Made by a program: the position numbers and the translations under genes
The notes under the pieces: model-generated
Told to the model about the DNA's origin: nothing
What the model saw: only the letters and a program-made list of their open reading frames with translations
The model's database searches: none
Part shown: positions 1 to 64,000 of the stretch, in pieces
Numbering within the stretch: the stretch's first letter is position 1
Layout of the letters: each line of letters opens with the position of its first letter
Source of the DNA: an uncultured Pirellulales bacterium
GTDB taxonomy: Bacteria; Planctomycetota; Phycisphaerae; Sedimentisphaerales; Anaerobacaceae
Direction of reading: 5' to 3'
Length of the DNA stretch: 64,000 nt
NCBI GenBank assembly: GCA_964431645.1
Contig: CAYSKP010000027.1
Span: forward strand, 3,385 to 67,384

Positions 1-591
1 TTCAGTCCGTGAGCCAAATTTTATCATACCAAAACGCTCGCCGCCAACCAATTGTGCCCCTTCGGCAGTCTTGCAGACTATTCTGCGGGCTATCGCTCCA
101 CTAATCTGGCGGACAATGAGCTTTAGATTTGGCGGCTCGATACTGGTCAGCCAAAGTTCATTTGATTCGTTTTCATGGCCGGCTTGAATATTTCTGGCAT
201 CGAGGAATTTACCTTCACGGTACATGATTTTTTCGACTTTGACTTTGCAGGGGCTGCGGTTGATATGCACATCGAAGATACTTAAGAATATGCCGACCCT
301 GATGGCTTTGCCGCCAATAAAGGCAGGTTCATCAATAGTTTCGATGTCTTTTACAGTTCCATCGGCAGGGGCTAATAAAATGTTTTTATTTCGGGGGATT
401 TCTCTTTCCGGGTCGCGAAAGAAAGATAATGACCAGATCACAATAATTCCGAGTGCAATTTCAACAAGTTGAACGAGCCAGGATGGAATTGAGGGGCTTG
501 CTCCAAAGTAGAGGAAAATCATAAAAATAATTAGCCCGGCCGGATAAAAAACCATCTGGGGCCATCCGTAATTCGTTAAAGGTATTTTCAT
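1..591 (-). CDS. psd: Phosphatidylserine decarboxylase proenzyme (small Psd type); the C-terminus runs off the window edge
   Basis: My own translation of the minus strand from the ATG at 591 (not in the ORF track because there is no stop in the window): MKIPLTNYGWPQM...FLSIFDVHINRSP...GERFGMIKFGSRTE. It has N-terminal TM helices, and the FGSRT segment fits the Psd self-cleavage (G-S) region. Confidence 0.8.
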   Translation of the reverse strand, partial: MKIPLTNYGWPQMVFYPAGLIIFMIFLYFGASPSIPSWLVQLVEIALGIIVIWSLSFFRDPEREIPRNKNILLAPADGTVKDIETIDEPAFIGGKAIRVGIFLSIFDVHINRSPCKVKVEKIMYREGKFLDARNIQAGHENESNELWLTSIEPPNLKLIVRQISGAIARRIVCKTAEGAQLVGGERFGMIKFGSRTE

Positions 592-825
592 ATTATAATG
601 CTAAACTCCTTTTCGGCCGCAGGCAATAAAAATGCCGATATGATTGCCTTAAATCATAAGATACTATTTTATATAAAATATTAAGTAACTTGCCAATTGC
701 TTTAATGAAATTATCAGCCATTAATTAATACTCATTTTAAAGAAATACGAGCTTATTTTTGTGAGGTAACATTGGTTGTATGCCGAAATATAGCTTATAG
801 TTTAAAAGAAATATGTGCATAAAGC

Positions 826-2667
826 TTGAAAATGAATCGGTTTTATGGTATTATAGGAACTTTGGAAAGCTTGTTTAAATTATCATTTGATATTGACGCT
901 AAACGGGGGGTTACCAAGCGTCTATTTCGGAGAAAAGTAGTGGTTTTTGGGACCGCAAAATCGCATTTATCAGCCCTGATAACAGGGTTTTTGCTTTTGG
1001 GCGCGGGTTTAGGGATTGCCGCAGAAGAGGCGAATAATAATATTCAACCCCAGGGATTAAATTACGCCGGGGTATCTGAACTTAAAAAGCTTCTCCCAAA
1101 ACTTACCGGTGCAGGCGTAAAAATGGGGCTGGTTTCCAGAAGTATTACCTATGTTGACGGTGAACCCCAAAATGATTACAGGCCGGCAATCAACCATAAC
1201 TGCTTTAAAGGTCTGAAATATTTTTTTAATGACCAGCAAAATAAACCCGCAGGTGTTTCATCGCACTCGACGGCTATATGCTCTATTTTATTCGGCAGGG
1301 ACGCGAACGCTTTTAATGAGAAGCTCGGTGATTTCCGTTATGAAGGTTTGGTTCCCGAGGCAGAGGCGGGTATTTATGAGTTCTGGAGTTTTCTTGTAAA
1401 TAATGTATTTCCATGCAAAGCCCCGGATGCCAATGTTCTCACTGCTGATATAGGCTACCAGTTCGAGGCATGGTGGACACGCGGGATAGAAGCACTGGCA
1501 CAAAAATACGGATTGACGGTTGTTATGGGGATAGGAAACGGCTCCAACTCTTCGGACCCTGTTTTGTTTCCGGGAGCAGGGGGCAATGTAATCGGAGTGG
1601 GGGTTGTGAAATCAGTCGAAAGCAACGATGTCAATACGGGGCTTTCACAGTTTTCACTTGTATATCCTGAATATTCAAGTAAGGGTCTTACATCAGACGG
1701 CCGCTGCAAACCTGATATAGTCGCTCCGGGCAATTGCCTGGCGGCAGCCGCAGATGAGCCGAACAATTATCAGCCGACGGGCGACTGGTCGAGCTTCGCC
1801 ACGCCGGTTGTGGCAGGAACCGCAGCCCTTCTGATTGAAAGCGCGATGGATGACGCGAATTTAAATAATGCTTTGTCATCGGATGGCGGCAATTGTGTTA
1901 TAAAATCGGTGCTGCTGAATTCGGCGACCAAACTTCCATACTGGCATAAAGGATTACTGGCAAAAGAGGATGACCAGGATGTCCCGCTTGATTTCATGCA
2001 GGGCGCCGGTATGCTCAACGCGGCCGGGGCGAACAGGCAGTTAACCGCAGGGCAATATTCGCCGGGTGATTGTCCAATTACCGGATGGGACCTTAATAAG
2101 CTTGGGAACCCCAAAATTCCGGCGAATTCATATAAGATTCAGATAACGGAACCTTTGGGCAAGATGATTAGCGCGACGATCGCCTGGAACAAACAATTTT
2201 CTTTTGTGTATCCGTTTGAGCACAGGAATGAACTGGATGCGGACCTTCGGCTTGAATTGTGGGCTGTAGATTTAAATGACCCCAATAGAGATTACATGCT
2301 GGATGCCAGCGATAGCCGAAATGACAATCTGGAACACATTTACACATTGGGTGACGCGAATTTCTCGGATTATGAAATAGTTGTTTTATTCAGCACTGAG
2401 CATGAAATAAATCAGCCGGAGTCGGCTATATACGCGATTGCATGGAATGTGACACAGCAGCCCCAGCGGAATGATTCTCTATGGCTCGATCTCAGTGCCG
2501 ATGGCGTGGTTAATGATGTTGATATCAATGTGCTTGTCAATAATATGACTGCAAGCATGGGAGAAGCAGACCATTACTTATTTGGTGATATAGATTCAGA
2601 CGGCATGATTGATGTTAATGACCTTGATGTGATGAAAAGCTATATCGAGTCTATAGCCAAGAATTAA
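826..2667 (+). CDS. Secreted subtilisin-like (S8) serine peptidase with a C-terminal dockerin module
   Basis: Subtilase His (SSHSTAI), Asn (GIGNGSNS) and Ser (WSSFATPVVAGTAALL) motifs are present. The C-terminus has two dockerin/EF-hand-like repeats (DLSADGVVNDVDINVL and GDIDSDGMIDVNDLDVM). There is an N-terminal hydrophobic segment. Position 826 is TTG, and the ATG at 832 is an alternative start. A canonical D(T/S)G Asp motif is not obvious. Confidence 0.8.
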   Translation: MKMNRFYGIIGTLESLFKLSFDIDAKRGVTKRLFRRKVVVFGTAKSHLSALITGFLLLGAGLGIAAEEANNNIQPQGLNYAGVSELKKLLPKLTGAGVKMGLVSRSITYVDGEPQNDYRPAINHNCFKGLKYFFNDQQNKPAGVSSHSTAICSILFGRDANAFNEKLGDFRYEGLVPEAEAGIYEFWSFLVNNVFPCKAPDANVLTADIGYQFEAWWTRGIEALAQKYGLTVVMGIGNGSNSSDPVLFPGAGGNVIGVGVVKSVESNDVNTGLSQFSLVYPEYSSKGLTSDGRCKPDIVAPGNCLAAAADEPNNYQPTGDWSSFATPVVAGTAALLIESAMDDANLNNALSSDGGNCVIKSVLLNSATKLPYWHKGLLAKEDDQDVPLDFMQGAGMLNAAGANRQLTAGQYSPGDCPITGWDLNKLGNPKIPANSYKIQITEPLGKMISATIAWNKQFSFVYPFEHRNELDADLRLELWAVDLNDPNRDYMLDASDSRNDNLEHIYTLGDANFSDYEIVVLFSTEHEINQPESAIYAIAWNVTQQPQRNDSLWLDLSADGVVNDVDINVLVNNMTASMGEADHYLFGDIDSDGMIDVNDLDVMKSYIESIAKN

Positions 2668-2743
2668 TCATTCCTCAAAATCCTTTGTATAATCTTCAAC
2701 AGTTTTCTTGCGGCTGTATTTATTTTTATGTATCTTGTGAATT

Positions 2744-3865
2744 ATGGAAACCAGGTTAATAAAGGTCGATTCTGATAAAATTAATACTGAAGCGATAAAA
2801 GAAGCGGCAGCGATTGTAGATTCCGGAGGGCTGGCTGCTTTTCCGACTGAAACGGTTTACGGGATTGCGTGCAGGGTCAGCACTGATTGCCTTGCAAAAT
2901 TAAATCAGGTTAAAGGGCGTTCAAAGGACAAATTCTATACTTTGCATATCGCGGATTCATCAGAGGTTTTCAGATATGTTCCGACAATCGGATTGCGGGC
3001 AAACAAACTGATGAAAAATGGATGGCCGGGACCGCTGACAATTGTATTTGAATTAGATTTAAAAGATTTGGCCTTGCAGAAAAAAAAGATTCCGCAGGAG
3101 GTATTTAATAATCTTTATCATGAAGGTTCGATTGGAATACGCTGTCCTGATAATAAGATAGCCGCGATGCTTTTAACCGAAGCAAAAAATCCTGTTGCGG
3201 CGCCGAGCGCCAATATCAGCGGTAAATTACCTTCAACTGAGGCAGGAAGCATCATGGAACAATTTGCAGGACAACTCGATATAATTCTTGATGGGGGAAG
3301 CTGTAAATACGGCAAAAACAGCACGGTTGTAAGGATTTGCAAAGGCGGCCTGGAATTCTTAAGGCAAGGCGTATATTCTGAGTCGCAAGTTATTGAAATG
3401 GCAGAAGTTACTATACTATTTGTGTGTTCGGGAAATAGCTGCAGAAGCCCTATGGCAGAGGGGTTATTTAAAAAACATCTTGCAGAAAAGTTGGGCTGTC
3501 CAGTTGACCGGCTCGTAGAAAAAGGTTATACAATACTATCTGCGGGCACACTTGGTATTTCCGGTATTCCCGCCAGCGATGAGGCTGTCGAGGCTTGTGC
3601 GGCCAGACAGGTCGATATCACTAAACACAGAAGCAGGGCGCTGACGACGCTTTTGATTGAACAAAGTGATGTAATTTTCGCACTAACGAGTGGACACAGG
3701 CAGGCAGTTATGGAAATGTGTCCTGAGGCCTCGAGTAAATGTTTTTTACTTGAAGAAGGGGCTGATATCGGCGACCCGATTGGAATGTCGCAGGCGGTTT
3801 ACAATAATTGTGCTGAACGCATTGACAAGGCGATAATGAAAAGGATTGAAGAGCTGAAATTATGA
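2744..3865 (+). CDS. Fusion protein: L-threonylcarbamoyladenylate synthase (TsaC/YrdC/Sua5 domain) plus a low-molecular-weight protein phosphatase (LMW-PTP/YwlE-like)
   Basis: N-terminal half: FPTETVYGIAC and SANISG (YrdC fold). C-terminal half: the CX5R P-loop VCSGNSCRSPMAEG and a GDPIG acid loop (LMW-PTP). Confidence 0.85.
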   Translation: METRLIKVDSDKINTEAIKEAAAIVDSGGLAAFPTETVYGIACRVSTDCLAKLNQVKGRSKDKFYTLHIADSSEVFRYVPTIGLRANKLMKNGWPGPLTIVFELDLKDLALQKKKIPQEVFNNLYHEGSIGIRCPDNKIAAMLLTEAKNPVAAPSANISGKLPSTEAGSIMEQFAGQLDIILDGGSCKYGKNSTVVRICKGGLEFLRQGVYSESQVIEMAEVTILFVCSGNSCRSPMAEGLFKKHLAEKLGCPVDRLVEKGYTILSAGTLGISGIPASDEAVEACAARQVDITKHRSRALTTLLIEQSDVIFALTSGHRQAVMEMCPEASSKCFLLEEGADIGDPIGMSQAVYNNCAERIDKAIMKRIEELKL

Positions 3866-4335
3866 AAGTAGCAATAGGAAGTGACCATAGAGGTTATAAG
3901 GCTAAAGAGCTGATTAAGACAATTATTGCTCAGCTTGGCCATGAGTGCATAGATGTCGGGACAGTTGACGGAAATCCAGTGGATTATCCGGACCCGGCGT
4001 ATCTTGCAGCTAAGGCGGTTTCGGAGAAAAAAGCTGACAGGGCAATTTTGGCATGCGGAACTGGTATTGGTATGAGCATCACGGCCAATAAGGTCAAAGG
4101 CGTTCGGGCTGCGCTATGTTACGACGAGCTGGGCGCACGCATATCGCGTCATCACAATGATGCTAATGTTCTTTGTGTTTCAGGTGAGCTTTTAGGAGAG
4201 GTCCTGCTTCGTAAAATGGTGGAGGTGTGGCTTGGCACAGATTTCGCTGGCGGAAGACACCTGCGTCGGGTTCGCAAGATTGAGGCAATCGAAAAAGACA
4301 AGGACCCAACGTCCGTAAAAAACAACAGCGATTAA
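3862..4335 (+). CDS. rpiB: Ribose-5-phosphate isomerase B
   Basis: MKVAIGSDHRGY...ACGTGIGMSITANKVKGVRAALC is the RpiB/LacAB signature. Its ATG overlaps the upstream stop (ATGA). Confidence 0.9.
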   Translation: MKVAIGSDHRGYKAKELIKTIIAQLGHECIDVGTVDGNPVDYPDPAYLAAKAVSEKKADRAILACGTGIGMSITANKVKGVRAALCYDELGARISRHHNDANVLCVSGELLGEVLLRKMVEVWLGTDFAGGRHLRRVRKIEAIEKDKDPTSVKNNSD

Positions 4336-4562
4336 TTATTTAAGAGCTGAGTATCCCTTCAATTTTATTTTTTATTCCATTTCCAGAAATTTGGATTTAG
4401 CCGGAAGATATTCTATATTTTAATCGGAGTATACGAGAAACTAACGCCTTCTCTTCTCCTCTCTTCTTCGAAGGGGACGGGGTTGCTGACCGAGTACCCA
4501 AAGCAACGGGGGGGACCTCGTCTCCCGGAATTGTAAAATAAATTAGCAGGCGTTGTCAAATG

Positions 4563-4596
4563 AAGGGCTGCAAACTGTTTGCAGCCCTTTTATTTT
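4563..4596. terminator. Bidirectional intrinsic terminator between the convergent rpiB and GH5 genes
   Basis: Perfect 13-bp inverted repeat aagggctgcaaac/gtttgcagccctt. It is followed by ttatttt on the + strand and preceded by an A-run that serves the - strand. Confidence 0.7.
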
Positions 4597-4606
4597 AAAA
4601 AGTACT

Positions 4607-7600
4607 TTAAAAATCTCCTATAAGCCAACTTTCAGCAAACGCCAAAAGGTCATCATTAGAAACTGTGCCGTCTCTGTTAAAGTCGCTGCCTGAGCACCAG
4701 TCATTGGCAATATCGCAGTTTGATTGTCCCCAATCATTTGCAAATTCCGCAAAATCTGTAAATTTGAGAGAGCATGGTGAAAGGTATATCCCATCTATTA
4801 TCTGTCTATCCAGACCGGGTCCCTGCCAGGCTACTGATATATTATCGGTTTCGCTGCCTTCCTTATGGCTAACGAAAATGTAATATTTCTGCCCGGCAGT
4901 AAGATAAACGGGAGATGATTGCTGAGAAGAATATTTATCCCACTGATTCAAATCTGTGAAATCCGGCACGTAAGCCATCAAGGCTACATGAAAAAGTGAC
5001 GAATCCGTACTAAGATACAGTTCACAGGCGTTATCGCCGGAAATCCAGAAAACATAATTTCCGCTGGTGACCGGATTTAAATAGCCACGAATAAGTGCGG
5101 CGTAATTATCCATCCAGTTTACAGGGCCATCGAGTTTCGTAATTAAATGTCTGCCGGTTGGATTAAAAGGATAATTTTCACTATTATATAAAGCATCTAA
5201 TGTATCGCCGGGCAAATCAAGCCACCATTCTCTTAATATAGAACCTGTTCCGATTGCCGGATGTTGTGAGATTCCTGAAACTTCGACCGAATAGATGGAT
5301 TCAAGGCCGGCCGAATCAACAGCGGTAGCTACATAATAATAGGTTGTATCATCTGTGACATTGGTATCTAAATAATCGGAACTGCTTAATAATAATGTGT
5401 TTAATTTTACATAGTCAGAACCGGAAGTTAAGGAACGATATACATTATATCCATTAAAATCCGGCTCATCATTATTGTTCCAGTCAAGCACGATAGAACC
5501 TATAGCTCCGGAAGCTGTTAATCCCAAAGGAGCAGCGGGGGCAATATTTGGGGCAATTTTGAGGACAAAACCGATAAGGACGTGATTGCCCGATGATTGA
5601 GTTATCGATGGGGTTTCGCTAACGCCTGAAGCAGGTTTGTGTCCGCCCATACCATCATAACCTGTGACAGAAAGATCCGCATCTTTAGTCCAGCCAGTGG
5701 TTACGGAATATATTCCAACTACAGAGCTTGCGGCAGCTTCGATGACCATATCGCCGCTATTAGTTGAAAGGGCGGAAGTCGAGATTGTGGATACACCTGT
5801 GAGGCCATTGCTTGCAGAGGAACCTACCAGTGATGTCTGATTAACGTTTTGAAGGAGTACGCTGCTGTAAGTTATACTGCCGGGTGCCGAAGTCCAGGTT
5901 GGAGTAAAAGTTACATTAGATGCCGCCTCAATGTTGGCATCATTTAATATGAAAGCGGCAACATAAGCACGGCTGGAACTCGAACCAACGATTTTATCGA
6001 TAATCTTTGTCATCGAACGGCCGCCGTAGGTGACAGCAGTTAAGCTCGATGTGCCGCTGCTGCTTTTGGCATGAGCAACAAAGACCAATGCGCGATTGTA
6101 ACCTGATTCTTTTGCATGAGTTGTTCCTGTTGACCATGAACCGATTATTTCAACCCCTGGAACGAGCTGGGGCCTTGCAGCTACCTGGCCGGAATTAGCT
6201 GACTCATTTAAAGAAGTATCTTCCGCAGTGACTACATAATAGTAGATAGTCCCGTTAGTAACATTGGCGTCGTTAAAATCAGAGCTGATGATAAGAGATG
6301 TGTTTTGTTTTATATAAGGGCCGCCGGAAGTGAATGAACGGTATACATTAAAGCCGTTTATATCGGGTTCAGTGTTATTGTTCCAGTCGAGCGAAACAAT
6401 CAAATCGCCCCCGACTGCCGTTAATCCCGCAGGGGCAGATGGTGCTATAGAGTCGGCGGGAACCGTTGCGGAAACTTCGATTGAATCAGCAGATGAATTA
6501 AAGTTTGTATCAACAGCAGTGACAACATAATAATAGGTTCTTGTGCCTGCAACATTGGTATCTGTGTAGGAAGATACATTCGAGCGGACGAGATTAAGGC
6601 GTGCGGTTTGGCCGCCTGGAGTTGTTGAACGGTAAATATCATAGCCGTATAAATCACCTTCGGTATTATTATTCCAGTCAAGAGTGATTGTCCCTATTGC
6701 CGGAGTTGCAGTTAATTCAGTCGGTGCAGCCGGAGGAATTGTGTTTCCTTCACTGGGCTGATTGTCATTTCTTTTCAAATAAAGCGTATCTTTAACAAAG
6801 CCGCCCATTTGCTCTTTACCGACACGGAGGGTCCAATCGGTGTAAAACATCGGAGGACCCCAGTTATAGCTTGCGACCCAGGCGCTGTTGCTTATTTGAC
6901 GTGCCTCTCGGAAATCAGAGATAGGCTGGCCGTAATTTGTAATCGTTCCCTGAAGGCCGGAATCAGAATCCATGCTGAAACCCCATTCACTCATAAAAAC
7001 CGGATAACGCGTAAGGGCAGTATTAATCTGATTTTGATAAGCGGACAGATGACCGGAGTCGAGCCAGTGGCCCGGGTAAATATGTGAAACCATAACAATG
7101 TTATCACCTGTAAGGGGATAAGATGCCGAAGGGGTAATGACCTGGGAATAAAATGGACCCGCGACAAGGATGAGATTATTGGGTGCATAGGACCGGACGA
7201 TGTTAATCCATGTCTGCATATCAGCCCTGACACTGAGCCAGTCGGCAGTGTCATGGATGTTAAAAATCCAGTCACCATTAAGGTCATTAATCGGCTCATT
7301 GAAAAGCTCGAACATAACATGGCTGTCGTTGGCAAATCTCGGAGCCATATACGCCCAGAACTGGCTGGTAGATTCTACGTGATCATAAGTATTTGCAATA
7401 TAGTGCCAGTCTATAATGGCATAAAGATCTTTTGTTTTGCAATAATTTACAACAGTTCTAAGAAGGTTGTATAAATCTGTATTATTAGGATTAAAAGGAT
7501 GAGGCCATCCGCTTACTGAATCGGGAGGGGTAATATCAATTCTAATGACTCTGGGATACCAGCCGGGTGAATTGCCTTCAGTATTGGTTTTATTAGTAAG

Positions 7601-7861
7601 CCGGTCAATCATATTAATTGCGCCGCCCTGCCAATCCTGCAGGGAGCCGAGGTCAATCAAATCGACACCTCTCAATACGACAATATTATTGCAGGGGTCT
7701 TTGATTTTATTGCCATCTGTATGAAGCCAGGGCGTGGCGCAATAAAGCGGCGATGTAATGCATACAATCAAAATAATTGATATTTTTTTAAAAATGTTAT
7801 TTCCTCCATTTTCTTGACCTTCAAAATAAGGCCCGAATTTTTTATTAAAAAAAATATTCAT
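4607..7861 (-). CDS. Secreted multidomain glycoside hydrolase family 5: GH5, 2x FN3, unknown ~200-aa module, FN3, PA14-like domain, dockerin-like tail
   Basis: GH5 motifs: IIDWHY, the acid/base in ELFNEPIN, HIYPGHW, and the nucleophile in MSEWGF. FN3-like repeats: LDWNNN...YNVYRS...YYYVVTAVD. PA14-like segment: GNYVFWISGDNACELYLS...GQKYYIFVSHKEGSETD. C-terminal DFNRDGTVSNDDLLAFAESWL. The track start at 7876 is TTG, and I prefer the ATG at 7861 (MNIFF...). Confidence 0.8.
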   Translation of the reverse strand: MNIFFNKKFGPYFEGQENGGNNIFKKISIILIVCITSPLYCATPWLHTDGNKIKDPCNNIVVLRGVDLIDLGSLQDWQGGAINMIDRLTNKTNTEGNSPGWYPRVIRIDITPPDSVSGWPHPFNPNNTDLYNLLRTVVNYCKTKDLYAIIDWHYIANTYDHVESTSQFWAYMAPRFANDSHVMFELFNEPINDLNGDWIFNIHDTADWLSVRADMQTWINIVRSYAPNNLILVAGPFYSQVITPSASYPLTGDNIVMVSHIYPGHWLDSGHLSAYQNQINTALTRYPVFMSEWGFSMDSDSGLQGTITNYGQPISDFREARQISNSAWVASYNWGPPMFYTDWTLRVGKEQMGGFVKDTLYLKRNDNQPSEGNTIPPAAPTELTATPAIGTITLDWNNNTEGDLYGYDIYRSTTPGGQTARLNLVRSNVSSYTDTNVAGTRTYYYVVTAVDTNFNSSADSIEVSATVPADSIAPSAPAGLTAVGGDLIVSLDWNNNTEPDINGFNVYRSFTSGGPYIKQNTSLIISSDFNDANVTNGTIYYYVVTAEDTSLNESANSGQVAARPQLVPGVEIIGSWSTGTTHAKESGYNRALVFVAHAKSSSGTSSLTAVTYGGRSMTKIIDKIVGSSSSRAYVAAFILNDANIEAASNVTFTPTWTSAPGSITYSSVLLQNVNQTSLVGSSASNGLTGVSTISTSALSTNSGDMVIEAAASSVVGIYSVTTGWTKDADLSVTGYDGMGGHKPASGVSETPSITQSSGNHVLIGFVLKIAPNIAPAAPLGLTASGAIGSIVLDWNNNDEPDFNGYNVYRSLTSGSDYVKLNTLLLSSSDYLDTNVTDDTTYYYVATAVDSAGLESIYSVEVSGISQHPAIGTGSILREWWLDLPGDTLDALYNSENYPFNPTGRHLITKLDGPVNWMDNYAALIRGYLNPVTSGNYVFWISGDNACELYLSTDSSLFHVALMAYVPDFTDLNQWDKYSSQQSSPVYLTAGQKYYIFVSHKEGSETDNISVAWQGPGLDRQIIDGIYLSPCSLKFTDFAEFANDWGQSNCDIANDWCSGSDFNRDGTVSNDDLLAFAESWLIGDF

Positions 7862-7876
7862 TCTAATTGTTCTCAA

Positions 7877-10387
7877 TTATGTGCAGTCCGGATTTTCGGG
7901 GTCGTTGCAGCCAAGCCATTGTTTTGCTAAATCGGCGAAGTCAAAGAAATCAACTGCGCCATCTCTTGGGAGAAAATCTGCATTGCCGCAATAATTATTT
8001 GCTTCATTACACTGTTGATTAAGCCAGAAGTCAGCGAACGCGGCAACGTCCGTATAATCAACATAACAATCGCTGTCGAGGTCCGATGGGAGACCGTGAC
8101 CCGCTGCTATAAGCTCGGCACAGGTTGAATAAGCCGGTTCCATCGCTTTGAGCACAAAACCGATTATCACTTGCCTGTTGGCTCCTGAATGAGTTGCGCT
8201 TGGAGTTTCACTTGCGCCGGTGGCGGCTTTATGGCCGGTTACACCGGTAAGACCATAAGTGCCGACCGATTGGTCTGTGCCTTCAGTGAAACCGTTGTTG
8301 AGGATATATGACCCAAGATTGCCACAAGTTGCGGCGTCAATAACCATATCACCATTGGCTGTGGCAAGCGAGGAGGTTGATATTGGATTGCCGCTGGTCG
8401 CAATATTGCTTGCAGTTGCGCCTAACGTAGTAGTTTGGGAAACATTAGAAAGGAATACACTTGAGTATGCGGATACATCTGGTGAAATGCTCCATGTGGG
8501 GACAAAACTGCCGTTTGTCGCAGCATCAACACCGGCTTCATTTAGAGTAAATGCCGCGACATAAGCATAATAACCGCTGCTTGTTACCACTTGGTCGAGC
8601 ACTTTGGTCATGGGCCGGCCGCCATACGTCACGGCCGTTAAAGAAGTATTTGCTGTGTGCTCGGCATGAGCGATGAAGACAAGTGCGCGGCTCGAGCCTG
8701 ATTCTTTGACGTGAGTCGTGCCGGAAACCCATGAGTCAAGCAGTGTAATATTTGTAATTAAATGCGGTGTTGCAGAAACTTCATTTGAGGTATTCGATTC
8801 ATTCAATGATGTATCGACGGCTGTAACGATGTAATAATAAGTTGTTCCGTTAATTGCACTGTTATCTAAATAAGCAGAAGCAGTCAAAAGCGCGACGTTC
8901 AATTTGATGTAACCAGTGCCCGGAGACATCGAGCGATATACATTGTAACCAGACAAATCTAAGTCAGAGTTATCGTTCCAATTAAGCGAAACTGAACTTG
9001 TGCCCGCGGTTGCGGTCAGGCCTGTTGGGGCGGCAGGCGCAATTGTGTCTGTTGGCGTTGCGGAAACCTCGCTGGAATCAACGGATTCATTCGAATATGT
9101 GTCAACGGCAGTTACGATGTAGTAATAAGTCACTGAGCCGTCGACATCGTAATCAATATAATCTGATGAGGGTACAACAAAGCTGTTAAGTTTGCTGTAG
9201 CCGATGCCTGAAGTAATCGAACGATAAACATTGTATCCTGCCAAATCTGTTTCATTATTATCATTCCAATTGAGCGAAACAAAGGAATCTCCTGCCGACG
9301 CGGATAAACCTGTCGGAGCAGCGGGGGCATTTGTGTCGCCGCCACCGGGCTGGTTCGAATCTTTATATAAATACAATATATCCTTGGTGAAACCTCCCAT
9401 TTCACCTTCACCAATTCTCAATGTCCAATCTGACCAGAACATAGGCGGGCCCCAGTCATAACTTGCGACCCAGGCAGTGTGGCCGATGCCGTACTGTTCC
9501 CTGAAATTAGAAAGCGGCTGGCCGTATCCGGTAATTGTGCCGTTAAGCAGGTCCTGCGGATCGGGGCTGCCGGTTTGGCTGAAACCCCACTCTGTCATTA
9601 AAATCGGAAAAACTGCGGCGCATGTAGTAATATGATTTTGATACCAGGAGGGATTGCGCCAGTGGCCGGGATAGATGTGCGAGACAACTGCAATGTTAGT
9701 GCCGCTGGGTGGATTAGATGCAATTGGTCCGATTGTCTGGGACCAGCTCGGACCCGACATAAGGATGACAGTATTAGGTGCATAAGTGCGGACAATATTA
9801 ATCCATGTCTGCATGTCGGTTTTTACAGATGCCCAATTCGCAGCATCTGAACCGAATGTGTTATTAATAGGTTCATTAAAAAGCTCATACAACACGTGTT
9901 CATCATTGGCAAATCTTGGGGCCATATATGTCCAGAACTGACTTGTTGAGGCAACATGCTCATATGTATTGGCTATGTAATGCCAGTCAATAATCGCATA
10001 CATATCTTTTGTTTTACAATAATCTACAACTGTTCTGAGAAGATTGTACAAGTCATTGTTATCGGGGTTAAAAGGATGAGGCCAGCCGTCTACAGAATCC
10101 GGAGGTGTAACATTAATTCTAATTACTTTGGGATACCAGCCCGGGGAACCGCCCTGGGAATCGGTCTTATTTGTTAAGCGGTCAATCATTTCGATAGCAC
10201 CGCCCTGCCATTCTTTAAGAAAACCTAAATCAATTAATGCGATACCCCTTAAAACGACAATATTGCCGGCGGGATCCTTTATTTTATTGCCATCTACGTG
10301 CAGCCTCGGGGTAGCGGCAAAAAGAGACATTGAAAAGAAGACGAACGTAAAAAAAATAACAATGCACGGTAACCTTCTCTTATCCAT
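7877..10387 (-). CDS. Secreted multidomain glycoside hydrolase family 5, paralog of the downstream gene: GH5, 2x FN3, unknown module, dockerin-like tail
   Basis: The GH5 motifs match its neighbour (YELFNEPIN, MTEWGF). By-eye identity in the catalytic domain is roughly three quarters. A GGAGG RBS lies before the ATG at 10387. It has a signal peptide (FFTFVFFSMSLFAATP) and a C-terminal DLDSDCYVDYTDVAAFADFWL ... DFLPRDGAVDFFDFADLAKQWL. Confidence 0.8.
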   Translation of the reverse strand: MDKRRLPCIVIFFTFVFFSMSLFAATPRLHVDGNKIKDPAGNIVVLRGIALIDLGFLKEWQGGAIEMIDRLTNKTDSQGGSPGWYPKVIRINVTPPDSVDGWPHPFNPDNNDLYNLLRTVVDYCKTKDMYAIIDWHYIANTYEHVASTSQFWTYMAPRFANDEHVLYELFNEPINNTFGSDAANWASVKTDMQTWINIVRTYAPNTVILMSGPSWSQTIGPIASNPPSGTNIAVVSHIYPGHWRNPSWYQNHITTCAAVFPILMTEWGFSQTGSPDPQDLLNGTITGYGQPLSNFREQYGIGHTAWVASYDWGPPMFWSDWTLRIGEGEMGGFTKDILYLYKDSNQPGGGDTNAPAAPTGLSASAGDSFVSLNWNDNNETDLAGYNVYRSITSGIGYSKLNSFVVPSSDYIDYDVDGSVTYYYIVTAVDTYSNESVDSSEVSATPTDTIAPAAPTGLTATAGTSSVSLNWNDNSDLDLSGYNVYRSMSPGTGYIKLNVALLTASAYLDNSAINGTTYYYIVTAVDTSLNESNTSNEVSATPHLITNITLLDSWVSGTTHVKESGSSRALVFIAHAEHTANTSLTAVTYGGRPMTKVLDQVVTSSGYYAYVAAFTLNEAGVDAATNGSFVPTWSISPDVSAYSSVFLSNVSQTTTLGATASNIATSGNPISTSSLATANGDMVIDAATCGNLGSYILNNGFTEGTDQSVGTYGLTGVTGHKAATGASETPSATHSGANRQVIIGFVLKAMEPAYSTCAELIAAGHGLPSDLDSDCYVDYTDVAAFADFWLNQQCNEANNYCGNADFLPRDGAVDFFDFADLAKQWLGCNDPENPDCT

Positions 10388-10606
10388 TATTCCATCCTCC
10401 AGAAATCAAACAAAATGAGATAATCAAGCAGAATCAATAATAAAACGACCTCCCTGTCGGGTGTGCTGTTTGTAATTGCAGCCACACTAAACATAGCAGC
10501 TTATTTTTCCTTTTATAAGAGGATATCATAAAAAAGTGGTTTAATCAAGGTTAAATATCGATTCTTACAAGGCACGAAAATCCATAAGATAAGTTGAAAA
10601 ACGTAT

Positions 10607-10747
10607 GAGAAACGATCCCGAAACTGTACCGAAAGAACCCCAAAACGAATCCCAAACTATCCCAAACTATCCCAAAACTATCCCGAAATGATAACGAAAT
10701 GACAACAAGTCACAAGAGCACAAGTCATAAGACACAAGCCACAAGAG
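10607..10747. repeat. Composite low-complexity repeat block: GAAAC-type words, a CCCAAACTAT tandem repeat and a CACAAG-rich tract
   Basis: 10607-10630 gagaaacgatcccgaaactgtacc recurs at 52916-52939 with 1 mismatch. 10651-10690 holds cccaaactat x2 exact plus 2 degenerate copies. 10707-10747 reads caagtcacaagagcacaagtcataagacacaagccacaagag. Confidence 0.7.
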
Positions 10748-10810
10748 AAAATTGGATTGCCCAAATTAACATAATTTAGACCGATTCTGTCTGCTTAAAA
10801 AAATGAAATC

Positions 10811-10846
10811 GGAGTGCCAAGGGTTGGCACTCCTGTATATTTTTCT
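10811..10846 (+). terminator. Terminator-like hairpin in an ORF-free intergenic region
   Basis: ggagtgcca-agggt-tggcactcc (9-bp stem) followed by tgtatattttt. On the opposite strand, after a 7-nt spacer, there is also a T7 run. No upstream CDS on either strand needs it. Confidence 0.45.
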
Positions 10847-11004
10847 GTTGACATTGAGAAAGATTAGTAGTAATCACTATTATAGAGAAGATTATCCACA
10901 ATCCTGAAGAAGAGCATCAATGACGAGGAAAATTAAAATAAAAAGATTTTTTGGAAAACAAAATCTATGAAACACAACCCAAAAACTTAAGGGAGGTAAA
11001 TTCA

Positions 11005-11550
11005 ATGATTAGAAAAATTATTCTCATCTCTGCGATTTTGTTTGTTCTCATGTTTTCTCAAATTACAGGAGAATGTTCTGCGGCAACGTCAGATAACTTT
11101 GTACAGGCAAAACAGAATATTTTCTCCATTATAGACAAAGGTGATTATGCCAATGCAGAATTGGCAATAAATAAAATATGTAGTGATTTCTCTGAAGAGC
11201 AGGGTTTACCTGAGGCTCTTTACTGGCTGGGTGTGAGATATGAATGGTTAGGCAGACCTGAAGAAGCTAACCGCATCTACCAGCAAGTGATTTCAAGTTA
11301 TCCCGGTAATATATGGTCAAAGAAAGCCAAGCTTGGTAACGCAAGAAACAATGCGATATCACTCATTTTGCTGCAAAATTATAAAGACGCCAAACAAGCG
11401 ATCGATAATCTGATAAATGTTTATTCAGGAGACCCGAATTTAGCTGAGACGCTTTACTGGATAATGTATAGATTTGAATGGCAGAATAAAGACGAGGACG
11501 CAAAACGGATCTGCCACTTTCTGCTAATTTACTCACTGTCTCAGGGGTAA
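11005..11550 (+). CDS. Secreted TPR-like repeat protein, possibly truncated at the 3' end
   Basis: Strong RBS aagggagg 8 nt before the ATG at 11005. Signal peptide MIRKIILISAILFVLMFSQITGECSA. Two copies of a repeat module (EALYWLGVRYEWLGRPEEANRIYQQVISSYPGN and ETLYWIMYRFEWQNKDEDAKRICHFLL...); the second breaks off abnormally. Confidence 0.6.
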   Translation: MIRKIILISAILFVLMFSQITGECSAATSDNFVQAKQNIFSIIDKGDYANAELAINKICSDFSEEQGLPEALYWLGVRYEWLGRPEEANRIYQQVISSYPGNIWSKKAKLGNARNNAISLILLQNYKDAKQAIDNLINVYSGDPNLAETLYWIMYRFEWQNKDEDAKRICHFLLIYSLSQG

Positions 11551-11552
11551 CT

Positions 11553-12095
11553 GTGCTTCTCGCATGGATTGTCCGCCAGCAACTAAAAATCAAAGGCAAA
11601 TTTTTTTCTATTATTTCCGCTGTTCCGTTTCCGGTCCTTACTTTATTTGATTCCTATGTTATGCGGCTTATCAGCAAAAAAACCGAAAAAAGCTTTGGAT
11701 GTGGTGCGGGACGCGGAAGCGTGTTGGTCGATATTCATGGATTTCTATGGCCTTGTCATCGGTTCAGCAGCAGTTTGAGAGTCCACAAAAATCTGGTTCT
11801 TGGCAGTATCTGGGGAGGATTCAACAATCGTCTTCGGAAAGCATACCTTTCGCTGGATCGGCCTGACAGTTTTGGCGCACGTTGTATTCGTTGCAAGAAG
11901 AAACAATTCTGTTTCGGCAGTTGCATCGGTGCTAATTGGCAAGAAAATGCAAATCTTTTGCGGCCGTCGCGGGGACATTGCAAGGTAGTAAATATTTTAT
12001 ATGAAGTTTCATCAAGACATGTTAATTTTATTAGTAAAACGGACCCTGTTTTTTGGAATCAATATTTAAAGTGGAAGCAAATAAACCTGCAATAA
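11553..12095 (+). CDS. SPASM-domain-only fragment of a radical SAM maturase; the radical-SAM CX3CX2C core is absent, so this is a likely gene remnant
   Basis: Complete SPASM signature: CGAGRGSVLVDIHGFLWPC (C-x12-G-x4-C), CIRCKKKQFCFGSC (C-x2-C-x5-C-x3-C) and a distal GHC. No CX3CX2C lies upstream. The reading frame opens only at 11490. The first ATG is at 11661. Confidence 0.65.
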   Translation: MLLAWIVRQQLKIKGKFFSIISAVPFPVLTLFDSYVMRLISKKTEKSFGCGAGRGSVLVDIHGFLWPCHRFSSSLRVHKNLVLGSIWGGFNNRLRKAYLSLDRPDSFGARCIRCKKKQFCFGSCIGANWQENANLLRPSRGHCKVVNILYEVSSRHVNFISKTDPVFWNQYLKWKQINLQ

Positions 12096-12110
12096 AGGAA
12101 GGATTATATT

Positions 12111-12590
12111 ATGAAAACAAAACAATCGAATCGAAAATCCTTTTCATTTATTAAAATAAAAAGGCAAAATTCTAATGATGCAAAATCATCGCGCCGTGAG
12201 TTTCTTAAACAGACAGGATATAAATGTATCGGATTTGCCGGTATGGTGTTTGCTGCTAATCTGAGCAGGCAAGCCGATGCCTGTCTGGCGACAGGTTGTC
12301 ATGTATTTTTTTGTCCAACTAGCTTTACGTGCAGTCCCTCTCCCTCTTATCCCTGTGTTGACAATAGATGCGATGAAAAAAATACCTGCTCTGGAACAAC
12401 AGATCCATATTTCATTTGCTACAGAGGTTTAGGAGATGGGAACATATGCGGAACGGACAATGAATGTTTAACATTCTTTTATTGCAGAAAAGGTCATACT
12501 TGTACTGGGCATAATTGGTGTGAGAGAACCGCCTTTGATTGTCCTTCTTCGAGTAATGTTTGTACTCCTACTAGTGATACTGGATGGTAG
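12111..12590 (+). CDS. Tat-signal, cysteine-rich secreted protein of unknown family
   Basis: RBS aggaagg. Twin-arginine consensus SSRREFLKQ, an h-region and an ADA site. The mature part of ~100 aa has 15 Cys. I see no heme or ferredoxin motif. Confidence 0.65.
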   Translation: MKTKQSNRKSFSFIKIKRQNSNDAKSSRREFLKQTGYKCIGFAGMVFAANLSRQADACLATGCHVFFCPTSFTCSPSPSYPCVDNRCDEKNTCSGTTDPYFICYRGLGDGNICGTDNECLTFFYCRKGHTCTGHNWCERTAFDCPSSSNVCTPTSDTGW

Positions 12591-12630
12591 TATTCATGTA
12601 AAAATTAACCTTCAAATAAAGGAGTTTCTT

Positions 12631-13629
12631 ATGAAAGTGCAAAAAATATTTCAAATAGCCTGTTTAATGGTTTTTATGATTTTTTTGTGTCTTGCTGATG
12701 TTTTTGCGGCCACAAGAGCGGATGAATTATTTCAAAAAGCAATATCCGAAATGCATCAGGACAAGATGGATTCAAATTCTGTGAAATTACTACTGAACAC
12801 TATATTGGCCTGTGATGATGCCAATGATGTTTTGAGAATAAGAATTCACCAGCTTCGTGCCCGGTTTAATTTTTCAAACACGGAGTTAGCGAAAAGCGAT
12901 TGCAATTCAGCTATTCTGATAGCAAAAGGGCTAATTGACCAGCGTATTAGCGGAAATACGAATCTATCGCAGGATTATCTTATATGGATGTGTGATGAAT
13001 ATGGAGCGGCCGCATCGCTTGGAAGCAGTGTGCTTTCTCAAGCTGGTGAATTTAATGAAGCGGCAGATATGTTCCTGTCATATTCAGGAGATATTCTCAA
13101 GCTCGGGCCTTTTGTCGACGTAAATGGCCAGGAAAAAATTCTTGATTTCACAGTAAGAGGATGGTGCAGAGCTGCGAAAGTAATGAAAGATGCCAAAAAA
13201 CCTGCTGAAGCGCATAAGATATTTGAAAACGCAATAGAGGTATTAAATAGACTTGATTGTCTGACTCCCGAGATGCGCGAAAAAGATGTTTATACGATGC
13301 AATTAGGGGCGTTGATAACCAGCGATGTCAATGATGAGTCATTTGGTGCTGCTGTCGCCGAGATTATTGAGAAGAATAAAACAAAACCCTGGATTGTGGA
13401 TTCTTCAATTACCATTGCGAGTTTAACGAGCTTTGAAAAACGATTCATATTTTATACTAAATTAATAAATGCTCAGCCAACAAACGCTGACGCACATTCA
13501 ATGGCATCACTTTATGATTCGGCATCAAGAGCCGCAAAGTTAGCAGGCCATCCCGAAGAAGCAGTAATCTACTACAAAACTTTAAAGCAGAAATATCCCA
13601 ATGACCCACTATCTAATTTACCTAATTAG
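12631..13629 (+). CDS. Secreted helical-repeat (TPR-like) protein of unknown function
   Basis: RBS aaggag before the ATG at 12631. Signal peptide MKVQKIFQIACLMVFMIFLCLADVFA. The composition is helical. The track's 12520 start overlaps the upstream gene and is unlikely. Confidence 0.55.
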   Translation: MKVQKIFQIACLMVFMIFLCLADVFAATRADELFQKAISEMHQDKMDSNSVKLLLNTILACDDANDVLRIRIHQLRARFNFSNTELAKSDCNSAILIAKGLIDQRISGNTNLSQDYLIWMCDEYGAAASLGSSVLSQAGEFNEAADMFLSYSGDILKLGPFVDVNGQEKILDFTVRGWCRAAKVMKDAKKPAEAHKIFENAIEVLNRLDCLTPEMREKDVYTMQLGALITSDVNDESFGAAVAEIIEKNKTKPWIVDSSITIASLTSFEKRFIFYTKLINAQPTNADAHSMASLYDSASRAAKLAGHPEEAVIYYKTLKQKYPNDPLSNLPN

Positions 13630-13922
13630 AAACCTCAATATTTGGACAATAAATAAGTAACGCAATAATCGGATATAGGGCAATTGAAAAAGTTGTCCTC
13701 AAGAATTTGATTGATTTTTGGGGTCGCTCTCTTACTAATCCATTCAGAGTATTTTCTTTGAATTCCTCTCTAAAGCTGATAATCACATTTTAAAAAGCCA
13801 AAAAGAAATATTTAGAATTATATATCTAAACCTAAATGGGTATAATCGGGATTTAACAGGTTGCTAAATCTGTGACAATGGATTAATATGATTCTTTTGT
13901 AAGTTTTAAGCGAGGAATAAGA

Positions 13923-14876
13923 GTGCGAAAAATCAGTATAGTAAAGATTATTCTCATAACAATTTCGTTTTTTTCTGTCAGCCGAAATGCAGTTTGCTCA
14001 GAGACCCTGAGATTAAATGAGCAGGGTCAATTGCAAAAAATAAGTGATAACGATGAGCAATATCTGCTGAGAGTTGCCCAGATAAAAAGGCTTGTCGATG
14101 AAGGCAGCGCCGAGAAAGTCAAAAATGCAGCAAAGCAGCTGAAAAAAGACTTTCCAGGTGTTGCTGGAGAGGACTTTAATTCCTTTATGCTGGGGGAAGT
14201 TCTGCTGGCAAAAGGAAAATTAAGCAAAGCTGTAAGGCAATATGATGTTTTTCTGGATAAATATCCAACGAGCACGTTAAAAGACGCGGCTCTTGACCGG
14301 CAGTTTGAAATAGCAAACGAATTTCTGACCGGCCGCAAAAAAACAATTCTTATGATATTTAAGCTCAGTGCATTTGAAGACGGCGTAAAAACAATGGAGA
14401 AAATCAGCGATAGGGCAGGTTCTGCTGATATTGCAAAAAGGTCGCTTGTTTTGGTTGCCCAGAGCTATGAAAAACGAAAGCAATACAACGAGGCATACCT
14501 GAAATGGTCTGAAATTTCCAACAGATGGCCTACCGGAGAAATAGCCAGGGAGGCACTTTTAGGTATGGCGAGGACTAAATACGCGTCATATCATGGTCCG
14601 CAATATGATGTATCAAGTCTAATAAGCGCTAAAACGTATTATGAAAATTTCAAGTTAAGATATCCTGAAGAAGCCAAGAGGCTTCAGGTAGATGAGATAT
14701 TGACAAATATTGCAGAAAAATTGGCACAAAAAAATCTGCTGATAGCCCAATATTATGAGAGAACCGGCAGCGCAGGTCCTGCAAATATGTATTATCAAAT
14801 GGTAGTTAATAACTGGCCGAGCAGTAAAGCGGCCGAAACAGCACGAGACAGAATAAGTAAAAAGAATTGGGAATGA
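13923..14876 (+). CDS. bamD: BamD/YfiO-like outer-membrane assembly TPR protein
   Basis: Signal sequence, TPR-like helices, and the motif LDKYPTSTLKDAALDRQFEIANEFL typical of BamD-family proteins. GTG start with a gaggaa RBS. Confidence 0.55.
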   Translation: MRKISIVKIILITISFFSVSRNAVCSETLRLNEQGQLQKISDNDEQYLLRVAQIKRLVDEGSAEKVKNAAKQLKKDFPGVAGEDFNSFMLGEVLLAKGKLSKAVRQYDVFLDKYPTSTLKDAALDRQFEIANEFLTGRKKTILMIFKLSAFEDGVKTMEKISDRAGSADIAKRSLVLVAQSYEKRKQYNEAYLKWSEISNRWPTGEIAREALLGMARTKYASYHGPQYDVSSLISAKTYYENFKLRYPEEAKRLQVDEILTNIAEKLAQKNLLIAQYYERTGSAGPANMYYQMVVNNWPSSKAAETARDRISKKNWE

Positions 14877-15385
14877 AGAATTTAGAATTAACAATTATTT
14901 ATCTTATTATTATCTCTGCTATTCTAACTATAGCGGGGTGCTCAGGTTACCAAAATTCTTCGCTGTATCCAAAGGATGTTTCCACTATTTATGTCGAGAT
15001 GTTCGATAACCAGAGTTTCAAAAGGGGAATAGAATTTCAGCTTACAGATGCCCTTGCCAAACGTATAGAGGCACAGACCCGCTACAAGATAGTCTCCAAT
15101 CGCGACAAAGCCGACACTTTAATAAGCGGGCAGCTTACCGGGGTCAGGGAATCGGTTTTAACGACTGAGCGACAAATAGGGAGAGCACTGGAAAAAAGCG
15201 TGGAACTTCGTGCGATAGTTAGCTGGAAAAACCTCAAAACAGGTGAATTATTGATGGATAATAAATTAATTTCAGCTTCGGCCAGTTACTCGGAGTGGCA
15301 AAGCCAGAGTTTTGCTTACGGCTCTACACTGGCGGCAAACACATTGGCAATGCGAATCGTAGAACAGATGGAATCCAAGTGGTAA
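14873..15385 (+). CDS. lptE: LptE-like LPS-assembly lipoprotein
   Basis: Lipobox LTIAGCSGY. The LptE-like pattern is present: IYVEMFDNQS...LTDALAKRI...ADTLISGQLTGV. Its ATG overlaps the bamD stop (ATGA). Confidence 0.55.
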   Translation: MKNLELTIIYLIIISAILTIAGCSGYQNSSLYPKDVSTIYVEMFDNQSFKRGIEFQLTDALAKRIEAQTRYKIVSNRDKADTLISGQLTGVRESVLTTERQIGRALEKSVELRAIVSWKNLKTGELLMDNKLISASASYSEWQSQSFAYGSTLAANTLAMRIVEQMESKW

Positions 15386-15458
15386 GTGGGGAAATTCCAT
15401 ATGCATATAAATAAAAATTGAATGATATTGAGATATTTTTTTTAGCAGCGGGTTTATT

Positions 15459-17465
15459 ATGGCAGAAAATCAAAACAGAAAACGCGGCGTAAGCAGGTTC
15501 GAGGAAAAAGGGTCGTCTGGTAAATCCCTGTCATACAGGGGCGGGCCGTTTAATCTGCTTTTGCTTGCTATTGTGATATTTACGATAACCTTCTTATTTC
15601 AGCAATGGTCAGGCCGGGTCGAGACACTCAGTTATGATAAATTCGTATCTGACCTCCGCGCCGGGCATATTGAAAAAATTATCATTGGTGATACAGAAAT
15701 AAGTGGACAATTTAAAGAAGCTCAGGAGAAAGATAAAGATAAAGATAAAGATAAAGATTCAAAGGGCACCAAGGATTTTATTGTAAATTACAGGTCCGGC
15801 GGTGTTTTGGATGATTATTTAAAAACGATTATTTCAGAACAGATTGAAAAAGGCGGGCTTAAGGTTGAGCAGTCAAAAGAGAGAATCTGGCTTTGGAACC
15901 TCATTTTGAGCGTCATATTCCCGTTAGCCCTGATTGGCTTTTTATTATGGATGATGTTTTCGCGAAATCTTAGAAGCGGCGCAGGCGGTATGCTGATGTC
16001 ATTCGGCAGGAGCAAACACCGTCTTCATGATAAAGAGCGGGTCAAAATTACGTTTGAGGATGTGGCAGGAATAGATGAAGCAAAAGACGAAGTGGCAGAA
16101 ATCATAGAGTTTTTAAGAAATCCGAAGAAATTTCAGCGCCTTGGCGGACGCATACCGAGAGGTGTATTGCTGGTAGGACCCCCGGGCTGCGGTAAAACAC
16201 TTCTGGCAAAGGCGATTGCGGGCGAGGCGGATGTTCCATTTTACAGTATCTCAGGAAGCGACTTTGTCGAGATGTTCGTTGGAGTCGGGGCATCTCGAGT
16301 AAGAGATTTGTTCAAGCAGGCCAAGGACAATTCGCCTTGTATTATATTCCTTGATGAAATAGATGCAGTAGGACGCAGGAGAAGCGCCAGTTTCGTAGGG
16401 GGCGGACACGATGAACGTGAGCAGACCCTAAACGCGATTCTGGTTGAAATGGACGGTTTTGATACCGATGACCAGGTAATTGTAATGGCGGCAACTAACC
16501 GTTCAGACATACTGGACACAGCGTTAACCCGGCCGGGAAGATTCGACAGGCAGGTCGTTGTGCCATTACCTGACTTAAAAGGCAGAGTGGAAATTTTGCA
16601 GGTTCATGCGAAAAAAGTAAAACTTGGACCCGACGCAGACCTTGAGCGGCTTGCGCGCGGGACACCAATGTTCAGCGGCGCTGATTTGGCTGCGATAATA
16701 AACGAGGCGGCGCTTGCCGCAACGATGGCAAACAAGGATTACATTGAAAAGGCAGACCTTGAAGAAGCAAGAGATAAAGTCCGCTGGGGACGCGCCAAGA
16801 AAAGCAGGGTCGTTGACCAGATGGAGCGTATGGTGACCGCATACCATGAGGCGGGGCATACGCTTGTGCAGTCATTATTGAAAGACGCGGACCCTCTGCA
16901 TAAGGTAAGTATTATACCGCGAGGGCCAATGGGCGGCGCGACATTCGCATTGCCTGAAAAAGACAGGACTATGTTTACGCGAAGATATTGCATGGCTCTA
17001 TTACAGGTATGTTTCGGAGGAAGAATCGCAGAAGATATGTTCTGTGATGATATATCCAGCGGCGCACAATCGGATATCCAGCAGGCAACCAGGATTGCCA
17101 AACAGATGGTGCTGACGTGGGGTATGAGCGAACGGCTTGGACCTGTAAGTTATGATACGGATGCCGGGCTTTCGGACGCTTTTTATGGTCTGCCAGTCGA
17201 AAAAGAATATTCGGAAAAGACGGCTGAAACGATAGATATTGAGATTAAGCGTATAACTGACGAAGCATATAAAATGGCCAGAGAACTTATCGAGCGCAAC
17301 AAAGACAGTGTTGAACAGATAGCAAAGGCACTTCTTAAATATGAGACGCTCGATGCAGAAGAGGTGAAGATTATTCTGGCAGGCGGAGGTCTCGATAAAC
17401 CTACTGTCACGGATTTGCTTGCTGTCGAGCAGGCCAAAGGTAAGAAAAATGCAGAAGAAAAATAA
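15459..17465 (+). CDS. ftsH: ATP-dependent zinc metalloprotease FtsH
   Basis: Two TM helices, Walker A GPPGCGKT, an SRH region and the HEAGH zinc motif. A KDKDKDKD insert sits in the periplasmic domain. Confidence 0.95.
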
Positions 17466-17494
17466 GCAATGTATTTTAATCCTTAGAAAGGACA

Positions 17495-19273
17495 ATGAGG
17501 ATTAGAAGCATCAGCATATTAGCACTGATTTTAATCCAGGCGGCGCCTGTTATTTGTGCCGAAGCCCCGCAGCGTCAAAAAGTCAGTGTTGTGACCTTCT
17601 GGGCCGAGCAGCAGTTCGATGCGGTAAAGCCGGGAAGTAAAAGTGCAATCGCAATCCACTTCGAATTGGAAAAAGACTGGCATTTCTACGCGTCTGCCAA
17701 AAATGCCCCCGGAGGATTGAATCTCAAGCTTGAACCTAATGAGCAGGGGACAAAAGAATTATCGTTTGGCAAAGCTGTAATTCCAAAACCAGAATGGCTA
17801 TACGATAATATTTTAGAGAAAAAAATAGACGTAATCGGGGGCAGTTTCACTGCATATTTGCCGTTTACTGTAAAACAAACATCACAGGAACAAACAGTCA
17901 TTGTTGAAGTCGGCATTGACGGGGCGGTTTGTTCCGCTGCGCAATGCCGCACGCCGGATTTCGGAAGCATAAAAACAGAAGTTAAGATAGCAAGGGAAGC
18001 AAATGAGCAGCAGGCTAATTTTGTTTTGCCAAGAAATTATAGTTTAGGAGCAACCCCCAACATAAAGTTGGGGGCTTATTCGTTATGGGGAGCACTTATA
18101 CTGGCGTTTGCTGCGGGTTTGTCATTAAATATTATGCCATGTGTGTGGCCGGTATTACCGATTATAGTAATGCGGCTTGTAGAGCAGGCAAAGCAGAGCA
18201 AAAGCAAATCAATTGTAATGGGTCTGGCTTTTTGCGGGGGCATTTTGCTTTTCTTCGCCTGCCTTGCGGCTCTTAATATAATTTTGCAGGTTTTCTATGG
18301 CGAGGTTCTGCAGTGGGGGGACCAGTTCCGTAATCCCGGATTTGTCACGGGGATGGCAATGCTGATGGTGGTGCTTGCTTTATTTATGTTCGGATTATTC
18401 AGCATATCTGTCCCGTCATCAATAGCAGGAAAGAGCGGTTCAGAAAAAGGAGTAAGCGGTGCCATAGGAATGGGTTTTCTGATGGCGGTACTGAGCACTC
18501 CCTGCAGCTTCGGAATTTTAGCGGCGGCATTTGCGTGGGCCCAGGGACAGCCGCTGTTTCTGGCGACAATTGCCATAATGGTAATCGGCATCGGTATGGC
18601 AGCTCCGTTTGTTGTTTTAACAGCGATACCGGCGTTATTAAAGAAGGCACCAAGGCCCGGAAGGTGGATGGAGTTATTCAAGCAGACGATTGGCTTTGTT
18701 CTGCTCATTATAGCAGTCAAATTGATTGCCTCGCTGCCGGCAGATATGAGAATAAATGTTCTATATTTTGCGGTGGCTTTAGGATTTTGCGTATGGATGT
18801 GGGGAGGATGGGTCAGTTACTCAGCACCGGCTTGGCGCAGATGGATAGTTCGAATAATCGCAATCTTGCTGGCAATTGGCGCCGGGTTTGCTTTTTTGCC
18901 TGCGGAAAAACCATCCCTTATTAATTGGCAAAAATACGACAGGGAGCAGATAGAGTCTGCAATCGCCGAAAAAAGGCCTGTGCTTATAGATTTTACCGCT
19001 GACTGGTGCCTTAGCTGTAAAGTGGTTGACAAAACAGTTTATTCACGCAGGGACATTGCGGATTTAATTAAGCAAAAAGATGTCCTTGCAGTAAAAGGTG
19101 ATACTACTTTGCGGGATACTCCCGCGACAATCGATTTGAAAAATATTTATAATGAGCCGGGTGTCCCGGTGAGCATATTATTTGTTCCCGGGCAAAATGA
19201 GCCATTGCGCTGGAGAGGTTTGTCATTTGCGAATGAACTGAAATCAGCGTTGGAGCAAATAAAGAAGGATTGA
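17495..19273 (+). CDS. dsbD: Thiol:disulfide interchange protein DsbD
   Basis: N-terminal DsbD-alpha-like domain (CSAAQC), a CcdA-type TM core (NIMPCVWPVLP and STPCSFG) and a C-terminal thioredoxin fold (DWCLSCK). Confidence 0.85.
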   Translation: MRIRSISILALILIQAAPVICAEAPQRQKVSVVTFWAEQQFDAVKPGSKSAIAIHFELEKDWHFYASAKNAPGGLNLKLEPNEQGTKELSFGKAVIPKPEWLYDNILEKKIDVIGGSFTAYLPFTVKQTSQEQTVIVEVGIDGAVCSAAQCRTPDFGSIKTEVKIAREANEQQANFVLPRNYSLGATPNIKLGAYSLWGALILAFAAGLSLNIMPCVWPVLPIIVMRLVEQAKQSKSKSIVMGLAFCGGILLFFACLAALNIILQVFYGEVLQWGDQFRNPGFVTGMAMLMVVLALFMFGLFSISVPSSIAGKSGSEKGVSGAIGMGFLMAVLSTPCSFGILAAAFAWAQGQPLFLATIAIMVIGIGMAAPFVVLTAIPALLKKAPRPGRWMELFKQTIGFVLLIIAVKLIASLPADMRINVLYFAVALGFCVWMWGGWVSYSAPAWRRWIVRIIAILLAIGAGFAFLPAEKPSLINWQKYDREQIESAIAEKRPVLIDFTADWCLSCKVVDKTVYSRRDIADLIKQKDVLAVKGDTTLRDTPATIDLKNIYNEPGVPVSILFVPGQNEPLRWRGLSFANELKSALEQIKKD

Positions 19274-19277
19274 TTTT

Positions 19278-19958
19278 ATGGCTAAAAAATCAGCTGTAAA
19301 ATTCAGGGTTGATAAAAAAGAAGCGGCACAGCGCGTAAGTAAAATAATGCCGATTCTCAAAAAAACTTATCCTGGAGCCAGTGTTGCATTGCATTTCGGC
19401 AATCCTCTCGAGCTGCTTATCGCCACAATTCTTTCTGCCCAGTGCACCGATAAGCGGGTCAATATGATTACACCTGGGCTATTTAAGAGATACAAATCGG
19501 CACAGGATTGGGCCAAAACGGAACTCAAACAGATCGAAAATGACATAAAAAGTGCCGGCTTTTATCACAGCAAAGCCTTGAGTATTCAAGGGGCTTCGAA
19601 GGCTATAATTGAGAGATTCGGCGGTCAAGTGCCTGATAATATGGATGAGCTTTTGACATTGCCGGGGGTGGGAAGAAAGACGGCAAACTGCGTATTAGCA
19701 AATGCTTATAATCAGCCGGCAATTATGTGCGATACGCATGTAATAAGGCTTAGCCGACGGCTTCAACTTTCGGAAAACACCGATCCGGTTAAGCTTGAGT
19801 TTGATTTAGCCGAAATAATACCTAAGAAGGACTGGTCAATATTCAGCCATACGATAATTTTGCATGGCAGAAATATTTGCATAGCAAGAAAACCGAATTG
19901 CCCGAAATGCGTGATAGCCCAGTATTGTCCTTCGGCTAACAAACCGGAATTGTGGTAA
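19278..19958 (+). CDS. nth: Endonuclease III
   Basis: HhH-GPD motif LPGVGRKTANCVL and a C-terminal 4Fe-4S cluster loop CIARKPNCPKCVIAQYC. Confidence 0.9.
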   Translation: MAKKSAVKFRVDKKEAAQRVSKIMPILKKTYPGASVALHFGNPLELLIATILSAQCTDKRVNMITPGLFKRYKSAQDWAKTELKQIENDIKSAGFYHSKALSIQGASKAIIERFGGQVPDNMDELLTLPGVGRKTANCVLANAYNQPAIMCDTHVIRLSRRLQLSENTDPVKLEFDLAEIIPKKDWSIFSHTIILHGRNICIARKPNCPKCVIAQYCPSANKPELW

Positions 19959-19993
19959 AAAACGGCATCTAAATTGAAGGAGACATTCACTTG

Positions 19994-20680
19994 ATGGCCA
20001 ATATAACAAGTCAGCCGATTGAGGATTTATGGCGGATATTCAGGATATTATCGGAATTTGTCGAGGGTTTTCAGGAATTATCGACTGTCGGACCTGCTGT
20101 ATCGATTTTCGGCTCCGCGAGATTCAATCAGGAGCATAAATATTATAAGCTTGCACAGAAGACCGCCTATGAGATAGCAAAGGAAGGTTTTACGGTTATA
20201 ACAGGGGGCGGAGGCGGAATTATGGAAGCTGCCAATAAAGGGGCAGTAGCCGCGGGCGGAAAAAGTGTTGGGCTAAATATAGAACTTCCCAAGGAACAGC
20301 TTCCCAATGAATATCAAAATATATCACTTAGGTTTCGGTACTTTTTTGTTCGTAAGGTTATGTTTCTCAAATATGCCCATGGCTTTGTAGTTTTCCCCGG
20401 GGGATACGGCACACTTGATGAGTTTTCAGAGGCGCTTGTTTTGATACAGACACTTCGTCAGGCATCATTCCCTGTGATACTTGTGGGTACTGATTACTGG
20501 AAAGGCCTAATTGACTGGATGAGCAGTAAGATGCTTGAAGAAAACTGTATAGTGCCGAAAGATTTAAGCGTCTTTTGTATGAGCGATGACCCGCAGGAAA
20601 TTGCTAAAATCATAGTAAGGTTCAGAGAAAGCTCGCTGCCAAGCGGTCTGCAGCTTCCCGGCGGCGTAAAAACAGGATAA
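19994..20680 (+). CDS. LOG family (TIGR00730-type) nucleotide 5'-monophosphate nucleosidase
   Basis: TGGGGGIMEAANKGA and PGGYGTLDE motifs. A TTG at 19991 is an alternative start. Confidence 0.85.
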   Translation: MANITSQPIEDLWRIFRILSEFVEGFQELSTVGPAVSIFGSARFNQEHKYYKLAQKTAYEIAKEGFTVITGGGGGIMEAANKGAVAAGGKSVGLNIELPKEQLPNEYQNISLRFRYFFVRKVMFLKYAHGFVVFPGGYGTLDEFSEALVLIQTLRQASFPVILVGTDYWKGLIDWMSSKMLEENCIVPKDLSVFCMSDDPQEIAKIIVRFRESSLPSGLQLPGGVKTG

Positions 20681-20693
20681 TTAAAATAGTACT

Positions 20694-20924
20694 ATGAGCA
20701 AAAAAAAGGCAATAAATTGCGTTGACCGCAGCAAAGCAAGATTAATCAAAGGCAAAGAACCTGTTAATGATTATGTGAACAGACCGGCAGAAGAATGTGT
20801 CGCTATGGTCTGGCAGCTTACAGAGGAATTATGGTCTATTAGCGGCCAAAAAAATGCTCAACAACGATTACAAAGAAATGCTGCAGTGCTTAAAAAGTTT
20901 AAGGCCGATAGACATCAGTTATAG
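20694..20924 (+). CDS. Small hypothetical protein (76 aa)
   Basis: ORF only. Its 3' end overlaps the convergent radical SAM gene by 26 nt. I recognise no motif. Confidence 0.3.
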   Translation: MSKKKAINCVDRSKARLIKGKEPVNDYVNRPAEECVAMVWQLTEELWSISGQKNAQQRLQRNAAVLKKFKADRHQL

Positions 20925-22698
20925 TAAAAGCATCTTCTAAATGTTTAAGCAGGTAATTTTTTTCAGGGCCGCCAAGGTGCTCCCAAGGCAGGATTTCATC
21001 TGTCGAGAATTGTTTTTGGGCGGCTTTATCGAGATTCATGCCAGATTTTTCAAATGCATCCTTCCAGATTTGCGGCTTAAAAGTCTCGCTCCATAAATCA
21101 AATTTTGCGCCGTTTCTCCATGCGTATTCGATAACGTCTGCCAATCGCCTGTCACCGCGGCTAATTGCTGATTCGAGAATCGACTGATGTATTTCGTGAA
21201 ATTTAAACTGGAGATATTTTGCATTAAGTCTTCTTTTTTCTGTGATAATTATATTTTTGGCATTCGCAAAATATTCATCAGGCTTTTGAGCAAGCCAGCC
21301 GAAAGGCGTATGCGGTTTGGGGACAAGCCAGCTTACCGCAACATTCACAGATGCGGTTCTGCCATCAAAATTTCTGTGGAGTTTGGCGAGCTTATCCGAC
21401 AAACGAACAATTTGCCTGATATCATCTTCGGTTTCGCCGGGCAATCCCGCCATGAAATACAGCTTTACTTTCTGCCAGCCGGCCTCAAATGCCGCTGAGG
21501 CGGCGGCGAAAAGGTCTTCATCCTTAAGAGGTTTATTTATGATTTGCCTCAACCGTTCAGATGCAGCTTCCACAGCGATGGTCAGGCCGGATTTTCTAAC
21601 TTCATTGACCAGCGTTGGAAGCAGCTTTAACTGCTGGTCAACCCGCAGGCTCGGCAAAGAAAGCCCTACATATTTATCAGCAAAAAAACTATGCAGAAGT
21701 TCAATGAGCTTTTCGATATCGGGGTAATCGGCTGTCGATAAACTTAACAGGCTTATAGTATCAAAACCGGTCGCCTGAAAGGCATTTTTTGCTATTTCAA
21801 AGATTTTATCAATGCTGCGATAACGTATCGGCCTTCGGCAGAAGCTTGCCTGGCAAAATCTGCATCGGCCGGGACAGCCCCGCATAATTTCGATACTGAC
21901 TCGCTCGTGAATTGCCTGTGCAAACGGAACAATCGGTTTGGCTGGAACGGGGGCATTATCGAGATTATCTATAGCTGCATTAATGAATCTGGTTGGAAGA
22001 TTTTCAATTGAGGTAAACGATTTTATTTTGTCATCTACATATTCAAATTTATAAAAGGAGGGGACATAAGCCCATTCAAATTTTCTTGCGGCGGCAAGGA
22101 GGATTTCTTTTTTTGAAAGACCATTTTTCTTTTCTTCAATTGTAAGATGGACTAAATCAGCAACAGCATTTTCCGCCTCACCTATTACAAACAGGTCAAT
22201 AAAAGGTACAATCGGCTCGCAGCAATTGGCCATGCCGCCGCCGGCGATAATGATGGGGTCATCTTCGCCTCGGCTACCACTGCGGATGTGTAAGCCGGCC
22301 AAATCAAGCATATTAAGGACGTTGGTATAACACAGCTCATTAGTCATGCTGAAACCGATTATATCGAAGGTGTTTACGGCCGCCCTGGATTCGAGGGAAA
22401 AAAGGGGAATATTTTTTTCACGCATGATTTGCTCGGCATCGAGCCAGGGGGCAAATACCCGTTCGGCGGCAACATTTTGAATTCTGTTCAAAACTTCATA
22501 AATGACCGCCATTCCCGTATAGCTCATGCCGACTTCATAGGTATCGGGAAAGCATAATGCCACAGATAAATCGCAATTGGCGAGGTCTTTTTTAATCTGG
22601 TTGATTTCGCCGCCGATGTACCTGGCGGGCCTGCGGACAAAAGGCAGGAAATCCTTATCAATTCTTTCGGTCAGTATTTTTGGTTCTTTTCTTTTCAC
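20899..22698 (-). CDS. B12-binding-domain radical SAM protein (TIGR03960-like)
   Basis: Radical SAM motif RGCPGRCRFCQA (CX3CX2C) after an N-terminal B12-binding-like Rossmann region. At ~600 aa it has the typical size for the family. Confidence 0.8.
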   Translation of the reverse strand: MKRKEPKILTERIDKDFLPFVRRPARYIGGEINQIKKDLANCDLSVALCFPDTYEVGMSYTGMAVIYEVLNRIQNVAAERVFAPWLDAEQIMREKNIPLFSLESRAAVNTFDIIGFSMTNELCYTNVLNMLDLAGLHIRSGSRGEDDPIIIAGGGMANCCEPIVPFIDLFVIGEAENAVADLVHLTIEEKKNGLSKKEILLAAARKFEWAYVPSFYKFEYVDDKIKSFTSIENLPTRFINAAIDNLDNAPVPAKPIVPFAQAIHERVSIEIMRGCPGRCRFCQASFCRRPIRYRSIDKIFEIAKNAFQATGFDTISLLSLSTADYPDIEKLIELLHSFFADKYVGLSLPSLRVDQQLKLLPTLVNEVRKSGLTIAVEAASERLRQIINKPLKDEDLFAAASAAFEAGWQKVKLYFMAGLPGETEDDIRQIVRLSDKLAKLHRNFDGRTASVNVAVSWLVPKPHTPFGWLAQKPDEYFANAKNIIITEKRRLNAKYLQFKFHEIHQSILESAISRGDRRLADVIEYAWRNGAKFDLWSETFKPQIWKDAFEKSGMNLDKAAQKQFSTDEILPWEHLGGPEKNYLLKHLEDAFTITDVYRP

Positions 22699-22760
22699 TT
22701 GTGTAGTATAACTGATAATCAGAGTTAGGATATAGAGTTTAGTGGACAGGATAAAAGTTT

Positions 22761-23615
22761 ATGGAAAACGAAGGCAGGCGAAGGGCGTTTAAATTTTTCG
22801 TTACGGCGTGTCTATTGTCTGCAATGTATTATTTTGTAATGGAAAATATACTGCCTGCAATTGACGTTGATGGAGGAACAAAAGAAATCGGGGGGATTCC
22901 TTCAAGGATTGTTGCTACTGCCAAAAAGGAAAAAAAGGCAAAGCGTGCTATAGAGGCCGGGTTCGATGAATTAAACCGAATTGAAAAATTATTAAGATAT
23001 GATTTGAATAGAATCAACACCGAGGCATTTGTTCGGCCTGTTAAAGTAAGCTTCGAATCATTTGAACTGCTTAAAAAAACTGAAGAATATAGAGCCATTA
23101 CAAATGATATTTTTTATTTTATAGACTCTGATGTAAATAGCGCATCATACAAATTGATTCTTGACGTAAACGCCCAAACTGTGAAATTTGCAATTGAAGG
23201 AATGCGGCTGAACTTAGAGCAAATAGATAAAAGCTTTGCTGTTGATAAAGCTATCCAGATTATGAGACGCAAAAGAGCAATTGGAGGGATGATACAGATT
23301 AGTGGGGGCATAAGCTGTTTTGGCAAGCCGGCCCATGGTAATAGCTGGTTAATTGGAATACAGGATTCGAATTTGCCGGATGGTAATTCTATGGTCATCA
23401 AGTTGAGGGATATGGCGGCGGCAACTAAGTTAAGCGGGGTTACTGTTATTGCGCCAAAAGCGATAGATGCAGATATTATCGCTTGTGCAGTAACCGAACT
23501 GGGGACGCAAAAAGGATTAGAGCTTGTAAATTCATTAATGGGTATCGAGGCAATAATATTTACACCTGATGGTGATGTAATCAAAAGCAATGGGGTAGAT
23601 GTATATTTAGAATAG
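22761..23615 (+). CDS. ApbE-like (FAD:protein FMN transferase family) protein, divergent or degenerate
   Basis: The ApbE-like core is IDKSFAVDKAIQIM...MIQISGGISCFGKP..GNSWLIGIQD...ADIIACAV. The segment that normally carries the SG.Y...HIIDP.TG motif appears to be missing. Confidence 0.45.
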   Translation: MENEGRRRAFKFFVTACLLSAMYYFVMENILPAIDVDGGTKEIGGIPSRIVATAKKEKKAKRAIEAGFDELNRIEKLLRYDLNRINTEAFVRPVKVSFESFELLKKTEEYRAITNDIFYFIDSDVNSASYKLILDVNAQTVKFAIEGMRLNLEQIDKSFAVDKAIQIMRRKRAIGGMIQISGGISCFGKPAHGNSWLIGIQDSNLPDGNSMVIKLRDMAAATKLSGVTVIAPKAIDADIIACAVTELGTQKGLELVNSLMGIEAIIFTPDGDVIKSNGVDVYLE

Positions 23616-23633
23616 CTGTAGAAATTTAGGTAT

Positions 23634-23668
23634 AAAAAAACCTCCGGAAAGCCCGGAGGTTTGGTTTC
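23634..23668. terminator. Bidirectional intrinsic terminator between the convergent apbE-like and pilT genes
   Basis: aaaaaaa-cctccgg-aaagc-ccggagg-tttggttt. The A-run and T-run flanks allow function on both strands. Confidence 0.7.
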
Positions 23669-23682
23669 ATTAATTTTTTATT

Positions 23683-24819
23683 TTATTCGAGATTCAAGGC
23701 CTCGCCAAAAGTTGTAAGGTTATTGGCCCATTTCTGTGCCTCTTCGATATCAATCTTTTCTTCTTTAACAAGGCGGGCCAGGTGGCGTTCCATAGTAATC
23801 ATCTTCTCATCATAACGATTCGTAGTCTTGGTCTGAAGCTGCGAATAAATCTGTTCGACTTTACCAGTCCTGATGAGGTTTGCTGTAGCGTAATTATTGT
23901 TGAGAATTTCCATCGCGGCAATTCGGCCTTTGCCGTCTTTGCGAGGAATGAGTTTCTGGCTGATGATGTAAGCCAGTCCGAGCGAAAGCTGATTACGGAC
24001 CTCGTTTTGCCTTCCCGGAGGGAAGTAATCAAGAATGCGTGTGATTGAGCCTGCTGTATCTCTTGTGTGCAGAGTAGAGAAAACCAGGTGGCCTGTTTCG
24101 GCGGCCATAAGGGTCATGGCGATTGTTTCCGCATCGCGCATTTCGCCGACGAAAATGATATTGGGGTCTTCACGCAGCATCGAGCGAAGGCCGTCGATAA
24201 ACGAATATACGTCTCTGCCGATTTCCCGCTGCGAAACGAGGGCCTTTTTCTGCTGGTAGACATATTCGATTGGGTCTTCGATGGTGATAATCCGGTTAGC
24301 ATGCTCCTCAGTGATACGATTAATCAGCGTAGCAATAGTTGTCGATTTACCAGCACCGGTGACACCTGTTACCAGAACAAGGCCGTGCTTACGATTTATG
24401 ATGTCATTCCAGATATCATTTGGAAAACCTATTGTTTCTACAGCAGGAATATTTGCCGAAAGTGCACGGATGGCCGCACAGATACCATCGTTTTCTTTAA
24501 AGACATTAATTCGAAAATGCGTTTCAGCGAGCCTGTATGAGCAGTCAACGCTATGCAGCTCTCGCAGCTTATCGATACTTGCCTGGCTGAGCAGCGGTAA
24601 AATCAATTGCTCGGCCATTTCCTGAGTAAGATTTGGGCCTTTTAATTTTTCGAGGTCACCATCAACACGATAACTGGGAGGGGCACCAACCTTTAGATGC
24701 AGGTCTGAAACCCGGGTTGCGCCCATCTGCTCAAAATAGGTTAGCATGTCTTGAATGCTTAATTGTCCCATATCCTCTGTGGGATATACGTTTTTAGCGA
24801 CTTGTGTAAGGACTGCCAT
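23683..24819 (-). CDS. pilT: Type IV pilus retraction ATPase PilT
   Basis: Walker A GVTGAGKSTT and GspE/PilT family boxes (IITIEDPIEY, GEMRD, GHLVFSTLHT). Confidence 0.9.
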   Translation of the reverse strand: MAVLTQVAKNVYPTEDMGQLSIQDMLTYFEQMGATRVSDLHLKVGAPPSYRVDGDLEKLKGPNLTQEMAEQLILPLLSQASIDKLRELHSVDCSYRLAETHFRINVFKENDGICAAIRALSANIPAVETIGFPNDIWNDIINRKHGLVLVTGVTGAGKSTTIATLINRITEEHANRIITIEDPIEYVYQQKKALVSQREIGRDVYSFIDGLRSMLREDPNIIFVGEMRDAETIAMTLMAAETGHLVFSTLHTRDTAGSITRILDYFPPGRQNEVRNQLSLGLAYIISQKLIPRKDGKGRIAAMEILNNNYATANLIRTGKVEQIYSQLQTKTTNRYDEKMITMERHLARLVKEEKIDIEEAQKWANNLTTFGEALNLE

Positions 24820-24976
24820 AATTCGCTCCTGAAAAAGACAAAACCATATAAATTATAGCTTTTAGAAACGCGGTTTCCAAAAGCCTTAATTACAGTATTT
24901 TTCCTCTTGAGGTGTATCGGCAGAAAATGGGGGCTTAAAAAGTATAATTTTTGGTTTTTAGCGTTTTTTGGGACGA

Positions 24977-25264
24977 TTATCTGGTTTTTTTACTTTGGGA
25001 TGCGGCGAGCCATTCATTAAGGTTTTTAGCCAGAATTTTGACATCTTTTTTGGACATTATGTGACTTATGATTGCAGGCGGGATTTTGAGATTGACCATT
25101 GCTTTCTGGGCGCGCTGCCAGAGTTTGTCCCTTTTTGCGTCGGTTTCGGCCAGATAAAGCTCACTTACCAATTCGCTGAGTTTAGAAAGAGAAATGGCAC
25201 TTAGGTTATTATAATAATTCGAGATGACATCTTTCTGATATGCCGAGTATTGCTGCTTTGACAT
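24977..25264 (-). CDS. Small hypothetical protein (95 aa)
   Basis: ORF starting MSKQQYSAYQKDVISNYY. It is helical with a basic tail. I recognise no family. Confidence 0.4.
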   Translation of the reverse strand: MSKQQYSAYQKDVISNYYNNLSAISLSKLSELVSELYLAETDAKRDKLWQRAQKAMVNLKIPPAIISHIMSKKDVKILAKNLNEWLAASQSKKTR

Positions 25265-25266
25265 AA

Positions 25267-28200
25267 TTGCACCCAAAAAATCGTTCTATAGAGTTCATCC
25301 TTGAAAAGCAACAAGTAGTTTGCCTAAAAATGGCTCAGAAATCAAGTGGCAATAATAACATGGTTGGGTATAATCTTTCAAAAGCTCCGGCCGGGATGGC
25401 CGCATTGAAAATCATTGAGGATATGGGCGAAAAGACATCAAAACTAATTTTGATTACATTGGTGATGCTGACTGGTATTGCAAAGGCCATTGACAATACC
25501 CAGGCAAGGGCATTCGAGGGGCGGGATGTTCAAATCACATGCGAAAAACTTACATATTATGATGCAAATGGAATAAATCTCAGCATAGCTGAAGGTTCAG
25601 TTTCAATCAGTGCAGGTGCAGATGCATTCACTGGGGAAAACGCAGTTATATGGCTTAACAGAAATAGTCTCATTAGAAAAGTTGATGTATGGTGCTATTT
25701 ATCTGGAAAGATTTGGGCAACTAAACACAAAGGGACGGGAATACCGGGACTTAATTGGGAGTTCATTGACGAAAATCGGGATTTAAAGACATCAAAAAAT
25801 AATGCGTTGATGGTCCATTTTGAAACAAAAGGCGAGATTTTTTTCAATTCAAAGGCAAATGAACGGGCTAATATCCTTGACAGAGAAATTTATAATGAGG
25901 CATATAATTCGGCAGCGAAGGTTTATAAAAACTTCAAAGCTGAATTTGGTTCAGTTGCTCCGGCTCAAATGATTTCACATAAAGAAGTCCAGCAACAGCA
26001 GCAGCCCGCGGCCGCAAAAAAAACAGAACCTCAAAGAAGTGAAGAGGGATTTGGCGGACTGGGGTTTATTGACAGGCTGTTTGGGCCCGCAAAAAAAGCA
26101 AAGCCGATGCCTGAAAATATCCCTCAAAATATAAAAATCCGATATCCGATAAATTTAGCGCCCGCCGGAGAGCAGGAGCCTAATATAGACTGGGGCGGTT
26201 CGGCCGGGCTGGCCGCAGGCGAGCCGGCTAAAGCTGAGCAGTTCGCCACAATAATAGGGCGTTTTTATCTATGGCAAAAACAGAATGAGCAGGGTCTGCT
26301 TTTTGAAATGCAGGCTGATAACGCGGTTGTATTTTATTCGAGTCAGAAAAACAGCTCGGAGGAATACGGAGGAGTAAAGGACATTGGTTCCAAAGGATTG
26401 ATTAAGGCAATTTATGTCAGCGGTGATGTTGTTTTGACTGAGGGTTTACGCACTATACGCGCAGACGAGGTATATTATGATTTTGAGAATAAAAAAGGTT
26501 TGGCCGTAAATGCAGCTATGCGGACCTTCGATATCGAAAGAGGAATACCGATTTATATCCGTGCAGCTAAGATCAGGCAGATAGCAGAAGGTAAATTCGC
26601 GACAGAAAACGTTATAGTGACTACAAGTGAGTTTGCAAAGCCGCAGCTTTCGATGGAGGTATCAAGTATAATTGTTACTGATAGAACAACTGTAGACCAA
26701 GAGGCAGGGCAATTTAATGACAGCAGCTATGATGCACAAATGAAGGACATCCGTCTTAAGGCGGGGGACATGACGATATTTTGCTGGCCTTCATTAAGGA
26801 GTAATCTGGAAAGGCCTGATGTGCCGTTCAAGAGCTTGCGTATCGGCAATGACAGCATCTGGGGAACGACAGTTGAAACTCGCTGGTTTTTGTCTCGTCT
26901 GCTTGGTTTGCGCGAACCCGAAGGAACAGACGGCACATTCAATTTGGATTACTTCAGCAAACGCGGCTTTGGAACGGGAATTGATTTGGATTACAAGCGG
27001 GAAGACCGATTCGGCACAATAACAGGATATTTAGCGCATGACCATGGAGAAGACCGGCTTGGAAGAGTTGATTTCAGGAAAGACCTGGAGCCGCCGAGGG
27101 ATTTACGAGGAATATTCGCCTGGGAACACAGGGAATTTATGCCTTATAACTGGCAATTGAGCACCGGTATAGATTATGAATCTGATGAAAATTTTCTCGA
27201 AAGTTACCGCAGGCATGAATATAACACGGGCTTTAACCGTGAGACTTATCTTCATCTAAAGAGGATTGAGGATAACTGGGGAATCGCAATATTAGGCAAG
27301 GGACGGATTAATGATTTTGCAGATGAACTGGAAGAAATCCCTACAGGCGAATACCATCTTACAGGTCAATCTATTTGTGACGACAAGATGACATTATACA
27401 GCGACACATACGGAGGAAGATACAGGCAGCGGATAGGCAATGATCATGATACGATAATAAATGAAGATAATTTTGCATTCGTAAATCACAGAACAGAACT
27501 TGACGTGCCGTTAACGATTTACTCGGTGAAGACAGTGTCATTCGCGGCAGGCACATTCGGTTACGATGACAGGAGCGGATTTAATAGACGCCTTGTGGAT
27601 GGCGGCAATGAAGGCCGATTTAATGAGGAAGCTGTGGGAATCGGCGAAGTTGGAACCAGAGCGTCTACAGATTTTTGGAAAATATATCCAAAAGCAAAAA
27701 GCCGGTTATTCGATCTCAACGGATTGCGTCATATTATAACACCATCTGCTGCAGCATCTATCTATGCGGAAAGTGACCCAACTGTCGAGCAGCATAATGC
27801 ATTAAGGACAGAAATAACACAAAGATTGCAGACAAAACGCGGAACCGATGATCGCATAGTAGACTGGATGCGACTTAATGTCGGAGCAACATGGTTTGAG
27901 GAAAATGAAAAGAGATCGCCAGACTCGGGACCTTACAGATTCCTATGGAATAACCCGATGACCCCTTTGCGAACGATAGCTATGCCGGGAATACTTAATG
28001 GCGATCTTGGTCAAGGATTGAAGAAATTCGAGCAATACGGCCCGGTCAGGGACTATTTAGATGCAGAATATATGTGGCAGATAAATGATATGACGGCTTT
28101 ATTGAGCGATGTATATTATGATATTCACGAAGGGACAATTGAGCAGCTCGATATAGGGTTTTCGCGGATGAGGTGGCCGGATTTGAGCTTTTATATAGGA

Positions 28201-28509
28201 AGCAGGTATTTGCGCAACACGCAGATATTGGATGAGCATGGCACAAACGCTTTTGTGTTTACCGCGAGTTATAATATAGATGAGAGATACACACTTGTGT
28301 TTTCACAGCAGTATGATTTCGATTATGGGGCAAATGTCGAAAGCGAACTGACTTTAATCAGGCGTTATCATCGGATATTCTGGTCATTTACATTGAGCAC
28401 AGATGCGTCTCTCGACAGGCAGTCGGTTGTGTTTAATCTCTGGCCGGAAGGCGCGCCGGAATTAGCCGGCAGCAGATATTCAGGCCTTACGGGACCCGGT
28501 GGATATTAA
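25267..28509 (+). CDS. Large outer-membrane protein, LptD/OstA-like
   Basis: N-terminal OstA-like beta-jellyroll pattern (VQITCEKLTYYDANG...AEGSVSISAGADAFTGENAVIWLN). This is followed by a low-complexity linker and a large region with beta-barrel-like (aromatic-rich) composition. The start is uncertain (TTG 25267, or ATG at 25330 or 25423). Confidence 0.5.
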   Translation: MHPKNRSIEFILEKQQVVCLKMAQKSSGNNNMVGYNLSKAPAGMAALKIIEDMGEKTSKLILITLVMLTGIAKAIDNTQARAFEGRDVQITCEKLTYYDANGINLSIAEGSVSISAGADAFTGENAVIWLNRNSLIRKVDVWCYLSGKIWATKHKGTGIPGLNWEFIDENRDLKTSKNNALMVHFETKGEIFFNSKANERANILDREIYNEAYNSAAKVYKNFKAEFGSVAPAQMISHKEVQQQQQPAAAKKTEPQRSEEGFGGLGFIDRLFGPAKKAKPMPENIPQNIKIRYPINLAPAGEQEPNIDWGGSAGLAAGEPAKAEQFATIIGRFYLWQKQNEQGLLFEMQADNAVVFYSSQKNSSEEYGGVKDIGSKGLIKAIYVSGDVVLTEGLRTIRADEVYYDFENKKGLAVNAAMRTFDIERGIPIYIRAAKIRQIAEGKFATENVIVTTSEFAKPQLSMEVSSIIVTDRTTVDQEAGQFNDSSYDAQMKDIRLKAGDMTIFCWPSLRSNLERPDVPFKSLRIGNDSIWGTTVETRWFLSRLLGLREPEGTDGTFNLDYFSKRGFGTGIDLDYKREDRFGTITGYLAHDHGEDRLGRVDFRKDLEPPRDLRGIFAWEHREFMPYNWQLSTGIDYESDENFLESYRRHEYNTGFNRETYLHLKRIEDNWGIAILGKGRINDFADELEEIPTGEYHLTGQSICDDKMTLYSDTYGGRYRQRIGNDHDTIINEDNFAFVNHRTELDVPLTIYSVKTVSFAAGTFGYDDRSGFNRRLVDGGNEGRFNEEAVGIGEVGTRASTDFWKIYPKAKSRLFDLNGLRHIITPSAAASIYAESDPTVEQHNALRTEITQRLQTKRGTDDRIVDWMRLNVGATWFEENEKRSPDSGPYRFLWNNPMTPLRTIAMPGILNGDLGQGLKKFEQYGPVRDYLDAEYMWQINDMTALLSDVYYDIHEGTIEQLDIGFSRMRWPDLSFYIGSRYLRNTQILDEHGTNAFVFTASYNIDERYTLVFSQQYDFDYGANVESELTLIRRYHRIFWSFTLSTDASLDRQSVVFNLWPEGAPELAGSRYSGLTGPGGY

Positions 28510-28520
28510 ATAATTGCCGC

Positions 28521-29630
28521 TTATTCTTCCTGAGTAACCGGCTCTGAAATTTCATTTACTTCCTCTATCATCGGGCGAGGCTGTTCGAATATATCAGTGG
28601 AGGTCTTTGTCAGGTTTTCGGCACGATAAGAAGGGATTTTGTAAACCCAATTTTTATGGTTTTGCGAAAATTCCTCAGCGGCATCGCGTGCCAGCAGCTT
28701 GGCTTCCTTGATTTTAAGCTGCTCTTCGGTTTCAACTTCACCCTGGGTTTTTGTTATTGGGGTTTTATCTGAAAAATCGGCATCACATTTTAGAAACCAG
28801 TCTTCGCCATCTTGTGCCAGCCAAATCGAATAAATTGTAGTATCCTTTAAACGGCAAAGATATCTCTTATCAAAAATTAAATTTGCTTTAGCAGATTCAG
28901 AGTTAACATCTTCGATGGTGAGGCCTGAAAGCGCGGACAGAACCTTGTTTGCCACATCGATATTGATTTTCTTACCTTCAGGGAGGATTTCATAATAAAC
29001 AGTTTTTTCATCAGGACCAGGGCGCAAGACGTATGTTTCATTGGGACAGCTTACGGTAACGGAGTTAATGTCATCGCGCTGGACATTGGTTAACTGCTGC
29101 GAGATATATTCAATTGACTGTTTTTTAATAGCGGGTATCTGAGCGGAGGCAAGATATACCTTATTATCATCGACTCTCCTGATAAACCCAAGTCCCTGAC
29201 CTTGCTGTTTTTGCCTGCCGATGACGATACCTGTCAATAATGTTGAGTCGGCTTTGTAAAATTTTACAAGAATTCGGGCATCATCTTCAGTAACGCCAAG
29301 ATCTTTATGATTTTGGGAATTTTCTGTATAAAGCTCATTTGTCTGGATGTCGAGGCAGGTTGTTATGAGCTTATTTATCTCGCTGGTTACGGCCGGATAG
29401 TTATTGAGATTGGCTATAACGAAATTTGCGCCGCGGCGATTAAAAATAACTTCTTCGCCGGGTTTTCCTATTGTAATTTTCGCGATTTGGTCAGGGTCAA
29501 GACCCTGTATGAGATAAGCAATCTGTGATTTTTTAGCGTAAGGTTTGTCCGCGAGCTGTGCCATAATAACGGCAAGGACAATAGATGCAGCGGCCAAAAC
29601 AACCAATAAAGATAAATTCCGATTACTCAT
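28521..29630 (-). CDS. DUF4340-like membrane-anchored protein, accessory to the GldG-type ABC system
   Basis: N-terminal TM anchor. It sits directly downstream of the GldG-like gene, which is the usual DUF4340 context. Confidence 0.6.
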   Translation of the reverse strand: MSNRNLSLLVVLAAASIVLAVIMAQLADKPYAKKSQIAYLIQGLDPDQIAKITIGKPGEEVIFNRRGANFVIANLNNYPAVTSEINKLITTCLDIQTNELYTENSQNHKDLGVTEDDARILVKFYKADSTLLTGIVIGRQKQQGQGLGFIRRVDDNKVYLASAQIPAIKKQSIEYISQQLTNVQRDDINSVTVSCPNETYVLRPGPDEKTVYYEILPEGKKINIDVANKVLSALSGLTIEDVNSESAKANLIFDKRYLCRLKDTTIYSIWLAQDGEDWFLKCDADFSDKTPITKTQGEVETEEQLKIKEAKLLARDAAEEFSQNHKNWVYKIPSYRAENLTKTSTDIFEQPRPMIEEVNEISEPVTQEE

Positions 29631-29656
29631 ATTTGACTCCAGTTCATTATGAGAAG

Positions 29657-31630
29657 TTATGCGTCACTTGCGTGACTTATATAATGTCTTTTCATTACGC
29701 CGCGTCTTAAACCAAGGCCTATAGAGATTAGCAATACGACTGCGGGTGCGGCCAGCATATTGAATGCACGAAGTTTGTTGCCTAATGTCTCTATCTGCTG
29801 GCGTTTTTGCATTTTTACTTCGCGCAATTGCTGGCGGGCCTTTAACTTTTTAAGCTCGAGGTCTTTTGTCTTCTGTGCAAGGGTGCTGCCGATTACCTGT
29901 TTTTCCTTTTCATTTGCGGAAGTTACAAGTTTTTTCAATTCAGTTTCAAAGCCCATGATTTCGGCATTAATTTTGGCAACCTGGTCTGCGGTTTGGGCCT
30001 CGGCTTTTTCCTCAATCTGGTCAACAACAGTAAACGGCCTCTGGAAATTACCGCGGGACCTGATTGAGATAAGGTCGGTAGAGCCGGACAGGTCATCGAT
30101 GGTATTCATCAACAAAGCGCTATTGTCACCGACGACTATATTGCCGAAGAGCTGGTTTCTATAGTAAGCAAGAGAATTTGATAAAAAGTCAACATCCGCG
30201 TAAACGGCCACGGCACAATTTTCCTTTGCCTCAGTAATGCCTGTTACCTGTGTTTTTATTTTCGGGGCGTTTGGGTCATCCTCCGGCGGTTCAGACACAA
30301 GCACAATACCATCAGGGAAGGCACTTTTAAATTTACCAGTCAGCAGATAGCCCATAGTTACAGGTTTTGTGCCCTCTGAAAATTTCTTCATAAGAGATTG
30401 AGGGTCGAGCATCTGCAAATCGAACGGGCTATCGACTCTGAAGGAGTTGCCTTTTGCGGTAGTCATAAGAAGAGGAGTCCGCTCGATTTTATTTTCATTA
30501 TTGGAATCAGCAGGTAAAGGCAGTTCGTTAAGAATACCCGCAAACCATACGCGGACACTGTTGAGCTGAGCCGTAATTACGTTATTTCGGTTAAAGCTGG
30601 CAGGTGCCGCAAGATTAAGGAAGGCGATGATTTTTTCCATCGAGGGGCTGCCCGCCATCTGGGTGCCGGGGGCCAATTGTCTATCTCCTGCAAACGTAAG
30701 CTCAGGCATATCGAGTCCCCAGTTGTTTAGAAATCTTTTCAGGTTCGAACTTTGAGACACCTTTTCGGACTGCATCATCGCCATTTGACTTTGCTGCTGG
30801 TCAGCATAGCAATACGGGTCGATGCAGATGATAGTCCTGCCGCCTTTTAGTATAAACTGGTCTATCGCGAAAACAGTCTGAGCCGGGAAATCTTTGGGAT
30901 GAATTACAAGAAGGACATCGATATTGTTGATATCGTTTGTATCTGCCGGAATACTTTTTACATCATATTTTTGCTTGAGGTGCTCGATTATGGTCCACGC
31001 CATTTTGGGTTCCTGACCCTGCATAATCATCATTTGAGCCATATAATCGCTTGATTCGCCCATTACCGGAAGCGAGCTCAGGACGCCGATATTTTTTTTC
31101 TGGCGTGTCATCACCGTATCGATAAGAGAGCTTATATCATATTCGATGAAATTCTGGCGGTCGGGTGAAAAGAAGGGAATCGATTTTTCCGCACCGAACT
31201 GTGTCTGGACGACAAGTCCAAAGACGAAATTTTCTTCTTCAGTTATCGGGAATTTTTTCAGGCCGCTGCGCGTGGCTTCGAGCTCGTCATCCGAGAAAGG
31301 CCTTGGATCGATTATCTCAAGATTGACCATTCCTTTGGAGGCGGCTGCATATTCATCGAGCAGGGCCTTAATGAATTCATAGTAGTTATTAAAATATTTA
31401 ATCTGGTCGGGACCCTTCATGGAGGCAGTTTTAGCGTAATAAAGCTTGAGCTTAACAGGCTGATTCAGTTTGCCCAGAATCGATTTTGTTCCCGGGGATA
31501 ACGTATAAAGCTTCAGGCCAGTGACATCAATTTTAAGCCGCTTGCCTATATTCTGGCATATGCTTATGAAGCTAAACGTAATCAAGAAAACTAAAATGAC
31601 AGCCAATATTATTTTAATTGTTTTATTCAT
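29657..31630 (-). CDS. GldG-like ABC-transporter auxiliary component
   Basis: N- and C-terminal TM anchors around a large periplasmic domain, with a coiled-coil near the C-terminus. Its position after the ABC-2 permease is the typical GldA/F/G-like layout. Confidence 0.7.
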   Translation of the reverse strand: MNKTIKIILAVILVFLITFSFISICQNIGKRLKIDVTGLKLYTLSPGTKSILGKLNQPVKLKLYYAKTASMKGPDQIKYFNNYYEFIKALLDEYAAASKGMVNLEIIDPRPFSDDELEATRSGLKKFPITEEENFVFGLVVQTQFGAEKSIPFFSPDRQNFIEYDISSLIDTVMTRQKKNIGVLSSLPVMGESSDYMAQMMIMQGQEPKMAWTIIEHLKQKYDVKSIPADTNDINNIDVLLVIHPKDFPAQTVFAIDQFILKGGRTIICIDPYCYADQQQSQMAMMQSEKVSQSSNLKRFLNNWGLDMPELTFAGDRQLAPGTQMAGSPSMEKIIAFLNLAAPASFNRNNVITAQLNSVRVWFAGILNELPLPADSNNENKIERTPLLMTTAKGNSFRVDSPFDLQMLDPQSLMKKFSEGTKPVTMGYLLTGKFKSAFPDGIVLVSEPPEDDPNAPKIKTQVTGITEAKENCAVAVYADVDFLSNSLAYYRNQLFGNIVVGDNSALLMNTIDDLSGSTDLISIRSRGNFQRPFTVVDQIEEKAEAQTADQVAKINAEIMGFETELKKLVTSANEKEKQVIGSTLAQKTKDLELKKLKARQQLREVKMQKRQQIETLGNKLRAFNMLAAPAVVLLISIGLGLRRGVMKRHYISHASDA

Positions 31631-32361
31631 TAGCCCGCCTTCCTTTCTTCAAGAACAACTGTGCAGGCAGCAATCCAGCCGATAATCAACAGCAAAAAAT
31701 ATGTAACATCCTTGAACTCAAGGACGCCTTTTTGAATCGATGTAAAATGACTTTCGAAACTCATATTTCCAATCGCCGCAACCAGACCCACAGGCAGGAA
31801 CGTCGAAAGATAATTCATAGTCGTAGGTACCCCTGCAAAAATCAAAACGGCACAGGCAACAACAGAAAGCACAAAGCTTATTACCTGGTTTTTGCTTAGA
31901 GCCGAAAAGAAACAGCCGACCGCCAGAAAGCCGCCGGCCATAAGGATGCTTCCTAAATAACTGGTTATTATTAATCCTATATCAGGATTGCCCAGATAGA
32001 AAACAGTGATAATCATCGGGAAGGTCAAAAAAAGTGCTATTACAAGGAAGAACCAGGCGGCGAAAAATTTACCGAGCACCGCTTGTGTAACAGTTATTGG
32101 CAGTGTAAAGAGAAGCTCAATCGAACCGGTTTTGCGTTCTTCGGCCCAGAGCCTCATAGCTGTGGCCGGAACAAGGAAGGCGAATAACAAAGGCATATTT
32201 ACGAAGAAGGCAGTCATGTCTGCCTGGCGAATCTCAAAGAAGCCGTTTTTAAATGTCATATAGCCGGAGAAGAAAAGAAAAACCACAAGAAAGACATAAG
32301 CGATAGGCGTGGTGAAATATGACTTTAGTTCTCTTTTGAATACTGCTTTAAAACCGCTCAT
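31630..32361 (-). CDS. ABC-2 type transporter permease (GldF-like)
   Basis: 243 aa with six predicted TM helices. It overlaps the GldG-like start by 1 nt. Confidence 0.75.
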   Translation of the reverse strand: MSGFKAVFKRELKSYFTTPIAYVFLVVFLFFSGYMTFKNGFFEIRQADMTAFFVNMPLLFAFLVPATAMRLWAEERKTGSIELLFTLPITVTQAVLGKFFAAWFFLVIALFLTFPMIITVFYLGNPDIGLIITSYLGSILMAGGFLAVGCFFSALSKNQVISFVLSVVACAVLIFAGVPTTMNYLSTFLPVGLVAAIGNMSFESHFTSIQKGVLEFKDVTYFLLLIIGWIAACTVVLEERKAG

Positions 32362-32388
32362 ATTTTACTCCAATTATTTTTGATGTTT

Positions 32389-33108
32389 TCAGGCAACTTT
32401 AGTTCTTGTGATTTTTCTAAATACCTCATCGAGCGAGCAGCCGTATTTTTTCTGCAGTTCGGCCGGTGTTGAATCGATGATGATTTTGCCTTTTGAGATG
32501 ATTATGGTCCTGCTGCATACGGCCTCGACTTCTTCGAGGATATGAGTTGAGACGATGATACATTTTTCTTTTGCCATTTTACTGATGAGCTGGCGGACCT
32601 CATGTTTCTGGTTCGGGTCAAGGCCGTCTGTCGGTTCATCAAGTATAAGCACCTGCGGGTCATGAATAAGTGCCTGCGCAAGACCTACGCGGCGGCGGTA
32701 TCCTTTTGAAAGTGTGTCGATGGCCTGATGGTAAACCGAGTCTATTGAGCACATGGGGACCACACGGTCAAGGGATTTTTTTCGTTCACTTTCTTTGATT
32801 TGGCGGGCGTCGCAGATGAAGTTTAAAAAACTGCCGACGGTCATTTCATTGTATGCAGGAACATTTTCAGCGAGATACCCGATGGATTTTCTGACTTCGA
32901 GGGGGTTTCTCAGGATATCATAGCCGCAAACCGATGCAGTGCCGCTATCAGGACGTAAATAACAGGCAAGCATTCTCATTACAGTGCTTTTGCCCGCGCC
33001 ATTTGGACCAAGAAAGCCCAGCACTTCGCCTTTTTGGACATCAAAGGATACACCGTCAACCGCGACAATCGGCCCGAAACTGCGTCTTAAATCTTTTATA
33101 CTTATCAT
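32389..33108 (-). CDS. ABC transporter ATP-binding protein (GldA-like)
   Basis: Walker A GPNGAGKST, signature LSKGYRRR and Walker B ILDEPTDGLD. An AGGAG RBS precedes the ATG at 33108. Confidence 0.9.
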   Translation of the reverse strand: MISIKDLRRSFGPIVAVDGVSFDVQKGEVLGFLGPNGAGKSTVMRMLACYLRPDSGTASVCGYDILRNPLEVRKSIGYLAENVPAYNEMTVGSFLNFICDARQIKESERKKSLDRVVPMCSIDSVYHQAIDTLSKGYRRRVGLAQALIHDPQVLILDEPTDGLDPNQKHEVRQLISKMAKEKCIIVSTHILEEVEAVCSRTIIISKGKIIIDSTPAELQKKYGCSLDEVFRKITRTKVA

Positions 33109-33348
33109 TTTTTCTCCTAAGAGTACTTTCATAGCCCTTAAAACCCGCGATTTCAATACTGATAATGCGGTCGCGCAGGTTATGAAATGACTTCTAATAC
33201 AACTATCTATATCGTCAAAAAAGCCATTATTTGTTCAGCGTTTCGAATCCTAAAAAATTTCGAGGATTAAAGCGTAATAGCTGTTCACATCAAGCTTTAT
33301 GGCTATACGCGGGACATAATCAAAGGTTCTTAAATATACTTTTTGTGA

Positions 33349-34155
33349 TTAAATGATTTCAGCGGTATTTTGGACAATCCATCCGTCGCTGCCGTCAGCG
33401 AGTTTTATATGAAACCATCCCGGCCGGCGTTCCATCAAATCAAATTCAGTGCCGGTATGAAGCGGGGCCTTGAAACTGGTTGGGTAATTTGTGCCGTCAC
33501 CCTGATATGCCGCCACCTGGTCAGCAATTATAACACCTGAGAGGTTTACAGTTCTGGAATATTGTTCGATAGAAAGCGAGCCGATAAAACATAAAAATAA
33601 AATAGCTGCAATACAGGTTATGAAAGTCAGTGATGTCCTGCGGCCGAACCAAATCATATAGGCCAAAGAAAAGCAGAAAACAGCAAAACAAATGAATGAC
33701 AAGATAAATTTTGCCTTCATTGAAAGGCCATAATGCCAAAAAAGGAGCGTCTGCAGAACCTGCTTTTCTGTCTTTATTTCAATTTTATCCATTCTCCTGC
33801 TGCGGGCAAAAGTAAGATTTTTCTCAATTTCTGAATTCGATTTATCGAGATTCTCTGCCCGTCTGTAGTTCAGTATGGCATTTCCGATATCGCCTTTGAG
33901 CAGGTATGCGTTAGCAAGATTGCAGTAGAGCTTCGGATTTTTTACATTACCTTCATGAATAATTTTTTCATATCCGAGAACTGCTTTTTCATAAAGGGAA
34001 TTTGCTTTATCGGTATCATTTCCTGCGGAGTTGGCTTGTCTGAAACTATCATTGGCCTGGTTAAAGATAGAATCCAATTGGTCTTGGGGCAATTTGGCTG
34101 AACCTGATGCGGCCGCTATTAAGAAGAAAAACGAAGATAATAACCTTGTAATCAT
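33349..34155 (-). CDS. batE: BatE-like TPR/SH3b protein
   Basis: Signal sequence, TPR repeats, TM helices and a C-terminal SH3b-like segment (GWFHIKLADGSDGWI). It is the last gene of the Bat operon. Confidence 0.65.
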   Translation of the reverse strand: MITRLLSSFFFLIAAASGSAKLPQDQLDSIFNQANDSFRQANSAGNDTDKANSLYEKAVLGYEKIIHEGNVKNPKLYCNLANAYLLKGDIGNAILNYRRAENLDKSNSEIEKNLTFARSRRMDKIEIKTEKQVLQTLLFWHYGLSMKAKFILSFICFAVFCFSLAYMIWFGRRTSLTFITCIAAILFLCFIGSLSIEQYSRTVNLSGVIIADQVAAYQGDGTNYPTSFKAPLHTGTEFDLMERRPGWFHIKLADGSDGWIVQNTAEII

Positions 34156-35924
34156 AATTTTGATTTTTTATCAATGGTCCTGATTAACTGAGAAACATTA
34201 TTAATTGTTTCATTATCAAATTGTCTGGTGACGGAAGAATAACGCGATGCCTCACAATCGCTGATAATGTCCCTGAACTGATTAGCCGATTGGCAATCCT
34301 CTGTGCTGGAAATTATCACCTGTCGGCAATCCTCGGCCGTAAGGGAACCGGCAACCTTATCAAAACGCTGACCGATATACTGCTTCATCAGTTCGGCCAA
34401 AAGTTCAGGATGATTTTGAATTTGTAGCTCCATATTCTTTAATTGTTTTATGGCATTGGCGGCGGCACTGCGTCTGCGTTTACGTGCTGCCATTTCGGGA
34501 TTAGTTTGCACAATAGATTTGGCGAGAAAAGTTGTAAGCAGGATAGCTATAGGAGCGAGCCAGCCTGCTAAATAAATGGGAGTCGTAATTGCTGCCATTA
34601 ATGAGAATCCCGTATTTGTGAGGCAATCAGGCCCTTCATAATTTGCGCTTATACCTTTTTTAACAGCTTCCACTTCTTTTGAAACAGGTGAAAAATCCCT
34701 GCCCTCTACATCGGCTGTTGTAAGTATCCTTGCAGGTGAGACCTCGAGCTTTATCGGGTCAGTTTTTGCGGTGACATATTGACCTTTTTCCGCATCGAAA
34801 TAAGAAAGCGGGATAGATGGTATTTCAGTAATTTTATCATTGGCAGGCCTTATTGTCTGGGTAAAGACTTTAAGACCATTTTCGACTGCAGGTGGTGATT
34901 TCTGCGAAGGCATTTTGAAATTTTCAGTTAATCCGCTGATTTGTTCTAATTCGGGCCATTGAATGGGCTTTAGATAATCGCCTCCTATTTTAATTGTAAG
35001 AGTAATCGGGTCCCCTACGCTAACTTTAGCAGGGCTTGCGGCGGCGGAAATCATATAACGGCCGACCAGGCCATAGAAACCAGGGGGTTTATCCTGCCCA
35101 GGCAGGGGCAGAACGGATAATTTCAGCGGCACAGCGCTGACTAAGAATCGTTTGTACTGAACGCTGCTGCCGAAAAAATTATCGAACGGGTCTCTTGAAC
35201 GGGTACGTCCAACAGCAACATCAGCGGAAACCGAAGGTGTCCCCAAATTAATTTCACCATCGTGCTTTGGAATCAAAACTTTGCTGTATGTCAAAAGTAC
35301 CGCATCTCTGTTTTTTCGATTGATTCGGTATTGCTTTGTTGCTTCATTATCTTCAACGAAGAATTCATCGCTTGTAAGGGCAGGTATATTAATCTGGTAA
35401 TCGCCGATGTTCGAATAGACATAAAATTTTACAGTCATTATTATCGGCTGGCCGGCATAGCATTTATCTTTTGAAAGCGTCACCTCGAGTTCAATCTGGT
35501 CGGTTGTGCCGGGTTGAGCGATTGTCAGCACGACCTCGTTAGTTTGGAATTGTGTGCCATTAACAGTCACGTTTACTGCGGGTATATGCATTGGGCCGGG
35601 CTGATTTAATGCCGTAAGGGTATAATTCATTATGTATTGCTTCACCACAGTTGTCGTGGTTCTGCCGTTAACAATGCTTATGGATGTTTGAGAATTATTA
35701 CCGCCTCCGCCGCTTCGTGGGTTAAATTTTGCAAGCGGCGATATATCTATCTGGCCGGGCTGATCATGGCCATCTATAATTATCTGGTATGTAAACTGGT
35801 CGCCTGCATAAATATCCCGAGAGGTATCCACAGAGGCAAGCACACGAATATCTGCGGCTTTTGCATCAATAGATGCAAATACCAAAATTACTAATCCAAC
35901 GATGTAAAACAAATGTTTAGTCAT
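34152..35924 (-). CDS. batD: BatD-like protein (oxygen tolerance)
   Basis: Signal peptide, repeated beta-rich domains and a C-terminal TM helix with a cytoplasmic tail. Position and size fit BatD. Confidence 0.65.
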   Translation of the reverse strand: MTKHLFYIVGLVILVFASIDAKAADIRVLASVDTSRDIYAGDQFTYQIIIDGHDQPGQIDISPLAKFNPRSGGGGNNSQTSISIVNGRTTTTVVKQYIMNYTLTALNQPGPMHIPAVNVTVNGTQFQTNEVVLTIAQPGTTDQIELEVTLSKDKCYAGQPIIMTVKFYVYSNIGDYQINIPALTSDEFFVEDNEATKQYRINRKNRDAVLLTYSKVLIPKHDGEINLGTPSVSADVAVGRTRSRDPFDNFFGSSVQYKRFLVSAVPLKLSVLPLPGQDKPPGFYGLVGRYMISAAASPAKVSVGDPITLTIKIGGDYLKPIQWPELEQISGLTENFKMPSQKSPPAVENGLKVFTQTIRPANDKITEIPSIPLSYFDAEKGQYVTAKTDPIKLEVSPARILTTADVEGRDFSPVSKEVEAVKKGISANYEGPDCLTNTGFSLMAAITTPIYLAGWLAPIAILLTTFLAKSIVQTNPEMAARKRRRSAAANAIKQLKNMELQIQNHPELLAELMKQYIGQRFDKVAGSLTAEDCRQVIISSTEDCQSANQFRDIISDCEASRYSSVTRQFDNETINNVSQLIRTIDKKSKL

Positions 35925-35925
35925 A

Positions 35926-37071
35926 CTACCAATCTTTATCGACGTTCTGGAAGCCGGGTCTTTGCATCATTTGACGCTGTTCTTTTTGTTTTTGCTCATT
36001 ATCGAGGATTTCTTCTGCTGTAGCATCAGGAGCGGCTTGCTGTTCTTGCTGCTGCTGTTGCGCCTCATTTGGTTCCTGTGATTGATTTTGTTGCTGTTCG
36101 TTTTGCTGTTGATTATCCTGCTGCTGATTCTGCTGCTGTTGCTGCTGTTGGTTTTGTTGGTCAGACAAATTCTTTAAAGCTTTTTCAATTTCATCTGCGG
36201 CCTTATCCTGAGCTTGCTTTGCCAAACCGGCTTGTGAATTATTTAATTTTTCAGCGGCATCCTTTTGTTTGTCAGTCGCGTCCTGAAGATTCTGGGCGGC
36301 CTGCTGCATCTGCGGATTGGGAGTATTGGGGTCCTGCTGCTGCTGGATTTTCTCCATTGTCTGCTGAGTTTTATCCTTCAAATCAGATTGCTGCTTAGCG
36401 ATATCCTTGTAATCCTGCTGAGCCTGCTCCTGCGAGATGCTGTTGTTATCTGCATTTTGTTTTGTCTGCTGAGTCTTATCAGCTAAAGATTTTTGCTGCT
36501 CAAGCAATTGCTTTAACTCTTCCTGAGTTTGTCTTTGCTGCTCTTGCTGTTGTTCCTGCTGCTGTTTTTGCTTATTAATCTGGTCAATGATATCTTTGAT
36601 GGTTATTCGAGCCACTTCGATATTTTTCGCTGCCTTTTCATTGGCTGGATTGATATCAAGAACCTGTCGCCATGAGCTGATTGCCTCCTGCATATTTTGC
36701 AATGCCTTCTGCAGGTCGGAATCCTTCAGTTTCGAGCCTTGTTTAAAGAAACAATCGCCAAGATTGTATTTTGCTTTTTCGACCAGTTTCATGTCTTTGC
36801 TTTCGGCGGCAACTCCCTTATATAAATCAATTGCCTGCTTAAGGTCATCGAGACGATATAGGCTGTCTGCCTTGTTGAATTTTGGCTCGATTATCTGAGG
36901 TGATTCCGTCAATGCGCGGTCGTAGCCATCGGCAGCTTCTTTAAATTGTCCCTGTTTATATAATTTATTCGCTTTGCGCACGATGCCGCCGGCAGATTCA
37001 GCACGAAGCTGCTGATCTGTAAACAACAGTATTAATGAAACCAAAAATAACTTAAGCTTTCTTCCGCTCAC
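35926..37071 (-). CDS. batC: BatC-like TPR protein with a long Gln-rich tail
   Basis: N-terminal TPR repeats, then extended Q/E/N/K low complexity (QQQQEQQQEQQRQ... and QQNQQQQQQQNQQQDNQQQNEQQQNQ). Confidence 0.65.
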   Translation of the reverse strand: MSGRKLKLFLVSLILLFTDQQLRAESAGGIVRKANKLYKQGQFKEAADGYDRALTESPQIIEPKFNKADSLYRLDDLKQAIDLYKGVAAESKDMKLVEKAKYNLGDCFFKQGSKLKDSDLQKALQNMQEAISSWRQVLDINPANEKAAKNIEVARITIKDIIDQINKQKQQQEQQQEQQRQTQEELKQLLEQQKSLADKTQQTKQNADNNSISQEQAQQDYKDIAKQQSDLKDKTQQTMEKIQQQQDPNTPNPQMQQAAQNLQDATDKQKDAAEKLNNSQAGLAKQAQDKAADEIEKALKNLSDQQNQQQQQQQNQQQDNQQQNEQQQNQSQEPNEAQQQQQEQQAAPDATAEEILDNEQKQKEQRQMMQRPGFQNVDKDW

Positions 37072-38065
37072 TTATCAGCACCTCGCAAATTAAAATCAAA
37101 ATAGCAGCAGCTAAAAATATCTGAAATCTTTCATCATAGGTTATCATTGTGGCCGATTCGGTTTCTCGCTTCGCGGCTGAAACAACAAGCTCCTGATAAA
37201 TATTACCTAAATCGAGAGTTGTTCCAGGTTCAATTCCTATATATCTGCCGCCCTGAGTCTCGGCGGCAATTTTTCTCAGTGTATCAGCATCGAGCTTGGA
37301 CCATACCTCCTGACCTTTGTATTTCAAAAAAGTTGTTTGGCCATCCGGACCTGTGAATGGTATGCGTGAACCTTCATTTTCATTGCCTAATCCGACAGCG
37401 ATTATTCTGATTCCCTGCGCGGCTGCTTTTTGTGCTGCCTCGACGGGGAAACTGTCATGGTCTTCACCATCGGTTATAAGTATAAGGTCTTTGTATTCGC
37501 GTGACTGCTTATCAAAAACTTCTTCGGCGGCCTTTCGCAGCGCATCGCCTACGGCTGTACCGCCCTTTGAAGTGCTTTCAGTAGATATCTCCGCCAGTGC
37601 CATTCTTACAAACGCGTAATCCTGTGTAAGGGGACATTTTACTGTTGAGCTTCCGGCAAATGTCACAATAGCGATTCTGTCTCCTGTTAATTGTTCGAGC
37701 AGGTCGCCGATGGCTATTTTTGCCCGCTCGAGCCGGTTGGGCTTTATATCTTCAGCCAGCATGGAGCGGGAAGTATCAAGGAGGATAACGACATCTCTGC
37801 CTTTTCCTTTTATCTCAAGGGACCTTGGGTTCCACCTTGGCTCTGTGATTGCCGCAATGATTGCGCCAAAAGCAAATATTAAAAGCGCTGCTTTGAGGAT
37901 TTGTTTTTTAAGACTAACGCCAATATTGATTTGCTTGAGCATTTCCATGCTGGCAAGCACCTTTAATGCTGAAGCTTTTCTGTAAAAACACCAGCCGTAA
38001 ACCGGCAGCAGAACTGCCGGTATTATAAACAATAGCCACAATGCTTTATCGTTTCCAAGATTCAT
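37052..38065 (-). CDS. batB: BatB-like von Willebrand factor A protein
   Basis: Two N-terminal TM helices, a VWA MIDAS motif (DTSRSM) and a C-terminal TM helix. Confidence 0.8.
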   Translation of the reverse strand: MNLGNDKALWLLFIIPAVLLPVYGWCFYRKASALKVLASMEMLKQINIGVSLKKQILKAALLIFAFGAIIAAITEPRWNPRSLEIKGKGRDVVILLDTSRSMLAEDIKPNRLERAKIAIGDLLEQLTGDRIAIVTFAGSSTVKCPLTQDYAFVRMALAEISTESTSKGGTAVGDALRKAAEEVFDKQSREYKDLILITDGEDHDSFPVEAAQKAAAQGIRIIAVGLGNENEGSRIPFTGPDGQTTFLKYKGQEVWSKLDADTLRKIAAETQGGRYIGIEPGTTLDLGNIYQELVVSAAKRETESATMITYDERFQIFLAAAILILICEVLISERKKA

Positions 38066-38074
38066 ATTTCAACC

Positions 38075-39160
38075 TTACGGAATTTTCCTTAAAATTGTGC
38101 AGCTTGCGACCATTTCACAAAGCAAAGTAACCAAAGCCGCCGTTGTCCATGGTCCGAACCTTTCAGCATATTGGGTGTATTGGACGGCTTTAACCTCGGT
38201 TTTTTCTAGCTTATCTATTTTTTCAATTATTTTTTTAAGGGCATCCGCGTCATCAGCCCGGCCGTAAAAACCGCCGGTAGTCTCGGCAATGGCTTTAAGC
38301 AGCGGCTCATCAAGATCCTGCTCAATGGGCATCTTAAATGTCCCCATCATAGTCTGCACAGTCGTAAATGCCTGGCCGGAACCGATACCAATGGTGTAAA
38401 TTTTAATCCCCCACTTTTTAGCAAGTTCCGCAGCCTGCATAGGGGTATATTGGCCCCTGTTATTTGCGCCGTCTGTCAGCAGGATAATCGCCTTGCTTTT
38501 TATCTTAAAATCGGGCTTTTCGGATGTAGATATCATTCTCGCTTTAATAAGCTTTTTATTTCTTAACTGAATCTCTTCTTCGGCTTTTTGCAGACGAGCA
38601 GCTGCCAGTGATATTGCATCGCCTATAGCCGTCCCGTCTTCACTTCTAAGCCGGACAATATCGGTGTTCTTTAAAAATTCAAGAAGGACGTTATGGCTTA
38701 TCACCAGGGGACAAACTGTATCCGGGAAACGGGCGAATGTAACAAGTCCGAGTAAATCGCCGCTTCTGCCTGCCAAACCCTCTTTACCCATAATAAAATC
38801 AGAGAGAACTTTTTTAAGTGTTTCAAAGCGATTAAGCTTTTGGCCATAGTAATCCATTTCGGCGCCCATACTGCTGGAGTGGTCGACAACTATTTCAATT
38901 GCGACACCTTCTGTGCTGATTTCCGATAAAACTGTTCCTTTTCGCGGCCGGGCAAGCGCGATTATCAACAGCACCAGGCAAACAAGGCGTGCAGCTGCAA
39001 GTAACGGCCGTAAACGCACACGCCATGAGACCGGACAATTTTTCACATTATTCAATGATGAAAAAGTAACTGCGGCCGTATGTTTCTTTCGCAGCATCAG
39101 CCAGCCAAGCAGCGGGATAAACAGCAGCAAAATTAAAGCCCAAGGCGAATACAGCTGCAT
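38075..39160 (-). CDS. batA: BatA-like von Willebrand factor A protein
   Basis: BatA N-terminal segment MQLYSPWALILLLFIPLLGWL, a VWA MIDAS motif (VDHSSSM) and a C-terminal TM helix. Confidence 0.8.
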   Translation of the reverse strand: MQLYSPWALILLLFIPLLGWLMLRKKHTAAVTFSSLNNVKNCPVSWRVRLRPLLAAARLVCLVLLIIALARPRKGTVLSEISTEGVAIEIVVDHSSSMGAEMDYYGQKLNRFETLKKVLSDFIMGKEGLAGRSGDLLGLVTFARFPDTVCPLVISHNVLLEFLKNTDIVRLRSEDGTAIGDAISLAAARLQKAEEEIQLRNKKLIKARMISTSEKPDFKIKSKAIILLTDGANNRGQYTPMQAAELAKKWGIKIYTIGIGSGQAFTTVQTMMGTFKMPIEQDLDEPLLKAIAETTGGFYGRADDADALKKIIEKIDKLEKTEVKAVQYTQYAERFGPWTTAALVTLLCEMVASCTILRKIP

Positions 39161-40264
39161 TTATGCACCTCCCGCACTGAGAGGTTGTGCTGTTTCTATC
39201 TTATCGGTGACATCTATTTGCTTAATTTGTGATTTTGTCTGCTCGATGAAATTCTTCGCTGAATCAAATGTGTGCTGAATCTGCTCATTTGTCGGACTAT
39301 GCTTTGCGAATTTGACAAGGTCGCAGTGAGTGAGAAATTCCGCCAATGATTTTGAGTGATCCTGTGTAAGGACTCCGGTATCCCGAATTTCGAACAGAAA
39401 TTCTTCTGTTGTTCGCTCTGGGGCTCTGAGTTCGAACCTGTCTTCAATATAATGCCTCAAAATATCGCTAATAGCTTCATAAAATTCCTTGACCTTGCCT
39501 GCCTTTATCAAATCCTGATTTATAAGTGCCTGCAGGCGTGCATACGCAATCTCATGGGCGGGTCTGAAAATCCTTACAGCTTCTTTTATTTTCTTTCTGC
39601 GCAGATATAACCATAAACCTGATGAGCCGCCGGCAAAAGCTAGAGCAGGTAAAAGCAACCACCAGACTGGTTTTGCCGGGATATCAACTACATCTTCGAT
39701 ATCTTCAATTGTAAGTTTTCCTCTCTGTTCACCTAATAACGATGTCACCTCGATATCAACCGGTTCAGTCTCGAGCTGGTATGTCTTGCCGGTTTGCTCA
39801 TTTGAATCGAGGAATTCAAATGTAAAGGCGGGAATCGGGAATTTTCCCGATATAAAGGGCTCAAGGCGATACCGATATGTGCTGACAATATTATTATTCA
39901 CATCGAGTCTGCCGCCAGGATTTTGCCAGTCAACAATGCCGAAACTTTCCAGCACCTTGTCGACCTTTGGCATATTTACATCGTAACCTGGGCTGATGAC
40001 GGTCTCAAATTCGAGCCAGAGGGTGTCGGCTATTGTGATTTTATTTTTATCAGCACGCAGATGCACAGTAAGCGGGCCCCGGCTGTATGATTTGTCTATT
40101 TCATATGCCTGCTGTTTTTGCAGTGCTTGCCCCGATTTTTTGCAGCCTGCAAAAACCAATAAAATAGCGCACGCGATATTCGCGCTTATTTTAAATATAA
40201 TTCTGCTGTTTTGTTGTTGATTTCTACTCATTAGGCTCTTGTTTGCCGGCTCCAAGTTCGGCAT
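39161..40264 (-). CDS. Lipoprotein with a BatD-like N-terminal domain and a DUF4381-like TM/C-terminal domain
   Basis: Lipobox LVFAGC. The central TM is followed by RRKK...YARLQAL...FYEAISDILRHYIEDRF...TTEEFL...CDLVKFAKH, which is the DUF4381 pattern found in Bat operons. Confidence 0.55.
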   Translation of the reverse strand: MPNLEPANKSLMSRNQQQNSRIIFKISANIACAILLVFAGCKKSGQALQKQQAYEIDKSYSRGPLTVHLRADKNKITIADTLWLEFETVISPGYDVNMPKVDKVLESFGIVDWQNPGGRLDVNNNIVSTYRYRLEPFISGKFPIPAFTFEFLDSNEQTGKTYQLETEPVDIEVTSLLGEQRGKLTIEDIEDVVDIPAKPVWWLLLPALAFAGGSSGLWLYLRRKKIKEAVRIFRPAHEIAYARLQALINQDLIKAGKVKEFYEAISDILRHYIEDRFELRAPERTTEEFLFEIRDTGVLTQDHSKSLAEFLTHCDLVKFAKHSPTNEQIQHTFDSAKNFIEQTKSQIKQIDVTDKIETAQPLSAGGA

Positions 40265-41321
40265 TGTGAATGATTACATTATATTTATCCATCATTTCAG
40301 TGATATACTGCTGCTGCACATCTCTGCGTTTTTCACCCATTAAGGATACTGCAGCCTGCTGACGAACCTCATCAAAACTTTTCTGCCGTTTTGCGGGTTG
40401 GCCGTTTGCGTCATTGACATCTTCGGTGTATTTAGCTTTATTTACTTCATAATACGTTTTCAAATCAGAGTCAGTTATATGAATTTTTGAGGCAAGCTGA
40501 TTATCCATCATCTGCTGGCTTAAGACCTCTCGTGTTAAATCGCCGATTAATCTTTTAGTCTGCGCCTTATCACTTAGCCCTTGTTCGAGTGCCTGCCTGT
40601 AAAGCACCTCCTGGGCAAGCCATGTCCTCAGGAACTGCTGCTTTGCCTGCGGGCTTTTATATTGCTCGAGCGCCTTCTTTTTTTGCTCATTAAGCTGCTC
40701 GGTCGACATAAACTGGGATAATGAAATCATCTGATTATCTATTGTATTTTCAATAAAGGAATCCAGGTCTGCGGCGGTGATTTTTTCAGGTCCTATTTCT
40801 GCCAGAATTTTCTGGTCAGGGCCTGCATCCTTTTTCATGCTCGTCCTTTGCATCAATTCATAACGCAATGCGGAAAATTTACCCATCTTCTGGAGACAAT
40901 TTTCTACTCCTGCTTTGATACTCGATTCGAGCTCGGGCTGATTTGATGTTAATTCGCTGCGATAATAATATTCCACTGCCTGGGGGAACTTTTCTGCTTT
41001 TTCCAATAGAGTGGCGGTATTAAATAATACCTTTGCTCTTTGTGCCGATGTCAGTGTTTCAGATGCTAAATAATCCTGCCAGACCTTTGCCGCCTGCTCA
41101 TAGAGATTTCTCTGTGCAAGCTTTGCTGCCAAATCCTCAGCCTGCTTATTGGTAAGCCCCGCAACAATTGCTGAAATAGGTTTTTCACCTTTTAGGCTTA
41201 TATATAAATTGAATGCTGTTAAACCTGTTAAAACAATGACAAGCAGCAGCAGGACAATAATGGCAGGATTACGCGTTTTTTTATTTTGCGGAAGTGAAAA
41301 GTTTAATTTCTGTTCATCCAT
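40224..41321 (-). CDS. Membrane-anchored SurA-N/PpiD-like chaperone-domain protein with no PPIase domain seen
   Basis: N-terminal TM helix, a TPR-like stretch, then a SurA N-terminal-type helical region (ITAADLDSFIENTIDNQ...LRTWLAQEVLYRQALEQGL...ITDSDLKTYYEVNKAKY). Confidence 0.45.
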   Translation of the reverse strand: MDEQKLNFSLPQNKKTRNPAIIVLLLLVIVLTGLTAFNLYISLKGEKPISAIVAGLTNKQAEDLAAKLAQRNLYEQAAKVWQDYLASETLTSAQRAKVLFNTATLLEKAEKFPQAVEYYYRSELTSNQPELESSIKAGVENCLQKMGKFSALRYELMQRTSMKKDAGPDQKILAEIGPEKITAADLDSFIENTIDNQMISLSQFMSTEQLNEQKKKALEQYKSPQAKQQFLRTWLAQEVLYRQALEQGLSDKAQTKRLIGDLTREVLSQQMMDNQLASKIHITDSDLKTYYEVNKAKYTEDVNDANGQPAKRQKSFDEVRQQAAVSLMGEKRRDVQQQYITEMMDKYNVIIHNAELGAGKQEPNE

Positions 41322-41346
41322 AAATATAGCTCCAAACTATTTAATT

Positions 41347-42222
41347 TCAGAAACGCCTGTGCCTCAGATGGAAAAATTGAATCAGGTCGTTAATATATGG
41401 TTTGCCTGTGCTTATATTAATACTGTCAACGTTAATCGAGCGAAGCAAAGTTTTTAATTGATTGAATCGCTCGGCACTTGTCCCTTCATATTTTCTGCGG
41501 AAACCGCTGCTTGATGTATCAATCGTAATCGTCTCACCAGTTTCAGCATCCGTAAATTCGATTATGCCTACTTTGGGCAAGGCCAATTCTGCCGGGTCGC
41601 TGACGGGCACGGCGATGCAATCGTGGCGTTTATTTAAGAGACTCAGTTGTGTTTTAAAATCTGTCTGCAGAAAATCTGAGACTAAAAATACTGTTGCCCT
41701 TTTTCGAACTACCTTTGCCAAATAATCGAGAGCAAGAGGTATATTGGTCTGTTTTTTGGTTGTCTGGAAATAAAGCAATTCACGAATTAACCTAAGGACA
41801 TGCCTGCTGCCTTTTTTTGGTGGTATGAACAATTCAATATTATCGGTGAAAATCAAAAGGCCGACTTTATCATTATTTTTTGCGGCGGCAAACGCGAGAA
41901 CTGCACAAAATTCGGCGGCAAGCTGGTTTTTTGTTTTTTCCAAAGTTCCGAACCGGCCGGATGCGCTTAAATCAACGGCAAATATTACTGTCATCTCGCG
42001 CTCTTCGACAAACCTTTTTATATAAGGTTTGCCGGTCCTTGCGGTGACATTCCAGTCAATTGTGCGGATATCATCGCCGGGCATGTACTCTCGGACCTCG
42101 TCAAATTGCATTCCCCTGCCTTTGAAAACGCTCTCGTACTGGCCCGCGAAACTGGCGTTGACCGCCCGCGATGTATAAATCTGTATCTGCCTGACTTTTT
42201 TTATCAATTCCTGTGGAATCAT
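41347..42222 (-). CDS. DUF58 protein (MoxR-associated, VWA-like)
   Basis: REYMPGDDIRTIDWNVTAR motif and its position directly after MoxR. Confidence 0.85.
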   Translation of the reverse strand: MIPQELIKKVRQIQIYTSRAVNASFAGQYESVFKGRGMQFDEVREYMPGDDIRTIDWNVTARTGKPYIKRFVEEREMTVIFAVDLSASGRFGTLEKTKNQLAAEFCAVLAFAAAKNNDKVGLLIFTDNIELFIPPKKGSRHVLRLIRELLYFQTTKKQTNIPLALDYLAKVVRKRATVFLVSDFLQTDFKTQLSLLNKRHDCIAVPVSDPAELALPKVGIIEFTDAETGETITIDTSSSGFRRKYEGTSAERFNQLKTLLRSINVDSINISTGKPYINDLIQFFHLRHRRF

Positions 42223-42263
42223 TACTTCAATCCGAAATCCGCAATGTGAAATCTAAAATTCCT

Positions 42264-43253
42264 TTACGGCACTTCGATATTATCGAAAATCGTCTGGATT
42301 ATATCTTCGCTTCTCTTGTTCTCGGCTTCCGCTTCATAGCTGACAATGACCCTGTGCCTAAGGACATCCATACCGATACTCTTTACATCCTGAGGGGTGA
42401 CATATCCACGCTGCTGAACAAAGGCATGTGCTTTGGCCGCGATTGCAAGGTATATCGTTGCTCTTGGGGAAGCGCCATAGGTAATCATATTCGTGAGTTT
42501 CAATCCGAATTTCTCGGGCTCTCTTGTGGCCGTGACTATGTTGACGATGTAATCCTTAATTTTTTCATCGATGTAGATTTCATCAACGACTGCCCTGACT
42601 TCGGCAATTTCATTTGGAGTTATAACAGGCTTTGTATCGAACTTTTTATCTGTCACTGCCATTCTATCGAGAATCTGCCGCTCCTCATTTTTATTGGGAT
42701 AATTAATCTTGAGCTTGAGCATAAACCTGTCCAGTTGTGCTTCGGGCAATGGGTATGTCCCTTCCTGCTCAATTGGATTTTGTGTCGCAAGGACCATAAA
42801 TGGGGATGGGAGTTTATGGGTCTCTTCTCCAATAGATACCTGTCTTTCCTGCATGGCCTCCAATAATGCGCTTTGGACCTTTGCCGGTGCCCTGTTGATT
42901 TCATCAGCGAGTATTATGTTTGCAAACAACGGGCCTTTGCGTGTATAGAATTGACTGTCAGATGCACGGTATATCTGGGTACCTATCAAATCAGCGGGCA
43001 GCAAATCCGGGGTAAATTGAATTCTTCTGAAATCGGCATTTATTGCCCGTGCCAATGTTGTCACCGCCAAAGTTTTGGCAAGGCCGGGGACGCCTTCGAG
43101 AAGTATATGGCCATTGGATAAAAGTCCGATAAGCATCCGTTCCAGCATATATTTTTGGCCGATTATGACCTTGTCCATCTCTGAAAATAAGGTCCGGACA
43201 AACTCACTTTTTTGCTGAACTAATGCCCCAATCTGTTTGACATCTGTCGTCAT
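42264..43253 (-). CDS. moxR: MoxR-family AAA+ ATPase
   Basis: Walker A LLEGVPGLAKT, Walker B ILADEINRA, and MoxR family length (329 aa). Confidence 0.9.
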   Translation of the reverse strand: MTTDVKQIGALVQQKSEFVRTLFSEMDKVIIGQKYMLERMLIGLLSNGHILLEGVPGLAKTLAVTTLARAINADFRRIQFTPDLLPADLIGTQIYRASDSQFYTRKGPLFANIILADEINRAPAKVQSALLEAMQERQVSIGEETHKLPSPFMVLATQNPIEQEGTYPLPEAQLDRFMLKLKINYPNKNEERQILDRMAVTDKKFDTKPVITPNEIAEVRAVVDEIYIDEKIKDYIVNIVTATREPEKFGLKLTNMITYGASPRATIYLAIAAKAHAFVQQRGYVTPQDVKSIGMDVLRHRVIVSYEAEAENKRSEDIIQTIFDNIEVP

Positions 43254-43496
43254 ATATAATCTCCTCTAAATACAAACTCAAGCAAAACCAAATACTTCTG
43301 AATAAAAGCTGTAAAAAAGCCTGTTTTTGCGTAAAAAACTCAGAAAAATTACGTTTTTCACATAAAAAGGTTCGGCAAAGCATATAAAAAATTTGATGTT
43401 TTTTAACGCCTCATCAGGTTATATTTTCATTGAAATTACAGCCGAAAAAAGGCTGATAGTCAATCGCTTTAATTAACAAACTTAAATAAATACTTT

Positions 43497-44543
43497 CTAG
43501 CCGCTTGTTACCAACTGCTCAATTTGCCTTTCCATGGCCGCCGTATACTTTCCCTGGCGGGCGGCGCTGCAGCATTTTGCACGATGATATAATATCTGCT
43601 GGGCCATGGCACTGTTTTCGTAATGACCTTTCCATGTTTCCAATGCAGGCTGCTGGATAGCGCGGGAATATGAAAAAGTAAGGGGCCACGGCAGTCTCGA
43701 TTCGAATCTTGTATGCATAGCATTGAGACGGGCCGCTGCTAAATCGTAAGGCTGACCTCCGGATAAGAAAGCTACTCCGCCTGTTGCGGCCGGAACAGTT
43801 CGCAAAAGGCAAGTCACTGTTGCGTCAGCCACTTCTTCGACAGATTCCTGTCTTTGGCATTTGATTCCGGGAAGAACCATGCTGGGTTTAAGAATTGTTT
43901 CTTCTAAAACAATCTTTTGAATATTAAGTTGGTTGAAAACGGAATGTAAAACCTCCTGTGTTACTTCAAAGCATCTGGTCATCGAATGGTCGCCGTCAAT
44001 GAGAACTTCAGGCTCAACAATGGGGACAATTCCGGCTTCAAGGGACAAAGCGGCGTAACGTGCCAGTGCATTAGCGTTTGCTTCGATGCATCCTCGTGTG
44101 GGAATGCCTTCACCAATGGTTATTACGGCCCGCCATTTTGAAAACCGGGCACCCATTTGAGCATATTCTTCGAACCTTTGCCGAAGGCCATCGAGACCTT
44201 CTGTAATTTTTTCGCCGGGATGAAAGGCCATATCTACAGCATGCTTATCAACTTTTATGCCTGGGATGATTCCCGTTTCTTTCATGATCTTAAGGAAGGG
44301 CGTTCCATCTGATTTTGATTGGCGTATAGTTTCATCGAAAAGAATTGCGCCGCTTATAAATTTTCCAAGATTGGGAGTTGTTAAAATCATTTCCCTGTAG
44401 GCCCTGCGGAAATCTTCAATTGACGGAACACCGACTTTTTCAAACCGGTTGTTGCATGTAGTGTTGCTTTCATCCATAGCCAGAAGGCCTTTGCCTTCTG
44501 CCATAAGCTGTTTTACAGTATCAATAAGGTCTTGCGCACTCAT
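43497..44543 (-). CDS. fba: Fructose-bisphosphate aldolase, class I (eukaryotic-type)
   Basis: GKGLLAMDESNTTCNNRF...GAILFDETIRQ...IIPGIKVDKH are class I aldolase hallmarks. An AAGGAG RBS precedes the ATG at 44543. Confidence 0.85.
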   Translation of the reverse strand: MSAQDLIDTVKQLMAEGKGLLAMDESNTTCNNRFEKVGVPSIEDFRRAYREMILTTPNLGKFISGAILFDETIRQSKSDGTPFLKIMKETGIIPGIKVDKHAVDMAFHPGEKITEGLDGLRQRFEEYAQMGARFSKWRAVITIGEGIPTRGCIEANANALARYAALSLEAGIVPIVEPEVLIDGDHSMTRCFEVTQEVLHSVFNQLNIQKIVLEETILKPSMVLPGIKCQRQESVEEVADATVTCLLRTVPAATGGVAFLSGGQPYDLAAARLNAMHTRFESRLPWPLTFSYSRAIQQPALETWKGHYENSAMAQQILYHRAKCCSAARQGKYTAAMERQIEQLVTSG

Positions 44544-44671
44544 TTTAATCTCCTTTAAATATGAATAATTGTCTGTGATAAAAAAGAGGGAAAGAAGTGG
44601 CATCATGCTTAAATTTTAATAGTATTTTGCTTAAGAAGTGCTGCAGCAGATGTGCTTTAAAAATGAATTTA

Positions 44672-45427
44672 TTATTTTATCTTGCCTAAAAGCCGCAGCA
44701 GCCCGTCAAGAATAGTAAGAGGATGAGGCGGACAGCCGGCGATATATAAATCAACAGGAACTATCTTATCTGCAGCATTATGAACCTGCGGCAAATCTCG
44801 ATATGGACCGCCTGATATAGCGCAAGCACCCACAGCAATGGTTATCTTGGGGTCAGGCACGGCATCGTAGGTTTTTTCCAGTGCAAGTTTCATATTATCA
44901 CTGACCGGCCCTGTAATAAGTAAACCATCGGCATGCCGGGGAGAAGCAACAAATTGAATACCGAACCTGCCTAAATCATAAACAACTGTGCCCAGGACAT
45001 TGGTATCGGCCTCGCATGCGTTACAGCCGCCGGCGGAAACCTGTCTTAGCTTCAAAGACCTGCCGAATAATTTTTTCATCCGCTTATCAAATGCTTCAGC
45101 AAGTTTTAATTCTCCATTGCAGATTATCAAATCTTCTTTTGTTCTTGCCGCCAGACGATATTCTTTACTAAGTTGTATCGCTCCAGATGGGCAAGACTGC
45201 TGACATTGCCCGCAAAATAAACATTTGCCCAGGTCAATATTTAGAGATTTTGTTTTTGTAATTGCATTTGTCGGGCAATTGTCAATGCAGCGACTGCAAT
45301 CCCGTTTACATTTTGCAAAATCAATTAAAGGCCTGCCGCGAAATCTTTCCGGAAGCGCAGGTGTGTGATTTGGAAACGAAATCGTCCGGTATCCCTGCTG
45401 CAATCTTGCCATTAAAGCCTTAATCAT
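44672..45427 (-). CDS. Fusion of a 2x[4Fe-4S] ferredoxin domain with a NuoB/HycG-like small subunit
   Basis: CKRDCSRCIDNCP and CLFCGQCQQSCP cluster motifs come first. The NuoB-type cluster ligands follow: GGCNACEAD, GACAISGG and GCPP. Confidence 0.85.
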   Translation of the reverse strand: MIKALMARLQQGYRTISFPNHTPALPERFRGRPLIDFAKCKRDCSRCIDNCPTNAITKTKSLNIDLGKCLFCGQCQQSCPSGAIQLSKEYRLAARTKEDLIICNGELKLAEAFDKRMKKLFGRSLKLRQVSAGGCNACEADTNVLGTVVYDLGRFGIQFVASPRHADGLLITGPVSDNMKLALEKTYDAVPDPKITIAVGACAISGGPYRDLPQVHNAADKIVPVDLYIAGCPPHPLTILDGLLRLLGKIK

Positions 45428-45435
45428 TTCGTCAC

Positions 45436-46947
45436 CTATAAATCATGGCCGCAATAAGATAAATTGAAACTCTTATTGCAAAGCGGAAAATCTGAAATCT
45501 GCTGGTTTCTAAGTGCTATTGCCAGGCCTGTCCAGTTGTGAAAAGAAGGGTCAACAATTTTATAATGGCTCAATTTCCCATCTGTCCCTGTCAACCCGAC
45601 GTGGCATATCTCGCCTCGCCAGCCCTCGATAAGACTGACACATATTTTATTCGGCAAAGCCGCTTTTATCTCCGAGTTAATTGGCCCGTCAGGTATCATG
45701 TTGAGCTGGTCATTAATAAAATCGATAGACCTTTGTATTTCAAGCCACCTCACATAAGCCCTGGCAAATACGTCACCTGTATGCCAGCTCGAAATTGGTA
45801 TCTGTGAAAAACAATAAATTCCTGCGGGAAAATTAAACCGTGAATCTATTTCCATGCCGCACGCCCTTGCAGGGACACCCACTAACCCCAGTTTTTTACA
45901 AATATCCGTCTGCACAATACCTGTCTCTTCAAAACGGGCAAGGACCGAAGATGTGTTCCAGAGCAAATCAGCGGCGACATTCACATCTTTTAAGTCCCTT
46001 GCAAGTTTTTCCAGCAGCTCATCGCAATGTTGTTTATTTATATCGAAACCGGCCCCGCCAGGAACAACTAATCCCCTGCCGAATCTATTACCGCAAATAA
46101 GGGCAGTCATATTGAGAAAATCACCGCGAATCCTGCCGCAAAAAGACGATGTTGGAAGATAGCCGACATCCCCGGCAAGAGCCCCGAGATCACCTGTATG
46201 ATTCGCTAATCTTTCAAGCTCAAGAGCTATCCCGCGTAAAGTTTGAGCACGAGGTGAGACTCTGCAATCCGAGAGTGATTCCATTAGCTGGCAGTATGCA
46301 GTCGTGTGGCCGATTGTTGTATCGCCTGCAAGTGTCTCCATAAAATGAATAGTTCTTCTATCAGGACCGCCGGTCAGCGTTCGTTCAATGCCGCGGTGCT
46401 GATAGCCGAGCGATATTTCAAGATTTAGAACATTTTCACCAAAACATTGAAATCGAAAATGTCCCGGCTCGATAATTCCCGCGTGCACAGGGCCAACAGC
46501 GACTTCGTGAATCTCTTCTCCTTCAACCTTGAAGAAATCCATCACTGATGGGAGTATTTCAGCTTTTTTATGAATGATATTTGAGTATGAATTATGAAAC
46601 CGAACTGGCTTAAGCCATGGATGTCCCTCTGGGGATATTGACCATTGTTCGTATATCTCACGCTCAAACATGTGAGCCTGTGGGCAATCGGGTGTAAGCG
46701 AAGGATATTTATCCGTCACCTCTGAAGATAACACCGAAAGATTACCTGCATTATCGTCAGCGAGAATCGCAAATAAACGAAATTTCTGCGGAGTTGCCGG
46801 ATACGCGAAAAATGATGTTATTCTTTTTCCTGAGTTTACGGCCTCAATAATAAATGACCTAAAGTTGTTTATTCCAACTACAGGAATCTGCTTTATATCG
46901 ACGGACTGGCAATTGAACAATGATATTGAATTTCCTGCAATCATCAA
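45436..46947 (-). CDS. NuoC-NuoD / HycE-like 'large subunit' lacking the [NiFe] cysteine ligands
   Basis: NuoC-like N-terminus (HMFEREIYEQW). NuoD/HycE core (GPVHAGIIEPGHFRF, YQHRGIER). The L1 site reads ETLAGDTTIGHTTAY instead of ERxCGxCxxxH. The C-terminus reads SFNLSYCGHDL-stop instead of S(I)DPCxSCxDR. Confidence 0.85.
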   Translation of the reverse strand: MMIAGNSISLFNCQSVDIKQIPVVGINNFRSFIIEAVNSGKRITSFFAYPATPQKFRLFAILADDNAGNLSVLSSEVTDKYPSLTPDCPQAHMFEREIYEQWSISPEGHPWLKPVRFHNSYSNIIHKKAEILPSVMDFFKVEGEEIHEVAVGPVHAGIIEPGHFRFQCFGENVLNLEISLGYQHRGIERTLTGGPDRRTIHFMETLAGDTTIGHTTAYCQLMESLSDCRVSPRAQTLRGIALELERLANHTGDLGALAGDVGYLPTSSFCGRIRGDFLNMTALICGNRFGRGLVVPGGAGFDINKQHCDELLEKLARDLKDVNVAADLLWNTSSVLARFEETGIVQTDICKKLGLVGVPARACGMEIDSRFNFPAGIYCFSQIPISSWHTGDVFARAYVRWLEIQRSIDFINDQLNMIPDGPINSEIKAALPNKICVSLIEGWRGEICHVGLTGTDGKLSHYKIVDPSFHNWTGLAIALRNQQISDFPLCNKSFNLSYCGHDL

Positions 46948-48419
46948 TATCCTCCTATTGCCGAAGCGACACTGTGAAGCAGCCTGTCAAAGACAGGTGG
47001 AATATATAGTCCAAGCATGAGAGTCATCGCCCCTAATGCAAGAGGCGGCAGAATTTTAAATACGCCGGCGGGTCTGTCTTTAACCTGTAAATTGTCGTTT
47101 TTTTGCCCTTGTGTCATATTCAAAAAGGCTGCTGACATGCCCACAAAGACAACAGCAAGTAACGAAAGAAAAGCTATAGCAATACCGATCCGACCCTGCT
47201 CAATCATGGATTTAACAATTGTAAATTCGCTGACAAAAATCCCGAAAGGCGGCATCCCTGAAATCGCGAGAAACCCTCCCAGCCACAAAACACCCGTTAT
47301 GGGGGAAACAGATAAAATTCCCTGGACCTCTTTAGTTGTTTTTGTTTTATAAATAGCGATTAGATTGCCCGCTACCATAAAGAGCATAGCCTTTGCAACG
47401 GAATGATTGACCGCGTGAAGTACCGCACCGAAAGTTGCACCCGCCCCGATGCCTACACCTAGAGCCAGAATACCGATATGCTCAACACTGGAATATGCCA
47501 GCATCCTTTTATAATCGGCCTGGCCCAAAATGAAAATGGCTGCCCACGCGATTGATATCAACCCGAATAATACAAGAAGTCCCTGACAAAATTTTGCTTC
47601 GCCGGCTGCCGAGCAAACCTGATAGCACCTTAATATTGCGAGAAAAGCACAATTTAAAAGAGCGCCTGAAAGCAAAGCAGAAATTATTGAAGGGGCTTCG
47701 CTGTGCGCATCCGGCAGCCATGTATGTAAAGGGGCCAAACCCATTTTTGTCCCATAACCTACGAGGAAGAATAAGAAGGCTGCCTTAAGCCACTGAATAT
47801 TGAGATTATGTCCCTCTTGTATAAGAGCGTTTAAGACTATCGCCGTCCCTTCGGCTGCAGGCTTTGTGTCGGCTATTACTATGAAGAAATTGCCTAGCAG
47901 AGCAAGGGCGATACCGACGGAGCATATCAGCAGATATTTCCATGTGGCTTCCAGAGAGCGATGATGCCGATGAAAATATATCAATGGCGCACTGGCCAGT
48001 GTTGTCGCCTCCATTGCCACCCATAGTATTCCAAAATGCTGACTCACTGTCACCAGAGTCATTGTCGCAAGGAACGCCTCGATACAAGCGCAAAAAATTG
48101 CTTCAGGGGCATTGGTAAAGATTGTCTCTTCCTCGAAAACCTGTTTCTTATTCCGCGCTTCTCCGGCGAGATACCCGAATGTGTAAAATGAGCATGCCAA
48201 AAAAAGCACACTGGTAATTGTTAAAAATAACAGGCCGAGTTTATCTAACATAATCCAGCCATTAAAAAGGGGTGCAGGCTCAATACTCCACGCTATTATA
48301 GTAACGCAGGTATGGCCTATAGCCGCGAGTATGAGAATGATTCTGCGTAACATATCGTTACGTATTATCAGCGATAAAACTGCGGCTATCACTGGAATCA
48401 ATAAGAGTGCAAGAATCAT
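46944..48419 (-). CDS. NuoN/HyfF-like antiporter-type membrane subunit
   Basis: 491-aa polytopic protein with Mrp/NuoLMN-like composition. Its order matches hyfF. Confidence 0.8.
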   Translation of the reverse strand: MILALLLIPVIAAVLSLIIRNDMLRRIILILAAIGHTCVTIIAWSIEPAPLFNGWIMLDKLGLLFLTITSVLFLACSFYTFGYLAGEARNKKQVFEEETIFTNAPEAIFCACIEAFLATMTLVTVSQHFGILWVAMEATTLASAPLIYFHRHHRSLEATWKYLLICSVGIALALLGNFFIVIADTKPAAEGTAIVLNALIQEGHNLNIQWLKAAFLFFLVGYGTKMGLAPLHTWLPDAHSEAPSIISALLSGALLNCAFLAILRCYQVCSAAGEAKFCQGLLVLFGLISIAWAAIFILGQADYKRMLAYSSVEHIGILALGVGIGAGATFGAVLHAVNHSVAKAMLFMVAGNLIAIYKTKTTKEVQGILSVSPITGVLWLGGFLAISGMPPFGIFVSEFTIVKSMIEQGRIGIAIAFLSLLAVVFVGMSAAFLNMTQGQKNDNLQVKDRPAGVFKILPPLALGAMTLMLGLYIPPVFDRLLHSVASAIGGY

Positions 48420-48423
48420 AACC

Positions 48424-49068
48424 TCAGCTCCTTAATCTCGAAAGCTGGTCGGTGTCAATATGGTCGAATTCGCGATTAATATGGAAAATCGCAATACCCA
48501 TTACGAAGACTGCCACAAATATATCAAGCAGTACCCCAATCTCAACAAGCATCGGCTGCTGCTTGACCAGTGCTACTCCGAAAGCATATATACCATTTTC
48601 CAGGACTAAGTAACCAAGAACCTGTGTAAGCGCCTTTTTTCTGCTAATGATAAGAAACAATCCTGACATAATCGTAAAGAACGCCACAGGCACAATCAAT
48701 GGAGACATCAGCGGCTGTGGAAAAGGCAGACGATGGCTGAGCCACATACAAGTTAAAAATGCGATTGTCCCTGCAATGATTGAAATTCCGTAACCAATAA
48801 ACGGCTCTATTTCACGCTGTATCGACAGCTCTCTAAGGGTCCTGTTGAGCATCCACGGGAATACGCCGCCTTTTAAGCTGATGATGACTATTGAAAACAA
48901 AACAAGATGCATTTCAAAATTCCATTGGTTTAATATTAGAGGCAGAAAACTAAGCGCAACACCCTGCAGGGCTACAATACGAATACAAGCGCCCATCCTG
49001 CTTAGACCTAGCAGCATCAGATTTGTTAAAACAAGAAATATCATTATTAAATCAGCGGTATTATTCAT
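48424..49068 (-). CDS. HyfE-like small membrane subunit
   Basis: 214 aa with about 7 TM helices. Its position matches hyfE. Confidence 0.7.
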   Translation of the reverse strand: MNNTADLIMIFLVLTNLMLLGLSRMGACIRIVALQGVALSFLPLILNQWNFEMHLVLFSIVIISLKGGVFPWMLNRTLRELSIQREIEPFIGYGISIIAGTIAFLTCMWLSHRLPFPQPLMSPLIVPVAFFTIMSGLFLIISRKKALTQVLGYLVLENGIYAFGVALVKQQPMLVEIGVLLDIFVAVFVMGIAIFHINREFDHIDTDQLSRLRS

Positions 49069-49072
49069 TCAA

Positions 49073-49978
49073 TCACCTTAACACCAGCGCCAATACCGAA
49101 AGTGTTGTCGCACCAATCAAAAGCTGCGGCACATGAAGCAGCCGCAGCCTGGCCATAGAGGACTCGATTATGCCTACAAGTACAGCCAGAATAAGCATAG
49201 CCGCCATTGCTGATGAAGTATCGATCCAGATATTGTGGGTATGTATCGGGACTGTAATACCGATAATGACCTGCCCAAGCAGCCACATTTTCAGCACAGC
49301 GGAATAAAGGATGAATCCGAAATCCGGTCCGGAATGGTCAAGCACCATAACCTCATGTATCATTGTCAATTCGAGATGAGTATTCGGGTCATCGACAGGT
49401 ATCCTGCAATTTTCCGCAAGAAAAACAATCAAGAGAGCAAAAGCAGTCAAAATAAGGACAGCACCTGAACTAATCCATAAGCCCGGCACTACTGTGGAAA
49501 ACATCTGGTTAAGGGATATAAATCCTGTGCATTTTGCAATGGCGGCAAGACCAATCAAAAGTGCCGGTTCTGATAATGCAGAAAATGTCACTTCCCTGCT
49601 TGCCCCCATTCCTTCAAAACTTGAGCCGGTGTCCATGGCGCTAATCACAGTGAAAAATCGCATTAAGCCAAAAAGATAAATAAATAAAATCAAATCACCA
49701 TTGAAAGATATGGCAGCAGGTAAACCCCCGAAAGGCATTAATAATGAGGCCGTAAGTGTTACGGCAAATCCAAGCAGAGGACCGGTCCGGAAAATCCATG
49801 ATGTTGTCCTGCTGTAAACCGCCCCTTTTCTAAAGAGTTTGAAAATATCATAATAAGTTTGAAATAAAGGCTGTCCCCTTCTGCCTGCGAAAACGGCCTT
49901 AGTCCTGTTTATCACTCCGAGTAAAAATGGCGCGATAACGATTGCGAGAACCGGATTTGCTAATTTCAGGATTATCAT
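49073..49978 (-). CDS. NuoH/HyfC/HycD-like membrane subunit
   Basis: 301-aa polytopic protein. The RKGAVYSR-type loop and gene order match complex I subunit 1 family proteins. Confidence 0.75.
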   Translation of the reverse strand: MIILKLANPVLAIVIAPFLLGVINRTKAVFAGRRGQPLFQTYYDIFKLFRKGAVYSRTTSWIFRTGPLLGFAVTLTASLLMPFGGLPAAISFNGDLILFIYLFGLMRFFTVISAMDTGSSFEGMGASREVTFSALSEPALLIGLAAIAKCTGFISLNQMFSTVVPGLWISSGAVLILTAFALLIVFLAENCRIPVDDPNTHLELTMIHEVMVLDHSGPDFGFILYSAVLKMWLLGQVIIGITVPIHTHNIWIDTSSAMAAMLILAVLVGIIESSMARLRLLHVPQLLIGATTLSVLALVLR

Positions 49979-49979
49979 C

Positions 49980-51959
49980 TCACATCAATTTCCAAATTAA
50001 AAGGACCCAAAGAGTCAAGGCAATATATAAAATGTAAATCTGAAGTCTTCCCTTCTGAAGCCAGTGAAGCTGCGAAAAAGACGAGCTGATCCATTTAAAC
50101 AGCGGCCGATACATATATTTTTCACTTAAATCTGATGTGTTCGTGTGAAATGCCGAGTCCTTGGGGAAAATATCTTTAATTACCGAAATCTTTTTCAAAC
50201 TCCCCAAAAACATCTTGAATAAATCAGTTAAGGGCTGGGCAAAAGATGCGGCAGTGTATTGCATCCTTGCATCAGGTCTTGCATAACCGCAATCCCATGT
50301 CCCCACGTTTCTTATAGATCGTGCCGAAAGAACCAATTTACGATAAATCGAGAAGATGACTATCAATCCAGCTAAAAACAAAGATATAATTACAATATAT
50401 GTCAGCGCCTCTGATGTGTTTACAAGTTCAAGGCGAATTGTATTAATCGGAATCGATGTTATTGCGAAAATCACATTCTCTGCAGATTTTATAATCAATG
50501 GTGAGCATATGCCTAATAAAACACATAAACTTGCAAGTATTATCATTGATATTTTCATAAAAAAACCGGCTTCGTGCGCCTCTTTTGCGTGATTACTTCG
50601 AGCTTCGCCTAAAAATATTACTCCGAATGCCTTTGTAAAACACGCAAGTGCAAGTCCGCCTATTAGTGACAAGCTTCCTACGACAACCAAGGCCGGGATA
50701 ATAGATGCAAATCTCTCGCCCAAGCCATTCTTGAAAACTCCCAGGTAAATCAAAAACTCACTAACAAAGCCGTTCAAAGGAGGCAATCCGCAAATTGCTA
50801 TTGAACCGACTAAAAAAGTTAAACCAGTTATCGGCATTCTTTTTATAAGTCCGCCCAATAAATCAATATGACCTGTTTTGGTAGCGTGAAGCACCGAGCC
50901 TGCTCCGAGAAAGAGCAATCCTTTGAAAACTGCATGATTTATAACGTGAAATAATCCGCCGGCAAAACCAAGGATTGCAAGGGCCGGCATTTTCATATTC
51001 ATGCCCAGAAGCCCAACACCGAGACCTAATGTAATAATTCCGATATTTTCTACGCTGTGATAAGCCAGTAATTTTTTTAAGTCATGCTGCGCAAGTGCAA
51101 AGAGAACGCCTAGAACTCCTGAAATAGCGCCAATAGCGATAAGTGTCCAGCACCACCAATTAGGAGGCATTCCTAAAACTGTTAATGCCCTGACCAAACC
51201 ATAAATGCCGGTTTTTATCATAACCCCGCTCATTACTGCCGAGACATGGCTCGGTGCGGCTGGATGTGCGTATGGCAGCCAAATATGCATTGGCATGAAA
51301 CCAGCCTTTGTTCCAAAACCGATTATCGCAAGAATAAATAATATGCTTTCCATTGAAGATGGAATCGCCGGAATTTTATCAAAATCCAATGAGCCCGCCT
51401 GAATTCCGAGGAGAATAAAAAATATAATTAAAAAAGCTGTTCCGATATGTGTCGCGATAAGATAAATCCAGCCTGCGTGACGAACCATTGGCTTTTCATA
51501 TTCGAAGGTAACCAGGAAAAAGGAGGCGAGCGACATTATTTCCCAGCTTATCAGAAACAATAATCCATTTCTGCTGGTTACAACAAGAGCCATTGATGCC
51601 AAAAGAAGATTGTAAAAGAACCATGAAATGCCGAGATTTTTGTGTTGGCGATATTGCCAAAGATATTGAGCACCATAAATTGCGGCAATGGCGGTAAGTC
51701 CAAAAATTGGAATTAAAAATAAAGCTGATAATGCATCTATTTGAATGAAAAAGGAGCCGAAAGGCATGCTCCAGTTCAAACGCAATGATTCGCAAGTGCC
51801 TGTGATAAGGATAGTTATAGAAGGGATTAATGAAATAGCGCTTCCGATTACGGCAGAAGTTGATCCCAGAATAGTTGCAATTAATGGCTTTCGGCCAAAA
51901 AATAAAGAACTCAAACCGCCTGCAATGATAATCACCAGACCAGAGATGAAGAATTGCAT
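49980..51959 (-). CDS. NuoL/HyfB-like antiporter-type membrane subunit
   Basis: 659-aa polytopic protein with the conserved NuoL/HyfB-type WLPYAHPAAPSHVSA segment. Confidence 0.8.
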   Translation of the reverse strand: MQFFISGLVIIIAGGLSSLFFGRKPLIATILGSTSAVIGSAISLIPSITILITGTCESLRLNWSMPFGSFFIQIDALSALFLIPIFGLTAIAAIYGAQYLWQYRQHKNLGISWFFYNLLLASMALVVTSRNGLLFLISWEIMSLASFFLVTFEYEKPMVRHAGWIYLIATHIGTAFLIIFFILLGIQAGSLDFDKIPAIPSSMESILFILAIIGFGTKAGFMPMHIWLPYAHPAAPSHVSAVMSGVMIKTGIYGLVRALTVLGMPPNWWCWTLIAIGAISGVLGVLFALAQHDLKKLLAYHSVENIGIITLGLGVGLLGMNMKMPALAILGFAGGLFHVINHAVFKGLLFLGAGSVLHATKTGHIDLLGGLIKRMPITGLTFLVGSIAICGLPPLNGFVSEFLIYLGVFKNGLGERFASIIPALVVVGSLSLIGGLALACFTKAFGVIFLGEARSNHAKEAHEAGFFMKISMIILASLCVLLGICSPLIIKSAENVIFAITSIPINTIRLELVNTSEALTYIVIISLFLAGLIVIFSIYRKLVLSARSIRNVGTWDCGYARPDARMQYTAASFAQPLTDLFKMFLGSLKKISVIKDIFPKDSAFHTNTSDLSEKYMYRPLFKWISSSFSQLHWLQKGRLQIYILYIALTLWVLLIWKLM

Positions 51960-52697
51960 TTAGCTTGCCTCTCTAACTTCAGCAGGGGCCGGACTTTGAG
52001 GTGAGTTTGGGCTTGTTCCATTGGATTTTAGATTGGCTTCGACACGCTTAATTTCAGCATAAATTTCATCGCGGGTGGCCTGAGTTTCTATGACCTTTCT
52101 GAAGGCATCGTCACGAAGCGCAAATGCAAGTCTTGAAAGGAGATACAGATGGGCTTTAACTGTGGGACTTATAAGTGTAAACAGGCAAGTAACGGGCTTG
52201 CCGTCAAGAGAGCCGAAATCGATCGGTTTTTCAAGGAAGCATAATGAGATAATTGGCTCTAACACATGGAGGACAATGGGGTTACGGACGTGAGGGATGG
52301 CAATGCCGTCGCCGACGGCGGTTGAGGCGATTGCCTCGCGCGCTAAAAGCACTTGCAGCAAGAAGTTACGATCGATTTCTTGAGGCAGCCTCATTAAATT
52401 AACGACGGTTTTTAGGGCGGATTCTTTGTTATCGCCTTCGATACGATAGTAGATGCCGCCCTGCATTAATGCCGCAAGAAGTCCGCCTGATGGGAGAGAT
52501 GTGCCATTGGGCTCCATGAAAAGGTCGGCAGAGACGCCAATTTGCTTGGAAGTGGCCCATTCGAGCAGTTCTGCCTTATTAAAACGGTACTGATTTCCGA
52601 GCTGATAGGCGGGGAGATTACCCTGCTTTAGCCATCTGTAAATCGTTTTCTCATTTACATTTAGGAGCTTTGCTACATCTTTTACTGAAAGCTGCAT
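51960..52697 (-). CDS. HTH (excisionase/MerR-type) DNA-binding domain fused to a PTS EIIA(Ntr/Fru)-type domain
   Basis: N-terminus VKDVAKLLNVNEKTIYRWLKQGNLPAYQLGNQYRFNKAELLEWA. EIIA-2 domain with GDGIAIPHVRNP (phosphorylatable His). Its stop codon abuts the ATG of the next gene. Confidence 0.8.
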   Translation of the reverse strand: MQLSVKDVAKLLNVNEKTIYRWLKQGNLPAYQLGNQYRFNKAELLEWATSKQIGVSADLFMEPNGTSLPSGGLLAALMQGGIYYRIEGDNKESALKTVVNLMRLPQEIDRNFLLQVLLAREAIASTAVGDGIAIPHVRNPIVLHVLEPIISLCFLEKPIDFGSLDGKPVTCLFTLISPTVKAHLYLLSRLAFALRDDAFRKVIETQATRDEIYAEIKRVEANLKSNGTSPNSPQSPAPAEVREAS

Positions 52698-52915
52698 TTC
52701 ATCACCCTATTGATATATGCTTTCTATGCAATGGACAATTGTGGACACAATAAGATAAATGTCGGCAAATGTCAAGGCAATGCATAAAGAAAGAGGATTT
52801 GGTGTATGTAAGTTATTTGTTTTTAAGGTATTATTGCTTGGAATTTTTTTAAATTTTTTGCGATAATATGATTTGAAACGTGCTAAATTTGATCCTGAAA
52901 CGTTTGCAAATGATA

Positions 52916-53080
52916 GAGAAACGATCCCGAAACGGTACCCATATGATACCTAAACGATACCGATATGAATGCATCTGAAAAAATGAAAATGGATCCTCGG
53001 CAGAAGGCCAAGGAGTACACCCGAGGACCTGCGCTGCGCTCGGAAACGATAGAGAAGTGATCCCTAAACTATCCCTAAAG
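52916..53080. repeat. Second copy of the GAGAAACGATCCCGAAACNGTACC / CCCNAAACTAT repeat element
   Basis: 52916-52939 gagaaacgatcccgaaacggtacc matches 10607-10630 at 23/24 positions. 53061-53080 tccctaaactatccctaaag resembles the 10651-10690 tandem unit. Additional GAAACG words occur at 52875-52905. Confidence 0.7.
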
Positions 53081-53099
53081 GATACTTTTCGATATCGAT

Positions 53100-54491
53100 A
53101 TGACTACCAATTTTTTAGAGACAACTGACAACTTAAGGGAGATGGCGAGAAGACTGAGGCTGAAGATTCCAGTCGAAGATGACATCTCAATTTTAGGTGA
53201 GCCAATAAAAATTGGAACTCTTAATGCGCCGAACCGGATGGCGGTCAACCCGATGGAAGGCGCGGATGGAGACAGCATTGGCAGACCTGGTGAACTGACG
53301 CTGAGGAGATATAAAAGATTTGCGGCCGGAGGATGCGGAATTATATGGGCGGAGGCGATGGCAGTTGTGCCGGAGGGCAGGGCAAATCCAAGACAACTAT
53401 GGCTAAATGACAAGAGCAAAGATGAATTCGCAAAAATGATTTCAATGATGCGCAAGGCCGCACATGATTCGATGGGTAATTCGCATAATCCAATCATAGT
53501 TGCGCAACTGACACATTCGGGGAGATATTCGAAGCCGGAGGGGATTTCAAAACCTATAATACCGCAGAGGGACCCATATAGGGACGCGATGAAACCTCAG
53601 GAGAAGCCGAAAAAAATACACGGGCAAGATGCCCGTGTTACGGGGCCGATTGCTACCGATGAATATCTCGATGGGTTGATTGGGCATTATGTTACGGCCG
53701 CGAAGATGGCATTTGAGATTGGATTTGACGCCGTGGATATAAAGGCATGTCACGGATATTTAATCAATGAGTTATTGGCGTGCTTTAAGAGAGAGGGAAA
53801 ATACGGCGGGAGTTTTGAAAACAGGACGAGATTATTGCTTTCTATCATCGATGCGGTAAGACAGGAAGTTGGAAGTAACAAAATCATAACTACACGGATG
53901 GGGATTTATGATGCTATACCATATCCATACGGATGGGGGGTGGATAAGAAGGATTACAGGAAGGCGGATTTGAGTGAGCCGAAGAAGCTATTTAAATTAT
54001 TGGCACAGCGAAATATTCCAATGGTTAATATCACGATTGGAAATCCATATTATAATCCGCATTTTAACCGGCCGTTCAATGAGCCGATTGCAGATGGGTA
54101 CAAGTCGCCGGAAAAACCGCTTGAAGGTGTCGCCAGGATGATTGGACTGACAGCCCAAATGCAGAAGGCATTTCCAGGGATGGTTTTGATAGGGCCGGGA
54201 TATAGCTGGCTACGCCAATTGATGCCGTATGTCGGGGCGGGGGTTTTGAAGAATAAAATGGCAAGCGTGATGGGCGCAGGCAGGATGTCTTTTGCGTATC
54301 CGGATTTCGCCAGGGACATTATTAAAAACGGCAAGATGGACCCGAACAAGGTCTGTATTGCGTGCAGCGCATGCACACAGATTATGAGGGATGGGGGGAC
54401 AACGGGATGCGTTGTTCGGGACAACAAGATTTACGGGCCTATTTTTAAACACGGCAGGATGAGTAATAGAGATAATCTGCCGAAGCCATAG
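53100..54491 (+). CDS. Old Yellow Enzyme-family NADH:flavin oxidoreductase (TIM barrel)
   Basis: NRMAVNPMEG, AQLTHSGR and DAVDIKACHGYLINELL are OYE/2,4-dienoyl-CoA-reductase N-domain motifs. A Cys-rich segment follows (CIACSACTQIMRDGGTTGC). Confidence 0.8.
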   Translation: MTTNFLETTDNLREMARRLRLKIPVEDDISILGEPIKIGTLNAPNRMAVNPMEGADGDSIGRPGELTLRRYKRFAAGGCGIIWAEAMAVVPEGRANPRQLWLNDKSKDEFAKMISMMRKAAHDSMGNSHNPIIVAQLTHSGRYSKPEGISKPIIPQRDPYRDAMKPQEKPKKIHGQDARVTGPIATDEYLDGLIGHYVTAAKMAFEIGFDAVDIKACHGYLINELLACFKREGKYGGSFENRTRLLLSIIDAVRQEVGSNKIITTRMGIYDAIPYPYGWGVDKKDYRKADLSEPKKLFKLLAQRNIPMVNITIGNPYYNPHFNRPFNEPIADGYKSPEKPLEGVARMIGLTAQMQKAFPGMVLIGPGYSWLRQLMPYVGAGVLKNKMASVMGAGRMSFAYPDFARDIIKNGKMDPNKVCIACSACTQIMRDGGTTGCVVRDNKIYGPIFKHGRMSNRDNLPKP

Positions 54492-54550
54492 AGATTATAA
54501 GCCGCAGAGGTCACAGAGATAATAATTAAAAAAATTAGAAGAGACAAATT

Positions 54551-54592
54551 GAACAAAGAACAGAGAACATAGAATGCAGAATACAGAACAAA
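54551..54592. repeat. Heptanucleotide tandem repeat (GAAYRNA)x6
   Basis: gaacaaa gaacaga gaacata gaatgca gaataca gaacaaa, read directly from the sequence. Confidence 0.8.
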
Positions 54593-54837
54593 CTTTCACT
54601 TATTTTTTAGTTTTTAATTTTTAATTTAATATTTAGGCATCCTTTGACAAAGCTCCCGATAACGACTTTCGAGGGCAGGCAGAGGACACAGAGGTTTTTA
54701 AAATTTAGAATTTGAAATTGAGAACTTAGAGTTTAGAATAAAATCCAAAAAACGAAATACGAAACAAGCACGAATTCAAAAAATTAAATTTCGAAAACAT
54801 AGATGAGACAAAAGGAAGAAGATAGAGAAAATTCAAT

Positions 54838-55347
54838 ATGAGCTCCCCATTATCAGAAGATGTTTTCAAAAAACTCTCATGGACAAAGTTAATTCCTTCT
54901 GAATTGATGAGCAGGGGACGAGATCTAGCAGATATGGGCACAAATAGCATTGGTTGGATTAAGAAAGATGCTCTCGAAGTCATTAAGATATTATCGGAAA
55001 ATAGATATAAAATTTTAGGAGGGGATGTGATCGATATTTCTAAACAAACACCTTATTATACATATGATAACTGGTCTTGTGACAAGGAGACAAAAGACAT
55101 CACCGATTGGAATAAAATGGTAAGAATATCGTACAAAATTGCGAATAACTACATAACTAAATATCGAGAAGGCAGACGAAAAATCATGTATGATATAATT
55201 TGTGCTAATCCAGAAGAATACGCCCATATACAAGAAATGACTCAAGAACAGAAAAGAATATTGGATATTAGAATAAAAAAACACGATGGATTTATTGCAA
55301 AGCTTAAGAAATTAATTTCAAAGAAAAAGGGATTTGACACTTTTTAA
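54838..55347 (+). CDS. Hypothetical cytoplasmic protein, possibly a polymorphic-toxin immunity protein
   Basis: 169 aa with no signal peptide and low GC. The segment GWIKKDALEVIKILSENRYKILGGDVIDIS...TYDNWSCD reminds me of Imm-type immunity families. This is unverified recollection. Confidence 0.4.
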   Translation: MSSPLSEDVFKKLSWTKLIPSELMSRGRDLADMGTNSIGWIKKDALEVIKILSENRYKILGGDVIDISKQTPYYTYDNWSCDKETKDITDWNKMVRISYKIANNYITKYREGRRKIMYDIICANPEEYAHIQEMTQEQKRILDIRIKKHDGFIAKLKKLISKKKGFDTF

Positions 55348-55370
55348 AATTCATAATCTTTAAGGGACTC

Positions 55371-55877
55371 ATGAACAAGTTTGAATACAGTTTTGGGTTT
55401 ACTGGGCCGTATTTGCACATAATTGTGAAAAAAGAATCTGACATGATGAATTACGCTAAAAATCTTAGCGATCATACAAAATTGAGTGTTTATTATTTAG
55501 ACTCCACAAAATGTAAAACGCGTTTAATGTTTTTTAAAGAAATTGCTAATTCTTTAAAATTTCCCGACTATTTTGGACACAATTGGGATGCATTGGAGGA
55601 ATGTCTTTCAGATCTCGATTGGATTGCGAATAATGGATGGGTCCTTGTATTTCTCAACGCAGATAAGCTGTTAAATGAAAAAACCAGGGATTTTAAAATA
55701 TTGATAAAATTACTGGATGGTGTCGGAAGGGAATGGTCTCAACTTCGCTGTTATGATCAACTGCACAAGATTGAAGCAAAGCCGTTTCATTTCTTATTTC
55801 ATGTCAATCCTGAAAATGAGCAAAACCTGCGTACAAGGTTTGAAGATATCAATAAAATTGATGTATTAAAGCATTAA
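55371..55877 (+). CDS. Barstar-like ribonuclease inhibitor / immunity protein
   Basis: LKFPDYFGHNWDALEECLSDLDW closely parallels the barstar core [21 protein letters not shown]. Low GC. Confidence 0.7.
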   Translation: MNKFEYSFGFTGPYLHIIVKKESDMMNYAKNLSDHTKLSVYYLDSTKCKTRLMFFKEIANSLKFPDYFGHNWDALEECLSDLDWIANNGWVLVFLNADKLLNEKTRDFKILIKLLDGVGREWSQLRCYDQLHKIEAKPFHFLFHVNPENEQNLRTRFEDINKIDVLKH

Positions 55878-55913
55878 CTTTTTAAGATATTGTCCACAAA
55901 TTAAGGAATATGA

Positions 55914-56294
55914 ATGGATGTATTAAGTGTAAGTGATTTGAGGGAAGTATCCAACTTGATGCATGATTCGGAATTCGGGGAGGAAGATTTTGGATATGAT
56001 GAAAAAAATAAAATATTTCACATCAATACAGAAATGCCGATTTTTGAGAAGAAATTTTTTTGTTTGGAAAAGAGAGTACCAGGTCAGATAAACGAAAGAT
56101 TCAAATTCGAGCTTCATAACATTGAAAAATACAATCCGAGAAATTTGAACAAAATCAGGATGGGTAAAGGACTTGGAGGGGTATTTAATTTTATAAAGAT
56201 TAGAGACAAAGGGCATAAGTTAACTATTGTTTCTCAAGAACTGCATATCGATTTAGAATTGAGTAAATTAGAAGGGGTATTTGAAAGATATTAA
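55914..56294 (+). CDS. Hypothetical small cytoplasmic protein (126 aa)
   Basis: ORF with the same low-GC composition and orientation as the two upstream genes. I recognise no motif. Confidence 0.4.
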   Translation: MDVLSVSDLREVSNLMHDSEFGEEDFGYDEKNKIFHINTEMPIFEKKFFCLEKRVPGQINERFKFELHNIEKYNPRNLNKIRMGKGLGGVFNFIKIRDKGHKLTIVSQELHIDLELSKLEGVFERY

Positions 56295-56306
56295 TGATTT
56301 TGTGTC

Positions 56307-56616
56307 GCCCGCTACGCGGGCTATAAGGAGGGTGGATTTGTTGTTCCCGGCGTGTAAACGCCGGGCTATTAAGGTGACGCCCTCTAAAGAGGGCTAATAG
56401 GATTGCTGATTTTCGATTGCAGATTGCGGATTTATAATTAATTTTCTCGACTCGTTGCGATCACTCGGAATGACAAAAATCTGGATTCCCGCTTGCGCGG
56501 GAATGACAAATAAGATTATGGGCAAAGTGGACACAATGGACTTAATGGAGTAACTGGAAACGAGATTCTTCGCTATCGCTCAGAATGACAAATTGATGGG
56601 CTAAAGCCCATCCTAC
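56307..56616. repeat. Array of short GC-rich hairpin (REP-like) modules and GAATGACAAA units
   Basis: Hairpins: 56307-56321 (gcccgc-tac-gcgggc), 56346-56365 (cccggcg-tgtaaa-cgccggg), 56379-56394 (gccctc-taaa-gagggc), each followed by (C)TA(T/A)TA(A)GG. There are three GATTGC words. Three units end in GAATGACAAA, including hairpin 56485-56504. Hairpin atgggc-taaa-gcccat lies at 56596-56611. Confidence 0.75.
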
Positions 56617-56799
56617 AATAAATTCATTTTCGGAACTACTATATTTTTGTTTTGTTCTTTTTATAATTAGGATTTAGAATTTGGTTCGGATTGCTGGTTT
56701 TGGCACAGGAAATCCTTTGGATTTCAGAGGGGTGAGCACTGTAATAAATAAAAAACGGTGTTAATCCGTGTAAAAAAACGATATTAAATCTCAGTCCGA

Positions 56800-57618
56800 A
56801 TGAAACGAGGAGTTATGAGCACAAAAAAAACCAAACCAGTTGCAATTGTTACCGGCGGGAGTAGAGGCATAGGTAAGGCAATCGCTATTGAATTAGCGGG
56901 ACTTGGGTTTGATATATTTATCAATCATTTTGACTTTGCGGATGGTCGGCCGGAGGAGGGGGCGGCGAAAAAGACTTCGCAAGAGATTGAGGCAAAAGGG
57001 GCAAAATGCATTTCGCTGCGGGGGGATATCAGCAGCGATAGTGACCGGGAGGCGCTTGTAAAGGCGGTGAAAGAGGGATTCGGCAGGTGCGATATGCTTG
57101 TAAATAACGCGGGAGTAGCGCCAGCCAAAAGGGTGGACCTTTTGACGGCGACGGAGGCGAGCTTCGACAGGGTATTGAATATTAATTTGAAGGGGCCGTA
57201 TTTTTTGACGCAGGCGATCGCAAGATGGATGATTGAGCAGAAGGAGAAATTTGAGCAGAGGAATTTTCGCATTGTCAATATCGGCTCGATGTCATCTTAT
57301 ACAAGCTCGACTGCGCGGGGGGAATACTGCATAAGCAAGGCGGGGGTGAGCATGATGACGATGCTTTACGCGGACCGGCTGGCGGAATTCGGGATAGGGG
57401 TATTTGAAATACGGCCGGGAATAATACAGACGGATATGACAGCCGTTGTCAAGGATAAATACGATAAGCTTATTGCTGATGGCCTTACGCCTATTAAAAG
57501 GTGGGGTCAGCCGGAGGATATCGCCAAGGCAGTGAGCGCGATTGCGGAAGGGAAGATGGATTTTTCGACGGGACAGGTGATAAACGTTGATGGGGGGTTT
57601 CATCTGAGAAGACTGTAA
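56800..57618 (+). CDS. Short-chain dehydrogenase/reductase (FabG-like)
   Basis: TGGSRGIGKAIA (TGxxxGxG), NNAG and the catalytic YCISKAG (YxxxK). Confidence 0.85.
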   Translation: MKRGVMSTKKTKPVAIVTGGSRGIGKAIAIELAGLGFDIFINHFDFADGRPEEGAAKKTSQEIEAKGAKCISLRGDISSDSDREALVKAVKEGFGRCDMLVNNAGVAPAKRVDLLTATEASFDRVLNINLKGPYFLTQAIARWMIEQKEKFEQRNFRIVNIGSMSSYTSSTARGEYCISKAGVSMMTMLYADRLAEFGIGVFEIRPGIIQTDMTAVVKDKYDKLIADGLTPIKRWGQPEDIAKAVSAIAEGKMDFSTGQVINVDGGFHLRRL

Positions 57619-57744
57619 CCTTGCCACAAAGACACCAAAACACTAATTTTTTTAATTAACTTCAATATATTTCTATGGCTGCGTAGCTCGGTTGTGGTTG
57701 TGCGGCTCGTTACGTAAATCGTAATTCAATTTACGGCAAATTGC

Positions 57745-57794
57745 GCGGGCGAGACGCCCGCGACACGAACAGCATGGGCTAAAGCCCATCCTAC
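57745..57794. repeat. REP-like hairpins, including the second copy of a 21-nt exact repeat
   Basis: 57745-57761 is gcgggcg-aga-cgcccgc. 57774-57794 atgggctaaagcccatcctac is identical to 56596-56616. Confidence 0.8.
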
Positions 57795-57815
57795 GACTGA
57801 TTTACTCGGGGGCAA

Positions 57816-58907
57816 TTATGGTATATCGAGCCAGAGGGCGCGGAAGGTTTTTTTAGAGGAGTCGAAGAGGAACTTATTGGGGCAGGTGCCGTTTGCGTTC
57901 AATTCGCCGGGATAGCACTCGTTCGGGTCGGCGATAGTGACGGGCAGGGTGCCGTCATCGCTGATAAGAAGTAATTTAGAAGAATCAGTAAACGGGACGA
58001 GTGATTCGGGGCTGAAGTCATCTAAATTCAAATCTTTGACAAGCCGGGGGGCATCATTTATATCGCCAGACCAGCGGTATAAGGCAAAAGGACCGCTCTC
58101 TTTACTGCTTCCGGCAATGATGAAATAAGATTTATGGAATGGTGAAAATTCCATTGAACGTATGCCGAGGCCGGCGAGGTCCCAGAGGATGGGTTTTCCG
58201 AATACAGGCAGAGCCTCCTTATCAACGATATCGTCGGCGTTTTTGAGAGGTATGACGAGGGCACGCGGCCGGCCTGTGGCCCTATCGACGGGACGCGGAT
58301 TACGAAGGCCGATGTAAAGGGTATTATTATCGGCGGATGCACAGAGGGCTTCGATATTGAGGCCGTCTTCTTTTGGCGCAAGTTTTTTCAGGTCTTTTTT
58401 GGTTAATTTTGCGCCAATCATTGCGGCCTCATAAAGACCAAGACCCTGCAGATTGTCATCGGTGAGCATCGCATGGACAAGTTTGTCATAAAATTTGCCG
58501 GCCGGCTTTACAGTGACATTCAAATCATTGATTTCGAAGTCAGTGGCGAAAAATCTGTATCTATTCGGCCGGAGTTTGCCATCTGTATTTCGGCCATGGG
58601 AGGTTATCCAATATATGCGCTTATTGACCAGGGCAGCTCCTTCGATATCTGATTCGGGGTGTTCCTGTTCAACCTGCAGGAATTTAGTTAAATCATATGA
58701 ATAGACAGGCTGCCCGCCGGTGAGATTATACATACGCAAAATATTATTTTCGTCATCGGCGATTATCGCGAAGTCTTTTGATATGGCAATAGCGGCAGAT
58801 GCGTCACTTGCGGTGTAAAAAGTTATCATCCTTTCATCAGAACCCTCACATATAGAGGCCATCACAAAAATGAGGATTGAAAGCATGATTTGAAGCGCAA
58901 GCCGCAT
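57816..58907 (-). CDS. Secreted DUF3616-like (beta-propeller-like) protein
   Basis: Signal peptide. The pattern ESDIEGAAL...IYWITSHGRN..GK.RPNRYRFF...GLNIEAL...LYIGLRNP...LISDDG resembles DUF3616 as I recall it. Confidence 0.5.
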   Translation of the reverse strand: MRLALQIMLSILIFVMASICEGSDERMITFYTASDASAAIAISKDFAIIADDENNILRMYNLTGGQPVYSYDLTKFLQVEQEHPESDIEGAALVNKRIYWITSHGRNTDGKLRPNRYRFFATDFEINDLNVTVKPAGKFYDKLVHAMLTDDNLQGLGLYEAAMIGAKLTKKDLKKLAPKEDGLNIEALCASADNNTLYIGLRNPRPVDRATGRPRALVIPLKNADDIVDKEALPVFGKPILWDLAGLGIRSMEFSPFHKSYFIIAGSSKESGPFALYRWSGDINDAPRLVKDLNLDDFSPESLVPFTDSSKLLLISDDGTLPVTIADPNECYPGELNANGTCPNKFLFDSSKKTFRALWLDIP

Positions 58908-59014
58908 ATTTCTATTTTAGCATAATTTAATAGCGCGGTTCAAGGGGACTGAATCAATAAAAGGGTAAGTTTTTGGCTTTATGTTTTTTATGTTTTGTGG
59001 TAGAAAAATTGATT

Positions 59015-59797
59015 ATGAATATAAAAGAAACGATAGAGGTTTTGGTCAGGGACGGGTTTATTCTTGTTTTTAATGAGGACAGGTTAGATATAGTAAAGAC
59101 CGCCGGGGCGCTAATGGAGGCGGGGATTGGGAATATGGAGGTGACCTGCCGGATAAAAAAGCCGCTGGAAAAGCTGAGCAGGCTGCGAAAAGAGCTGCCG
59201 GAGTTTGCGGCGGGAGCGGCAAGCCTGATTGATTATCCGGAGATGCTTAAGACAATCAATGAAGCAAATCCAGACAAGGCGATGCCAAGCATTGATGAGG
59301 TTGTCAATGCGGGGGCACAGTATCTGGTGTCGGCTGTAAATTTCAGAAAAGAGACCTACGAAAAATATGGGGGAAAATTGCCGATAATACCGGGATGCGG
59401 AAGCGCTACCGAGATTGTGACGCAGTTTTCGATGGGGGCGAATCTGTGCAAGGTTTTCCCGGCAAAAGAGCTTGGGGGAGCGGGATTTATAAAGGCGATT
59501 GACCCGGCTATACATAAGCTGATTTCACTTGTCCCCACAGGAGGGACAAACGCGCAGAATATACCAGATTACATAGATGCGGGCGTTCTGGTTTTGGGCG
59601 GGTCGTTCAGCGCGATTGAAAAAAATGTATTTACGAAGATTATCGAACAGCAGGATTATAAGCTGCTGAGCAGTGAATTGAAGAAGATGAAGAGTTTGAT
59701 TGACGAAAAGCGAAGACAAAAATGGCCGAAGATTGATTTTGGGAAGTCTTCCTTAGAAGAAATTTGTAAAGTAACCGGAAGATACTTTAATATTTGA
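59015..59797 (+). CDS. KDPG/KHG aldolase-family protein (Eda-like)
   Basis: GIGNMEVTCRI (Glu site) and CKVFPAKELGGAGFIKAI...VPTGG (Schiff-base Lys region). Confidence 0.65.
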   Translation: MNIKETIEVLVRDGFILVFNEDRLDIVKTAGALMEAGIGNMEVTCRIKKPLEKLSRLRKELPEFAAGAASLIDYPEMLKTINEANPDKAMPSIDEVVNAGAQYLVSAVNFRKETYEKYGGKLPIIPGCGSATEIVTQFSMGANLCKVFPAKELGGAGFIKAIDPAIHKLISLVPTGGTNAQNIPDYIDAGVLVLGGSFSAIEKNVFTKIIEQQDYKLLSSELKKMKSLIDEKRRQKWPKIDFGKSSLEEICKVTGRYFNI

Positions 59798-59889
59798 AGG
59801 AAATCCCAAATAACAAAAAACAAATAACAAATAAATTCCAAAAGCAAAATTACCAATGCTCAAAAAAGGGAATACATTATGTTTTGGGG

Positions 59890-61359
59890 CTAATCTTGTT
59901 TTTCCTTGAGTTGCGCGAGGATTTGCTGAAAAGAGACCAAATCTTCTTTATTTGCGAGAACCAGCAGGACATCTCCGTTTTCTATGACTGATGAGCCATA
60001 GGGAATGATAAATTTTCCTTCTCTGGAAATTAGCACGATGAGGCATTTATCAGGGACACCGAGTTCACTAATCATTTTGCCAACAGCGTGAGAATCGTAA
60101 GGAACAAGGACATCGGTCAATTCGGCATCAAATGTCTCGGTTTTTTCGAATTCGAGCGGGTATAATCTTTTTTCTATCAGGGGAGCTGCCAAATTCAGTA
60201 TTTTTGAGACAAAAGGTATAGAAGTGCCCTGAATAAAGACGGAGGCGATAACTATAAAAAAGACGATATTAAAAATAGTGTCTGCATGGCTGATATTTGC
60301 CGTAAAAGGAAATGTCGCAAGGATGATAGGGACAGCGCCTCTGAGACCGACCCAGGACAGAAGAATTTTTTGTCTGAAATTTATTTTAAAAGGTAAAAGG
60401 CACAAAAAAACGCTGACCGGACGGGCGACTAACATAAGCAAAAACGTAATCAGCAATCCAGGGCCTATTAATGGAACGATATGGGAAGGGAAAACAAGCA
60501 ATCCTAATGTTATGAACATTGTGATTTGCATGAGCCAGGCGATGCCATTGTGAAATCTCATAATCGAGCGTTTGTTGGGGAAGTCGGCCCTGCTAATCAA
60601 GAGGCCGGCAAGATATACCGCGAGAAAGCCGTTACCCTTAAGAAAAAAAGCTATAACATAGGTGAATAACACTAGGGAAATCATAACAACCGGATAAAGC
60701 CCTTCATATTCGAGCTTCATATTTTTAATGAGAAAAATAATTATCTTAGCCATTATATATCCGATAACAGCACCAATTGACATATCAAGAATGAATCTTG
60801 GAACCAGGTTTAAGATGCTCATATCTTTTACAGTCATAACGCTGATGAACCCGAGTGTTAAAAATACAGCCATCGGGTCATTGCTGCCTGATTCGAGTTC
60901 GAGCAGAGGTTTTAAAGGTTTTTGGAGGCTTATTCGTTTGGAGCGTAAAATAGTAAATACGGCGGCGGCATCCGTTGACGAAACTATGGAACCGAGCAGC
61001 ATCCCCTCCAGGATAGAAAAATTCAAAATATAAACGGCAAAGAAACCTATAATAAGTGCAGTTAACAAGACGCCGGCCGTTGAAAGAACAATTCCCGCCC
61101 CGATTATTGGCCTGATATCTTCCCATTTTGTATCGATGCCGCCGGAGAAGATAATAAAAATTAGAGCAATTATGCCGATGGACTTGGCAAGATTGGGATT
61201 ATTAAAATAAATACCGCCGATTCCCTCAGAGCCGGCGAGCATGCCTATCGCTAAAAAAACCAATAATGCCGGTATCGCGAATTTATTGGAGAGTTTACTT
61301 GAAATGACGCTGATAAATATCAGTAAGGCAACCCAAAATAAAATATTTTCAATCGACAT
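59890..61359 (-). CDS. K+/H+ (CPA1, NhaP2-like) antiporter with a C-terminal TrkA-C domain
   Basis: About 12 TM helices (SGSNDPMAV motif) plus a C-terminal RCK_C-like domain (VIENGDVLLVLA). Confidence 0.8.
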   Translation of the reverse strand: MSIENILFWVALLIFISVISSKLSNKFAIPALLVFLAIGMLAGSEGIGGIYFNNPNLAKSIGIIALIFIIFSGGIDTKWEDIRPIIGAGIVLSTAGVLLTALIIGFFAVYILNFSILEGMLLGSIVSSTDAAAVFTILRSKRISLQKPLKPLLELESGSNDPMAVFLTLGFISVMTVKDMSILNLVPRFILDMSIGAVIGYIMAKIIIFLIKNMKLEYEGLYPVVMISLVLFTYVIAFFLKGNGFLAVYLAGLLISRADFPNKRSIMRFHNGIAWLMQITMFITLGLLVFPSHIVPLIGPGLLITFLLMLVARPVSVFLCLLPFKINFRQKILLSWVGLRGAVPIILATFPFTANISHADTIFNIVFFIVIASVFIQGTSIPFVSKILNLAAPLIEKRLYPLEFEKTETFDAELTDVLVPYDSHAVGKMISELGVPDKCLIVLISREGKFIIPYGSSVIENGDVLLVLANKEDLVSFQQILAQLKEKQD

Positions 61360-61541
61360 ATTTATCCGTCTAAAATTTAAGAGTCTATAATGATAAATTA
61401 AATTGATAATTTTTAAATCTAAATAAATTGATTATTTTGCATTATTTTTTTGGCGGGTTTGTTCATATAAGTAGACCGTTTCATGACAATTGCCGGATTT
61501 ATTCTTTATAGCTATAATAGACAAAAACTCTGGAAAACAAA

Positions 61542-63539
61542 ATGGAAGCTGTAAAGATAGGAAGCCAAAAAGCAGTTATTCATAGATACAATACAGTCAT
61601 CGTCGGGGCGGGGGCAGCGGGACTTAATGCGGCCGTTCATCTTTACGAGTTTTTCACACAAAAAGGAATCGACGATGCTCAAAACAAGATAGCGATAATA
61701 ACGGCAGGGATTGCATTGGGCGCTTCGAAGATGAGCGGCTCGGACAAGCAGACATATTACAAGATGGGGACAAGTCCTGATGTCGCTGACTCGGCGGAAT
61801 CGTTTGCAAAATCGCTGACCGCGGCGGGGTGCTGCCACGGGGACTTGGCGATTGCGGAGGCAATCGGCTCGCTGCGGGAGTTTTATCATTTAGTCGAATT
61901 AGGAGTCTCCTTTCCGCATGATGCAGCGGGGAGCTTTTTGGGTTATAAGACCGACCATGACCCGTATGAGAGGGCGACTTCGGCGGGGCCATTGACAAGC
62001 AAAGAGATGAGCGAATGCCTGCAGAGACGTGTGGAGGATTACGGGATTAAGATTTTTGATAATCAGGAAGCTGCGCAACTAATTAGAAAAAATGGATTAA
62101 TTGCCGGCATTATCACGATCGATAAGAAGGCGTTGAATTCTAAAAATTACGGAATAAATATCTTTCAATGTGAAAATCTGATTTTGGCGGCAGGCGGACC
62201 GGGGGAACTATATAAGACAAGCGTTTATCCGAAGGGACAGACGGGGATTCATGGTCTGGCGTTTGCGGCGGGATTAGCGGCTGAGAATCTGACTGAATCG
62301 CAGTTCGGACTTGCAAGTACGAAATTTCGATGGAATGTTTCGGGCTCGTATATGCAGGTGATTCCGAGGATTTTCAGCACAGACGTAAACGGCAATGATG
62401 AAAAGGAATTTCTTGCAGACTATTTTCCATCGATGAGCAGGATGGGGACAAATATCTTTCTAAAGGGATATCAATGGCCTTTTGACCCGCAAAGGATTGA
62501 AAATTGTCAGTCATCACTTATCGATATACTTGTTTTTAACGAAACGCAGAAGGGCAGGCGGGTATTTCTGGATTTCAGGAAAAATCCAATCGGCAATTCC
62601 AACATGAAGACGTTTGCGATTGAGGAACTTGAAAATGAGGCACTCGATTATTTAAAGAAAACCGGCGCTTTGCACAAGACTCCAATAGAGCGGCTTAGCT
62701 TTATGAATCAGCCGGCGATTGATATTTATAAGAAGCATGGGATTGATTTATGGAAAGAACCGCTGGAGATTGCGGTGTGCGCTCAACATAATAACGGCGG
62801 ATTTGCGGTCAATTGCTGGTGGGAATCGAATATAAAGCACACGTTTATTGTGGGCGAAATGACGGGGACACACGGTGTGAAGCGGCCGGGAGGGGCAGCT
62901 CTGAATTCAGGGCAGGTGGGTTCACTGCGTGCGGCAGAATATATCGCGAATGTTTATGGCGGCGATATGCCATCGAAATCTTTGGCAGCTAAGGAGATTA
63001 AGAATCAGACAAGGGATCTGATTGAAAAATTATTCGGCTTTGAAAAATCAAAGGGTCTTAAGGCCAAAGATATAATAGAAGAGATTCAAGAACGAATGAC
63101 GGAATCAGCGGGTCACATCCGGGAGATTAATAGCGCGCCAGATGCATTAAAGCAGGCAATTGATTTGGTAAATAAAATTAAACATGAAGGAATTGCAGTA
63201 AGAAATAAAAAAGATATTACTGAGGCAATCAAGGCGGAGCATCTTGCATTGACAAGCGCGGCATATTTGAAGGCGATAGTGACATTATTGGCACAGGGAG
63301 AGGGTTCAAGGGGGTCGCATCTGGTTATTTCGAAAGACGGCATTCAAATTGAGGGGACCGAGTTAAAATTCAAGCCGGAAAACATGGAATTGCGCAATTC
63401 GATACTGAAAATTGAATACGATGAAGAAGAACAGGATTTATTTAAGTGTGAAAATATCATGTTGAGGCCAGCGCCTGTCGAAAGAAAAGCATTCGAGACG
63501 GGATGGAAGGATTACAGGTTAGGGAAAATCTATGAATGA
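61542..63539 (+). CDS. FAD-dependent oxidoreductase of the SdhA/FrdA/NadB/AprA superfamily
   Basis: N-terminal dinucleotide fold VIVGAGAAGLNAA and a C-terminal GEMTGTHGVKRPGGAALNSG FAD-binding segment. Confidence 0.7.
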   Translation: MEAVKIGSQKAVIHRYNTVIVGAGAAGLNAAVHLYEFFTQKGIDDAQNKIAIITAGIALGASKMSGSDKQTYYKMGTSPDVADSAESFAKSLTAAGCCHGDLAIAEAIGSLREFYHLVELGVSFPHDAAGSFLGYKTDHDPYERATSAGPLTSKEMSECLQRRVEDYGIKIFDNQEAAQLIRKNGLIAGIITIDKKALNSKNYGINIFQCENLILAAGGPGELYKTSVYPKGQTGIHGLAFAAGLAAENLTESQFGLASTKFRWNVSGSYMQVIPRIFSTDVNGNDEKEFLADYFPSMSRMGTNIFLKGYQWPFDPQRIENCQSSLIDILVFNETQKGRRVFLDFRKNPIGNSNMKTFAIEELENEALDYLKKTGALHKTPIERLSFMNQPAIDIYKKHGIDLWKEPLEIAVCAQHNNGGFAVNCWWESNIKHTFIVGEMTGTHGVKRPGGAALNSGQVGSLRAAEYIANVYGGDMPSKSLAAKEIKNQTRDLIEKLFGFEKSKGLKAKDIIEEIQERMTESAGHIREINSAPDALKQAIDLVNKIKHEGIAVRNKKDITEAIKAEHLALTSAAYLKAIVTLLAQGEGSRGSHLVISKDGIQIEGTELKFKPENMELRNSILKIEYDEEEQDLFKCENIMLRPAPVERKAFETGWKDYRLGKIYE

Positions 63540-64000
63540 GCCGCATGTGACGCGGAAGGCGCTTGCATTGACACTTTCGGCGGCACTATTGGGCTGGATG
63601 TTTGACGGATTTGAGATGGGGCTTTTTCCGCTTGTTGCAAGGCCGGCGCTGATGGAATTGATGGGAGCGGAGGCGGGAAAGACGATAGGGACATGGTTTT
63701 CGATAATAATCGCTATGTTTCTTATGGGGGCGGCGTGTGGAGGGATACTTTTCGGCTGGCTGGGCGACCGGATTGGCAGGGTGCGTGCGCTTGTATGGAG
63801 CGTGGCGACTTACGCGGTGTTTTCAGGATTGTGCGGATTTGCGATGCAGCCGTGGCAATTAGCGGTATTGAGATTTATCGCATCTTTAGGAATGGGAGGC
63901 GAGTGGGCATTGGGAGTGGCGCTTGTGATGGAAGTGTGGCCTTCGACGTCGAGGCCGATGCTGGCGGGACTTATAGGCGTGGCATCAAACGCGGGATTTT
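63532..64000 (+). CDS. MFS transporter; N-terminal part only, as it runs off the window
   Basis: My own translation: MNEPHVTRKALALTLSAALLGWMFDGFEMGLFPL...GWLGDRIGRVRA (MFS motif A, GxLxDRxGR). Its ATG overlaps the upstream gene by 8 nt. Confidence 0.7.
   Translation, partial: MNEPHVTRKALALTLSAALLGWMFDGFEMGLFPLVARPALMELMGAEAGKTIGTWFSIIIAMFLMGAACGGILFGWLGDRIGRVRALVWSVATYAVFSGLCGFAMQPWQLAVLRFIASLGMGGEWALGVALVMEVWPSTSRPMLAGLIGVASNAGF

Follow-up and report, generated by a model that had tools for sequence, protein, structure and literature searches.

To our knowledge, the substrates of the described radical SAM (rSAM) thioether systems are short peptides, and QhpC is the only one of protein size. 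PapB joins Cys to Asp in C-Xn-D motifs with n = 0–6 (PMC9413430). Of the named families, that of the PapA/PapB system (freyrasin, a ranthipeptide; NF047865) gives the intact enzymes described below their highest scores, and PapB acts on repeated Cys-plus-acidic/amide motifs. PapA is, however, a short peptide with six motifs of the type Cys-x3-Asp, whereas the proteins found here have 15–62 Cys in 100–400 residues and an Asn or Asp (N/D) two residues before the Cys. The present system also differs in having a Tat signal on the putative substrate, a separate SPASM-only partner and an enzyme without an N-terminal RRE.

QhpC, at ~9 kDa, is a protein-sized substrate that receives Cys-to-Asp/Glu cross-links from the rSAM/SPASM enzyme QhpD while still in the cytoplasm, before export to the periplasm (PMC7876137), and QhpD is the second- or third-best family match of our intact enzymes (173–186 bits). 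Yet QhpC carries three cross-links and a CTQ cofactor, QhpE cleaves off its leader, and its way out of the cytoplasm is the ABC transporter QhpF and not Tat. No qhp genes (qhpA/B/E/F/G) were found in the examined cassette loci.

The streptococcal ranthipeptide system NxxcA/NxxcB is a precedent for an Asn...Cys unit, as NxxcB links Cys to the beta-carbon of an upstream Asn in a beta-thioether (PMC9389541). NxxcA differs in being a short quorum-sensing-regulated Firmicutes peptide with a single NxxC, a spacing of i-3 and not i-2 as here, and no Tat signal. The SCIFF maturase CteB (5WGG; TIGR03974) is likewise a thioether-forming rSAM enzyme with two auxiliary SPASM clusters, but its ~90-residue N-terminal RRE is absent here, and SCIFF is a ~45-aa peptide with six Cys.

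The locus and its Cys-rich protein

The window, i.e. the whole stretch of 64,000 nucleotides that was analysed, contains four open reading frames of interest at the positions given in an earlier note made from the letters alone, all on the + strand. The features of the locus are:

11005..11550, + strand: ORF A, secreted TPR protein, 3'-truncated
11516..11626, - strand: inverted maturase-gene fragment, 111 nt, codons ~168–204, ...PLIFSCWRTIHARSTVTPETVSKLAES
11553..12095, + strand: ORF B as called, 180 aa, GTG start, SPASM remnant after an antisense head
11630..12095, + strand: maturase 3' remnant, equivalent to residues ~257–410, with the whole SPASM domain and its seven auxiliary-cluster Cys
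12111..12590, + strand: ORF C, Cys-rich protein with Tat signal, 159 aa
12111–12281, + strand: leader/signal of the Cys-rich protein, residues 1–57
Residues 58–159 of ORF C, + strand: mature core of the Cys-rich protein, 15 Cys
12631..13629, + strand: ORF D, secreted helical-repeat protein, ~330 aa, weak C-terminal TPR

ORF A has a readable signal peptide and matches TPR_6 and TPR_2. It aligns with residues 1–172 of the 370-aa TPR proteins in two cassette loci (L005 and L009); its native sequence ends at ~11515 (residue ~170), and the inverted enzyme fragment supplies its last 11 codons and stop. ORF D is 58–61% identical to the gene at the same position in L007 and L009, has counterparts in L001 and L005 as well, and is the conserved final gene of the cassette. 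The secreted repeat proteins that had been described as bracketing the cluster are indeed secreted TPR/helical proteins, but both are better seen as conserved cassette members. They were compared as possible paralogs of each other, which was rejected.

Strong ribosome binding sites had been claimed for all four genes. They are present before ORF A (AGGGAGG), ORF C (AAGGAAGG) and ORF D (AAGGAG), but ORF B has only AGGGG-n5-GTG. The cluster is also AT-richer than its surroundings (GC of 0.36–0.41 over about 10.0–15.0 kb vs 0.44–0.50 on both flanks), though this is not specific to the cluster since the dip extends over the neighbouring BamD and LptE genes. A scan for promoters and terminators gave matches at chance level only, and no Rfam family was matched in 9.5–15.5 kb. 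A DsbD gene is found 5 kb downstream, inside the window.

ORF B contains the motifs C-x12-G-x4-C and C-x2-C-x5-C-x3-C followed by a distal C, and it scores 36.1 bits with the SPASM model TIGR04085 (cutoff 27), in agreement with the complete SPASM signature first read there. With neither a PF04055 match nor a CxxxCxxC motif it falls outside the radical SAM superfamily. ORF B begins with ~26 codons that are the inverted enzyme fragment read in antisense, and true enzyme homology starts at 11630. From there on, each of the seven SPASM Cys has an invariant Cys as its counterpart in the enzyme family. The remnant scores best with PapB (NF047865) at 67 bits, and reaches 44 bits with QhpD (TIGR03906) and 18 bits with the anaerobic sulfatase maturase model (anSME, TIGR03942), and an origin as an anSME relic, which the note had raised against its own proposal, was rejected on the difference between 18 and 67 bits.

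Residues 27–33 of the Cys-rich protein match the twin-arginine consensus (S-R-R-E-F-L-K); a hydrophobic stretch comes next, and residues 55–57 are A-D-A. These are the elements of the putative Tat signal recognised by eye, while the score of 14.3 bits in the NCBIfam Tat model TIGR01409 is just below the cutoff of 16.7. The mature part is 14% Cys, its 15 Cys lying between positions 58 and 151 at distances of 5–10 residues, and as previously described it contains neither CxxCH nor CxxCxxCxxxCP. It could not be placed in a named family, and this has not changed: no Pfam or NCBIfam family was matched by the members tested, and a search that also covered the PDB gave no significant match to a disulfide-rich or metal-binding family (best profile matches E 0.13–0.4). 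AlphaFold models of the window protein (30-sequence alignment, pLDDT 50.6) and of a more regular family member (23 sequences, pLDDT 45.0) were uninformative, and no fold is inferred for the family on this account.

The intact cassette and the Cys-rich family

Cassette loci were collected by a genome scan with an alignment of the enzyme. The intact gene order is a secreted TPR protein, a SPASM-only partner, a PapB/QhpD-like rSAM enzyme, one or more Cys-rich proteins with Tat signals, and a secreted helical protein. In L007, an intact example, the partner lies at 6673–7998, the enzyme at 8001–9230 and the Cys-rich gene at 9251–9751. This gene cassette is undescribed and belongs to the Planctomycetota; no paper was found in a literature search that combined radical SAM with twin-arginine, thioether, cysteine-rich and SPASM. 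In 18 of 20 Planctomycetota loci the enzyme has a Cys-rich gene nearby, and the pairing also holds in searches started from the Cys-rich side. One related locus (L021) has enzyme and partner but lacks a Cys-rich gene within 6 kb.

The expectation that homologs of the Cys-rich protein might sit beside full-length rSAM-SPASM genes was borne out, among others in locus L001. Here an intact 410-aa enzyme (CNLACSYC, PF04055) lies directly upstream of the gene for P0002, the closest and sole close homolog of the window protein, with 68% identity and all 15 mature Cys kept.

The intact enzymes have the full CxxxCxxC radical-SAM site, are ~410 aa long and carry no RRE domain of their own. Among NCBIfam models PapB scores best (232–245 bits) with QhpD and nif11-type maturases next (173–222 bits). 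These scores are below the cutoffs of 340 bits for PapB (NF047865) and 453 bits for QhpD (TIGR03906, 173–186 bits), and anSME (TIGR03942) reaches 68–93 bits with a cutoff of 349; the loci that were examined showed no sulfatase gene. As the enzymes fall under every NCBIfam equivalog cutoff, their reaction cannot be read from family membership. Among solved structures CteB (5WGG, E 9e-52) is nearest, with an alignment that starts only at CteB residue 92.

The partner is 390–480 aa long and its sole recognisable part is a C-terminal SPASM-like Cys motif, with SPASM model scores of 27.6 and 32.8 bits (cutoff 27). No relatives were found in the PDB. Its N-terminus gives an RRE-like impression from the sequence. 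The idea that it is a degenerate full-length rSAM paralog was not supported, as the profile-profile alignment of partner and enzyme was confined to the C-terminal Cys motif, at a probability of 5%.

A word-indexed protein search returned only two and then six relatives of the Cys-rich protein; the family became visible by exhaustive HMM search, which gave 86 clusters among 1.84 billion representatives. Nothing was found when species-representative genomes were scanned with the Cys-rich alignment, and a metagenome scan with the pattern SRREFLKQ gave, among the matches listed, only two loci, both already known. The proteins are 150–440 aa long, 84 of the 86 have an RR signal (RRx[FLIVM]), and they are built of [Asn/Asp]-x-Cys units mostly 5–7 residues apart. 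Asn/Asp occupies the position two residues before Cys (Cys-2) in 88–92% of the 5- and 6-residue spacings, compared to a background of 20.5%, and it is fixed relative to the following Cys. The leader is 58–74% identical vs 26–67% for the core (58–67% vs 26–59% with the closest pair left out), and apart from Cys and N/D the core is hypervariable. The family thus combines the features of a RiPP-type substrate: the gene lies beside that of the maturase, the leader is conserved while the Cys-bearing core varies, and N/D recurs at Cys-2 as a potential acceptor. N-x-C units with Cys every ~6 residues also resemble disulfide-laddered beta-helices.

The family might instead consist of ordinary disulfide-laddered secreted proteins, either beta-solenoids like insect antifreeze proteins or planctomycete wall proteins, with the rSAM enzyme modifying something else or making a single modification that is not a cross-link. 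The Cys every ~6 residues and the T/S/N-rich linkers would suit such proteins, as would the weak, non-significant profile matches to scytovirin (E 0.13) and to the Tenebrio molitor thermal-hysteresis (antifreeze) protein 1EZG (E 0.3). The latter has Cys every six residues in a T/S/N-rich repeat, but it is eukaryotic, folded in the ER and all-disulfide, and its score shows no homology. Tat moves folded cargo, and the cytoplasm is a compartment where disulfides do not normally form, so the RR signals point to folding at a stage that does not favour disulfides. In addition, the mature Cys count is even in 37 members and odd in 48, and the absence of an even-number bias is unlike what is expected for all-disulfide proteins.

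Planctomycete envelopes do contain Cys-rich YTV proteins, which are also exported and lineage-restricted and come from the same phylum (PMC8567305), but these are reported only in Planctomycetales and are unlinked to rSAM genes. None of the Cys-rich proteins tested matches YTV or any other Pfam family. The DsbD gene of the window would also fit a disulfide protein, yet DsbD is no cassette member in other loci, and the tight linkage to a thioether-clade rSAM enzyme persists over deep divergence. Taken together we consider purely disulfide-bonded proteins unlikely.

Rearrangement of the window copy

The earlier note took ORF B for a decayed maturase, and the comparison with L001 agrees. In blastn, window positions 11630–12712 correspond to L001 1308–2416 with 82% nucleotide identity, L001 1308–1773 being the 3' end of the enzyme gene. 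The 111-nt fragment matches L001 1042–1152 in reverse orientation with 93.7% identity, and could be aligned at the protein level too. The window copy is thus rearranged, with several breakpoints and an inverted fragment, and goes beyond a mere truncation. Gone from the window are the CxxxCxxC core, the entire 430-aa partner gene and the 3' half of the TPR gene, i.e. ~2.4 kb of cassette sequence with three breakpoints. Neither a remnant of the partner nor a second copy of the family was found in the window. A rearrangement removed these three parts and left the inverted fragment and the SPASM domain behind. With radical-SAM core and partner lost, maturation of the window's Cys-rich protein in cis is no longer possible.

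Assembly or library artefacts can also produce short inverted segments at fold-back junctions, and the inverted piece lies between the arms of an imperfect inverted repeat of 20 nt. The SPASM remnant moreover shows no decay. The organism might then truly have an intact cassette, the apparent rearrangement being an assembly chimera. Both junctions are, however, 100% identical in a 13-kb JGI contig, in the Logan assembly of SRR5468422 and in the 70-kb contig behind the window, and the ~2.4 kb absent with three breakpoints amount to more than a single fold-back. A single sampling project may be the source of every copy of the rearranged locus. A chimera seems very unlikely in light of these data.

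The dN/dS of the SPASM remnant vs L001 is 0.18, equal to that between intact pairs. This indicates no relaxed selection; the fragment may still be in use, or the locus may have broken only very recently. We put a probability of roughly 0.6 on the best explanation as a whole, in which a conserved cassette of the Planctomycetota was recently damaged here and its Cys-rich protein is normally stapled and then exported by Tat. Gene anatomy, homology, linkage, the rearrangement and the motif statistics are observed, whereas the role of the Cys-rich protein as substrate, the thioether chemistry and the order of modification and export are inferred.

A possible route of cross-linking and export

Most likely, we infer, the Cys-rich protein is cross-linked by thioethers in the cytoplasm by the neighbouring rSAM enzyme and then exported by Tat. 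The enzyme, probably together with the partner, would recognise the conserved N-terminal region of the protein, and 5'-deoxyadenosyl radical chemistry would form a bond between the sulfur of each Cys and a carbon atom in a residue close by. The obvious candidate acceptor is the Asn/Asp that is nearly invariant at Cys-2. It cannot be a universal one, since only 6 of the 15 Cys in the window protein have Asn at this position (6 N-x-C units, with 4 F-x-C and 1 H-x-C). The multiply stapled and already compact protein would then be moved by Tat into the periplasm or the cell envelope.

Cofactor-loaded proteins are typical Tat cargo, and a protein with 14% Cys in its mature part and a SPASM-only partner without a radical-SAM core might bind metal or Fe-S loaded in the cytoplasm, with the SPASM proteins handling clusters, but this is highly improbable given that CxxCxxCxxxCP, CxxCH and other cluster-binding spacings are absent, that Asn/Asp at Cys-2 is not a known ligand pattern, that the core is hypervariable apart from Cys and N/D, and that the intact enzyme retains its full CxxxCxxC site. 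The Cys-rich protein was also considered as a quinoprotein dehydrogenase small subunit like MauA/QhpC, which was rejected as there are no dehydrogenase genes nearby and no conserved Trp.

To return to thioether cross-linking, the family could tentatively represent a new class of protein-sized rSAM-stapled products, in which dozens of [Asn/Asp]-x-Cys units become thioether rings, the RR signal region doubles as maturase leader, and the folded protein is exported by Tat to the periplasm or envelope. As an rSAM-modified protein family routed through Tat it would be the first of its kind, and the thioethers would be a rigid, redox-insensitive stand-in for disulfide ladders in anoxic habitats. If the proteins are substrates, a phylum-wide family of 150–440 residues would carry RiPP-type chemistry to whole secreted proteins, an extension based on the regular [N/D]-x-C code, the Tat signal and the separate SPASM-only partner. 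Cross-linking before export would furthermore supply a testable reason for the use of Tat.

RODEO curation begins with RRE-associated enzymes and drops precursors >600 bp (PMC10288494), and at least one gene caller missed the Cys-rich ORF. For these reasons current mining pipelines likely miss the family. The family may also be relevant to the Cys-rich protein envelope that has long been noted in planctomycetes, and the window copy, as a natural maturase knockout, could serve for comparison.

The four window ORFs and the break in ORF B

As the earlier note described, the cluster consists of four co-directional genes, and the bracketing proteins A and D both carry signal peptides.

A, 11005..11550, + strand: signal-peptide protein with clear TPR matches
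B, 11553..12095, + strand: SPASM model match, without a radical-SAM domain
C, 12111..12590, + strand: protein with a twin-arginine signal and 15 Cys
D, 12631..13629, + strand: signal-peptide protein with weak TPR matches

Protein C has S-R-R-E-F-L-K at residues 27–33, then a hydrophobic stretch and A-D-A at 55–57, after which 15 Cys are spaced 5–10 residues apart. The signal and the 15 Cys first read from the sequence are thereby confirmed. Its Tat model score is 14.3 bits (cutoff 16.7), and neither Pfam nor NCBIfam gave a family match, in agreement with the earlier note, which could assign it to none. Protein B, the SPASM-only ORF adjoining C, matches the SPASM model with 36.1 bits (cutoff 27), and at the level of whole families it is closest to the C-terminal parts of the PapB, nif11-type and QhpD maturases; no radical-SAM domain was found by the Pfam/NCBIfam model search. 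The suggested AT-richness of the cluster holds only in part, as GC does fall to 0.36–0.41, but across about 10–15 kb, a span that extends beyond the cluster. An RNA scan at the cluster gave no Rfam family match.

Among 5.8 billion clustered proteins, the sole close relative of protein C was P0002 (68% identity), in which all 15 mature Cys are conserved. The 2.4-kb contig that encodes P0002 (L001) carries, directly upstream, the intact gene of a 410-aa radical-SAM/SPASM enzyme with CNLACSYC, so a full-length maturase gene does adjoin a Cys-rich homolog, the arrangement that the earlier note proposed to look for. With blastn, window 11630-12712 corresponds to L001 1308-2416 (82% identity) and window 11516-11626 to L001 1152-1042 in reverse orientation (93.7% identity). 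Because the two loci map onto each other in this way, ORF B is the 3' end of this enzyme gene, preceded by an inverted 111-nt internal fragment, the antisense reading of which makes up its first ~26 codons. Enzyme codons 1–167 (including the radical-SAM cluster motif), codons ~205–255 and TPR protein residues 173–370 are absent from the window, and the gene found ahead of the enzyme in intact loci has left no trace there. The decayed maturase proposed in the earlier note is thus well matched by ORF B. An assembly chimera is an unlikely source of the rearrangement, given its three breakpoints and the 100% identical sequence in both a 13-kb JGI contig and a Logan assembly. As the dN/dS of the SPASM remnant against L001 (0.18) lies within the range of intact pairs (0.12–0.23), and lineage-specific amino-acid changes number 7 in the window vs 8 in L001, the break would seem to be recent relative to the window/L001 divergence.

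A 20-nt imperfect inverted repeat (75% complementary; window 11495-11514 and 11619-11638) flanks the inverted fragment and could reflect rearrangement microhomology or chance, 23 such pairs being present in 1.3 kb. The truncated TPR gene has two 78-aa repeat units, seen as a direct DNA repeat (11184-11226/11418-11460, 72% identity, 234 nt apart), the second of which is interrupted by the rearrangement. Its product is 35–37% identical to the cassette TPR proteins; for the other cassette genes the values are 43–68%.

The intact cassette and its enzyme

Enzyme relatives were gathered by protein search and from 16 Planctomycetota MAG loci (from Phycisphaerae, Sedimentisphaerales, Pirellulales, Planctomycetaceae and Brocadiaceae), and all of these relatives are Planctomycetota. 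The three closest loci (L005, L007 and L009) have a common gene order.

Genes of the L005/L007/L009 cassette
Gene 1: TPR protein, 343–370 aa
Gene 2: protein without Pfam match (the partner), 430–441 aa
Gene 3: enzyme, 409–411 aa
Gene 4: Tat-signal Cys-rich protein, 166–179 aa
Gene 5: secreted protein, 330 aa, 58–61% identity to window D

A Cys-rich ORF with an RR signal lies beside or near the enzyme in 18 of 20 distinct loci. One of the other two runs out at a contig edge, and the second (L021) has no Cys-rich ORF within 6 kb of the enzyme. The linkage was kept in the reverse check from two distant Cys-rich proteins, with the enzyme directly upstream of the Cys-rich gene at one locus (L032) and partner and enzyme 2–3 kb away at the other (L036).

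The best family score of the enzyme is to PapB (232–245 bits, cutoff 340), followed by QhpD and nif11-type maturases; since every cutoff was missed, the cassette belongs to no named equivalog. It would work like a ranthipeptide or QhpCD system. The closest solved structure is CteB (5WGG), and because the alignment begins only at CteB residue 92, the enzyme is without the N-terminal recognition domain of CteB. The only recognisable feature of the partner is a C-terminal SPASM-like motif (27.6 and 32.8 bits), beyond which nothing aligned in a profile comparison with the enzyme, and no PDB relatives of it were found.

No Pfam or NCBIfam model covers the Cys-rich family, the partner or the downstream protein. 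In the literature searched, no publication brings radical SAM together with twin-arginine and either thioether or cysteine-rich terms. Surveys built on RODEO take RRE-associated enzymes as their starting point and set aside precursors longer than 600 bp (PMC10288494), so that much of the Cys-rich family would be left out.

Some loci have a tandem pair of Cys-rich genes after the enzyme (L023, from ~7137 and ~8805; L011, 6407-7528 and 8758-9846), with a D-like secreted protein gene between the two in L011. At L009:7020-7553 the Cys-rich ORF was overlooked by the source gene caller, which predicted a 66-aa ORF in a different frame and also began the L009 enzyme gene at an internal codon. Annotation of the family is probably incomplete, and this may be why the word-indexed protein search found few members.

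The Cys-rich family and a proposed thioether mechanism

When 1.84 billion representatives were searched exhaustively with a profile (E ≤ 1e-3), 86 clusters emerged, mostly of 140–260 aa, and 84 of these members have RRx[FLIVM] near the N-terminus. Of the Cys-to-Cys distances, 44% are 6, 23% are 5 and 12% are 7 residues. Asn/Asp occupies Cys-2 in 88–92% of the 5-/6-residue spacings and 56–58% of the 7-/8-residue spacings, against an N+D background of 20.5%. Counted from the Cys that follows, this residue keeps a constant position, so the repeats are [N/D]-x-C units joined by linkers of variable length. Phe and His come next at Cys-2, each in about 4% of 6-residue spacings, and protein C itself has six N-x-C, four F-x-C and one H-x-C units. 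This mix of N-x-C and F-x-C argues against Asn/Asp as the only acceptor, or for a structural role at Cys-2. Between the five closest members, identity is 58–74% over the first 57 residues vs 26–67% over the core (58–67% vs 26–59% without the closest pair), and the dN/dS of the Cys-rich gene is 0.35–0.74.

The analysis shows the linkage of the genes, the clade of the enzyme, the motif statistics, the conservation of the signal and the absence of an even bias in Cys number. We infer that the Cys-rich protein is the substrate of the enzyme, with a bond type and an order of events that would be as follows. In the cytoplasm the enzyme, probably with help from the partner, would recognise the conserved N-terminal region and form thioether links from Cys, with the Asn/Asp at Cys-2 as the most plausible acceptor. 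Speculatively, the partner may supply the recognition domain because the enzyme has none of its own. The stapled protein would then be exported via the Tat pathway, which takes folded cargo. Among known thioether-forming enzymes, PapB makes Cys-to-Asp links and tolerates spacings of 0–6 residues (PMC9413430), NxxcB joins Cys to an Asn further upstream through the beta-carbon of the latter (PMC9389541), and QhpD acts on a protein of ~9 kDa, QhpC, which it cross-links in the cytoplasm ahead of export (PMC7876137).

The composition would also fit a disulfide-laddered beta-helix or wall protein, but such a protein is at odds with the Tat signals, with the tight enzyme linkage and with the mature Cys counts, which have no even bias (even in 37 members, odd in 48). 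No match in a profile search of the PDB was significant (scytovirin, E 0.13; Tenebrio antifreeze protein, E 0.3), and AlphaFold models of the Cys-rich proteins have low confidence. A metal or Fe-S carrier is opposed by the lack of any known ligand spacing. For the thioether substrate that we favour, protein C would be either an orphan or served in trans by a maturase copy outside the 64 kb, because the window maturase is broken; a second maturase copy is absent from the 64-kb window.

The family has several variants. In P0168 and P0197 (L035:673-1416) Phe/Tyr replaces Asn/Asp at Cys-2, giving F-x-C units. Long members of 316–439 aa with 42–62 Cys (L011:6407-7528, L015:3091-4410, L016:4970-6250, L017:7257-8207, L018:4959-6125) end in a hydrophobic tail, e.g. 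...PPDLQNNIIGIIGGTILSTAFG, with no basic residues beyond, which may be a C-terminal membrane anchor or sorting signal. The sub-family of alignment A8 (P0129, P0130, P0138 and others) has a conserved C-terminal D-x-D-C-G-[YWFM]-x-D-[IV]-S-C and often an N-terminal amphipathic stretch (LxxLxxELxxADxxEQ) ahead of the RR motif; protein C has neither.

Other genes of the window

The flanks encode BamD, LptE, FtsH, DsbD and two GH5 cellulases. The latter are large adjacent proteins of 1089 and 836 aa (4607-10387, − strand), one with PA14 and the other with repeated modules rich in Ser/Thr and a C-terminal segment that contains Cys. A second radical-SAM gene (20899-22698, − strand; Radical_SAM_N2 and Radical_SAM, 599 aa, without SPASM) has no relation to the cassette enzyme and cannot take its place. 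A long series of about 20 genes, all in the same direction, occupies 29657-52697 (− strand), and many of them encode proteins of 250–380 aa.

What the first reader, a model, noticed from the sequence alone, without database searches (positions are those of the whole stretch)
44672..51959. Six-subunit Hyf/complex-I-like membrane module whose 'hydrogenase large subunit' has lost all four [NiFe] cysteine ligands
The gene order is HyfB/NuoL-like, NuoH-like, HyfE-like, HyfF/NuoN-like, NuoCD/HycE-like, then ferredoxin-NuoB-like. This copies a group-4 membrane-bound hydrogenase.

In the large subunit, the L1 motif ERxCGxCxxxHxxAY reads ETLAGDTTIGHTTAY (Cys replaced by Ala and by Thr; 46288-46338). 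The C-terminal S(I)DPCxSCxDR reads SFNLSYCGHDL-stop (45439-45471). That leaves no ligand at either canonical position and no C-terminal extension for maturation proteolysis. The NuoB-like subunit keeps all its cluster Cys. No hyp, formate dehydrogenase or CODH genes are in the window.

This fits the poorly characterised 'energy-converting hydrogenase-related' (Ehr) class. It would be a redox-driven ion pump with an unknown electron donor and acceptor, not a hydrogenase.
Basis: partly seen in the sequence, partly recalled or inferred. Interest (0 to 1): 0.65.

Follow-up and report, generated by a model that had tools for sequence, protein, structure and literature searches.

The report
Ehr complex: cysteine-less hydrogenase-like ion pump
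This is an intact copy of the known but functionally unsolved "Ehr" membrane complex: a relative of hydrogen-producing enzymes that has lost its nickel-iron site, here in an uncultured sediment planctomycete, with a conserved regulator gene attached.

Summary
Six tightly packed minus-strand genes (44672-51959) encode HyfB-, HycD/NuoH-, HyfE-, HyfF-, HycE/NuoCD- and HycF+HycG/NuoB-like proteins. In the large subunit the four [NiFe] cysteine positions read A, T, S and G. The small subunit keeps all 12 Fe-S cysteines.

The loss is family-wide, not a private decay. All 120 closest homologues, all 80 species-level genome loci (12 or more phyla) and 85 of 86 diverse cluster representatives lack a full ligand set. 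They share the signature [AS]-G-D-[ST]...H and N-L-S-Y-x-G-x-D-L-stop. The replacement residues are among the best conserved columns.

This is the published ehrABCDLS (Ehr) complex of Geobacter, and the same family as Azorhizobium/Rhizobium hyq.

New here:
- A seventh gene (51960-52697), an HTH fused to a PtsN-like EIIA domain, abuts the cluster. It lies colinear directly upstream in 34 of 51 loci with enough flank.
- Behind a sigma-70-like promoter sits a conserved tandem TGTCCA-N5-TGTCC operator.

The complex most likely passes ferredoxin electrons to a non-proton acceptor and pumps ions. The acceptor is unresolved. Complex-I quinone-site features are absent and the host order is reported as strictly fermentative.

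The parts
52733..52775 (-). Promoter-like site (TTGACA-17 nt-TATTGT) followed directly by a tandem direct repeat, TGTCCACAATTGTCC. This is the putative operator of the HTH-EIIA protein.
   Evidence: It is the best sigma-70-like match on the minus strand in 43200-53200. The pattern TGTC[CT]-N5/6-TGTC[CT] occurs once in the whole 64-kb window, here, 50 nt before the ATG. It is found mostly about 40-50 nt (range 39-128) before the ATG in 13 of 28 orthologous upstream regions from Planctomycetota, Verrucomicrobiota and Geopsychrobacteraceae. Background is 23 hits in 2.63 Mb.
51960..52697 (-). Seventh gene: an excisionase/MerR-type HTH (HTH_17) fused to a PtsN-like PTS EIIA domain with the phospho-histidine motif GIAIPH. 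It is the likely dedicated regulator.
   Evidence: Pfam PTS_EIIA_2 scores 3e-28 and HTH_17 2e-17. Its stop TAA directly abuts the EhrA ATG. The best solved relatives are all PtsN/EIIA-Ntr. The AF2 model matches PtsN at TM 0.80-0.84 normalised to the PtsN chain. H136 is invariant in 31 orthologues. The gene lies colinear directly upstream of the cluster in 34 of 51 loci with room, and nearby in about 5 more.
49980..51959 (-). EhrA: HyfB/NuoL-like antiporter-type membrane subunit (659 aa).
   Evidence: NCBIfam hydrogenase 4 subunit B scores 3e-187 over residues 3-655. Pfam Proton_antipo_M scores 4e-53.
49073..49978 (-). EhrB: HycD/NuoH-like subunit that anchors the peripheral arm (301 aa).
   Evidence: Pfam NADHdh scores 4e-29. 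PDB matches: HycD 2.4e-32, MbhM 4e-19, complex I ND1 only about 4e-4.
48424..49068 (-). EhrC: HyfE-like small membrane subunit (214 aa) with a NuoK-like C-terminal half.
   Evidence: NCBIfam hydrogenase 4 membrane subunit scores 8e-25 over residues 6-213. Pfam Oxidored_q2 scores 5e-7.
46944..48419 (-). EhrD: HyfF/NuoM,N-like antiporter-type subunit (491 aa).
   Evidence: NCBIfam hydrogenase 4 subunit F scores 4e-112. PDB matches: MbhH 3e-28, MrpA 6e-26, NuoM 9e-25. The TM5 Glu, TM7 Lys and TM12 Glu are kept, and the TM8 Lys is Asn.
45436..46944 (-). EhrL: fused NuoC+NuoD/HycE-like large subunit (502 aa) without any [NiFe] cysteine ligand.
   Evidence: PDB matches: HycE 7e-43, MbhL 2e-33, Nqo4 7e-26. 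AF2 model: pLDDT 86.6, pTM 0.90. Foldseek best match is HycE at TM 0.86, then E. coli NuoCD at 0.83. The ATG overlaps the EhrD stop by 1 nt.
46294..46338 (-). Remnant of the L1 motif: ETLAGDTTIGHTTAY in place of ERxCGxCxxxHxxAY.
   Evidence: G207 (94%) and D208 (88%) are among the best conserved columns in 86 diverse representatives.
45439..45471 (-). Remnant of the L2 motif: SFNLSYCGHDL followed by stop, in place of DPCxxCxxR/H.
   Evidence: S496 is 92% conserved, G499 95% and D501 97%. All 80 genome loci end in LSY[CAS]GxD[LM].
44672..45427 (-). EhrS: a HycF/NuoI-like 2x[4Fe-4S] domain fused to a HycG/NuoB-like proximal-cluster domain (251 aa).
   Evidence: Pfam Oxidored_q6 scores 2e-27, plus Fer4 families. 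PDB matches: MbhJ 4e-33, HycG 2e-31, and HycF 8e-17 on residues 9-101. All 12 ligand cysteines are present. The proximal cluster uses CxxC, not tandem CC.

Best explanation

**Shown**
- There is a four-subunit membrane arm. It has two antiporter-like subunits (EhrA, EhrD), HyfE-like EhrC and HycD-like EhrB.
- There is a two-protein peripheral arm. EhrS carries ligands for three [4Fe-4S] clusters. EhrL has the hydrogenase large-subunit fold, but its four Ni-Fe cysteine positions are replaced (A/S, S/T, S, G). A conserved polar set surrounds them (E159, D208, H213, S496, Y497, D501).

**Inferred**
- Reduced ferredoxin from sugar fermentation docks on the HycF-like domain of EhrS.
- Electrons pass along the three clusters to the rebuilt pocket at the EhrL/EhrS/EhrB junction.
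- There they reduce an acceptor other than protons, with protons supplied by the conserved acidic and polar residues.
- The resulting charge and conformational change drives H+ or Na+ translocation through EhrB-C-D-A, as in Mbh, FHL and complex I. The reaction may be reversible.
- The acceptor is not established. A membrane quinone is the textbook guess, but a small soluble acceptor is about as likely in this lineage.
- Expression is probably controlled by the co-transcribed HTH-EIIA(Ntr)-like protein. It would bind the tandem TGTCCA repeat at its own promoter and respond to phosphorylation of His136 by a PTS-Ntr-type relay.
For: - **Homology and order.** Every subunit is homologous to its Hyf/Hyc counterpart and the order matches.
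- **Loss of the ligands.** All four Ni-Fe ligands are gone in the window. The same holds in the 120 closest homologues, in 80 of 80 species genomes from 12 or more phyla and in 85 of 86 diverse representatives.
- **Conserved replacements.** The replacement residues rank in the 87th-96th percentile of column conservation, at a mean pairwise identity of 36%. This argues for a working, re-purposed site.
- **Fe-S ligands.** All 12 Fe-S cysteines are retained.
- **Pumping residues.** Key antiporter residues are retained in EhrD.
- **Fold.** The predicted fold equals HycE at TM 0.86.
- **Synteny.** The six-gene order is preserved across phyla with no other conserved neighbour.
- **Literature.** The definition of Ehr and its unknown function are in PMC6349859, PMC10284858, PMC6688271 and PMC7894505. 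In the last, all Geobacter Ehr subunits are detected and more abundant on formate.
- **Regulator.**
Against: - No biochemical datum exists for any Ehr complex.
- The donor is inferred only from the HycF/NuoI-like domain. The Rhizobium Hyq small subunit lacks that domain.
- No acceptor can be named.
- Complex-I quinone features are absent. By my counting along the alignment, Nqo4 H38 and Y87 align with I158 and G207. The proximal cluster has CxxC rather than tandem CC (criterion from PMC8165549). EhrB is far closer to HycD than to NuoH.
- Sedimentisphaerales are described as strictly fermentative with a missing respiratory chain (PMC11266412).
- The active-site loops are the low-confidence parts of the model (153-161 and 498-502).
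- No transcript data exist for this organism.
Confidence: 0.6

Rival explanations
1. It is specifically a ferredoxin:menaquinone oxidoreductase. It would work like photosynthetic NDH-1, or Fpo without FpoF: the pocket binds a membrane quinone that takes the electrons from the proximal cluster.
For: - Complex I, NDH-1 and Fpo are the precedents for losing all four cysteines and gaining a quinone-type acceptor (PMC8165549, PMC4758237).
- The family is common in quinone-respiring lineages such as Geobacter, Geothrix, Gemmatimonadota and Methylacidiphilum (PMC6688271).
- The Hyq authors inferred a quinone site (PMC3357923).
- D259 aligns with Nqo4 D139.
Against: - The Q ligands H38 and Y87 are not present (I158/E159 and G207).
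- There is no tandem-Cys N2 ligation.
- EhrB scores 2e-32 against HycD but only about 4e-4 against ND1.
- The host order is reported to lack a respiratory chain (PMC11266412).
- Ehr is reported in Riflemargulisbacteria, where no full quinone biosynthesis pathway was found (PMC6349859).
- D259 is also Asp in MbhL, so it is not specific for quinone.
Confidence: 0.22
2. It runs mainly in reverse. The ion gradient drives electrons uphill from a higher-potential donor onto ferredoxin. This would supply low-potential reductant for biosynthesis or nitrogenase, as Rnf or Fix do.
For: - The Azorhizobium hyq operon is NifA/sigma-54 controlled and induced under N2 fixation and low O2 (PMC2650096).
- The attached regulator here is of the nitrogen-PTS (PtsN) type.
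- Geobacter Ehr is more abundant on formate, a condition with little ferredoxin-generating TCA flux (PMC7894505; the link to TCA flux is my inference).
- Complex-I-type enzymes are reversible (established knowledge).
Against: - A fermenter makes plenty of reduced ferredoxin, so it has no obvious need for this.
- The donor is as unknown as the acceptor in the forward model.
- There is no direct evidence.
Confidence: 0.12
3. It is a real hydrogenase with a cysteine-free active site, as claimed for the Azorhizobium Hyq 'endo-hydrogenase'. It would either evolve H2 from ferredoxin (the physiological niche of Ech/Mbh in fermenters) or couple H2 to quinone.
For: - Deletion of hyqRBCEFGI changed in vivo H2 uptake and evolution in A. 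caulinodans (PMC2650096, PMC3357923).
- Rhizobium HyqG carries the same signature (SGDS ... NKSFNCSYSGHDL), so Hyq belongs to this family.
- The hydrogenase proton-relay Glu (E159) and His213 are kept.
- The family sits next to a four-Cys hydrogenase (P0230).
- Many hosts are fermenters, for which H+ is the natural electron sink.
Against: - No known chemistry holds the NiFe(CN)2CO cofactor without thiolates.
- Positions 3 and 4 are Ser and Gly in over 90% of the family.
- Pfam NiFeSe_Hases does not match.
- The extra cysteines are not conserved.
- The Hyq evidence is genetic and physiological only, and its authors doubt a Ni,Fe site.
- The mutant phenotypes could be indirect, for example through electron supply to nitrogenase.
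Confidence: 0.06
4. It has no net redox turnover. It would be an Mrp-like cation/proton antiporter whose Fe-S arm only senses the cell's redox state, serving ion or pH homeostasis.
For: - The membrane arm is Mrp-related.
- A pH-homeostasis role was suggested for Methylacidiphilum Ehr (PMC6688271).
- PtsN-type proteins regulate K+ transport in E. coli (established knowledge), and the regulator here is PtsN-like.
Against: - A three-cluster wire and a highly conserved pocket are more than sensing needs.
- No Mrp system is known to carry such an arm without catalysis.
Confidence: 0.06
5. It is a dead hydrogenase, a non-functional relic drifting under relaxed selection, as stated for Geobacter Ehr in PMC13194489.
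For: - The catalytic ligands are lost.
- Missense mutations accumulated in ehrA-2 and ehrB during 17 years of electrode culture (PMC13194489).
Against: - All seven ORFs are intact and tightly coupled.
- Identity among Sedimentisphaerales-type homologues is 63-83%.
- The same replacement residues are fixed across 12 or more phyla.
- All Fe-S ligands are kept.
- The proteins are detected and regulated in Geobacter (PMC7894505).
Confidence: 0.02

Closest known systems
Ehr (Ech/energy-converting hydrogenase-related) complex, ehrABCDLS, first described in Geobacter sulfurreducens (GSU0739-45)
   Same: - The six subunit types and their order are the same.
- The large subunit lacks both CxxC motifs, and the small subunit keeps its cluster ligands.
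- EhrL is 54-58% identical to Geobacteraceae, Geomonas and Pelobacter orthologues in the same synteny.
   Different: - Geobacter-type clusters carry a second EhrA-like gene (EhrA-1 and EhrA-2). The window has one.
- In some Geobacteraceae the HTH-EIIA + EhrA-1 pair is divergently transcribed (L042, L043).
Azorhizobium/Rhizobium hyqRBCEFGI 'endo-hydrogenase' operon
   Same: - It is a seven-gene operon: a regulator plus B, C, E, F, G and I.
- HyqG is about 504 aa and lacks both CxxC motifs.
- It has the same [AS]GD[ST] and NxSYxGxDL signature (L083).
   Different: - Identity is only 33.5%.
- HyqI has no ferredoxin-like domain (178 aa).
- HyqR is a 99-aa XRE-type HTH, not HTH_17+EIIA.
- The hosts are aerobic or microaerobic diazotrophs.
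- Hydrogenase activity was claimed for Hyq.
E. coli formate hydrogenlyase / hydrogenase-4 (Hyc/Hyf, group 4a) and group 4f [NiFe] hydrogenases
   Same: - The FHL subunits HycE, HycG and HycD are the best or near-best solved relatives of EhrL, EhrS and EhrB (MbhJ edges HycG for EhrS); HycE is also the best fold match to EhrL (TM 0.86).
- The HyfB-C-E-F-G-(H+I) order is the same.
- The proximal cluster has hydrogenase-type CxxC ligation.
- A four-Cys relative (P0230) is 38% identical, with near-identical flanking motifs.
   Different: - The window has no Ni-Fe ligands, no HyfA/HyfD/HyfJ/HyfR, no formate dehydrogenase partner and no maturation protease site.
- HyfH and HyfI are fused into one protein.
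Respiratory complex I, NDH-1 and Fpo
   Same: - They share the superfamily and the L-shaped modular plan.
- All four Ni-Fe cysteines are lost.
- There is a three-cluster terminal wire (NuoI+NuoB equivalents).
- The NuoCD fusion resembles E. coli NuoCD (TM 0.83).
   Different: - The window has no tandem-Cys N2 ligands and no Y87/H38 quinone ligands.
- It has only two antiporter-like subunits.
- The NuoH homologue is HycD-like.
- There are no NuoA/J equivalents as separate genes and no NuoEFG.
Pyrococcus MBS/Mbx (membrane-bound sulfane-sulfur reductase)
   Same: It is a hydrogenase-derived, ferredoxin-dependent ion pump that no longer makes H2. It is a precedent for a non-proton, non-quinone acceptor reduced at the proximal cluster (PMC8165549).
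   Different: - MBS keeps two vestigial cysteines and has a three-Cys proximal cluster plus a 13-subunit Mrp-type membrane arm.
- Ehr keeps none of the four cysteines, has a four-Cys proximal cluster and has six subunits.

Membership tests
Ehr complex (ehrABCDLS) | Six-gene cluster: NuoL-like, NuoH-like, HyfE-like, NuoM/N-like, large subunit, small subunit, in this order. | tested here: met
   The same order is seen in 80 related genome loci.
Ehr complex (ehrABCDLS) | The large subunit lacks both the N-terminal and the C-terminal CxxC Ni-Fe binding motifs. | tested here: met
   The loss is family-wide.
Ehr complex (ehrABCDLS) | The small subunit retains the four cysteines of the proximal [4Fe-4S] cluster. 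| tested here: met
   C135, C138, C202 and C232 align with the MbhJ and HycG ligands.
Ehr complex (ehrABCDLS) | Orthology to the Geobacter type cluster. | tested here: met
   EhrL is 54-58% identical to Geobacteraceae, Geomonas limicola and Pelobacter loci with the same synteny. G. sulfurreducens PCA itself was not retrieved.
Group 4 [NiFe] hydrogenase (Hyf/Hyc/Ech/Mbh, HydDB 4a-4i) | L1 (RxCGxCxxxH) and L2 (DPCxxCxxH/R) motifs supplying four Cys ligands. | tested here: not met
   The four positions read A, T, S and G. Pfam PF00374 is not matched.
Group 4 [NiFe] hydrogenase (Hyf/Hyc/Ech/Mbh, HydDB 4a-4i) | Hyp maturation genes and, for Hyc/Hyf, an endopeptidase with a C-terminal extension. | tested here: inconclusive
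   None is present in the 64-kb window, and there is no extension. The rest of the genome is not available, and some true group-4 enzymes also lack the extension.
Group 4 [NiFe] hydrogenase (Hyf/Hyc/Ech/Mbh, HydDB 4a-4i) | H2 evolution or uptake activity. | not testable with these tools
   There is only the indirect genetic claim for the related Hyq operon (PMC2650096, PMC3357923).
Complex I / NDH-1 / Fpo (quinone-reducing) | Tandem cysteines (CC) ligating cluster N2 in NuoB. | tested here: not met
   EhrS has GGC135NAC138, i.e. CxxC. The criterion is from PMC8165549.
Complex I / NDH-1 / Fpo (quinone-reducing) | Quinone headgroup ligands in NuoD (Thermus Nqo4 H38 and Y87; also F146 and D401 per PMC4758237). 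| tested here: not met
   By my counting along the alignment, H38 aligns with I158 (E159 is adjacent), Y87 with G207, F146 with S266 and D401 with N494.
Complex I / NDH-1 / Fpo (quinone-reducing) | Eleven core subunits, including three antiporter-like subunits and NuoA/J/K. | tested here: not met
   There are six proteins with two antiporter-like subunits.
MBS/Mbx sulfane-sulfur reductase | Proximal cluster with only three Cys ligands, two vestigial Ni-Fe cysteines and an Mrp-type 13-subunit architecture. | tested here: not met
   There are four Cys ligands in EhrS, zero vestigial ligands in EhrL and six subunits.
Hyq 'endo-hydrogenase' (alphaproteobacterial diazotrophs) | A hyqRBCEFGI operon with a CxxC-less HyqG. 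| tested here: met
   The architecture and the active-site signature match those of Rhizobium johnstonii pRL11. It is a distant branch (33.5% identity), with a different regulator and an unfused small subunit.
PtsN / EIIA-Ntr (for the seventh gene) | EIIA_2 fold with the phosphorylatable His in an AIPH motif. | tested here: met
   Pfam scores 3e-28. GIAIPH136 aligns to PtsN GVAIPH. H136 is invariant. Fold TM is 0.80-0.84 normalised to the PtsN chain. Phosphotransfer itself was not tested. Free-standing PtsN has no HTH domain.

The most novel reading that the evidence does not exclude
The rebuilt pocket is a new catalytic centre rather than a quinone site. The pocket comprises [AS]-G-D-[ST] ... 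H, S-Y-x-G-x-D-L, E159 and the proximal cluster. In this reading Ehr is the main ferredoxin-oxidising ion pump of many strict fermenters that lack both a quinone pool and Ech/Mbh. It would use either a cysteine-free H2-forming site, as was claimed for Hyq, or a still unrecognised universal acceptor. Its expression would be tied to the nitrogen-PTS through the fused HTH-EIIA regulator.
Probability: 0.1. Interest if true: 0.85.

Novelty: new member of a known kind. Interest (0 to 1): 0.3.

Why it matters
Ehr complexes have been flagged in genomes for about twenty years (Geobacter, Nitrospira, Methylacidiphilum, Margulisbacteria, Elusimicrobia). No substrate, activity or structure is known. If the complex is a ferredoxin-driven ion pump, it is a missing term in the energy budgets drawn for many anaerobes.

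This particular copy adds no new class. The comparative work does give two practical handles:
- A sequence signature that separates Ehr from true group-4 hydrogenases, which matters because automated annotation calls these proteins 'Ni,Fe-hydrogenase III large subunit'.
- A conserved PtsN-like regulator with a simple operator. This can be tested in culturable hosts to learn when the complex is made.

Tried and rejected
- **An alternative Cys-based metal site.** I tested whether the many invariant cysteines of the window's subfamily (C87, C167, C269, C284, C362, C447, C489, C498) could form one. I rejected this because none of them is conserved across the 86 diverse representatives.
- **Selenocysteine recoding of the ligands.** Rejected. 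The ligand positions are sense codons and the stop is TAG.
- **A conserved redox partner next to the cluster.** I clustered all flanking ORFs of the 80 loci. Nothing beyond the Ehr genes and HTH-EIIA recurs; the next family appears in 5 loci. The divergent OYE-like gene (53100-54491) and the downstream aldolase are not conserved elsewhere.
- **Expression data.** Only two DNA runs from freshwater sediment hold the sequence, and no RNA run does.
- **Gene context of the four-Cys sister P0230.** The contig is only 2.2 kb, so it is uninformative.
- **Hyq sequence alignments.** The supplementary files of PMC3357923 are not held. I used the Rhizobium johnstonii pRL11 hyq locus instead.
- **Pocket geometry.** Model coordinates are not exposed and the active-site loops have pLDDT below 50. 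No distances or cavities could be measured.
- **The short motif ATCGTTT in the divergent intergenic region.** It is not enriched (7 found against 4 expected).
Not done. Placement near group 4f rests on the literature (PMC10284858) and on the single four-Cys relative.

Full report
**1.

The interval 44672-51959 carries six minus-strand ORFs separated by 0-8 nt, or overlapping by one base. Profile searches name them as follows:

| Coordinates | Subunit | Evidence |
|---|---|---|
| 49980-51959 | HyfB-like | NF005086, E 3e-187 |
| 49073-49978 | NuoH/HycD-like | Pfam NADHdh, 4e-29 |
| 48424-49068 | HyfE-like | NF008556, 8e-25 |
| 46944-48419 | HyfF-like | NF005044, 4e-112 |
| 45436-46944 | Fused NuoC+NuoD/HycE-like | Complex1_30kDa + Complex1_49kDa |
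| 44672-45427 | Ferredoxin-like domain fused to NuoB/HycG-like | Fer4 families + Oxidored_q6, 2e-27 |

The HMMER alignment to the solved E. coli HycE (7z0s_E, E 7e-43) puts 'vCGiCgfaH' over 'lAGdTtigH' and 'dpCysCtdr' over 'nlSycGhdl'. The four Ni-Fe ligand positions are therefore Ala, Thr, Ser and Gly.

Pfam's NiFeSe_Hases model does not match. The stop is TAG, so no selenocysteine is hidden there.

The small subunit keeps eight cysteines for two ferredoxin-type clusters. It also keeps C135-x-x-C138, C202 and C232 for the proximal cluster.

None of the 40 larger window ORFs scanned is a hyp, formate dehydrogenase or CODH gene.

**2. Where it comes from**

The closest named homologues are from Sedimentisphaerales and Phycisphaerae MAGs (66-74% identity). 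The sequence is held by two freshwater-sediment metagenome runs and a JGI metagenome contig. G+C is about 43%.

[quoted passage not shown] It reports about 44% G+C for the family UBA12454 (PMC11266412).

**3. The cysteine loss is a family trait under selection**

- All 120 closest database homologues (63-100% identity) carry AGDT[TS]xGH-type L1 remnants and end in CNKSF[ND]LSYCGxDL.
The best 80 loci come from Planctomycetota, Verrucomicrobiota, Desulfuromonadales/Geobacterales, Acidobacteriota, Spirochaetota, Gemmatimonadota, Elusimicrobiota, Chlamydiota, Fibrobacteres, Omnitrophota, Riflebacteria, Hydrogenedentota and others.
- All 80 have the Cys-less C-terminus, and 77 of 80 match my L1 pattern xGDxx.
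- Among 86 alignable representatives of 50%-identity clusters (mean pairwise identity 36%), 76 have no Cys at any of the four positions. Nine have one, and a single protein (P0230, 38% identical) has all four: ERICGVCAASH and FELCYSCTDL.
- The replacements are themselves conserved:

| Residue | Conservation |
|---|---|
| G207 | 94% |
| D208 | 88% |
| S496 | 92% |
| Y497 | 81% |
| G499 | 95% |
| D501 | 97% |
| E159 (proton-relay Glu) | 92% |

These columns lie in the 84th-96th percentile of column conservation.

The extra cysteines that are invariant in the window's subfamily, including the shifted C498, are not conserved family-wide. A substitute thiolate-ligated metal site is therefore unlikely.

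The picture is of a re-purposed pocket, not a decaying one. This contradicts the statement in PMC13194489 that Ehr is simply non-functional.

**4. Fold and closest relatives**

An AlphaFold2 model of the large subunit has pLDDT 86.6 and pTM 0.90. Its low-confidence segments are exactly the two active-site loops, 153-161 and 498-502. It matches HycE best (TM 0.86) and then E. coli NuoCD (0.83).

FHL and Mbh subunits are the closest solved relatives of the subunits checked, ahead of complex I:
- EhrS matches MbhJ at 4e-33 and HycG at 2e-31. Its first 100 residues match HycF at 8e-17.
- EhrB matches HycD at 2e-32, but complex I ND1 only at about 4e-4.
- EhrD matches MbhH, MrpA and NuoM at 1e-24 to 1e-28. 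It keeps the TM5 Glu, TM7 Lys and TM12 Glu of the antiporter-like pumps, and the TM8 Lys is Asn.

**5. What it is called**

This is the Ehr complex.
- Geobacter sulfurreducens GSU0739-45 encodes EhrA-1, A-2, B, C (HyfE-like), D, L and S. All subunits were detected and were more abundant with formate (PMC7894505).
- The cluster is written ehrABCDLS in Methylacidiphilum (PMC6688271).
- Ehr is defined as group-4-hydrogenase-related but lacking the Ni/Fe-coordinating residues, with unknown role (PMC6349859, PMC10284858, bioRxiv 10.1101/765248). It is placed near group 4f (PMC10284858).
- Geobacteraceae, Geomonas limicola and Pelobacter loci in my set share the synteny at 54-58% EhrL identity.

The Azorhizobium hyqRBCEFGI operon belongs to the same family. 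[quoted passage not shown] The Rhizobium johnstonii pRL11 orthologue reads ...GRTSGDSTVAY... and ...NKSFNCSYSGHDL-stop.

Hyq differs in three ways. Its small subunit has no ferredoxin-like domain. Its regulator is a 99-aa XRE-type HTH. And the authors attribute bidirectional in vivo hydrogenase activity to it from deletion phenotypes (PMC2650096, PMC3357923). No enzyme was isolated, and they themselves consider a Ni,Fe centre in HyqG 'uncertain, if not unlikely'.

**6. A seventh gene and its operator**

*The gene.* The ORF 51960-52697 ends in TAA immediately before the EhrA ATG. It encodes an excisionase/MerR-type HTH (HTH_17, 2e-17) fused to a PTS EIIA_2 domain (3e-28).
- By sequence, the solved relatives below E 1e-10 are all PtsN/EIIA-Ntr proteins, with GIAIPH136 aligned to the phospho-histidine motif.
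- H136 is invariant in 31 orthologues.
- The AF2 model (pLDDT 78) matches PtsN structures at TM 0.80-0.84, normalised to the PtsN chain.

*Linkage.* In the 80 related loci, an orthologue lies colinear and directly upstream of the Ehr genes in 34 of the 51 loci that have room. About five more have it nearby. In lineages with two EhrA genes it stays next to EhrA-1. Nothing else in the flanks is conserved.

*Promoter and operator.* Upstream, the best sigma-70-like match of the region (TTGACA-17-TATTGT, 52775-52747) is followed at once by the tandem repeat TGTCCACAATTGTCC.
- The pattern TGTC[CT]-N5/6-TGTC[CT] occurs only here in the 64-kb window.
- It occurs mostly about 40-50 nt (range 39-128) before the start codon in 13 of 28 orthologous upstream regions from three phyla.
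- Background is 23 hits in 2.63 Mb.

*Interpretation (inference).* Direct repeats one helical turn apart fit head-to-tail binding, as known for small Xis/BldC-like HTH proteins. This comparison rests on established knowledge plus a weak NCBIfam HTH_BldC hit. I read this as an autoregulated seven-gene operon whose expression responds to a PTS-Ntr-type phosphorylation signal. None of this was tested experimentally.

**7. How it probably works**

*What the anatomy shows.* There is a three-cluster wire ending at a conserved polar pocket, sitting on a HycD-like subunit and a two-pump membrane arm.

*What is inferred.* By analogy with Mbh, FHL, NDH-1 and MBS (PMC8165549):
- Reduced ferredoxin is the likely donor.
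- The pocket or the proximal cluster reduces something other than protons.
- The energy drives H+ or Na+ translocation.

*The acceptor is open.* The usual suggestion, a quinone, is not supported by sequence.
- By my counting along the alignment, the complex-I ligands H38 and Y87 correspond to I158 and G207.
- The proximal cluster has the hydrogenase CxxC ligation, not the tandem CC of N2.
- EhrB is HycD-like.
- The host order reportedly lacks a respiratory chain (PMC11266412).
- Ehr also occurs in Riflemargulisbacteria, where no complete quinone pathway was found (PMC6349859).

*Confidence in each reading.*

| Reading | Confidence |
|---|---|
| General: ferredoxin-linked ion pump with a non-proton acceptor | 0.6 |
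| Specifically quinone-reducing | about 0.2 |
| Reverse operation to make reduced ferredoxin | about 0.1 |
| Cysteine-free hydrogenase | about 0.06 |
| Redox-gated antiporter without turnover | about 0.06 |
| Dead relic | about 0.02 |

The general and the more specific readings overlap, so these values need not sum to one.

**8. Verdict**

The object is a new member of a known but uncharacterised class, routinely mis-annotated as 'Ni,Fe-hydrogenase III large subunit'.

The added value here is threefold:
- The family-wide signature of the rebuilt site.
- The link between Ehr and Hyq.
- The conserved HTH-EIIA regulator and its operator.

Interest is modest (0.3). A specialist would not be surprised, and this uncultured copy does not itself make the open question testable.

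Noticed in passing
window 52733-52775 (minus strand): A sigma-70-like promoter is followed by the tandem repeat TGTCCACAATTGTCC. The same TGTCC-N5/6-TGTCC arrangement is conserved, mostly about 40-50 nt before the start codon, upstream of orthologous HTH-EIIA genes in three phyla. It is a likely operator.
   Followed up: yes
window 52901-52949 and 53037-53085: A 49-nt imperfect direct repeat (73% identity) lies in the divergent intergenic region between the ehr operon and the OYE-like gene at 53100-54491. Its purpose is unknown.
   Followed up: partly
window 43497-44606 (minus strand): A class I fructose-bisphosphate aldolase gene sits 65 nt downstream of EhrS on the same strand. It was seen in the same arrangement only on the near-identical metagenome contig L001, and not in any of the other 80 related loci.
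   Followed up: partly
window 53100-54491 (plus strand): A 463-aa Old-Yellow-Enzyme-family flavoprotein is transcribed divergently from the ehr operon. It is not conserved next to Ehr elsewhere, so it is probably not a partner.
   Followed up: partly
window 33349-43253 (minus strand): A Bat/MoxR 'aerotolerance'-type operon runs directly downstream: MoxR AAA ATPase, DUF58, two ORFs without Pfam hits, BatA, a VWA protein, a TPR protein and BatD.
   Followed up: no
window 22761-23615 (plus strand): An ApbE-family flavin transferase gene is present. This family flavinylates Rnf/Nqr subunits, which hints that the genome also has an Rnf- or Nqr-type ion pump.
   Followed up: no
window 4607-10387 (minus strand): Two adjacent very large GH5 cellulase-family genes (1089 and 836 aa) are present, the first with a PA14 domain. 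This fits a polysaccharide-degrading lifestyle.
   Followed up: no
window 25267-28509 (plus strand): A 1080-aa ORF has no Pfam match at E<=1e-5.
   Followed up: no
window 59890-61359 (minus strand): A Na+/H+ exchanger is fused to a TrkA_C regulatory domain. It is another ion-homeostasis gene near the cluster.
   Followed up: no
L042 13419-20527; L056 2538-9956; L084 14616-19443: Some genomes (a Geobacteraceae MAG, a Verrucomicrobia MAG and a Variovorax plasmid) carry a second, divergent Ehr-type cluster in tandem with the first. In the two MAG loci its large subunit is 34-35% identical and also Cys-less (NASYSGHDL, NLSYSGTDR); the Variovorax second cluster runs off the fetched stretch before its large subunit, so that one was not checked.
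   Followed up: partly
L026, L032, L033, L049, L050, L057, L079-L082 (upstream of EhrA): Many lineages, including Geobacterales and Geothrix, have a second EhrA-like gene, i.e. a third antiporter-like subunit. The window's cluster has only one.
   Followed up: partly
P0272 (homologue of the window gene 51960-52697): One homologue of the HTH-EIIA protein is 421 aa long instead of about 236-253 aa. It may be a duplicated or extended form. It was not examined.
   Followed up: no
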